DNA from: Geotalea uraniireducens Rf4
GTDB lineage: Bacteria > Desulfobacterota > Desulfuromonadia > Geobacterales > Geobacteraceae
NCBI RefSeq assembly: GCF_000016745.1
Contig: NC_009483.1
Coordinates: 1,200,001 to 1,232,000, forward strand
Direction: 5' to 3'
DNA length: 32,000 nt
Part shown: piece after piece, positions 1 through 32,000 of the stretch
Position numbering within the stretch: position 1 is the first letter of the stretch
Layout: the number at the start of each line of letters is the position of its first letter
Made by a program: the position numbers and the translations under genes
The notes under the pieces: model-generated
The model's database searches: none
Told to the model about the DNA's origin: nothing
Seen by the model: the letters and a program-made list of their open reading frames with translations, nothing else

Positions 1-879
1 CGAAAGCACACCGCCTGTCTTCGACTCGGCAAATTTCCCACACTCAAGGATGAGGCGGTACAGACGAACCTCCAACTCCAGCTCTCTGCCGGCAGCCGAA
101 AACTTTCGGGCACCCCGGGCGGCAATCTCCAAACCTTCGTGGTCAGCGTCGCCAAAATACAGAATCCGTGAATGCCCGAACTCTTCCATGATCGGCAAAA
201 TCCCCTCAACAACCGAGGCAAAACCATTGCCGCGGCCATACACGACAAACCCCCATATACCGGCTTCACGGTTGAACCTCTTCACCACATCATAGGTTGT
301 CGAGTTCTCAATACATACTCCGGGCAGCTTCTCACTTCCCAGAGGGCCTCGTTCCCAAGCGGCCGGCTCCGGCACATAGTAGCAAGACAGGGCGTCGAGG
401 GTAATCAGACTGGACTTGAACGCCTGCGCGCCGATCAGGGCATCCAGCATCTTTTCGTCGCCGAAGATCTCCAGCGATCGCTCCCTGACAGGAACCGAGT
501 CCCGGATAAAGTTTCGGGTTTCCTTGAGCCACTTGTCAATCTTCAGCCATGGAGAGTCGGCAAGCTCTTTCTTCGAAGAGAGAAAGCTAAGCTCAGGAGA
601 CCAGATGACATGCTCGGCGTATTGTCTTACAACCTTGGTCCGCGGGCGATTGATCCATTTCGGCAAGTGGGGCAGCGCGCTACGATCCCAGCTGGTTGTC
701 ATCCTGGGGAACTCGATGAACTCCGCATCTTTGATAGCATCAAGCATACTGCGCAACAAGGTCCTCTGTTCTCCTGGAGGAACAGTAGCCACTTCCGACA
801 AAATCATCCATATCTTGTCCAACATTGTCTTGCCGTAGGGAAGGGCTTCCAGCAATCGGCCGGTCTCAGGACGTTGCAT
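1..879 (-). CDS. jetD: JetD-like Wadjet subunit (Toprim domain); N-terminal ~293 codons present, C-terminus cut by the window edge
   Basis: Absent from the ORF track because there is no in-window stop. Hand translation of the minus strand from ATG at 879 (MQRPETGRLLEALPYGK...) stays open to position 1. It contains Toprim-style acidic motifs CIENSTTY and YFGDADHEGLEIA, as in JetD/MksG. The start overlaps the jetC stop by 14 nt. Confidence 0.75.
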   Translation of the reverse strand, partial: MQRPETGRLLEALPYGKTMLDKIWMILSEVATVPPGEQRTLLRSMLDAIKDAEFIEFPRMTTSWDRSALPHLPKWINRPRTKVVRQYAEHVIWSPELSFLSSKKELADSPWLKIDKWLKETRNFIRDSVPVRERSLEIFGDEKMLDALIGAQAFKSSLITLDALSCYYVPEPAAWERGPLGSEKLPGVCIENSTTYDVVKRFNREAGIWGFVVYGRGNGFASVVEGILPIMEEFGHSRILYFGDADHEGLEIAARGARKFSAAGRELELEVRLYRLILECGKFAESKTGGVLS

Positions 880-3800
880 GTGGGACCTCCCGCGAAATCT
901 CAAGTGTCGCTATTTCCCCCTCGTTGTAAACCGTCTTTTCGTACCTGACGATAGGCTTGCCGGTGCTTTTGATGATGCCGTCCGTGCCGCCTTTCCTGAT
1001 CATGATGTTAAGCGGAAACAGCCGGCGGATATCTTCGTTTTCGGTCGGAGTGCAAGCGACTATTTGAACGCCGTATTGACGCGTCAGGGCTATTACCAGA
1101 CGAATGAAATCGATGTTGGTACATGACCCAAAGGGGTTGTCGAGCAGCATTACGTTGCCACCCTGGCCGTCGACCGACAGCAGGTTGCATATAGCCAGGT
1201 AAAAAAGCACTGCCCCGGACAGCCTTTCTCCGCCGGACCAGGCGTTTAGGCCGGTCGGGTGCTCTATCCCCTTGTAGACTGTCGTGGGCGAAGTGTCCGG
1301 TTTGAGCGTCTCGATGATATAAGCCTTACCGAGAACGGCTGACAGGGCGGTATGGATTATCTCGTCTCCAGCGGGGAGGACTCCGGGTATCTGCGAGATC
1401 ATGGTTACCGTATCGGCAATCGCCTGCCGTGAGGTATCGCTATCGATTTCGATGCGGGTCCGGAACTGGATGAATGGTTTGCCGGACCACTCTGCCCAGA
1501 TACCACCGAGAGCCGGTACCTTGCTGCGGGTGGCGAGTTTGCTGAGATACCCGAAAGCCTTCTTGACGTCCAGCACGACCTGCTCGACAACCTTCTGCTC
1601 GTTTCTCTCATGCTGGCTCAGTTCAAATTTCAACGACTCTATGGCGTTGTGGATCCTGTCAAGGAAACCCGTCACGTCTTCCTTCAGCACTCCACCGGAC
1701 CTGCGCTGCTCTTCCTTGATCAGCGAGCCCATGGAGGCGATCGGCGCGCACAGGTCCTGATCCAGAAGCTCGGCGAGATCAATGTTGAGAGCGCCCAGGT
1801 CACGACCCAGTGAGTCCCGCTCTGTCGACGCCAGCTTCTCCGCCTTTTTAGCGGCAGCGAGGTCCTGCTGTGCTTCCTGGAAATTCGCGTAGGGAGCGCA
1901 GACCTCATCCGCCACCTGGAGGTCCGAAGCAAGAGTAGAAAGCAACTGGACCTGGTACTCGGCACTTGCCAGATCAGCCGCTCTGTTGGCTACGGCCTCG
2001 CTGCGTGCAGCGACTGCCGCCGTCAGTTCCTCTATGGCGGTGGAAAGCCACGCCTCCCGGGTGCGGCCCTCGACCTGTTCCAGGGAGCATGGGATGACCG
2101 GGAGATTAAAGTGAGCTTTTTTATGGCTCTCCTCTTCCTTGGCGAGCGTGTCTCTGGCCTGCTTCGCCGTGACCTGGGACTCGTATGCTTCATTTTTTTC
2201 CTGAACAGCTCTCTGATAATCATCTTCCGTGGCTACGGTGCTGGCCACCTGCCAGCGGGCATTGGACAGTGCGTCAGCTGTCAAGCCGCCGTGGCGTCTA
2301 TCCCAGCTCCGTTGGCGCTCCTCATAGGTCTTTTGCGCGGCGTCAAACATCGCCTGCATGCGCAGGTACTCCTCGTTGGCATTGGCCGATTCCAGTGCCC
2401 GGCTCTTTCCGGAGTGCAGCTCCCTTGCCGAAGCGGTGTTGGTGGCCAGTGTCCGGAAGATGTCGGTTGGGGCCTTTCGTATGCCGCCCAGCTTGTTCAG
2501 CTCGCTCGTGATACCAGATGCGAGAGCACGACCCTTCTCGGCCGCATCGCGAGCCTCCCTTTCGACACCTTCAGAAACCAGAATCCGCTCTTCCAACAGC
2601 TCAACGGCCCGGCCCGTTGAGCTGTTGGCCAAAGAGAGCTGTTGCATGCGCCGGAGGCGGTCGTCCCGTCCCTGCTCGTACCTGGCGATGTGCTTACTTA
2701 CCTGCTGGATAAGCGGTTCCAGCTTCCGGATAGCGTCGGCAAGCATGTCGCAGGTATTTTTCACCTGAGCCAAAAGTTCAAGCACCGCCGCGTGCTTTTC
2801 AGTCAGGGTCCCGATCTCGGAACTGCACGCCTGGATCGCGTTATCCAGCCTGACGAGATCACCCTTAAACAGCGCTTCCGAGCTCTCATTGTAGCCACCC
2901 AGAAAAGAGACCAGAGCATCACGGGACTCAGCGGCCGCATCGCGAGCTGTCTTGATGATAGCGATCTTCGCTTCCATAGAGCCGATTTCGCCCCTGGCAG
3001 TGGTACAGAACCTTTCGGCCTCTTTCCGGTCAATAGCAAGCGCTGCATCGGGAAATACTACAAATCCGCTCTCTTCGCGGCTCTTTATTGCGACGGAGTA
3101 GTCCGATACGGCAACCGGCGCAAGGACGTTGCAGGCGGCAAGGATTTCGCGAGCCTTTTCCAGGGCGACCGGACCCGAAACCGCGACCCCACCGACACGG
3201 AAAGGGTCCTTTCCCAGTTCCCGGACGGCTTCCTCGGGAGCTCTGTTCTGCTGGGAGAATACTTGCCAGTACGAGTGGGCATCGAGCTTCGCCGAGCGCA
3301 GAGCATCGAGAACAGTCTCCACGTCCATGGACGATGGGAGCAAGCCGCCGTTTTTTTCAATCGCCTGAATGCGCTCTTCCCGGCTCGCGATGTCGCATTC
3401 CAGCTTCCGGATGTCGATCTCGCAGGAGGCGACGCTTCCCTTCAATCTGGAGTCCAGCCCGGTAAGAAACAGGTTTGGCGTATCCAGCTGGAAAAGACCC
3501 TTTATCCCCGGCATTTCCGCTACTGAGGCGTACCTTTTCTGGAAATCTTCAAAAGCGGCCCATGCTTTGCCACGCTCTTTCCCGAGAGCTTCCAGCTTCT
3601 CATTATGGTCCTTCAGGCGGTGCTCGACCGACACCAATTCGGCCTTGAGGTCGGCCTGTTCATTTTGTGCCGACACCAGACGCCCCTTCAGGTCGGCCGA
3701 CTCGGCCTCCAACGCCGCCAGTCTTGGTTGCACCTGCGTGCCGTCCTGGAGGCCCGATTCATGCCAAGGGATTGCCGCCAGCGACCGGGCCCGCTCATCC

Positions 3801-5242
3801 TCCACCCCTTGCAGCATTGCCTGTTCTTTTTTCTGTCCTGCGAGCTCGGCAAGCAGCTCCTGTTTTTCGTTGACCAGCCCTTTTCTTGCCTCGACAGCCT
3901 CCCGCTCATCAGCCTCCAGCTTCTTTACCGCTGTAGAGGCAGCGTTTAGGTCTTGGACCAGGTATTCAGCCAGCAACTGCTCGGCCATGGCCAGCTCGTC
4001 GGCCAGGTTTCGCGTTGGTTCCGCAAGCGCATCCAGCCGGCGTGATAGATCGTCGCGGGTGGTCTTTGCGTTCATAACCTCGACCTGGTCGACCACCGCC
4101 CGCATGGCAGTGACCAGCGCGGATTTCTTTCCAAGCTGCTCCGTGATCTCCTGATATTGCGCCCTGGCGGCTTGACTGGCGAGACTTGCCAGGCGCTCGA
4201 TCACCCCGCGCAGTTCTGCCTGCATCTCCCCAAGATTCTTCTTTTCAGCGGCCAGTATGGCCTTGTCCGCGGCTTGGATTTGGGATAGATCTGCCACCTT
4301 TTGCGATTCCACTGCAAGGGTAGCGTTGATCCGGGCCGCTACGGTACCGAGTTCTGCGACGGCTTTGGCGAAGGCTTGATCGGCGACCATGAGCTTTGCC
4401 GCCACAGGTTCCATCTTGGAGAACAATTCGGACAGTGCGTTGTAGGCGGTGATCTGAGCGCGGGTCATCGGAGCCAAGCTGATTGAATCTCGGTGCTGGA
4501 CCAGCATGTCCCTAAGCCGCGCCGTGGAATTGCTGTCCATGACTTCCTTGGTGATCATCCCGAGGACGGCCTCCTGGCTGCAATACCGTTTCAAAAAGGC
4601 TCCGGGGTCACCTTCGCTCATGGTGAACATCTGCATCAGCCGGAAGATGTCGATATTGAAGCCGAGGGACCGCAGATAGTTCTGCCAGTATTCCATCTTG
4701 TCTGTCGGGCCGAAAAACTCCCGCCAAGGTTGTTTACCGAAGGTCTCCTTGAGATACTTCTTTGCCTCACTGATGGTCCGGCAGTATGCCTTTACTCGGT
4801 GAGGAATGGACGAGGTGATCGGCAAATCATCTATCCCCAGCTCATCGTCGGCTATGAAAGAAAAGAAATATGTTTCGTACTCGTACTTCTCCCTGTTGGT
4901 GAATTGCGTAAATCGGCCGATGACCCTGGTCCTCTGGCGCCCGCCCAGTGGTATCTGGCTGTTAGGGATAGACCACTCCGACGCGATGAAGGCAATTTCG
5001 TTTTCCTCGAAGTAATACTCGAACCTGCGGCCGGTATTGTCCTGATAGCTCATCAGTTCGCGTCTCTGCGGAAGGAACAGTGAGAACAGCAGGTGAACCT
5101 GCGTTGTCTTGCCTCCGCCATTGCCGGTAAGAACCAGGCTGTTTTTTGCCTCCCCGTCACGGGCGAGGCTATACCCGAGGCCGTCGATCCGTGCGTCGGA
5201 ATAGCCGACTTTTGAGAACCTGACGGATAGAAGGTTAGGCAT
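866..5242 (-). CDS. jetC: SMC/ABC-type ATPase with very long coiled-coil, JetC/MksB-like (1458 aa)
   Basis: N-terminal Walker A GNGGGKTT. Huge central E/A/L/K/R/Q-rich region typical of coiled coil. C-terminal signature WSGGER and Walker B-like VMLLDNPFG. GGGGAGG RBS before ATG 5242. Overlaps jetB by 8 nt and jetD by 14 nt. Confidence 0.8.
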   Translation of the reverse strand: MPNLLSVRFSKVGYSDARIDGLGYSLARDGEAKNSLVLTGNGGGKTTQVHLLFSLFLPQRRELMSYQDNTGRRFEYYFEENEIAFIASEWSIPNSQIPLGGRQRTRVIGRFTQFTNREKYEYETYFFSFIADDELGIDDLPITSSIPHRVKAYCRTISEAKKYLKETFGKQPWREFFGPTDKMEYWQNYLRSLGFNIDIFRLMQMFTMSEGDPGAFLKRYCSQEAVLGMITKEVMDSNSTARLRDMLVQHRDSISLAPMTRAQITAYNALSELFSKMEPVAAKLMVADQAFAKAVAELGTVAARINATLAVESQKVADLSQIQAADKAILAAEKKNLGEMQAELRGVIERLASLASQAARAQYQEITEQLGKKSALVTAMRAVVDQVEVMNAKTTRDDLSRRLDALAEPTRNLADELAMAEQLLAEYLVQDLNAASTAVKKLEADEREAVEARKGLVNEKQELLAELAGQKKEQAMLQGVEDERARSLAAIPWHESGLQDGTQVQPRLAALEAESADLKGRLVSAQNEQADLKAELVSVEHRLKDHNEKLEALGKERGKAWAAFEDFQKRYASVAEMPGIKGLFQLDTPNLFLTGLDSRLKGSVASCEIDIRKLECDIASREERIQAIEKNGGLLPSSMDVETVLDALRSAKLDAHSYWQVFSQQNRAPEEAVRELGKDPFRVGGVAVSGPVALEKAREILAACNVLAPVAVSDYSVAIKSREESGFVVFPDAALAIDRKEAERFCTTARGEIGSMEAKIAIIKTARDAAAESRDALVSFLGGYNESSEALFKGDLVRLDNAIQACSSEIGTLTEKHAAVLELLAQVKNTCDMLADAIRKLEPLIQQVSKHIARYEQGRDDRLRRMQQLSLANSSTGRAVELLEERILVSEGVEREARDAAEKGRALASGITSELNKLGGIRKAPTDIFRTLATNTASARELHSGKSRALESANANEEYLRMQAMFDAAQKTYEERQRSWDRRHGGLTADALSNARWQVASTVATEDDYQRAVQEKNEAYESQVTAKQARDTLAKEEESHKKAHFNLPVIPCSLEQVEGRTREAWLSTAIEELTAAVAARSEAVANRAADLASAEYQVQLLSTLASDLQVADEVCAPYANFQEAQQDLAAAKKAEKLASTERDSLGRDLGALNIDLAELLDQDLCAPIASMGSLIKEEQRRSGGVLKEDVTGFLDRIHNAIESLKFELSQHERNEQKVVEQVVLDVKKAFGYLSKLATRSKVPALGGIWAEWSGKPFIQFRTRIEIDSDTSRQAIADTVTMISQIPGVLPAGDEIIHTALSAVLGKAYIIETLKPDTSPTTVYKGIEHPTGLNAWSGGERLSGAVLFYLAICNLLSVDGQGGNVMLLDNPFGSCTNIDFIRLVIALTRQYGVQIVACTPTENEDIRRLFPLNIMIRKGGTDGIIKSTGKPIVRYEKTVYNEGEIATLEISREVPHATS

Positions 5243-5984
5243 GGGACACCTCCCCGACGGCTTTATCTTGCAGCGCCCTCGATTTCTCGACGGCGTCTTT
5301 GATGACGTCCACTATGGCGGTAGCGCTTTCATCGGCGAGCAGTTTTCGCAGTCTGAACAGCGTCTTATAGGTGCCGCCATCCTCATCTCCGTCTTTCACC
5401 ATTTGCCCTTGGGTCACGAAAGTTTCGAAGGCCTCAATCAGTCGCCCGCGCAGGGTACGGTGTCTAGCCTTCTCGGACTTGCTGCTAAAGGATTCAGCCT
5501 TGATCCTTTCCACGATTATGGCAGCTTCCGTAAATCCTTTGTACTGGGGGTCCTCCGTCTTGGCCAAGGCCGCGGATGAGCTCACCAGCAGGTCGTACGC
5601 GTCATTGATAGTCACCGTCTGCACGGCCTCCGAGATCAATGACTGCTGGCGCTCATAGGCGCAGGCGAGGATGGCAGCGTTGCAAAGCCCCCTGATCAGC
5701 CTAGCTTCGGAGCCTGGCTCCTTGAGAAGATCATTTCTCTTCGGCATGAAGATGGAATCCCGTTCCGGTGCAATCGCCAGGACGATTCCTTCCATGACGA
5801 CGTCGACGATGATCAGGCCGAATTGCCCTGCCATTTCCTTGGCCGCGGTCCTGGTACCCCCTGCATTGGTTTGGTAGGCTGCGACCAGAGCCTGGAGACG
5901 TTGTGCCGGCGGTCGCCGGCTCGGCACCAGCCCGGCCTCTATGATAGCCGAAGCGTCGCGAACCGCTTCTATAGTGATGTTCAT
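5235..5984 (-). CDS. jetB: JetB/MksE-like small subunit (249 aa), assigned mainly by operon position
   Basis: ATGA overlap with the upstream gene. GAGGAG RBS. The size and its position between the ~510-aa and SMC-like genes match Wadjet architecture. I could not name any motif. Confidence 0.55.
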   Translation of the reverse strand: MNITIEAVRDASAIIEAGLVPSRRPPAQRLQALVAAYQTNAGGTRTAAKEMAGQFGLIIVDVVMEGIVLAIAPERDSIFMPKRNDLLKEPGSEARLIRGLCNAAILACAYERQQSLISEAVQTVTINDAYDLLVSSSAALAKTEDPQYKGFTEAAIIVERIKAESFSSKSEKARHRTLRGRLIEAFETFVTQGQMVKDGDEDGGTYKTLFRLRKLLADESATAIVDVIKDAVEKSRALQDKAVGEVSHA

Positions 5985-7507
5985 GGACTGGTCTCCTCTC
6001 GGGCAATCAGATAGTCGTCACCGCTGCATGAAGCACATGCGTATCTTCCGTAGGTACGGGTAGGTTTTAGAGCCCCCTCGATCAGCTTGCGGTGTACCCA
6101 GGCGTTACTTACCATCAGCGCAACGCAGATAGCTTCCTCGTAATACGCCTCCTCGCAAAGATCCCTGGTGATTTGAGAGAGGGTAGCGGGGGATGATTCA
6201 CAGTTTTCCAGAAGCGTATGCCTGGCTTTCTGGATGGTTTCGGCGTCGAAGATGGAGAGCGTTACGGAGTCCTCGTCCATGCACTCCAGGCCGACGCTGT
6301 TGTCCCGAATCTCCTCCTGTGTCGTTGGCTTGAGGAGGATTTCGGTCGATGCGATAGGATCAAACAGCACGGGAGAAATGGGCGAAGCGCACCCGAAATT
6401 GATGGCATCGCAGACTTTCCCGAACTGGTCCCTGTCGGTCACTTGATAAAAAAGCGGCAGGAACACGTCATCACGCATGGACGGCAGGGGGATATGCCGG
6501 GATGCGAACCCTTGGGATTCGATACATTTGTGGTAGAGCCGGGGCAGCTCAATCATTATAGCCTGAAGCTCGCGGTATGCTGTCCGGGATTGCCGGATAA
6601 CCATCAACACCTTTTCCGCCAGTGACTGCTTGTCGCGCGGCAACGCCTCGAAATTATCATCGAGGTGTGATTCCAGCTCCGTTACGCTGGACATGGCATC
6701 GTCGACTTCGTTCTGGGTCTTTTCGATGAGCGGCATGACATCGGCGGACCAGCCCTGGCGCCCGGCATCGGAAAGGATTTTGCGCCGGAACTGCTGGATC
6801 TCGACGCAATACTGTTTAGTCACCCGCTGGTGCTCCAGGGCGCTTTGCAGAGCGGCATGGTACTCCCCGCGCCTGATCTGCCTCTGAATCACTGCCGCGA
6901 ACGCCGCCTGAGCATCGCCGATCGACTGAGTGAGGGTCCCCAGGTAAAGGGTCAGGCAAGCCGTAGTCGGCTTGACGTGAATGCCGCCTTTCCCAGTACT
7001 CTTTTCGCGTTCTTCTAGCAGCGAATGTTGAAAATCGTAGAAAAGGCCCATTTCCGTATTAAACAGGCGGTCGATCTTCTTTCCCATCCCCTTCTTGCAC
7101 AGCAGCTTGTCGACGATCCCTCTACTCCAGGCTTCAATCTCGGAACGCCATGGCATCGTATCGATAGATTTCTCCGCCCGGAGAGCTTGAAATTGGTTTT
7201 CCAGGTCGGCAGTGACCTGCTCAACCAGGTCATGGACGGTCAGATTGCTGTCTTCGATATCCAGCAGTTTCAGCGAATCGATCACGTGCCCGACGGCCAT
7301 CAGGCCGACAGTGAATGGGTCGATCAGGGAAAACGGAGGAGAAGAGGATTGGGCAATTATGGTTGCTATCGTCGATAAGGTCGCTATGGTTTGCGCCCGG
7401 GTAGTGAGTGCCGCAGCTTCGATTTTATCGAATTCGCCCCTGTCCACCTCCTGCGAGAAGGCGTCCGGCCCGGAGCCGAATAGCGACATTTGGTTACGAT
7501 CTGGCAT
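5981..7507 (-). CDS. jetA: JetA/MksF-like kleisin-type subunit (about 508 aa)
   Basis: First gene of the four-gene operon. The track starts it at a TTG (7531), but ATG at 7507 (MPDRNQMSLF...) is preceded by AGAGGA 6 nt upstream. Size and position fit JetA. No diagnostic motif recognised. Confidence 0.55.
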   Translation of the reverse strand: MPDRNQMSLFGSGPDAFSQEVDRGEFDKIEAAALTTRAQTIATLSTIATIIAQSSSPPFSLIDPFTVGLMAVGHVIDSLKLLDIEDSNLTVHDLVEQVTADLENQFQALRAEKSIDTMPWRSEIEAWSRGIVDKLLCKKGMGKKIDRLFNTEMGLFYDFQHSLLEEREKSTGKGGIHVKPTTACLTLYLGTLTQSIGDAQAAFAAVIQRQIRRGEYHAALQSALEHQRVTKQYCVEIQQFRRKILSDAGRQGWSADVMPLIEKTQNEVDDAMSSVTELESHLDDNFEALPRDKQSLAEKVLMVIRQSRTAYRELQAIMIELPRLYHKCIESQGFASRHIPLPSMRDDVFLPLFYQVTDRDQFGKVCDAINFGCASPISPVLFDPIASTEILLKPTTQEEIRDNSVGLECMDEDSVTLSIFDAETIQKARHTLLENCESSPATLSQITRDLCEEAYYEEAICVALMVSNAWVHRKLIEGALKPTRTYGRYACASCSGDDYLIAREETSP

Positions 7508-7783
7508 GGTTCCTCTTTTACAACTGGTCAATATGAGGGCGCAACATTAGACGATGACAGAGGAAATCGGTGGCCGGCTTCGTTCGATTCAGCGAATCAT
7601 CCAGGCGGTATGGCAGCAAGGTCAGCTTGAAGCCGTTCTCGTAGCCCCCGAGTTTAGGGGACCGAGTTCTTTTCTATTTTTCTATCGATGTCAATTGAGT
7701 GAATTGGGCCACGAGAAAAGAAGAAAGGCAGCCCTCTAAACGGGACAAATCCCTTCCTCATTCCCTATCAAACCCAACCTTCC

Positions 7784-7830
7784 GCTTCTTCCCCTCCGGC
7801 GGCGTTACCAACTGCCAGAGGGGAAGAAGC
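7784..7830 (-). terminator. 13-bp perfect inverted repeat (GCTTCTTCCCCTC / GAGGGGAAGAAGC, 21-nt loop) just downstream of the 385-aa gene
   Basis: Read directly. The stem lies 12 nt after the stop at 7842. No clean T-tract follows on the minus strand, so intrinsic-terminator status is uncertain. Confidence 0.35.
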
Positions 7831-7841
7831 CCAGCCCGAAT

Positions 7842-8999
7842 TCATGCCGCATGCCGCCACTCGTAGCGCACCTTAAGAGATTTGTTCAAACGTGAATCCC
7901 ACCGCAGCAACCCTTCATTCTGCAGCCGGCCAACGATGATGCCGGGCGCTATCCCCAGCTGGTCGGCGAGCGCGTTTATCGCAACCTCGGATTTCTGCAT
8001 TGCAGCCAGGCTTCGGGAATAATGGGGAGGTATCAGCCAGTCTCTGGCAAACTCGTTGGCCTCCTCTTCATGCTCGTTACTGAGTGCACCTTCCATTTCG
8101 ATGAAGCGCAGCCGCTTGCCATGGCGCAGCAGGTGTCCCGCCTCATGGAAGAACGAAAACCAGAAATGATCATTGGTCTTATGCCGGAGGTTCAGCATCA
8201 ACAGAGCCTTGTCCTGGGATAGCCACAGCGTGGCCCCGCTGGCGGGACATCCCTTCGGCGCCGGCTCGACTACCACGGCAACACCGGTTTTCGCACATGC
8301 TTCAATTAATTTAGGAATGAATATATCAGGGTCAGGTTCTCGGGTCAGTGTCCGCAACGCCCCAAGGGCTTCTTTGAATGCCGATCTTTCATACGGTTCT
8401 GTCTTTAAGGTAGCTGCGCTCCTCTCCCCCTGTCGGAGCCACGCAGCAACTGAACCGGCATGCTTGTCAAATTTATCGGAAGAACGAAAAGCCGCCAATG
8501 GCTCGCCATATTCCTTTCTCCACAAATCAACCGTCGCAACACCAAAGAACCGCAAGCATTCGGCAACCTGCTCCCCCTTGTCGGCAAAGGCCCGAATCCA
8601 ACCGAAGGTGATCATCTCTTTCAGAGGAAGTTCCTTGAGCCAGTCCGCTACAACCTTCAACGAATCCCTTTCAGTCACGCGCACCAGCCCTTCCCTATAC
8701 TGGGCTTCACGGGCAAGCCAGAAGTGGGCTGTACTGCCGACAACCCGCTCCAGCTTGATGGCAGTATCTTCAGTTATCGGTGCCTTCCCGTTGATCAGCA
8801 GACTGATATGCTTGGTGGTATAGCCGGTACGTTTGGCCAGCTCGGTCTGTTTCCAGCCGTGCTCTTCAAGAAGATCGAGAATCGTTTCCCCTGGCGGAGA
8901 GATCCAGTCGGGAGAGAATTTGTCACCAAGCTGCTTTGTCATGAGTCGTTGTTGTTCACAGAGGGCTTGAAGGTCAGAGGAGGAAAACTCAATATCCAT
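7842..8999 (-). CDS. XRE/HigA-type HTH fused to ImmA/IrrE-family zinc metallopeptidase (385 aa)
   Basis: HTH segment PPGETILDLLEEHGWKQTELAKRTGYTTKHISLLINGKAPIT...FWL. C-terminal HEXXH (FFHEAGHLL) followed by EEEANEFA, typical of ImmA/IrrE peptidases. Confidence 0.85.
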   Translation of the reverse strand: MDIEFSSSDLQALCEQQRLMTKQLGDKFSPDWISPPGETILDLLEEHGWKQTELAKRTGYTTKHISLLINGKAPITEDTAIKLERVVGSTAHFWLAREAQYREGLVRVTERDSLKVVADWLKELPLKEMITFGWIRAFADKGEQVAECLRFFGVATVDLWRKEYGEPLAAFRSSDKFDKHAGSVAAWLRQGERSAATLKTEPYERSAFKEALGALRTLTREPDPDIFIPKLIEACAKTGVAVVVEPAPKGCPASGATLWLSQDKALLMLNLRHKTNDHFWFSFFHEAGHLLRHGKRLRFIEMEGALSNEHEEEANEFARDWLIPPHYSRSLAAMQKSEVAINALADQLGIAPGIIVGRLQNEGLLRWDSRLNKSLKVRYEWRHAA

Positions 9000-9021
9000 T
9001 CGGATACCCTTTTGTAATATA

Positions 9022-9040
9022 GTTTACCAAAAAGGTAAAC
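9022..9040. promoter_or_regulatory. Perfect palindrome GTTTACC-AAAAA-GGTAAAC, 23 nt upstream of the HTH-peptidase start
   Basis: Read directly. The position fits an autoregulatory operator for the adjacent HTH protein. Confidence 0.4.
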
Positions 9041-9170
9041 ACTTTTTTTTCAATTTAGGTGTGAAAAAAATCTGGTGATATTCTCTCTGCCGACTTTCCG
9101 TCAACTCCTGCTCTGTAATATGCTTCGGCATAGGACACTCTTTCTGTCTCGGAACAGCTTTCGTGACGAT

Positions 9171-9198
9171 ATAATACGCTAATCGTCACAAAAATCAA
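9171..9198 (-). promoter_or_regulatory. Candidate sigma-70 promoter (minus strand): -35 TTGATT, 16-nt spacer, -10 TATTAT, embedded in an 8-bp inverted repeat GTGACGAT/ATCGTCAC (9163-9170, 9182-9189)
   Basis: Hexamers and spacing read from the reverse complement. It points toward the HTH-peptidase gene. No experimental support. Confidence 0.35.
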
Positions 9199-9353
9199 TT
9201 TTGCGACATTAAAATTCGGCCTGTCAGTACGAAGCTTGGAGTGAATCCGGGACGGGGGGAATCCGGGCGAGGATAGGTTTCCGCAATCATGCCAAAAGGT
9301 TGAAAGGTCGGATATAAGTCAGCGTTGTCCGGTGAGGTCCTTGCAATCTACAT

Positions 9354-9440
9354 TTCCCCCCTCTCCCTAACCCTCTCCCACCAGGGGAGAGGGGATTACA
9401 AGCGCCCCTCCCTTCGATGGGAGGGGGTGGGGGAGGGTGC
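9354..9440. repeat. GC-rich REP-like element with two stem-loops
   Basis: Hairpin 1: CCCTCTCCC (9371-9379) pairs with GGGAGAGGG (9385-9393). Hairpin 2: CCCCTCCC (9405-9412) pairs with GGGAGGGG (9419-9426). A direct copy of CCCTCTCCC sits at 9359-9367. This resembles the poly-C/poly-G palindromic units that give spurious 'PLSPGGRGLGRGG' ORFs in many genomes. Confidence 0.5.
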
Positions 9441-9517
9441 ATGGCAGTGTTTTCATGCCCAAATGATAAATGCAATTTTCTAACCGGACGATGCTGGATA
9501 TAAGTAGGACCAGAAAT

Positions 9518-9555
9518 AAAAAAACCCGCTAATCTCGTAAAGGGATTAGCGGGTT
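9518..9555 (-). terminator. Rho-independent terminator of the hpnH-end of the hopanoid operon
   Basis: Stem CCCGCTAATC (9525-9534) / GATTAGCGGG (9544-9553) with a 9-nt loop. On the minus strand it is followed by a T7 run. It lies 70 nt after the hpnH stop. Confidence 0.8.
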
Positions 9556-9624
9556 CCAGATAATAACTAGTTAATATTGTAACGGTTTACATGTATCTCA
9601 AAAGCCTTCAAAAAGCATAAAAAA

Positions 9625-10623
9625 CTAGGTCAGGTTCCAGACGATCATCTCCCAGATATCCTTCCAGCTCTTGCCGATCTCGGAGACTACCGTCGGTTCG
9701 AAGCCGCAGTGCATCATACACTGGGCGCAGCGAGGATCTTTGTCCACGCCGTACTTATCCCACTCGGTCTTTTCCATCATCTCCCTGAACGAAGGATAGT
9801 GAGCGTCGGTGATTAGATAGCAGGGCGCCTTCCAGCCGCGCGGGTTTCGGGTCGGGTTGCCCCACGGGGTGCATTCCAGCTTCTTGTCTCCCTTGAGGAA
9901 CCTCAGGTACATGGGGGTGGAATAGAAGCAAAAGCGCTTGCTCATTTCAAAGACCTGCTCGAATTTCTTCTCGATCTCCCTGCGCTCCAGGAAAAGCTTT
10001 TCGCCGACCGCCTCGTAGCCGAAGCCCGGGGCCACCAGGAGGCCGTCCACGCCGATTTCCTGCAGGCGGGAAAAGAGCATCTCGATTTCCACCAGGTCGG
10101 TTTCCTTGAAGATGGTGGTGTTGGTGCAGACGCGGAAGCCGAGCTTCTTCGCCTTCTTGATCGCCTCGATCGCGGTCTTGAAGGTTCCCTTCCGCTCCAG
10201 TATCCGGTCATGGGTTTCCTCCATGCCGTCCATGTGGATATTGAGGGTGAAGTTGGGATGGGGGCGCATGTTGTCGAGCGCCTTTTCCAGGAGCAGGGCA
10301 TTGGTGCAGAGATAGATGTGTTTACCGCGCTCCAGTACTGCTTCGATGAGCTCGAAGATATGCGGGTAGAGGAACGGTTCGCCGCCGGTGATGGTGACTA
10401 CCGGAGCCGGGCATTCATCCACCGATGCCAGGCACTCTTCCAGCGACATCATATCCTGGATGGTGTCGGCGTATTCACGGATACGGCCGCAGCCGGAACA
10501 GGCCAGGTTGCAGAGGTGGGTCGGTTCCAGCATCAGTACCAGCGGGTACTTGTCGACTTTATTCATCTTGTTGGAAATGATGTATTTGGTGAGATCGTAG
10601 TTTAAACGCAATGGAAAACGCAT
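9625..10623 (-). CDS. hpnH: Radical SAM adenosylhopane synthase HpnH
   Basis: CNLACSGC (Cx3Cx2C) near the N-terminus. About 330 aa. N-terminus MRFPLRLNYDLTKYI...KYPLVLMLEPTHLCNL is typical of HpnH. Sits in a cluster with shc and hpnA. Confidence 0.9.
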   Translation of the reverse strand: MRFPLRLNYDLTKYIISNKMNKVDKYPLVLMLEPTHLCNLACSGCGRIREYADTIQDMMSLEECLASVDECPAPVVTITGGEPFLYPHIFELIEAVLERGKHIYLCTNALLLEKALDNMRPHPNFTLNIHMDGMEETHDRILERKGTFKTAIEAIKKAKKLGFRVCTNTTIFKETDLVEIEMLFSRLQEIGVDGLLVAPGFGYEAVGEKLFLERREIEKKFEQVFEMSKRFCFYSTPMYLRFLKGDKKLECTPWGNPTRNPRGWKAPCYLITDAHYPSFREMMEKTEWDKYGVDKDPRCAQCMMHCGFEPTVVSEIGKSWKDIWEMIVWNLT

Positions 10624-10706
10624 GAAAAACCTGTTCCTTTCAATCTGTCAATTAATTGGGTCGGGGCGACCTTTTGCGGTGCCCCACGAATTATTTTGCC
10701 CGCACT

Positions 10707-10871
10707 AGGAGTCTGTCGGACTTAGGGAATCGTAGCGAGAGAATGGCAAATCGAGGACAGATTTTCGGAAATTTGAGAGCGAATAGTGGACCTATTTGTC
10801 GAAAATTTCCGGAAATATGGACCGATTTTCCGTTCTCGCAGTAGATTCATTCCTAAGTCCGACAGGCTCCT
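10707..10871. repeat. About 165-bp element bounded by ~23-bp imperfect inverted repeats (MITE-like or long hairpin)
   Basis: Left arm AGGAGTCTGTCGGACTTAGGGAAT (10707-10730). The right arm at 10849-10871 reads, as reverse complement, AGGAGCCTGTCGGACTTAGG-AAT. The interior is also partly self-complementary. The right arm covers the dxs stop codon. Confidence 0.45.
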
Positions 10872-12766
10872 GGGCCGGTACGGGATGAATCGTTCTTTCC
10901 GAGAAACTCCGCGGCGGTTTGTGCGATCCCCGCGGCATCCAGCCGCAGGTCCTGTCTGAGCTGCGCCTGGCTCCCCTGCTCAATGTATCGGTCGGGAACG
11001 CCGATCCGTTTGACCCTGATGCCGGCAGCTTCATCTGCCAGAAGTTCCAGCACGGCACTGCCGAAGCCTCCCTGCATGGCATTTTCTTCGACGGTGATGA
11101 TGCATCCGGTGCGGCCGGCCGCAGCAAGGATCAGGTTGCGGTCGAGCGGCTTGACGAAGCGGGCATTGATGACCGTTGCCCGTATCCCCTTTTCTTTCAG
11201 GAGTTCGGCTGCCTCCATGGCCGGATAGACGGTGCTGCCGATGGCAACGAGGGTCAGGTCACCCCCTTCTGCCAGCTGTTCGCCAACGCCGATGGGGATT
11301 GCTTGCAGTGACTCGTCCATGGCGACGCCGTAGCCTGCGCCGCGTGGATAGCGGAGGGCAATCGGACGATCTGAGTAAATTGCGGTTTTCAGCATGTGCT
11401 GCAATTCGTTTTCATCCTTCGGCGCCATGACGGTCATCTCCGGCAGATGGCGCAGGTAGGAGAGGTCGAACACGCCGTGGTGGGTCGGGCCGTCGTCGCC
11501 GACCAGGCCGGCGCGGTCAAGGGCCAGTGTTACCGGCAATTTTTGCAGGCAGATGTCGTGGAATACCTGGTCGTAGGCGCGCTGGACAAAGGTGGAATAA
11601 ATGGCGGCCACCGGCCGGAATCCTTCGGTGGCCATTCCGGCGGCAAAGGTGAGGGCGTGCTGTTCGGCAATGCCCACATCGAAAAAACGGTCGGGATAAG
11701 CCTTGGCAAACGGTGTCAGGCCTGTGCCGTCGGGCATGGCTGCGGTGATGGCGATGATCTTCTTGTCCTCTGCGGCCAGTTTGACCATGGTTTCGCCGAA
11801 GATGCCGGTATAGGATTGAGCGCCGGGCTTGCCCGCGATCACCTTGCCCGTTTTCACATCAAAGGGGCCGACGCCGTGGAACTTGTCGGGGGTTTTCTCT
11901 GCCGGCTGGTAGCCTTTTCCCTTGGTGGTCATGACATGTACGAGCACCGGACCTTCGAGAGCGCGGACGTTTTGCATGATTTCAATGAGTTGTGGCAGAT
12001 CATGCCCCTGTACCGGGCCGATATACTCGAAACCGAGCGCTTCGAACAGGGTGCCGGGGGTAAGGAAGCCCTTCAGGGAGTTTTCCGCTTTTCTGGCGAA
12101 ATGGAGGATGTTGCCGCCGATAGCGGGGATGTTCTTCAGCAGTCCCTGCATCTCTTTTTTCAGGCCGCGGTAATAGCTGCCGGTCAGTTTGCGGGAAATG
12201 AAGGTGGACAAGGCGCCGACGTTTTTCGAAATGGACATCTCATTATCGTTGAGGACGACGATCAGGTTCTTGTGCAGATGTCCGGCCTGGTTCAGGGCTT
12301 CGAAGGCGATGCCGCCCGTGAGCGAACCGTCGCCTATCACGGCGATGACCTTGCTCGCTTCTTCCTTCAGGCCATGGGCGACCGCCATTCCCAAGCCGGC
12401 GGAGATGGAGGTGGAGGAATGCCCTGCGCCGAATGCGTCGTGCATGGACTCGGAGCGCTTGGGAAAGCCGCTGATCCCATGGTACTGGCGCTGGGTGATG
12501 AATTTGTCGCGGCGCCCGGTGATGATCTTGTGGGTGTAGGCCTGGTGTCCCACGTCCCAGATGATGCTGTCGTCCGGTGAATTGAAGCAGTAATGGAGCG
12601 CCAGGGTCAGTTCAACGCAGCCGAGGTTCGAAGCGAGATGGCCGCCCGTCTTTGAAACCGTTTCCAGAAGAAATTCACGGATTTCATCGGCAAGGATGAG
12701 CAACTTGTCCTGCTTCAGCTTTTTCAGGTCGGCCGGGCTGTTTATTGTGTTGAGAAGTGTGTACAT
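10853..12766 (-). CDS. dxs: 1-deoxy-D-xylulose-5-phosphate synthase
   Basis: [17 protein letters not shown] start with AGGAG 7 nt upstream; the track's upstream ATG 12790 lacks an [17 protein letters not shown] and [15 protein letters not shown] thiamine-diphosphate motifs. Full-length similarity to Dxs. Confidence 0.95.
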
Positions 12767-12780
12767 AAAAACTCCTGATA

Positions 12781-12900
12781 CCAATTCCAAATCAAGGCGC
12801 TATCTATCGTTGGCTCGTCTTCGGCTCCTCAACGTACTATCTGTACGCCTTCGTCGCCTCAATCCTCGCCGCCTTGATTTCATCCTTGATTTGAAATTGG
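12781..12900. repeat. Intergenic inverted repeat CCAATTCCAAATCAAGG / CCTTGATTTGAAATTGG (16 of 17 bp) flanking ~86 nt between hpnA and dxs
   Basis: Read directly. Internal direct repeats are CCTTGATTT x2 and CTCGTCTTCGGCTCCTCAA ~ CCTTCGTCGCCTCAA. Confidence 0.4.
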
Positions 12901-12913
12901 AATGACATGTTCT

Positions 12914-13900
12914 TCACCTGGCATAGCCCATGCTGCGAAACCACTCCACGGCCTTTGTCAGTGACTCGCTGACCGGCCGTTGCGGCAGCCCCAGTTCCCT
13001 GACCGATTTCGACGAGTTAAAAAACATGAACTTGCGGGCCATCTGTACGCCTGCCAGGGGGATGAGCGGCTCTTTACCCGTGCAGGCGGCGAGTGCCTCG
13101 TTCACATAGGCGGCGAGCAGGATGGGGTAATAGGGGAGTCGCACCTTTGGCGCCGGGAGGCCGGCAATCTTCTCCAGCATGGCAAATATCTGCTTAAGGG
13201 TAAGATTCTCGTTGCCGAGAATGTATTTTTCGCCAACCCGGCCCCGTTGTGCTGCCAGAATGTGGCCGCGGGCGCAATCTTCAACATCGATAATATTGAG
13301 TCCGGTGTCCAGGTAGGCGGGCATCTTGCGGTTCAGGAAGTCGACAATGATTTTGCCGGTGGGAGTCGGTTTAATGTCGAGTTTGCCCACCGGGGTGGAA
13401 GGATTGACAATGACCAGCGGCAACCCCTGTGGGATAAAACTTTCCGCTTCTCGTTCGGCGAGAAACTTGCTCTTTTTGTAGTGGCCGACCATGTCGGCAA
13501 GTGTGACCGGGGTCGCTTCGTTACCGGGGTCGCCGTTGCCGGGATTGCCCAGCGTGCCGACGCTGCTGGTATAGACCGCCTTGGAAACGCCGGCTTTCAG
13601 GGCGGCATCCAGGATGTTCCGGGTGCCTCCCACGTTGATGTCGTACATGACGGAAGGATTCCGGGTCCAGAGCCGGTAGTCGGCTGCCGCGTGGTAGAGG
13701 ACGTCGCATCCATTCAAACCCTTTACCAGTGATTGCCGGTCACAGAGGTCTCCTTCGCAGATTTCCACGTCGAGACCGTGCAGGTTCCTTCTGTCCGAAG
13801 CAGGCCTGGCCAGTACCTTGACAGCACAACCATCTTTTAACAGCTCTCTGACCAGGCTTGCGCCTATGAAACCGGTTGCCCCGGTGACAAAAACTTTCAT
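12914..13900 (-). CDS. hpnA: Hopanoid-associated NAD-dependent sugar epimerase/reductase HpnA
   Basis: MKVFVTGATGFIG Rossmann motif. YKKSK (YxxxK) catalytic motif. About 328 aa, immediately downstream of shc. Confidence 0.85.
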   Translation of the reverse strand: MKVFVTGATGFIGASLVRELLKDGCAVKVLARPASDRRNLHGLDVEICEGDLCDRQSLVKGLNGCDVLYHAAADYRLWTRNPSVMYDINVGGTRNILDAALKAGVSKAVYTSSVGTLGNPGNGDPGNEATPVTLADMVGHYKKSKFLAEREAESFIPQGLPLVIVNPSTPVGKLDIKPTPTGKIIVDFLNRKMPAYLDTGLNIIDVEDCARGHILAAQRGRVGEKYILGNENLTLKQIFAMLEKIAGLPAPKVRLPYYPILLAAYVNEALAACTGKEPLIPLAGVQMARKFMFFNSSKSVRELGLPQRPVSESLTKAVEWFRSMGYAR

Positions 13901-13910
13901 AAAAGGTTTT

Positions 13911-15950
13911 CTACGCCATTCCTCCGGTCAGCTTGCGGTAGGTGCCCAGTGCCGTGAGGGGGAAACAGTTGCGGTAGATATGGTACTTGATCATGAAAAA
14001 CTTGGGGAAGCCGGTGCCGGTGTACTGCTCTTCATCCCAGGTGCCGTCACTTTTCTGGTTTGCGATGAGGTACTGGATGCCTCGCGCCACCGTGGAAGAG
14101 TTCGCCTCTCCGGCCGACATCAATGACAGAAGCGCCCAGCCGGTCTGGGATGGGGTGCTTTCGCCGATGCCGGCCAGCGACGTGTCATGGTAAGACTCGC
14201 AGGTTTCACCCCAGCCGCCGTCCATGTTCTGTCGCGACTTGAGCCAGTTGACCGCCTTCCTGATATAGGGCTGGTTGAGGTCTTCGCCGATGGCGGCGAG
14301 TCCGCCCAGGACCGACCAGGTGCCGTAGATGTAGTTCACCCCCCAGCGTCCCCACCAGCTCCCTTCCGGCTCCTGGTTTTTTTTGATGAATTCCAGGGCG
14401 CGAACCGCCGCAGGATAATCCTTCGAATAACCGAAAGTTCCCATCAGTTCCAGCATTCTCCCGGTCAGGTCGGCGGTCGGGGGATCGATGAGCGCTTCCA
14501 GGTCGGCAAAAGGGATCTTGTTGAGCAGGTACTTGGTGTTGTCTTTGTCGAAAGCGCCCCAGCCGCCGTTTTTGCTTTGCATGCCGAGGCACCAGTTGAT
14601 GCCGCGCTTAATTGCGCCATCCATGGATTTACGGTCTTTTACCGCCACATCCTTGAGCGCCATCATGACAAAACCCGAGTCGTCCACGTCAGGATACCAG
14701 TCATTGAGGAATTCAAAGGCCCAGCCGCCCGATTCCAACTCGGGGCACTTGATCTTCCAGTCGCCCGGCTTGCGTACTTCCTTGTCCAGAAGCCACTGGG
14801 CGGCTTTTACCAGTGCCGGATGGTCGGTAGGGACGTCGGAATCCACGAGCGCCTTGAGAGCCAGCGCCGTATCCCAGATGGGAGAGATGCAGGATTGCAG
14901 CACGAGGCTGTCTTCTGTTTCGATGCAAAAATTTGCCAATGCTTCCAGACCCTTGGCCACTGCCGGATGGTCGTTGGCGTAGCCGAGGCAATGGAGGGCC
15001 AGCACCGAGTTGAGCATGGCAGGCTGTATGCCACCCCAGTCACCGGTCGACTCCTGGTGATCGAGGACCCAGTTTTCCGCCGTTGCCAGCGCCCTTTTCT
15101 TGAAGGGACGGATCGGGTTGCTCTCGTATACCTTGAGGATGTGATCGACGCCGATAAAGAAGTTCTTCCAGGTGATGATGCCGTCTTCCTTGGAGAAGGT
15201 GTAGTCGATGGGGCGCGGCGGCCTGACATACAGCTCCTGGACCCGGGAGCTCGGCGGCAGCTTGCGCACCGGCCTCTCGGTCATGACGATGGAGAGGGGA
15301 ATGATGGTGGCCCGTGACCAGCTGGAAAGCTCGTACATGTTGAAATAGGCCCAGTTGGGAAGCAGTATCAGCTCGATGGGCATGGACGGCACGCCGAACC
15401 AGGCAAATTCGCCGAACAGGGCGAGAAATATTTTAGTAAAGACCCTGCATTTTATGATGCCGCCATTATCCAATATAAAGGCGCGGGCCTTGGCCATGGC
15501 GGGGTGATCAGCCGGGTAGCCCGCCAGTTTCAGGGCAAAATAAGCCTCTACCGTGGTCGACAGGTCGCCGGGTCCGCCGAAATAAATGGTCCAGAATCCC
15601 TCGGCAGTCTGCTTGCTGAGAAGATAGGTGGCCATTTTCCGCTCACGCTCCTGGTCCACAATCCCCATGAAGTGGTAGAGCATGAGATATTCTGCGGTAA
15701 TAGTACAGTTGGATTCCAGCTCGGCCCACCAGTAGCCGTCGGGAAGCTGCTCGCGGAAGAAGAAGTCGCGGCTGTTCTCAATGGCGATGTCCAAAGGACT
15801 CTTTGACTCCCCCTCTTTCTTTTTCCAGATGGATGCGGGGAGGTGGTGTATCTTGGCGCCGGGCTTTACCGGCTGTTTTTTTGCGGCATCGGCGGTTTCG
15901 CCGTTAAAAGAAGTGAGTGCATGTGATATGGGGTGTTTGCAGCTATTCAT
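13911..15950 (-). CDS. shc: Squalene-hopene cyclase
   Basis: DVDDSG (DxDD) catalytic motif. Multiple QW repeats (QSKNGGWGAF, RQNMDGGWGE, QKSDGTWDEE). 679 aa. AAGGAG RBS. Confidence 0.95.
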   Translation of the reverse strand: MNSCKHPISHALTSFNGETADAAKKQPVKPGAKIHHLPASIWKKKEGESKSPLDIAIENSRDFFFREQLPDGYWWAELESNCTITAEYLMLYHFMGIVDQERERKMATYLLSKQTAEGFWTIYFGGPGDLSTTVEAYFALKLAGYPADHPAMAKARAFILDNGGIIKCRVFTKIFLALFGEFAWFGVPSMPIELILLPNWAYFNMYELSSWSRATIIPLSIVMTERPVRKLPPSSRVQELYVRPPRPIDYTFSKEDGIITWKNFFIGVDHILKVYESNPIRPFKKRALATAENWVLDHQESTGDWGGIQPAMLNSVLALHCLGYANDHPAVAKGLEALANFCIETEDSLVLQSCISPIWDTALALKALVDSDVPTDHPALVKAAQWLLDKEVRKPGDWKIKCPELESGGWAFEFLNDWYPDVDDSGFVMMALKDVAVKDRKSMDGAIKRGINWCLGMQSKNGGWGAFDKDNTKYLLNKIPFADLEALIDPPTADLTGRMLELMGTFGYSKDYPAAVRALEFIKKNQEPEGSWWGRWGVNYIYGTWSVLGGLAAIGEDLNQPYIRKAVNWLKSRQNMDGGWGETCESYHDTSLAGIGESTPSQTGWALLSLMSAGEANSSTVARGIQYLIANQKSDGTWDEEQYTGTGFPKFFMIKYHIYRNCFPLTALGTYRKLTGGMA

Positions 15951-15982
15951 TACACCATGCTCCTTGTCGAATCATTAAATTA

Positions 15983-16004
15983 TATGTAAACAATATGTAA
16001 ACAA
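15983..16004. promoter_or_regulatory. Tandem 11-bp direct repeat TATGTAAACAA x2 in the divergent shc/hpnN intergenic region
   Basis: Read directly. Candidate regulator binding site; function unknown. Confidence 0.3.
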
Positions 16005-16199
16005 CCTGGACAACATGCTCCAGATACAAGTTGGCACAAATAGCATATTTTTGTGAAAAGGTATACCATTTTTCATGGATTTGTCAGGTTTTCCTTGTAA
16101 AAACAGAAACTTTGCAGCAGTTTTGAGGCAGCGGTTGATTTTCACCGCGAGGCTGTGTTACAAATCATTTTAATCTTCTATTCTTCCCCAAGGGGTATC

Positions 16200-18962
16200 A
16201 TGAAAAACGAAACAAAAAAATTCAAAGGACTGTTCGGTTTTGTCGCCGGATATCCGCGCGTCATCCTGGCGGCAGCCTTGCTGCTTTCCCTGCTGTCCGT
16301 AGTTTATACTGCAAAAAAGATGGAGTTTCTGACCGGCCGTGACGACCTGATGCCTAAAAATACAGGATTCCACCGGGACTACCGCTCCATGCGCCAGGAA
16401 TTCGGCGACATGGAGGATATTGTCGTCGTCATCGAAAGCGCCGATCAGGAACGGGCAGCCCGCTTCGGCACGCAACTCTATGAAAAACTGGCTCAGGACC
16501 GGCAACACTTCCGCGATGTTTTTTATCCGTTCGGGCTGGACTTCTTCAAAAAGAACGGCCTGCTCTTCATGCCGCTGGCAGATGTTCAGTCCTTGCGGCA
16601 AAACCTTACCCTGGCCAAGCCGGTGCTCAAGGAGCTGTCCGCTTCGCCGTCGGTACAGACCCTCTTTACCTATCTGACCAACCAGATGGACGGTTACGTT
16701 CAGCAAGGGGGTGGTGCGCCAGGGGCTGAAGCACGCCTTGCCGGACTCACCTTTATGCTGGACAAACTGGGGCTCGGTTTCAAAAAGTTCGGCGACAACA
16801 GCGCTGCTCCGGTTTCACTGGAAGAATTCTTTTTCCGGAACAAGGACGGCAAGGAATCGAGTTTCAGCAAAGCGGGTAAAATGCAGGTCCTGACCGTGTT
16901 GCCGGTAAAGGACCGCACGAGTTTTGTCCCGGCAGAAGAGGCGATCAAGGTGGTCCGGCTGGAGTTGGCTGCACTGCTGAAGCTGCCGGAATTCAAGGGG
17001 GTCACGGCAGGGCTTACCGGCAACCCGGTTCTTGAGAACGAGGAAATGACGACGAGCCAGCACGATATTGCCATTGCCACGGTTATCTCCCTGGTCCTGA
17101 CGGTGATTCTGCTCCTCCTCGCCTTCCGCGGCGTGCTCAACGTCATTGCCGCCATGGTGTCCCTGGTGGTGGCCATCTGCCTTTCCTTCGGTTTTGCCAC
17201 CCTCGCAATCGGCCATCTCAACATCCTCTCCATGGTCTTCGCCATCATGCTGATCGGCATCGGCATAGAGTACGGCATTCAGCTGGTGCTCCGTTACCAG
17301 GAAGAGCTGACCGGGGGCGCGGAGCAGTTGGATGCCATCGAAACCGGCCTGACGAAGAATGCCTGGGCAATTGTCATGGCGGCGGCCACCGTCGCCGCCG
17401 CTTTTCTGACCTTCGTCTTTACCGACTTCAAGGGGATCGCCGAACTCGGCATCATTGCCGGAGGCGGGGTAGTCATCTGCGTGCTCGTCACCTTCACCGT
17501 GTTGCCCGCCATGCTGGTCATTCTTGCGAAGTACCGCAAGAACAGGATCGAGGCGCGAGGAACGAGGAACGAGGAAAAACAAACCTCGAACCTCGAACCT
17601 CGAACCTCGAACCTCGCATCTCGCACCTCGAACCTCGCACCTCGCACCTCGAACCTTGCAGAGCGCGCGAAACGCGCTCTGTTCGGTTACCCCAAGATGG
17701 TTGTCGCGGTGACTGCCATCCTGTGCGCTGCCTCCCTCTACCCGCTTTACCAGGTCATTTTCGACTACAACCTCATGAACCTTCAGGCCAAGGGGTTGGA
17801 GTCGGTAACCTACGCCTACAAGTTGATGCGCAGCTCGGAAAATTCCGGCTATTTCGCCGTTGTTACCGCGTCCACGGCCGCTGAGGCCGCTGCCAAGAGC
17901 AAGGCGCTGGAGGCGCTTCCAACCGTTGACCATGTGGTGAGCCTCAATTCCTTCGTTCCTGACGACCAGCAGCAGAAGATCGCCGAACTGGCGGTGCTGC
18001 GCCGGGAACTGGCGGATGTCAGGCCGGCTAAGTATGAGGAAGACCTCAGCCTCATGGAGCTTCCCACCGTCTTTGAGAATTTCCGCAATGCCACCGAGCG
18101 CCTGAAAAATAAACTTGTCCAGGAACGGCGGCCCGAGGCAAAGCCGGTTGGGGCGTTCCTTGCCACCCTCGATGCGTTCTTCGCCAAACTGGAAAAGGAG
18201 AAGGACCGCAACGCGGTGGGAATGCTGAAGGATTTCCAGGGGGGAATGTTTGCGGAGCTGCCGGAAAAAATCGGGTTCCTCAAGGCTACCCTCAATCCTG
18301 AACCGACGACAGCCGCCCAGATCCCCCAGGAGCTCAAGTCCCGCTTTGTCGGAAAAACCGGCCGCTATATGCTTCAGGTTGCGCCGAAGCACGAAATCTT
18401 CGACCTCAAGCCCCTCAAGGCCTTTATCGACGACGTCCGCCGGGTCGACGCCCATGCCACCGGGGAGCCGGTGATGGTCTACGAGTCCATGACCATCATG
18501 CGCAATGCCTATGTAAAGGCCTTTATCTATGCCTTCATCGCCATCATCGTCATCCTCCTCGTCACCTTCAGAAGTATCAAGTATGCTGTCATCGGCCTGG
18601 TGCCGCTGGTCGTCGGCGTACTGTTCATGGTCAGCGGCATGTGGCTGTTCGGCATCAACTTCAATTCCGCCAACATCATTGTCATGCCGCTCGTGTTGGG
18701 GATTGCCGTTGATTCGGGGATTTACATCATCAACCGCTTCCGCCGTGAAGACGGGAGCGCGGCGGCGGTGGTGATGAGCAGCACCGGAGCGGGTGTGGTC
18801 CTCAATACCCTTACCATCATGGCCAGTTTCGGGGCACTGATGGTGGCTCACCATCAGGGGGTCTTCAGCATCGGCGCAGTCATGTCCCTGGGGATGGTTG
18901 CCTGTCAGATTGCCTTTATTGTCACGCTGCCGGCTGTACTGGCCCTCGTGGGGAAAAAGTAA
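16200..18962 (+). CDS. hpnN: RND/MMPL-family hopanoid transporter HpnN
   Basis: Two blocks of hydrophobic TM helices separated by large soluble domains. MMPL-like GIGIEYGIQLVLRYQEE and LGIAVDSGIYIINRF. Divergent from shc. ATG 16200 (MKNETKKF...) has AAGGGG upstream; the track start at 16155 is a GTG. Confidence 0.85.
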   Translation: MKNETKKFKGLFGFVAGYPRVILAAALLLSLLSVVYTAKKMEFLTGRDDLMPKNTGFHRDYRSMRQEFGDMEDIVVVIESADQERAARFGTQLYEKLAQDRQHFRDVFYPFGLDFFKKNGLLFMPLADVQSLRQNLTLAKPVLKELSASPSVQTLFTYLTNQMDGYVQQGGGAPGAEARLAGLTFMLDKLGLGFKKFGDNSAAPVSLEEFFFRNKDGKESSFSKAGKMQVLTVLPVKDRTSFVPAEEAIKVVRLELAALLKLPEFKGVTAGLTGNPVLENEEMTTSQHDIAIATVISLVLTVILLLLAFRGVLNVIAAMVSLVVAICLSFGFATLAIGHLNILSMVFAIMLIGIGIEYGIQLVLRYQEELTGGAEQLDAIETGLTKNAWAIVMAAATVAAAFLTFVFTDFKGIAELGIIAGGGVVICVLVTFTVLPAMLVILAKYRKNRIEARGTRNEEKQTSNLEPRTSNLASRTSNLAPRTSNLAERAKRALFGYPKMVVAVTAILCAASLYPLYQVIFDYNLMNLQAKGLESVTYAYKLMRSSENSGYFAVVTASTAAEAAAKSKALEALPTVDHVVSLNSFVPDDQQQKIAELAVLRRELADVRPAKYEEDLSLMELPTVFENFRNATERLKNKLVQERRPEAKPVGAFLATLDAFFAKLEKEKDRNAVGMLKDFQGGMFAELPEKIGFLKATLNPEPTTAAQIPQELKSRFVGKTGRYMLQVAPKHEIFDLKPLKAFIDDVRRVDAHATGEPVMVYESMTIMRNAYVKAFIYAFIAIIVILLVTFRSIKYAVIGLVPLVVGVLFMVSGMWLFGINFNSANIIVMPLVLGIAVDSGIYIINRFRREDGSAAAVVMSSTGAGVVLNTLTIMASFGALMVAHHQGVFSIGAVMSLGMVACQIAFIVTLPAVLALVGKK
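17582..17658 (+). repeat. Heptanucleotide tandem repeat (A/C)A(C/T)CT(C/T)G x 11 inside hpnN
   Basis: AACCTCG x5, CATCTCG, CACCTCG, AACCTCG, CACCTCG x2, AACCTTG, counted base by base. Encodes TSNLEPRTSNLASRTSNLAPRTSNLAE. Confidence 0.9.
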
Positions 18963-19020
18963 CGATTTCGTAAAAGTCCATCTGCGGCGTAGCGCCGCAA
19001 GCTGGGGGGAGCGGTAATCT

Positions 19021-19623
19021 ATGAGCTATATTGATATGCGGGGCGCAGTGGGGTTGACCCACCTGTTCTTGCGTGAACGGGTGGCGCTTGGCGACCGCGT
19101 GGTTGATGCAACCTGCGGCAATGGGCAGGACACGCTCTTTCTCGCCCGACTGGTCGGGCCTCTTGGCATGGTCTGGGCCTTCGATGTGCAGGAGGAGGCC
19201 CTGGCCAAGGCGCGGACGCATCTCAGTGAAGCAGGATGTCTCTCGAGGGTGAAACTGTTGCAGGCAGGGCATGAACAGCTGGCTGCCCACGTCGAAGGCC
19301 CCGTGCAGGCGGTTGTCTTTAACCTGGGTTATCTGCCGGGGAGCGACAAAGCATGCATCACCCTGCCGGAGACCACCCTTGCCGCCCTGAAGCAGTCCGA
19401 AACCGTTCTCTTTCCCGGTGGTATCATCGTCATTGCCGTGTACACAGGGCATCCCGGCGGTCGCGAGGAGGGTGCCGCAGTGGAGCAGTGGGTTGCCTCC
19501 TTGCCGTACCAATCCTACAGCGTCTGGTGCAGCCGGCAGATTAACCGGCCGTCGACCGTGCCTTATGTGATAGTCGTAGAGAAACTCGTGCCGGGTGAGC
19601 AATGCGGGCAGCCGCATTTATAA
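19021..19623 (+). CDS. Class I SAM-dependent methyltransferase, YtqB/MnmM-like (putative rRNA/tRNA methylase family)
   Basis: VVDATCGNGQDTLFLARLVG...VWAFDVQEEAL...AVVFNLGYLPGSDK...VYTGHPGG closely parallels B. subtilis YtqB (MnmM) as I recall it. Confidence 0.8.
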   Translation: MSYIDMRGAVGLTHLFLRERVALGDRVVDATCGNGQDTLFLARLVGPLGMVWAFDVQEEALAKARTHLSEAGCLSRVKLLQAGHEQLAAHVEGPVQAVVFNLGYLPGSDKACITLPETTLAALKQSETVLFPGGIIVIAVYTGHPGGREEGAAVEQWVASLPYQSYSVWCSRQINRPSTVPYVIVVEKLVPGEQCGQPHL

Positions 19624-19690
19624 ATAGACAGCGGAAAAGGAGAGCAGTACCGAGTTGATCAGGAGCTTTAACCCAAAAACGGCAGCTAGC

Positions 19691-19816
19691 CACGAATGAC
19701 ACGAAAAAACACGAATGTTTTTAACCTCTTGTTAAGTCTTGAGTAGTCACCGATCTAGTGAGTGTCTTCTGCATCACAAGAGCTTGTATATTCGTGCAAA
19801 TTAGTGAAAATTCGTG
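19691..19816. repeat. Palindromic element: 3 x CACGAA(T) (19691, 19700, 19710) and 3 x inverted ATT(C/A)GTG (19790, 19800, 19810), ~10-bp phased
   Basis: Read directly. An inner 7-bp inverted repeat is CTCTTGT (19725-19731) / ACAAGAG (19776-19782). Related to the element at 31880-32000. Confidence 0.6.
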
Positions 19817-19920
19817 GTTAAAATGCTTTTTATAGGTTTAATCGTCCAAAGAGACCTGGCAAGGCGCGAAAGGCGGATTCCAAAACGAAAATATCCGGTG
19901 TCAAATCTGTTTGCCTGTCG

Positions 19921-20730
19921 ATGCTGATGACAGGGGTTCTGGCCGCTTCCCTGGCGGGATGCGGCGGCGGTCGCGCTCAATGGCTTGCAGGCGCTGACCG
20001 GCCCGCCTTTGACCGGATGATCGCCGATGCACGACAGGCGCGGGTGGTTTTCGTCGGCGAATTCCACGACCAGAGGGAACACCATGCCTTGCAGCTCGAT
20101 ATAATCAAAGCCCTCCAGCAAAGCGGCACGCCGCTTGCCATCGGCCTGGAGATGTTCGACATGGAGAGCCAGCCGGTCCTTGAACGATGGGTGCGCGGCG
20201 AGATGGACCTTCGGGAGTTCATGGCCTATTACCAGCAGAACTGGACCATCAGCTGGGCGGAATACGATAGCATCCTTCTCTACGGCCGCAACAACCGGGT
20301 TCCCCTGGTTGCCCTCAACGCGCCCGCGGACCTGGTCAGAAAAGTAGCCCACGGCGGTTTCCGCTCCCTCAGCCCGGATGAAACGGCCCGCCTCCCCGTT
20401 GGGGTGAATGGGGCCGCCAGCCCGTCCTACCGTGGGTTTATGCGCGATGTCTTTGCCGATCACGAGCTTGACGCGGCGTCATTCAACAACTTCTGCGAAG
20501 CCCAGGCGGTACGCAACAATACCATGGGGAGCCTCATCGGCGGCTACCTGGCGAAGAATCCCGGCCGGACCATGGTCGTCATCACCGGCGTCGGCCATGC
20601 CATGCGGCGCGCCGTGGCGGATGACCTCGGCAAGGGTCTCGGATTGACGACGAGGGTCATCATACCGGTCACGGAAGGGCTCTTCGACCGGATCGACCGG
20701 GACGACGCCGATTACTTCGTTTATCCGTAG
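19921..20730 (+). CDS. ChaN-family (DUF399, haem-binding uptake-like) lipoprotein
   Basis: Lipobox LAGC near the N-terminus. VVFVGEFHDQREHHALQLDII...AIGLEMFDMESQPVLERW...LVALNAP pattern matches the ChaN/Cofac_haem_bdg family as recalled. Confidence 0.7.
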   Translation: MLMTGVLAASLAGCGGGRAQWLAGADRPAFDRMIADARQARVVFVGEFHDQREHHALQLDIIKALQQSGTPLAIGLEMFDMESQPVLERWVRGEMDLREFMAYYQQNWTISWAEYDSILLYGRNNRVPLVALNAPADLVRKVAHGGFRSLSPDETARLPVGVNGAASPSYRGFMRDVFADHELDAASFNNFCEAQAVRNNTMGSLIGGYLAKNPGRTMVVITGVGHAMRRAVADDLGKGLGLTTRVIIPVTEGLFDRIDRDDADYFVYP

Positions 20731-20894
20731 GTTCCTGTCAGGTTGAGACATTCGTACTCGAAGACTCAGATTGCGCGGCCGATTTTTAAATCTCCCTCCA
20801 GGTTCTTCTCGGCTGCATGTAGGCGCGACACATATGCTTATTGGGAATAGAAGATTTTCTTGTATTCAGATAAAAAATCTTGTACTGCTGGTCT

Positions 20895-22385
20895 ATGAAA
20901 AGAATTTTAGTTTCATGGATCGGGCGAAGCGACCTTCTCGCAGTCGAAGAATCGGACAGTATCGGACTTGGTCCTATCGCCCAGGCGGTCGATGGGACTG
21001 GCTATGACGATATCGTTCTCATTAGCGATTACCCTGAACAGGAAGTAACCTGTTACCTCGGATGGCTCGCAACAAGAACGCCAACCAAGATCACTCGCCA
21101 CGTTGCCCGTCTCACTAGCCCTACAAATTTTACCGAAATCTATGAAGCTGCCATTGCAGCTGTTTCCGAAACGCAGAAACGGTACAATAACGATACACTC
21201 ATCACTTATCACCTGAGCCCTGGCACCCCGGCCATGGCTGCGGTTTGGATACTGCTTGCCAAAACGCTATATCCGGCAACCCTGATTCAGTCCTCAAGGG
21301 AATATGGCGTACAGGTTGCCGATATTCCTTTCGATATTTCCGCGGAATTTATTCCCCGGATAGCACGCCAGATCGACGAACGGCTTGAGAAATTGCTTGC
21401 TGCCCTTCCGCCGGAAGCAACGGAGTTCGATAGTATCATCCACCGCAACCCGGTCATGCAGCGGTTGATTGCCAAGGCCAGGCTCGCAGCGATCAGGTCT
21501 GTACCGGTACTCATCGAGGGGGAATCCGGCACAGGGAAGGAGCTGTTGGCCCGCGCCATTCATCGGGCCGGTATACGTGCAGAAAAACCTTTCGTAGCAG
21601 TCAACTGCGGCGCCATACCGTCTGAGTTGGTGGAGTCCGAGTTCTTCGGTCACAAGAAGGGAGCCTTCACCGGTGCGGCATCCGACCGCAAGGGTTATTT
21701 CGAGTCGGCTAACAGTGGGACTCTTTTTCTGGATGAAATCGGCGAACTCCCGCTATCGGCCCAGGTCAAGATTCTGAGGGTGTTGCAGGAGGGCGAAGTG
21801 ACGCGGGTTGGTGATGCCAGGCCGATCAAGCTGGATGTGCGGATTGTCGCAGCTACCAACCGCTCCATGATGCAGGAGGTGGCGGCTGGCCGATTCCGCG
21901 CCGATCTCTTCTACCGTCTGGCTGTGGCCGTGCTGTTTATTCCGCCTCTTCGGGAACGGCAGGGGGATATCGGTCTGTTGATAGATCATTTCCTGGAGCA
22001 AGCGGTAATAGAAAACTGTGAAACCCGTAAGAAAATTTCTGCCAGCGCAAGAAATCTTCTGCTCTGCCACCCCTGGCCGGGCAACGTGCGGGAACTGCTA
22101 AATACTCTGCGCCGGGCCACGGTCTGGACAACGGGCGACACCATCCAAGCAGATGACATCCGCGAAGCCCTGTTTCCAGTAGCGTTGCAGCGAGCTGAGC
22201 ATATCCTGGGCCGGAGCATTGCCGAAGGCTTCAATATTCAGGGGGTAATAGCCGAGATTGCCCGGCATTACCTGCAACGGGGGATGGATGAAGGCGGGGG
22301 GAACAAGTCCAAAGCCGCTAAGATACTGGGCTTGCCGAACTATCAGACCTTGTCTAACTGGTTGAAGAAGTATGGTTTGGAATAA
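20895..22385 (+). CDS. Sigma-54-dependent transcriptional activator with RtcR-type CARF N-terminal domain
   Basis: The N-terminal ~180 aa parallel E. coli RtcR (SPTNFTEIYEA...YHLSPGTPAMAAVWILLAKTLYPATLIQSS). AAA+ core has GESGTGKE, GAFTGA, LFLDEIGEL. C-terminal Fis-type HTH is KSKAAKILGLPNYQTLSNWLKKYG. ATG 20895 is preferred over the TTG at 20880. Confidence 0.85.
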   Translation: MKRILVSWIGRSDLLAVEESDSIGLGPIAQAVDGTGYDDIVLISDYPEQEVTCYLGWLATRTPTKITRHVARLTSPTNFTEIYEAAIAAVSETQKRYNNDTLITYHLSPGTPAMAAVWILLAKTLYPATLIQSSREYGVQVADIPFDISAEFIPRIARQIDERLEKLLAALPPEATEFDSIIHRNPVMQRLIAKARLAAIRSVPVLIEGESGTGKELLARAIHRAGIRAEKPFVAVNCGAIPSELVESEFFGHKKGAFTGAASDRKGYFESANSGTLFLDEIGELPLSAQVKILRVLQEGEVTRVGDARPIKLDVRIVAATNRSMMQEVAAGRFRADLFYRLAVAVLFIPPLRERQGDIGLLIDHFLEQAVIENCETRKKISASARNLLLCHPWPGNVRELLNTLRRATVWTTGDTIQADDIREALFPVALQRAEHILGRSIAEGFNIQGVIAEIARHYLQRGMDEGGGNKSKAAKILGLPNYQTLSNWLKKYGLE

Positions 22386-22387
22386 TT

Positions 22388-22403
22388 TGGCATGTCCGCT
22401 GCA
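22388..22403 (+). promoter_or_regulatory. Sigma-54 (-24/-12) promoter TGGCATGTCCGCTGCA
   Basis: Matches TGGCACG-N4-TTGCA at 14 of 16 positions with correct GG-N10-GC spacing. Lies 3 nt after the activator stop and 24 nt before the hsdR ATG. GAGG RBS at 22417-22420. Confidence 0.65.
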
Positions 22404-22427
22404 ACCATGCTATAACGAGGAACAATT

Positions 22428-24689
22428 ATGAACGAAACCTACGCTCGCATATTGATTGATGACATGCTACGGCAGGTAGGCTGGGACCCCAGGGACAAGT
22501 CCGAGGTTGGGACTGAAGTTCCGGTATATCTTAGTGCCGGTCATGACCCCGCACCGGACTATGCCGGGAGAGATTCATTCGGAGAACCCAGCTACCATGT
22601 TGCTGGTCGTGCCGACTATGTCCTCTATGGACAGAATGGCCGACCACTGGCGGTCGTAGAAGCCAAGAAGAACGCTATTAATCCCTACGTGGCCAAGCAG
22701 CAGGCCCTTCCCTATGCCCAGCGTATAGATGCACCTTTTATCTTCCTTACAAATGGAGAGCTGATCTACTTCTGGGACTACCTTAACGATGATGCCCGCA
22801 TCGTTGACTCATTCTATTCTCGACGTGACATGGAGCGGCTGGTGGAAATGCGCCAGAGTCGCAAGACTTTGGCTACCATCGAATTGCAGGATTACTATGT
22901 TCGCCAAGGAGAAACCCGGCAGGTGCGCGATTACCAGCAGGAAGCCATGCGCGCCCTCGACCATGCTGTGGAATTAGGCAAGAAGCGTTTCCTGATCGAA
23001 CTCCCTACCGGTACCGGCAAGACCGATCTGATCGGTCTCTATCTCAAACGGTTGATGAAGGCCGGATGGGCTGAGAGAGTGCTGTTTCTCGTTGACCGCG
23101 AGCAGTTGGCCAAGCAGGCACTTGAGACTATCCAGGATATCCTCGGTGAATACAGCAGCTACTGGCTCAAACCGGGTACTGTTCGCCAGGAAAAGCAGAT
23201 TACGGTGGCACTGCTCCAAACCATGATCGGCTGTCATGAGGATTACAGTAGCGGTTATTTTGATGTAGTTGTAACCGATGAAAGCCACCGTTCCATTTAC
23301 GGAGCCTGGCAGACGGCACTTACCCGTTTCGATGCCCTGCACATTGGACTGACCGCCACCCCGGCGAACTACATAGAGCGCAACACTTTTGACTTCTACC
23401 AGTGCAAGGACAATCAGCCTGATTTTTCCTATCGTATCCAGGACGCCTTTGCGGGCGGCTATTTAGCCCCATATCGTTTTGCCACAGGCATTACCGAAAT
23501 TATTGCCGAAGGTGCTGACCTGAACGACGAACACTACGATCCGTCCCAGTTCGAGCGGACGTGGACCAACGAGAAAACCAACAAGCTGATGATGGAGGAG
23601 TTCGACCGTCTGGCCTGGGAGAACTACAAAGATCTGGCTCCCGGACAGAAGGATGGACCAGGCAAGTCGGTTGTCTTCGCCATTTCCAAGCACCATGCAG
23701 CCCGGCTGACTCACTACCTTAACCAGCTCCACCCTGAGCATAAGGGGCGTTACGCCGAAGTTATAACCTCGGACGTGGCCGATGCCGATGCCCTGATCAG
23801 GCGGTTCAAGAAAGAAATATATCCCATGGTGGCGGTTAGTGTCGGCATGCTCGACACCGGCTTTGATTGCCGGGAGCTCCTCCATGTAGTCATGTGCCGC
23901 CGGGTTCGCAGTCCGATTCTTTACCAGCAGATGCGCGGTCGCGGTACTCGAACTGCCCCGCATATCCAGAAGAAGAAATTTGTCATCTATGACTTCTTTA
24001 AAAACCACGAATACTTCAATGACAGTGATACTGACGTCTTCAGCGGAGCTGGTAGTGGCGGCCATGCGCCAGGCGGCACCACAACTGGCCCGCGTCCATC
24101 CGACAACCTGATCGAACTGGGTCTGGAGGATGAATGGCTGTATGCGGTCAAATATGTGGAAGTCGGCCCCAACGGCGAGCGGATCGATAAGAAAGAGTAC
24201 GTCACCAACTGGGAACAGACCATCAAGGGGCAGACTGACGACCCGATTCTGCAAAAAGTTCGTGAGGATGAACATCTCACAAATGAGGAAGAGGAGTTAT
24301 TGGCTAAACGCCTCAATACTCCGAAGCACTTCTTCAACGAAGAGAACCTGCGCCGTGCCTACCGCAATCCAGGCGGAACCCTGATTGACTTTATCCGGGC
24401 GGCTCTGGGGCTACTAAAACTGAAAAGCACCGACGAGCGTTTGGATGAAAATTTCCGTGCCTGGCTGGTGGCCCGTTCCCTTACTTCGGAGCAGGCCGAA
24501 TACCTGTCACTCCTCAAAAACCGAGGGATCGCCACCGGCAAACTGCAGTTGGAAGACCTCTTCTCTCCGCCTCTCTCCATCCTTAATGCCGCCGGAATCG
24601 GTGTGGAACTGTTCGGTGAAAAGGGGCTGAAAGAAGTTGTGGATGACATGAACGAAACCGTTTTCAAAGCAGCGAAAGGATATAAATAG
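22428..24689 (+). CDS. hsdR: Type I restriction enzyme R subunit (EcoEI-like short HsdR, 753 aa)
   Basis: N-terminal PD-(D/E)xK (GRADYVLY...AVVEAKK). Helicase motifs ELPTGTGKT, VVTDESHR, GLTATP, QQMRGRGTR. The C-terminal tail resembles the EcoEI R C-terminal domain. Confidence 0.9.
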   Translation: MNETYARILIDDMLRQVGWDPRDKSEVGTEVPVYLSAGHDPAPDYAGRDSFGEPSYHVAGRADYVLYGQNGRPLAVVEAKKNAINPYVAKQQALPYAQRIDAPFIFLTNGELIYFWDYLNDDARIVDSFYSRRDMERLVEMRQSRKTLATIELQDYYVRQGETRQVRDYQQEAMRALDHAVELGKKRFLIELPTGTGKTDLIGLYLKRLMKAGWAERVLFLVDREQLAKQALETIQDILGEYSSYWLKPGTVRQEKQITVALLQTMIGCHEDYSSGYFDVVVTDESHRSIYGAWQTALTRFDALHIGLTATPANYIERNTFDFYQCKDNQPDFSYRIQDAFAGGYLAPYRFATGITEIIAEGADLNDEHYDPSQFERTWTNEKTNKLMMEEFDRLAWENYKDLAPGQKDGPGKSVVFAISKHHAARLTHYLNQLHPEHKGRYAEVITSDVADADALIRRFKKEIYPMVAVSVGMLDTGFDCRELLHVVMCRRVRSPILYQQMRGRGTRTAPHIQKKKFVIYDFFKNHEYFNDSDTDVFSGAGSGGHAPGGTTTGPRPSDNLIELGLEDEWLYAVKYVEVGPNGERIDKKEYVTNWEQTIKGQTDDPILQKVREDEHLTNEEEELLAKRLNTPKHFFNEENLRRAYRNPGGTLIDFIRAALGLLKLKSTDERLDENFRAWLVARSLTSEQAEYLSLLKNRGIATGKLQLEDLFSPPLSILNAAGIGVELFGEKGLKEVVDDMNETVFKAAKGYK

Positions 24690-24691
24690 CA

Positions 24692-26341
24692 ATGAATGCT
24701 GATCTCCGCCGCAAACTCGACCACATTACCGACACCCTCTGGGCAGGAGGAGTCACCAACCCGGTAACCTACATTGAACAGATATCTTTTCTTATCTATC
24801 TGAAGTTATTGGATGAGGAAGAGACCAGCCGCGAACTGCGCGTCCGCCTCGGGGCCGGTAACAGCAGGTTTCTCTTTCCGGATCAGGCCGAGCGCTTCCG
24901 CTGGTCCAAGTGGCGCTTCAAGAGCGGAATTGAACTTAATGATTTCATCCGTGGGGAGGTCTTTCCCTACATGGCTTCGCTGGTTAAGGATGAGCCCCAG
25001 GTTGCCGAGTACTTCCGGGATGCCCGGTTAGAGATCAACGAAGTTGACGTTCTCAAACAGGTAGTGGATGAACTGGATTCCATCGAGTTCCGCAAGCTGG
25101 GACCGGATGTGAAGGGAGATATCTTCGAGTATCTCCTCACCCATCTGGGGCAGTCGGCTCTTAACGGCCAGTTCCGCACTCCCAAGCAAATCCGCTCCTT
25201 CATGGTTGCGATGGTCGATCCCGAATTCGGCGACACCATCGACGACCCGGCTTGCGGCACTGCCGGTTTCCTGATCGATGCCGTTGAATATCTGCTGGCC
25301 AAGTACAGCGAAAACCCACAAGAAATGCCGATCTACGGTGAAGAGTGGCTTGAGCGCAAGGGACTGACGCTGGACGAAGCCAAGAAGCAGATGCCCAATC
25401 TTCAGACCTATCGCAAAGGGCCGGGTGAGAAGATTCCTGACTGGGGGATACTGGAGGCGTCCATCTACGGCACCGACGTGTCGCGCCAGATGATGCGCAT
25501 CTCCATGATGAATCTGGTGCTGCACGGTATCGGTAAGGCGCGGCTCAAGCGGGCCAATGTCCTCTCCGAAATGGGCGGACTCACCGAAGATGATCTGAAC
25601 CGGAAATACAAGGTCAGTCTCTCCAATCCACCGTTTGCGGGGATGCTCCCCAAGGATTCGATCCGCCATGATCTTCCCACCAATTCCAAGAAGAGCGAAC
25701 TGCTCTTTCTCGGCCTGATGATGGAGTCACTGGCTCCCGGTGGCCGCTGTGCCGTGGTTGTACCGGAAGGGGCGTTGTTCGGTTCCACCGGAGCGCACGT
25801 AGAGTTGCGCAAGAAGCTGTTGCAGGATTTTGAGGTGCTGGCCGTGGTTTCACTCCCTGCCGGAGTGTTCAAGCCCTACGCCGGTGTCAAGACCTCGGTG
25901 CTAGTCTTCCGTCGTCCCGCCAATCCGCCGGAGCAAGGCAAACCGGCCACTGCCAAGGTCTGGTTTTACGAGATCAAGAACGACGGCTACGACCCGGACA
26001 AGATCACTGGAGGCGGCCGACCTGAGACTCCAGAGCAGAACGACATCCCAACCATGCTGGTTGCCTGGGAAGGGTACAAGGCGGGCAAGTTTAGCCAGCC
26101 GCCAGGTGTGGAAGCGGGAACAGTCCTGAAACCGGGCAGCCCTGACCCAAAATGCTGGTGGGCTGATTATGAGCGGATTGCCGACTCCGATGCCAACCTG
26201 GGAGCCTCACGTTACAAGCCGACAGTGGGTGAAGATCTCTCGGATGAAGACCCAGCGGAGCTTATTCATGATGTTCTGATGCTTGAGAAGAACCTTGTGG
26301 ATGGACTGGAAAAGCTGCTGCAAGAAGTGGGGTCTGTTTGA
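24692..26341 (+). CDS. hsdM: Type I R-M N6-adenine DNA methyltransferase subunit
   Basis: HsdM N-terminal region (LWAGGVTNPVTYIEQISFLIYLKLLDE). SAM motif DPACGTAGFL. Catalytic LSNPPFAG. Confidence 0.95.
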   Translation: MNADLRRKLDHITDTLWAGGVTNPVTYIEQISFLIYLKLLDEEETSRELRVRLGAGNSRFLFPDQAERFRWSKWRFKSGIELNDFIRGEVFPYMASLVKDEPQVAEYFRDARLEINEVDVLKQVVDELDSIEFRKLGPDVKGDIFEYLLTHLGQSALNGQFRTPKQIRSFMVAMVDPEFGDTIDDPACGTAGFLIDAVEYLLAKYSENPQEMPIYGEEWLERKGLTLDEAKKQMPNLQTYRKGPGEKIPDWGILEASIYGTDVSRQMMRISMMNLVLHGIGKARLKRANVLSEMGGLTEDDLNRKYKVSLSNPPFAGMLPKDSIRHDLPTNSKKSELLFLGLMMESLAPGGRCAVVVPEGALFGSTGAHVELRKKLLQDFEVLAVVSLPAGVFKPYAGVKTSVLVFRRPANPPEQGKPATAKVWFYEIKNDGYDPDKITGGGRPETPEQNDIPTMLVAWEGYKAGKFSQPPGVEAGTVLKPGSPDPKCWWADYERIADSDANLGASRYKPTVGEDLSDEDPAELIHDVLMLEKNLVDGLEKLLQEVGSV

Positions 26342-27603
26342 TGAAGTGGCCGATGGTTGAAATATCACGGTTTTGCCAGACTGGCAGCGGTGGAACACCG
26401 TCTCGTAATAACGCTGGCGACTACTATGGCGGGAATATTCCTTGGGTAAAATCTGGAGAGTTGAACCAAGAATTTGTTTTGAATACCGAAGAACGAATAA
26501 CCGAACTGGCCATAAAGGAAAGCAGCGCTAAAATTGTTCCGGCTGGCGCAATCCTCGTCGCGATGTATGGGGCGACAGTTGGGAAGTCAGCGCTTCTTGG
26601 CATAGATGCAGCAACCAATCAGGCAATCTGTAATATTATTCCAGACCCCGAAGCAGCAGATACCCGATATGTCTGGTATGCCCTTAAAAACCAGCTCCCA
26701 TATCTCTTGGCTCAGCGTGTTGGTGGTGCTCAACCGAATATAAGCCAACAAATAATCAAGAATACTCAAATCCCACTTCCTCTTCTCTCCGAGCAACGCC
26801 GTATCGTCGAAATCCTCGACCAAGCCGACCACCTCCGCAAGCTCCGCGGCGAAGCGGATAAAAAAGCCGAGCTCATCCTTCCGGCACTATTCAATAAGAT
26901 GTTTGGCGGTCCGGCGACGAATCCGATGGGGTGGCCGGAAATGCCACTTCGTCAAGTCATTGCAAAGGTTGAAGCTGGCTGGAGCGCCGTCAGCGAAGCC
27001 CGTGGATGCACGAAGGATGAATTCGGGGTTCTGAAGGTAAGTGCTGTAACCAGTGGACGGTTCCTGGCTTGTGAACATAAGGCGGTGCTTGTGCTTCAAA
27101 CTGACAGAGGCCTCTTAACACCTCGTCGTGGTGACCTACTTTTTAGCCGAGCAAACACTCGTGAACTGGTTGCTGCTTCATGCGTTGTTGAGGATGACCA
27201 CCCAAATCTGTTCCTTCCTGACAAGTTGTGGAGATTGATTCTTCATCCAGATCGTGCAACTGCGATGTATTTGAAAGAGTTGTTTTGGAACAACGGATTT
27301 CGAGACAGGTTTCGTGCTTCCGCTTCGGGTAGCAGCGGCTCCATGCTCAACATCAGCCAAGAGGCGATGTTGAATACAATTGCCCCAATTCCTCCGTTTA
27401 AGCTACAGGAAGAGTATTCAGCAAAGGCATGGAGTTTAGCTGCTATTGCGAAAGAACGTAGGCTGGCTGGGGATGCACTTGATACACTTTGGTCAAATCT
27501 TTTGCAACGCGCCTTCTCAGGCACCCTTACCGCCGCCTGGCGTGAGGCCCACATGAAGGAACTGCTGGCCGAGATGGAACAGCAGGCGAAATATCTCAAC
27601 TGA
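26338..27603 (+). CDS. hsdS: Type I R-M specificity subunit (two target-recognition domains)
   Basis: ATGA overlap with hsdM. GSGGTPSRNN...NIPWVKSGEL start of TRD1. Central conserved LPLLSEQRRIVEILDQAD helix and the C-terminal counterpart LLQRAFSG. Confidence 0.9.
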   Translation: MMKWPMVEISRFCQTGSGGTPSRNNAGDYYGGNIPWVKSGELNQEFVLNTEERITELAIKESSAKIVPAGAILVAMYGATVGKSALLGIDAATNQAICNIIPDPEAADTRYVWYALKNQLPYLLAQRVGGAQPNISQQIIKNTQIPLPLLSEQRRIVEILDQADHLRKLRGEADKKAELILPALFNKMFGGPATNPMGWPEMPLRQVIAKVEAGWSAVSEARGCTKDEFGVLKVSAVTSGRFLACEHKAVLVLQTDRGLLTPRRGDLLFSRANTRELVAASCVVEDDHPNLFLPDKLWRLILHPDRATAMYLKELFWNNGFRDRFRASASGSSGSMLNISQEAMLNTIAPIPPFKLQEEYSAKAWSLAAIAKERRLAGDALDTLWSNLLQRAFSGTLTAAWREAHMKELLAEMEQQAKYLN

Positions 27604-27620
27604 GACAGGAGGGCTATGAC

Positions 27621-27872
27621 ATGGCAGCTAAAGTAACCGGCCCAAAGGCCGCTAGTAGTGCATCCAAGACCCTCACCAGCAAAGCCACCGCCCCTAAATC
27701 CAAGACCGGCGCAGCCAGTACATTGAGTCAGACTGCTGCTCCGAAGAAGACCACCTCTGCCCCAGCAGCATCGGCAGCTTCCAAGGTGCTCACCGACGGA
27801 CGCACCAGCAAGACATCGAAAACTGCTGCCGCCAGTGCCCTGTCACAGCGGGAAAAAGCAAAGAAAAAATAG
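27621..27872 (+). CDS. Small basic Ala/Ser/Thr/Lys-rich protein with an internal 28-aa duplication (83 aa), function unknown
   Basis: AGGAGG RBS 8 nt upstream of the ATG. In-operon spacing is 17 nt after hsdS and 9 nt before the ATPase. Repeats AASSASKTLTSKATAPKSKTGAASTLSQ and AASAASKVLTDGRTSKTSKTAAASALSQ share 17 of 28 positions. Confidence 0.55.
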   Translation: MAAKVTGPKAASSASKTLTSKATAPKSKTGAASTLSQTAAPKKTTSAPAASAASKVLTDGRTSKTSKTAAASALSQREKAKKK

Positions 27873-27881
27873 GAACCCACC

Positions 27882-29579
27882 ATGCTCACAGCATTGCATC
27901 TCGGTAATTTCAAGGCATTTGCCGAAATCCAGAATATCCCGATCCGGCCCATTACCCTTATCTTTGGCCCTAATAGCGCTGGCAAGTCCAGCATCATCCA
28001 CAGCTTGGCTCTGGCCCATGAGGCCAGCCGGAAGGGTGATCTGGATATCTTCCGCACTGAGGTTGGTGGTAGTTCTATCGATCTGGGGGGCTTCCGGCAA
28101 TACATCCATCGCCGACAGGCCAATCGACGTATGGAGTGGGGGGCAACCTTTGACACTTCTTGTCTCTCTGGCAGACTGGGCGAATTGTTGAAGCCGGTCG
28201 GCACCATCTCTGCTCATATTACCATTGGCATGCCGCTGGACGACCAGGATAAGCCGCTTGCCGGGACATTGCCGGGAGTGATTTCCTACGAACTGGAAAG
28301 CAGGGGCGAGATGCTGGTCCGCATGAGCAAACGCCCGGATGGAAGTATGGCAGTTGATCGATTGAATCACGATCATCCGGTGATCAAGCAGGTCGTCATG
28401 GCGGTGCTGGAGAGCGGCACAACAACGCAAAATGTACAGGAAGCAGATTATAATGCCTTGACTGAAACAATTGCAGAAATTGTCTCTTCGCTTCGCACAA
28501 CGGGAAGTAAGTTTTTCCCTGAGGGGATCGTAGACAAAAGCAAACAAACGGAAGAAACCGATACGCCGATGCCGTTTTTCAGCGTCAGCAAAGGCAACCG
28601 TACCGAAGACTTATCCCGAGCGCTCAGATTTTTTCTTCCACGTTCGTTGAACGAATTGGTCACAGGTCTGTCCAAGACAGTACAAACTGAGTTCGCTCGT
28701 CTGTTGTATCTCGGACCTCTTCGTTCCTATCCTCCACGGCATTTGGCCTTTTCCGAGCATGATGACATCAACTGGTATGCAGGTGGCGGTTATACTTGGG
28801 ACGTAGTACGCCGTAATGACGCAGTCCGCGAGTCGGTAAACGAATGGCTGAGTTCCAGTAAACTGAAAACTCCATACAAGCTGATGGTGCGCTCATTGGT
28901 AGCTGCCGACCGATTGAAGGAACCTATCGAATCTGGGCTTGCTCAAATTGAGAATGACGAAGAGGCCATGTTCGTTGGGTCAATTGATAAAGATGGCTAT
29001 GTAATGAAACATTATCCTCCGAAGGATGATTCACGTTGTTTTTTCGAAGATATTGAGACCTCAGCCGAACTCATTGCGAAAATAGTAGAATCAGCTGAAA
29101 TCGACCGCATCCGTGATCTAGTATTGGTAGACCAGCGATCTAATACTGTTGTCACCCACCGCGATGTCGGCATTGGAATCTCGCAGGTTCTGCCTGTGCT
29201 TGTCATGGCCTATGGATCACAACACAAACTGGTCGCGATGGAACAACCGGAAATTCACCTACATCCAGCGCTTCAGGCAGAGTTGGGAGATGTTTTTATT
29301 AAATCGGCGTTAGGGGAACAGAAAAACACGTTCATACTTGAAACTCATAGCGAGCATCTAATTCTGAGATTTATGAGGCGATTGCGCGAAACTTACCAAA
29401 AAAAGGATAATGGCTTGCCTCCAATAACTCCAATGGATATCTCAGTACTTTATGTTGAACCGGATGGGCCTCACAGCATAGTACGAGAAATGCCCCTCAA
29501 TGAACTTGGGGAACTTGTGAAAGCTTGGCCGGGAGGCTTCTTCGAAGAAGGTCTCAGGGAGCAGTTCGGCGATGCTTGA
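27882..29579 (+). CDS. ABC-type (AAA_15/AAA_21-style) ATPase with DUF3696-like C-terminus (565 aa)
   Basis: Walker A GPNSAGKSS. Signature-like GIGISQVLPVL. Walker B-like LVAMEQPEIHLHP. ETHSEHL. C-terminal WPGGFFEEGL. Confidence 0.85.
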   Translation: MLTALHLGNFKAFAEIQNIPIRPITLIFGPNSAGKSSIIHSLALAHEASRKGDLDIFRTEVGGSSIDLGGFRQYIHRRQANRRMEWGATFDTSCLSGRLGELLKPVGTISAHITIGMPLDDQDKPLAGTLPGVISYELESRGEMLVRMSKRPDGSMAVDRLNHDHPVIKQVVMAVLESGTTTQNVQEADYNALTETIAEIVSSLRTTGSKFFPEGIVDKSKQTEETDTPMPFFSVSKGNRTEDLSRALRFFLPRSLNELVTGLSKTVQTEFARLLYLGPLRSYPPRHLAFSEHDDINWYAGGGYTWDVVRRNDAVRESVNEWLSSSKLKTPYKLMVRSLVAADRLKEPIESGLAQIENDEEAMFVGSIDKDGYVMKHYPPKDDSRCFFEDIETSAELIAKIVESAEIDRIRDLVLVDQRSNTVVTHRDVGIGISQVLPVLVMAYGSQHKLVAMEQPEIHLHPALQAELGDVFIKSALGEQKNTFILETHSEHLILRFMRRLRETYQKKDNGLPPITPMDISVLYVEPDGPHSIVREMPLNELGELVKAWPGGFFEEGLREQFGDA

Positions 29580-30501
29580 CGAATATGCTCTGGTACCCGA
29601 CATTTTTGACCCTGCGGCTTATACCAATAACGTGCTTGCAGATGCATATTTACCGTTTCTGAAAGAGCCTTTGTTCAATGAGGCCATTGTTCGTGATATT
29701 CATAACGGAGCGTGGAGTCAGTATTGTCTCTCAAATGCTGCGAACCTTCATCGACTTACTAAAGAGATAATACGCAAACTCATCCAAAATAATCGATTAA
29801 GTCGCTTTCCGGCTCAGTCTTCAGACATACCAGCGCATGCACAAGACTGGTGCAATGAGAGCCTGCGAAGTCATACTGTCACTCCCCTTACTGGCATCAT
29901 TGCCTCCCATTCAACTAAACAGACCTTTGCTCAAGCTGAAGTTGCATCAATAGAAATGCTGACAGGCACGAATTGGTGGCAGCGCAGGAGCCCGTCTGTC
30001 ACGGTTGATCGCAAAACAAACACTTATCTTGCTGTCCTGGATAGGGTGTTCCATCAGGCGAACTCTTTAATGTTTATCGATCCGAATCTTGATCCAAGTT
30101 CTCGCAATTACCGGGAGTTTTCTCGACTGCTCACACCTTTGAGCCAACGGCAGTTGCGTCCGAGGATCGAAATTCACCGGAGTCTTTGCCAGGGAGATGG
30201 GCGTGCTCGCACGTTCCCGACAGAAGCAGACTGGAAAGTGAGTTTTGCTGGATTGGGGGCGGATCTACATGCCTGCGGCCTGACAGCCGAGGTTTTTCTT
30301 TGGGATGATTTTCACGAGCGCTACCTGATTACCGATATCGTCGGGGTCAGCGTGCCTGCTGGCTTCGACGTAACCGGCAAGAAGGATGATTGGTCTACCT
30401 GGGGGCGACTCGGGCGTGAAGACAAGGACAAGATTCAACGTCTTTTTGATCCCGCAGCGAGACCTGAGAGTCTGAAGTGGCACTTTCAGATCGGGGCATG
30501 A
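29572..30501 (+). CDS. Unknown 309-aa protein translationally coupled to the ATPase; possible degenerate PLD/MIT_C-like fold at the C-terminus
   Basis: ATGCTTGA overlap (8 nt) with the ATPase gene. FIDPNLD ... FHERYLITDIVGVSVPAGFD (H-x-R-x4-D ... GFD, nt 30313-30369). I recognise no other motif. Confidence 0.6.
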   Translation: MLDEYALVPDIFDPAAYTNNVLADAYLPFLKEPLFNEAIVRDIHNGAWSQYCLSNAANLHRLTKEIIRKLIQNNRLSRFPAQSSDIPAHAQDWCNESLRSHTVTPLTGIIASHSTKQTFAQAEVASIEMLTGTNWWQRRSPSVTVDRKTNTYLAVLDRVFHQANSLMFIDPNLDPSSRNYREFSRLLTPLSQRQLRPRIEIHRSLCQGDGRARTFPTEADWKVSFAGLGADLHACGLTAEVFLWDDFHERYLITDIVGVSVPAGFDVTGKKDDWSTWGRLGREDKDKIQRLFDPAARPESLKWHFQIGA

Positions 30502-30592
30502 TGCTGCACATATTTTAGAGTCGTCTTCCTAGTTTATAGAGATGGTGTTAAGTGCTGATACGAAATGTTTGACGGAGGCAAATACATTCGCA

Positions 30593-31756
30593 ATGAGTCC
30601 CATTATGTTCCACTCAATACTCCCTTTCCTCATCATCGCGCCTCCGCTCGTCTACGCCCTGATCTCACTTTGGTGCGGCCGTGCCCATTTTAGCCGCAAA
30701 AGGCCGCAAAACGCCACTCTCCCGCCGGTGACCATCCTCAAGCCGGTCAAGGGGATGGATGCGGAGAGCTTTGCCAACTTCGCCTCCTTCTGTTGTCAGG
30801 ACTATCCCTGCTTCCAGATGGTGTTCGCCGTTGCGTCGGCTGAAGACCCGGCAATTCCGGTAATCAATCGGCTGATGGCGGAATTCCCGGCCGTCGACAT
30901 GGAACTGGTGGTGGACGGACGGCTCTACGGCCCCAACTACAAGGTCTGCAACCTGATCAACGCCTTCCCCATGGCAAAATATGACATCATCATCGTCTGC
31001 GACAGCGACATCCGCGTGGGGGAGCGGTATCTGCAGGAGGTATGCGCGCCGTTCAGCGACCCTGAGGTGGGGCTCGTGACCTCGTTGTACCGGACTACCG
31101 GGGTGTACGGGGCCGCGAGCGCCATAGAGGCAATGGGGTTCACCACGGAGATGGTGCCGAACGTGATGGTGGCGCTCAAGCTTGAAGGGCTTTCCTTTGC
31201 CCTCGGCGCTTCCATGGCGGTGAGAAGGGCTGCGCTGGAGAAGATCGGCGGTTTCACCGCGCTTGTGGATTACCTGGCGGACGATTATCAGCTTGGCAAT
31301 AAGGTCTGGCGCGCCGGCTACCGGTTGGAGCTTTCCGACTACTACGTGGAAAGCATCATGCATCGGGAAACCCTGAAAAACATCCTCTCCCGCCAGCTGC
31401 GCTGGGCCCGCACCATGCGGGTCAGCCGTCCCGGCGGCTACTTTGCATCAGGCATCACCCAGCCATTCCCCGCGGCGTGCCTCTCCCTCGTCGTTTCCGG
31501 CTTCTCCCTGCCGGGTCTTGCGGCGGCAATTCTCCTTTACGCCTGCCGCGCCGTTACGGCGCTTGTCTACAGCCGTTCCTTCGTCCGCGACAATATCTTC
31601 CCCCGTTGGCTCTGGCTCCTCCCCGTGCGGGATTTCTTCGCCTTTGCCACCTGGGCGCTCTCTTTTCTCGGTAACCGCGTCAGCTGGCGCGGGCACCTGT
31701 TCCGGCTCCTACCCGGCGGCCGGATCGAGGAAGAGGGGCCTTTTCCTTCCCCATAA
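30593..31756 (+). CDS. hpnI: Family-2/21 glycosyltransferase, HpnI-like (hopanoid-associated, ceramide-glucosyltransferase-like)
   Basis: N-terminal TM, then PPVTILKPVKG. IVCDSDI (DxD). SRQLRWART ((Q/R)xxRW). C-terminal TM helices. The start is ambiguous (30542, 30593, 30605); GGAGG lies at 30574-30578. Confidence 0.7.
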   Translation: MSPIMFHSILPFLIIAPPLVYALISLWCGRAHFSRKRPQNATLPPVTILKPVKGMDAESFANFASFCCQDYPCFQMVFAVASAEDPAIPVINRLMAEFPAVDMELVVDGRLYGPNYKVCNLINAFPMAKYDIIIVCDSDIRVGERYLQEVCAPFSDPEVGLVTSLYRTTGVYGAASAIEAMGFTTEMVPNVMVALKLEGLSFALGASMAVRRAALEKIGGFTALVDYLADDYQLGNKVWRAGYRLELSDYYVESIMHRETLKNILSRQLRWARTMRVSRPGGYFASGITQPFPAACLSLVVSGFSLPGLAAAILLYACRAVTALVYSRSFVRDNIFPRWLWLLPVRDFFAFATWALSFLGNRVSWRGHLFRLLPGGRIEEEGPFPSP

Positions 31757-31879
31757 CTGCAAAACTCCAAGCAGCTTTCATTCACGACTTGCTGAAATAA
31801 ATGCTCTTCCGGTGATGCTGTTTGCCGCGTGTCTGTTATAATCTTGACTGATTTAACCATATCAAAAGCCACAGTTGGT

Positions 31880-32000
31880 CACGGATTAACACGGATCTGG
31901 ACGGATTTACACGGATAAATCAGGACATATTCCGGTTTCAGGCCATACCCCTTTGGGTCTTGGTTCTCGGTCTTCTAAATCCGTGAAAATCCGTACAAAT
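31880..32000. repeat. Second phased-heptamer element: (C/G)ACGGAT at 31880, 31890, 31900, 31910 and inverted ATCCGT(G/A) at 31979, 31989; continues past the window end
   Basis: Read directly; the spacing is exactly 10 bp. The architecture is the same as at 19691-19816, with G instead of A at heptamer position 5. Confidence 0.6.

Follow-up and report, generated by a model that had tools for sequence, protein, structure and literature searches.

What is the gene pair that follows the type I restriction genes of Geotalea uraniireducens Rf4? In the window—the whole 32,000-nt stretch of DNA that was analyzed—a 565-aa ABC ATPase (27882..29579, + strand) adjoins a 309-aa partner (29572–30501, + strand), and we consider the pair to be, more likely than not, an ATPase-gated phosphodiesterase module of the HEC-03/Menshen-NsnBC kind that forms the last two cistrons of a sigma-54–dependent defense operon. 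The earlier note had proposed an undescribed defense pair. This stands for the partner, which no library knows, but not for the ATPase, which matches the models HEC-03B, PDC-M55A, and NsnB at 1e-39 to 1e-43 and whose kind has precedent. The pair is not a wholly new system: its ATPase-effector kind has already been described, and its partner family was previously unmodelled.

How constant is the pairing? Both ORFs and their 8-nt overlap are as the earlier note had reported them: the ATPase frame ends in ...GGC GAT GCT TGA, with the partner ATG inside this end (gATGCTTGA). Outside the Geotalea genome, too, the pair is retained: among 32 loci, which come from at least seven phyla, 30 have the ATPase immediately ahead of the partner. 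The junction measures −8 nt in 18 loci and −8 to +11 nt overall, and the matrices of pairwise identity, one for each protein, are correlated (r = 0.78; Mantel, 0/2000). This association is far above chance, and the reading of the pair as an obligate ATPase + effector module of the defense type is supported. By profile search, the partner family has about 1000 representatives at 50% clustering, with essentially one architecture; it occurs in Desulfuromonadota, Proteobacteria, Cyanobacteria, Verrucomicrobiota, Acidobacteriota, Planctomycetota, and KSB1. A few partner relatives with other N termini (P0230, P0245, and P0201) look like fragments or frameshift products and were set aside. Collections of plasmid, phage, and E. 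coli genomes gave no match to the pair, so no tractable E. coli homologue was found.

Type I R-M genes are linked to the pair in 21 of 29 loci and hsd genes are missing from the other 8, four of which retain the activator, the ATPase, the partner, and a different 235-aa gene. Another locus without hsd genes, in a cyanobacterium, carries the pair inside a type III-B CRISPR locus, between the cmr genes and csx1. Two HsdR families accompany the pair, with about 70% and about 32% identity to the HsdR of the window. Burkholderia, Thioalkalivibrio, and others carry the complete cassette as well, and in cassettes of other phyla HsdR is 68–72% identical. The activator is absent from 13 of 29 loci; where it is present, the smallest conserved unit is activator + ATPase + partner.

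The ATPase carries the OLD/AAA_21-style motifs pointed out in the earlier note. GPNSAGKSS, LVAMEQPEIHLHP, ETHSEHL, and WPGGFFEE are all near-invariant across 33 family members, as is the tail GELVKAWPGGFFEE (residues 543–556), and the nucleotide-binding elements can be placed at G29–S36 (Walker A), 430–435 (GxGxSQ), E454-Q455-P-E457 (Walker B), and H489 (H-loop). In most family members the position of the Walker B catalytic Glu is Gln; ATP turnover may therefore be poor. Pfam assigns AAA_15 (3e-19) and AAA_21 (2.5e-17). The WPGGFFEE tail had been associated with DUF3696, and this assignment holds through homologues that carry DUF3696 calls, the protein's own match being subthreshold (18.7 bits vs. 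a cutoff of 22). Its PADLOC matches include HEC-03B (4.3e-43), PDC-M55A (1.2e-41), NsnB (6.6e-39), and AriA (1.2e-20); models of PrrC or RloC are absent from the best 25 of its 97 PADLOC matches. These assignments repeat for distant family members, for which PDC-M55A tops the matches. On this similarity, the ATPase falls within the clade with DUF3696 tails that also supplies HEC-03, PDC-M55, and Menshen NsnB. It is not placed with one system at the clade level, because HEC-03B and PDC-M55A slightly outscore NsnB.

The partner, by contrast with the ATPase, matches no PADLOC model at E ≤ 10, and Pfam (PLDc and MIT_C included), NCBIfam, and PHROGs also returned no match. The same search depth in PADLOC covered Toprim, HNH, and anticodon-nuclease models—in line with the earlier note, which had seen no such motif—as well as the NsnC, HEC-03, and PDC-M55 effector models, none of which matched. 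A search of the partner profile against PDB sequences gave one spurious match only (0.34). The AF2 model has two domains (pLDDT 93.9; pTM 0.88). The C-terminal one (aa ~139–309; 29986..30501, + strand) matches PLD-fold structures in the PDB by Foldseek with probability 1.00, E of 1e-4 to 1e-3, and target-normalized TM of 0.56–0.62: Nuc (1byr, 0.60), NucT (6ehi, 0.59), and MITD1 (2ymb_A, 0.62; 4a5z, 0.57–0.58), with further matches to SauUSI (7clg), PLD3/4, and Streptomyces PLD. A BFVD search likewise put PLD proteins on top.

Residue conservation points to the same fold. The C-domain motifs are D170-P-x2-D174, E200-x-H202, and H248-[D/E]-R250-x4-[D/N]-x8-G264-x-D266, and in the window the last of these reads H248-E-R250-Y-L-I-T-D255...A-G264-F-D266 (nt 30313–30369). 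H248, R250, G264, and D266 are at least 93% conserved among 32 homologues down to 25% identity, E200 and H202 are likewise conserved to 25% identity, and position 255 is D or N across the family. The layout H-x-[K/R]-x4-D...G-x-[N/D] is shared, along with the fold, with Nuc, NucT, the SauUSI N-domain, and the MITD1 MIT_C domain. Compared with the canonical H-x-K-x4-D-x6-G-[ST]-x-N of the PLD superfamily, however, the partner has Arg in place of Lys and Asp in place of Asn, and its hairpin contains two extra residues. The model and the motifs together support a PLD fold of the MIT_C-like H-x-R ("HDR") kind, much as the earlier note had guessed when it read this stretch as a Lys-to-Arg PLD or MIT_C-like signature.

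The N-terminal domain (aa 1–138; 29572..29985, + strand) is a beta-alpha-beta Rossmannoid modelled at pLDDT 89–94 (89 when modelled in isolation), and it is only weakly PIN-like: its best Foldseek matches are PIN domains, none of them significant (E ≥ 0.05; TM 0.41–0.55), namely Regnase (5h9v, E 0.05), PAE2754 (1v8o), and VapC (7vwo, 3zvk, and 6a7v). Its mean column identity is 72%, with E4, D10, R41, E65, K69, R75, and E96 conserved family-wide. Presumably, it is the docking domain for the ATPase tail.

Is the pair under a control of its own? Upstream of the hsd genes lies an RtcR-like enhancer-binding protein with a CARF domain, a sigma-54–interaction AAA+ domain, and a Fis-HTH (20895..22385, + strand; annotated ATG at 20895, TTG at 20880 in the ORF finder). 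The PADLOC model RtcR_PspF2--CARF_AAA_HTH covers its full length (1.5e-201), including an N-terminal divergent CARF domain; Pfam reports Sigma54_activat (2.5e-69), AAA_lid_14, and HTH_8, and the translation contains the GAFTGA motif. It is not RtcR proper, because the NCBIfam RtcR match (8e-99) falls under the equivalog cutoff. A putative −24/−12 promoter, TGGCATGTCCGCTGCA (22388..22403, + strand; GG-N10-GC), starts 3 nt past the activator stop and ends 25 nt ahead of the hsdR ATG. Sigma-54 matches in the window alone are not significant (9 vs. 16.7 expected), and a match in this single window would be insufficient; the promoter is convincing because of the comparative analysis. TGGCAC-N5-yTGC follows the activator stop by no more than 150 nt, and mostly by 5–30 nt, in 16 of 20 distinct loci, a count that rises to 18 with the TGGCGC variant; the background is 1.3% of 150-nt windows, and the element is missing wherever the activator is missing. 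A search for enhancer sites of the activator (inverted repeats), around the promoter and upstream of the activator, gave nothing convincing.

Downstream of the promoter, the cistrons from hsdR through the partner are tightly packed with minimal intercistronic gaps. They comprise hsdR, the type I restriction subunit with an EcoEI_R_C-type C terminus (22428..24689, + strand; Pfam ResIII, EcoEI_R_C, and HSDR_N; PADLOC REase_I, 7.5e-87), hsdM, the methyltransferase (24692..26341, + strand; Pfam N6_Mtase and HsdM_N; PADLOC MTase_I, 1.5e-129), hsdS, the specificity subunit (26338..27603, + strand; Pfam Methylase_S; PADLOC Specificity_I, 7.8e-90), an 83-aa ORF, and the pair. No internal terminator was found in the operon, a scan of it for sigma-70 promoters and terminators gave no excess over shuffled expectation, and searching the window for Rfam families and tRNAs returned nothing. 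The gene order and the recurring promoter element identify the pair as the distal part of a conserved, predicted sigma-54 operon headed by the CARF enhancer-binding protein. The earlier note, in which the pair was appended to the hsd genes, was right that it directly follows hsdR-hsdM-hsdS; it is not a mere appendage, however, but the distal end of this operon. Makarova et al. 2014 (PMC4012209) had associated PspF-like CARF regulators with R-M and predicted sigma-54 control downstream, and their Supplementary File 4 includes the activator of the window as PspF-like gene gi 148263097. Their gene table for the locus ended at the 83-aa ORF, and the promoter and the pair were not described.

How does the pair relate to known systems? 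In the published Menshen analysis, a dimer of NsnB holds NsnC by its PIN-like N-domain through the DUF3696 tails, and PB-PLD1, one of the NsnC effector classes, is a PLD of the MIT_C-like type in which a conserved D/E accompanies an HDR motif (Nucleic Acids Res 2025, PMC12065111). The shared traits are an ABC ATPase whose helical tail is of the DUF3696 type and whose Walker B dyad is noncanonical, a partner with a nuclease-type C-domain, here behind an N-domain that is weakly PIN-like, and frequent type I R-M association. The likeness to PB-PLD1 is confined to the fold (PLD/MIT_C) and the motif (H-[D/E]-R, with E200 conserved), and 1v8o, the entry cited for NsnC-N, is among the nonsignificant N-domain matches (E ≥ 0.05). 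However, NsnA (ParB-DUF262 + ParBDB) is absent from the operon of the window and from about 30 related loci, where the only additions to activator, hsdRMS, ATPase, and partner are YhcG, KAP NTPase, or unknown inserts; a Pfam scan of all cassette proteins found no DUF262, and the partner has no NsnC HMM match. Moreover, the partner N-domain is strongly conserved and the effector type fixed, whereas Menshen inPINs are hypervariable, and about half of the loci have a CARF/sigma-54 regulator that would control the pair. Full membership in Menshen is ruled out, as NsnA is missing.

HEC-03 (Hma-embedded candidate 3) is a validated antiphage pair of an ABC ATPase and a PIN protein in which both genes are required and expression is toxic (bioRxiv 10.1101/2024.01.29.577857). 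It provides the top-scoring ATPase model and is likewise a two-gene unit embedded in an R-M–like system, although the match (PDLC04148; 146 bits in two stretches, the best at residues 401–560) spans mainly the C-terminal third of the ATPase. The HEC-03 effector, a VapC-like PIN protein, lacks a PLD domain, and its HMM does not match the partner. The PADLOC candidate PDC-M55 is similar in its ATPase but has no second component that matches the partner. PARIS (AriA/AriB) and PrrC-EcoprrI resemble the pair in having an ABC ATPase and linkage to type I R-M and, putatively, in the restraint of a nuclease by the ATPase and in a back-up logic. Unlike PARIS, the partner has a PLD fold rather than a Toprim/DUF4435 domain of the AriB type, and similarity to AriA is much lower than that to HEC-03B; unlike PrrC and RloC, there is no anticodon-nuclease domain, and the ATPase ends in a DUF3696 tail. 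PARIS, Septu, Gabija, OLD, PrrC, and RloC are ruled out by the absence of Toprim, HNH, and anticodon-nuclease domains, in agreement with the earlier note, which had argued against all of these but OLD. The activator, finally, shares the CARF + NtrC-AAA+ + HTH architecture of the RtcR-rtcBA regulon and of PspF-like CARF regulators (PMC4012209), but the genes regulated here would be hsdRMS and the ATPase-PLD pair, not an RNA ligase and a cyclase.

A working mechanism can be proposed. The RtcR-like protein would use its CARF domain to sense a ligand arising from infection or damage and would then fire the −24/−12 promoter just past its own stop codon, presumably yielding a single transcript for HsdR, HsdM, HsdS, the optional 83-aa protein, the ATPase, and the partner. 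The ATPase would oligomerize, and its WPGGFFEE (DUF3696) tail would clamp the weakly PIN-like N-domain of the partner and restrain the effector. We infer this clamp from published AF3 models of NsnB-NsnC and set it beside the strict adjacency, translational coupling, and correlated divergence found here. Once the ATPase senses its trigger, the PLD-fold domain—with E200, H202, H248, R250, and D266 as putative active residues—would hydrolyze phosphodiester bonds in nucleic acid, and the invader would be degraded or the infection aborted; the type I R-M enzyme would be a usual but dispensable first layer. Against this mechanism count the nonsignificant PIN similarity of the N-domain and its high conservation, the lack of any match to the NsnC, HEC-03, and PDC-M55 effector models, the noncatalytic PLD-like domains among the nearest structural relatives of the C-domain, the replacement of the canonical Lys by Arg, the Gln in Walker B, and the missing NsnA sensor. 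The negative search for activator sites and the absence of the pair from the plasmid and phage collections also speak against it. A more specific version, which we regard as speculative and rather unlikely, is a signal-induced two-layer operon: the CARF activator would detect an infection-derived nucleotide or RNA-end signal and, through a tight sigma-54 promoter, switch on both type I R-M and an ATPase-gated PLD nuclease, while the CARF domain might in turn receive feedback from the pair or its cleavage products, much as RtcR does from RtcAB. Because hsdM and hsdS appear to share the sigma-54 promoter, induction in an undermethylated cell could be suicidal. In the same vein, the cyanobacterial position of the pair between cmr genes and csx1 hints at a link to cyclic-oligoadenylate-type signaling.

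Alternatively, the pair may be a back-up of the PrrC/PARIS type, in which the ATPase monitors the Hsd complex or an anti-restriction protein (Ocr, ArdA, or Stp) and frees the PLD nuclease only after type I restriction has been disabled. This possibility, to which we give a minor but real chance, fits the linkage of most loci to type I R-M and to two clearly distinct HsdR families; the ATPase also matches AriA models at 1e-20, and related ABC ATPases, AriA and PrrC (EcoprrI), are described as triggered by anti-restriction proteins (bioRxiv 10.1101/2024.01.29.577857). The hsd genes are not obligatory, however, and because the pair occurs without them in 8 of 29 loci, the data do not require an anti-restriction trigger. 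The same loci argue against a closer bond to the type I enzyme, whereby the pair would be no independent system but an accessory part, such as a DNA-degrading or end-processing module recruited by HsdR. The shared operon with hsdRMS, with its minimal gaps, and the joint inheritance of the whole cassette across phyla would suit such a part, but HsdR keeps its own HSDR_N nuclease domain, and a YhcG nuclease, a KAP NTPase, or the 83-aa ORF is freely inserted between hsdS and the ATPase—a pattern typical of separate embedded systems. We regard an accessory role as very improbable.

The PLD-like domain could also be nonenzymatic, binding a ligand, a membrane, or nucleic acid, with the pair serving as a sensor or coregulator that acts back on the activator through its CARF domain, in the manner of RtcA/RtcB on RtcR. 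The top Foldseek matches include noncatalytic PLD-like proteins (MITD1 MIT_C, the TrmBL2 C-domain, and FAM83), the HKD lysine is an arginine, the minimal activator-containing unit is activator + ATPase + partner, and activation requires RtcAB, which bind the CARF domain of RtcR (PMC9650030). Yet two invariant His, invariant acidic residues, and an Arg are kept over 25–100% identity, as is typical of a catalytic site, the partners of related ATPases are bona fide nucleases, and 13 of 29 loci carry the pair but no activator; we judge this explanation improbable. The ATPase-gated phosphodiesterase remains our preferred reading.

What would such a module mean for defense annotation? The partner represents a large effector family with a wide phylogenetic spread; since Pfam, NCBIfam, PHROGs, and PADLOC all miss it, current defense annotation overlooks it. 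Its pairing suggests that an ATPase of the NsnB/HEC-03 type and a PIN-like/PLD effector can function as a module in the absence of NsnA, the DNA sensor of Menshen; the transducer-effector core would thus be separable from the sensor. The conserved promoter also gives concrete form to the twelve-year-old prediction that CARF-sigma-54 regulators control restriction systems, and it makes two questions directly testable: which signals are sensed by CARF domains outside CRISPR, and whether infection can induce R-M and abortive effectors.

Two smaller features of these loci deserve mention. Their surroundings include other defense genes: a Septu neighbor, the YhcG and KAP NTPase inserts, and type III-B CRISPR/Csx1. 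The 83-aa protein of the window (27621..27872, + strand) is basic and rich in Ala, Lys, Ser, and Thr, has an internal two-fold repeat, and matches phrog_5079 (1.6e-21). A strong AGGAGG ribosome-binding site precedes its ORF, which recurs at the equivalent position only in Desulfuromusa (L030), and the protein is an optional insert outside the conserved core.

How firmly is the ABC ATPase joined to the protein encoded downstream of it? The earlier note had claimed two coupled reading frames, and both were found on the + strand: a 565-aa ATPase (27882-29579) and a 309-aa partner (29572-30501) that overlap by 8 nt, with the string gATGCTTGA common to the stop of the one and the start of the other. 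The motifs it quoted are all found at the positions it gave. Our locus sample comprised 35 genome loci, with species from at least seven phyla, plus loci from two look-ups. The ATPase lies immediately 5' of the partner in 30 of the 32 loci with enough sequence, and the two loci without an ATPase directly upstream are decayed. Eighteen loci share a junction of -8 nt, and in none does it exceed 11 nt; the matrices of pairwise identity for ATPase and partner are correlated (r = 0.78; reached in 0 of 2000 Mantel permutations). The adjacency, the short junctions, and this correlation therefore identify the pair as an obligate, co-inherited unit.

An NCBI entry labelled "hypothetical protein" matches the partner at 100% identity; no model in Pfam, PADLOC (up to E <= 10), NCBIfam, or PHROG matched it. 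Searches recovered 225 clusters of relatives at 90% identity, every one about 310 aa and unnamed, and 1042 representatives at 50% clustering (E <= 1e-3), almost all of them full-length. Sequence similarity thus places the partner in a well-conserved family. In its AlphaFold2 model (42-sequence alignment; pLDDT 93.9, pTM 0.88), the C-terminal ~170 residues were assigned to the PLD superfamily with probability 1.00 by Foldseek against the PDB. The matches (TM 0.56-0.62, normalised to single-domain targets) include Nuc (1byr), NucT (6ehi), the SauUSI nuclease domain, PLD3/4, and Streptomyces PLD, as well as the MIT_C domain of MITD1 (2ymb, 4a5z), the TrmBL2 C-domain, and FAM83; the best BFVD matches are likewise PLD proteins. 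Conservation across 32 homologues (25-100% identity) singles out D170, P171, D174, E200, H202, H248, R250, G258, G264, and D266 in the C-domain, and the family motif reads H-[D/E]-R-x4-[D/N]-x8-G-x-D. This motif agrees with the pattern described in the Menshen study of 2025 (PMC12065111), where both the PB-PLD1 effector and MIT_C have an HDR motif together with a D/E conserved after β2. An MIT_C-like, HDR-type PLD domain had been guessed from the C-terminal residues, and both the fold and the family-wide motif bear this out; as modelled, the partner is a PLD-fold protein and not a canonical HKD enzyme. Residues 1-138, modelled separately (pLDDT 89), gave weak best matches to PIN-like Regnase (E 0.05), PAE2754 (1v8o), and VapC toxins (TM 0.41-0.55), and 1v8o is also the PDB entry cited for the N-domain of the Menshen effector NsnC (PMC12065111). 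The predicted N-domain is consistent with a PIN-like adaptor domain.

The ATPase matches AAA_15 and AAA_21 in Pfam, with DUF3696 slightly below threshold. Its best PADLOC models are HEC-03B (4.3e-43), PDC-M55A (1.2e-41), and the Menshen ATPase NsnB (6.6e-39), with AriA (1e-20) and GajA far behind, and distant family members have the same three best matches. In an alignment of 33 family ATPases, the Walker A motif GxNxxGKS is invariant, the GxGxSQ signature-like motif and the H-loop ETHSE are conserved, and the C-terminal GELVKAWPGGFFEE is nearly invariant. The Walker B motif is unusual: it reads E-Q-P-E (residues 454-457, window 29241-29252), and in most family members Gln occupies the position of the usual ABC-ATPase catalytic Glu; three loci, all hsd-less, have E-E-P-E. 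This sequence suggests slow or regulated ATP hydrolysis, and a non-canonical Walker B dyad is likewise reported for NsnB (PMC12065111).

Does the pair belong to a named system? It had been put forward as a candidate undescribed defence pair, and this stands in part: the pair is real and its partner matches no named-system or family model, but the ATPase matches named models, and its clade and the general architecture are common to Menshen, HEC-03, PDC-M55, PARIS, and PrrC. HEC-03, embedded in Hma, pairs an ABC ATPase with a PIN protein; it is antiphage by experiment, depends on both genes, and is toxic on induction (bioRxiv 10.1101/2024.01.29.577857). For Menshen, an NsnB dimer is predicted to use its DUF3696 tails as a clamp on NsnC's PIN-like N-domain, and the listed NsnC effectors include an MIT_C-like PLD (PMC12065111). 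Membership in Menshen is ruled out, as the sensor NsnA is missing and the partner is conserved, not polymorphic. HEC-03, PDC-M55, PARIS, and PrrC all fail on the effector side, in agreement with the earlier note, which argued against PARIS and PrrC. Our literature search found no paper on an NsnA-less, sigma-54-controlled, hsd-linked ATPase-PLD pair.

Describing the pair as merely appended to hsd genes proved too narrow. Burkholderia cenocepacia, Thioalkalivibrio, and many further genomes share the six-gene order activator-hsdR-hsdM-hsdS-ATPase-partner. The activator (20895-22385, + strand) matches the PADLOC/Makarova model RtcR_PspF2--CARF_AAA_HTH over its full length (1.5e-201); it combines a Fis-type HTH with a GAFTGA-containing sigma-54 interaction domain. 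A putative sigma-54 promoter, TGGCATGTCCGCTGCA (22388-22403, + strand; GG-N10-GC), begins 3 nt past the activator stop and ends 25 nt before the hsdR ATG. The match in this single window is not significant when taken alone, and we base the call on comparative conservation: of 20 distinct loci, 16 have TGGCAC-N5-yTGC no more than 150 nt past the activator stop, mostly at 5-30 nt, and counting the TGGCGC variant raises this to 18, against a background of 1.3% of 150-nt windows. Loci without the activator likewise lack the promoter, all four cyanobacterial loci included; cyanobacteria are not known to have RpoN. Intercistronic spacings from hsdR through the partner are 2, -4, 17, 9, and -8 nt, and no convincing terminator was found along this series of genes; read from the sequence, the pair thus forms the distal end of a sigma-54 operon. 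In the stretch that runs from the promoter through hsdR (window 22388-24689) and onward, hsdR is the gene nearest the promoter, and neither hsdM nor hsdS has an evident promoter to itself. Should the sigma-54 promoter hold hsdM and hsdS under tight control, methylation of the chromosome before induction is a puzzle.

Makarova et al. (2014; PMC4012209) wrote of RtcR-like CARF/NtrC/HTH proteins that they "are often associated with R-M systems," and deemed R-M activation by them via sigma-54 probable. Supplementary File 4 of that study includes the present locus, but its ±4-gene window stops at an 83-aa ORF, so the ATPase and partner were left out. The coordinates given there equate window position n with NC_009483 position 1,200,000+n. 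We found no experimental follow-up of this association in the literature.

Which parts of the cassette travel together? Where 8 kb or more of sequence was available upstream (29 loci), hsdRM precedes the pair in 21 and the activator in 16: both are present in 12, hsdRM only in nine, the activator only in four, and neither in four. In the activator-only order, the activator and promoter are followed directly by the ATPase, the partner, and a conserved gene for a ~235-aa protein, which has no Pfam or PADLOC match. Its copies 3' of the partner, at collected loci L017 (10987-11697), L021 (10945-11643), L023 (10796-11539), and L018 (~1184-1867), are 70-85% identical to one another; in L021 this gene is followed by a Septu PtuA/PtuB unit.

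We consider a four-step mechanism fairly probable. Ligand binding to the CARF domain would cause the activator to fire the sigma-54 promoter, and the R-M enzyme and the pair would be expressed together from the tight operon. By analogy, an ATPase oligomer may then hold the partner through a tail-N-domain contact, as supported by the coupling and correlated divergence of the two proteins, until a trigger switches on a PLD-fold phosphodiesterase against nucleic acid. The back-up model of the earlier note, in which the pair acts when restriction is countered, is compatible with the last three of these steps; it is not required, since the pair is also found without hsd genes, and we regard that model as doubtful. 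The partner, whose structural matches include MIT_C as well as nucleases, might serve as a non-catalytic MIT_C-like sensor or co-regulator, which we judge improbable, and a role for the pair as an accessory subunit of the co-encoded R-M enzyme seems more improbable still. The most interesting aspect of the locus is the conserved, presumed CARF/sigma-54 control that joins a type I R-M system to an ATPase-PLD module.

Several loci vary in other ways. In L029 (Symploca sp. SIO1C2, 425-12403), which has neither hsd genes nor a sigma-54 activator, the pair sits inside a type III-B CRISPR-Cas locus, with Cmr2/Cas10, Cmr3, and RAMP genes directly 5' and a CARF-HEPN Csx1 gene (PADLOC 7.6e-128) directly 3'. 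Other defence-type genes interrupt some cassettes: between hsdS and the ATPase there may be a KAP NTPase or a DUF1016/YhcG PD-(D/E)xK nuclease (L012 7265-8257, L019 7148-8242, L022 7100-8242, L030 6649-8001), and between hsdR and hsdM a second AAA_15/AAA_21 ATPase of ~600 aa (L004 3553-5349, L007 2274-4103). Between the Geotalea and Nostocales cassettes (L024, L025, L028), HsdR and HsdM are 68-72% identical and the ATPase and partner just 40-48%; thus, the R-M genes are much more conserved than the pair. In a second locus group (L030, L035, L036, L038), the module accompanies a different, longer HsdR family (~32% identity).

The 83-aa protein between hsdS and the ATPase (27621-27872, + strand) is basic and rich in Ala, Lys, Ser, and Thr; it contains a two-fold internal repeat, and its gene has a strong ribosome-binding site, AGGAGG. 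It matches phrog_5079 (1.6e-21) and no Pfam, PADLOC, or NCBIfam model, and its only counterpart in this position is in Desulfuromusa (L030 8061-8294, 72% identity). The cassette (20751-30541) breaks a run of hopanoid-type housekeeping genes: one flank holds a squalene cyclase, an RND exporter, a methyltransferase, and a ChaN-like gene, and the opposite flank a family-21 glycosyltransferase. The G+C content of the cassette (0.46-0.57, lowest over the pair) is below that of the flanks (0.56-0.60), and no tRNA, integrase, or flanking repeats were seen around it. Within the RND/HpnN-like exporter ORF (16155-18962), the heptanucleotide AACCTCG is repeated 10.7 times in tandem (17582-17656), encoding ...PRTSNLASRTSNLAPRTSNLA...; as the period is not divisible by 3, one unit gained or lost would shift the frame, and the repeat might act as a tract for contingency or phase variation.
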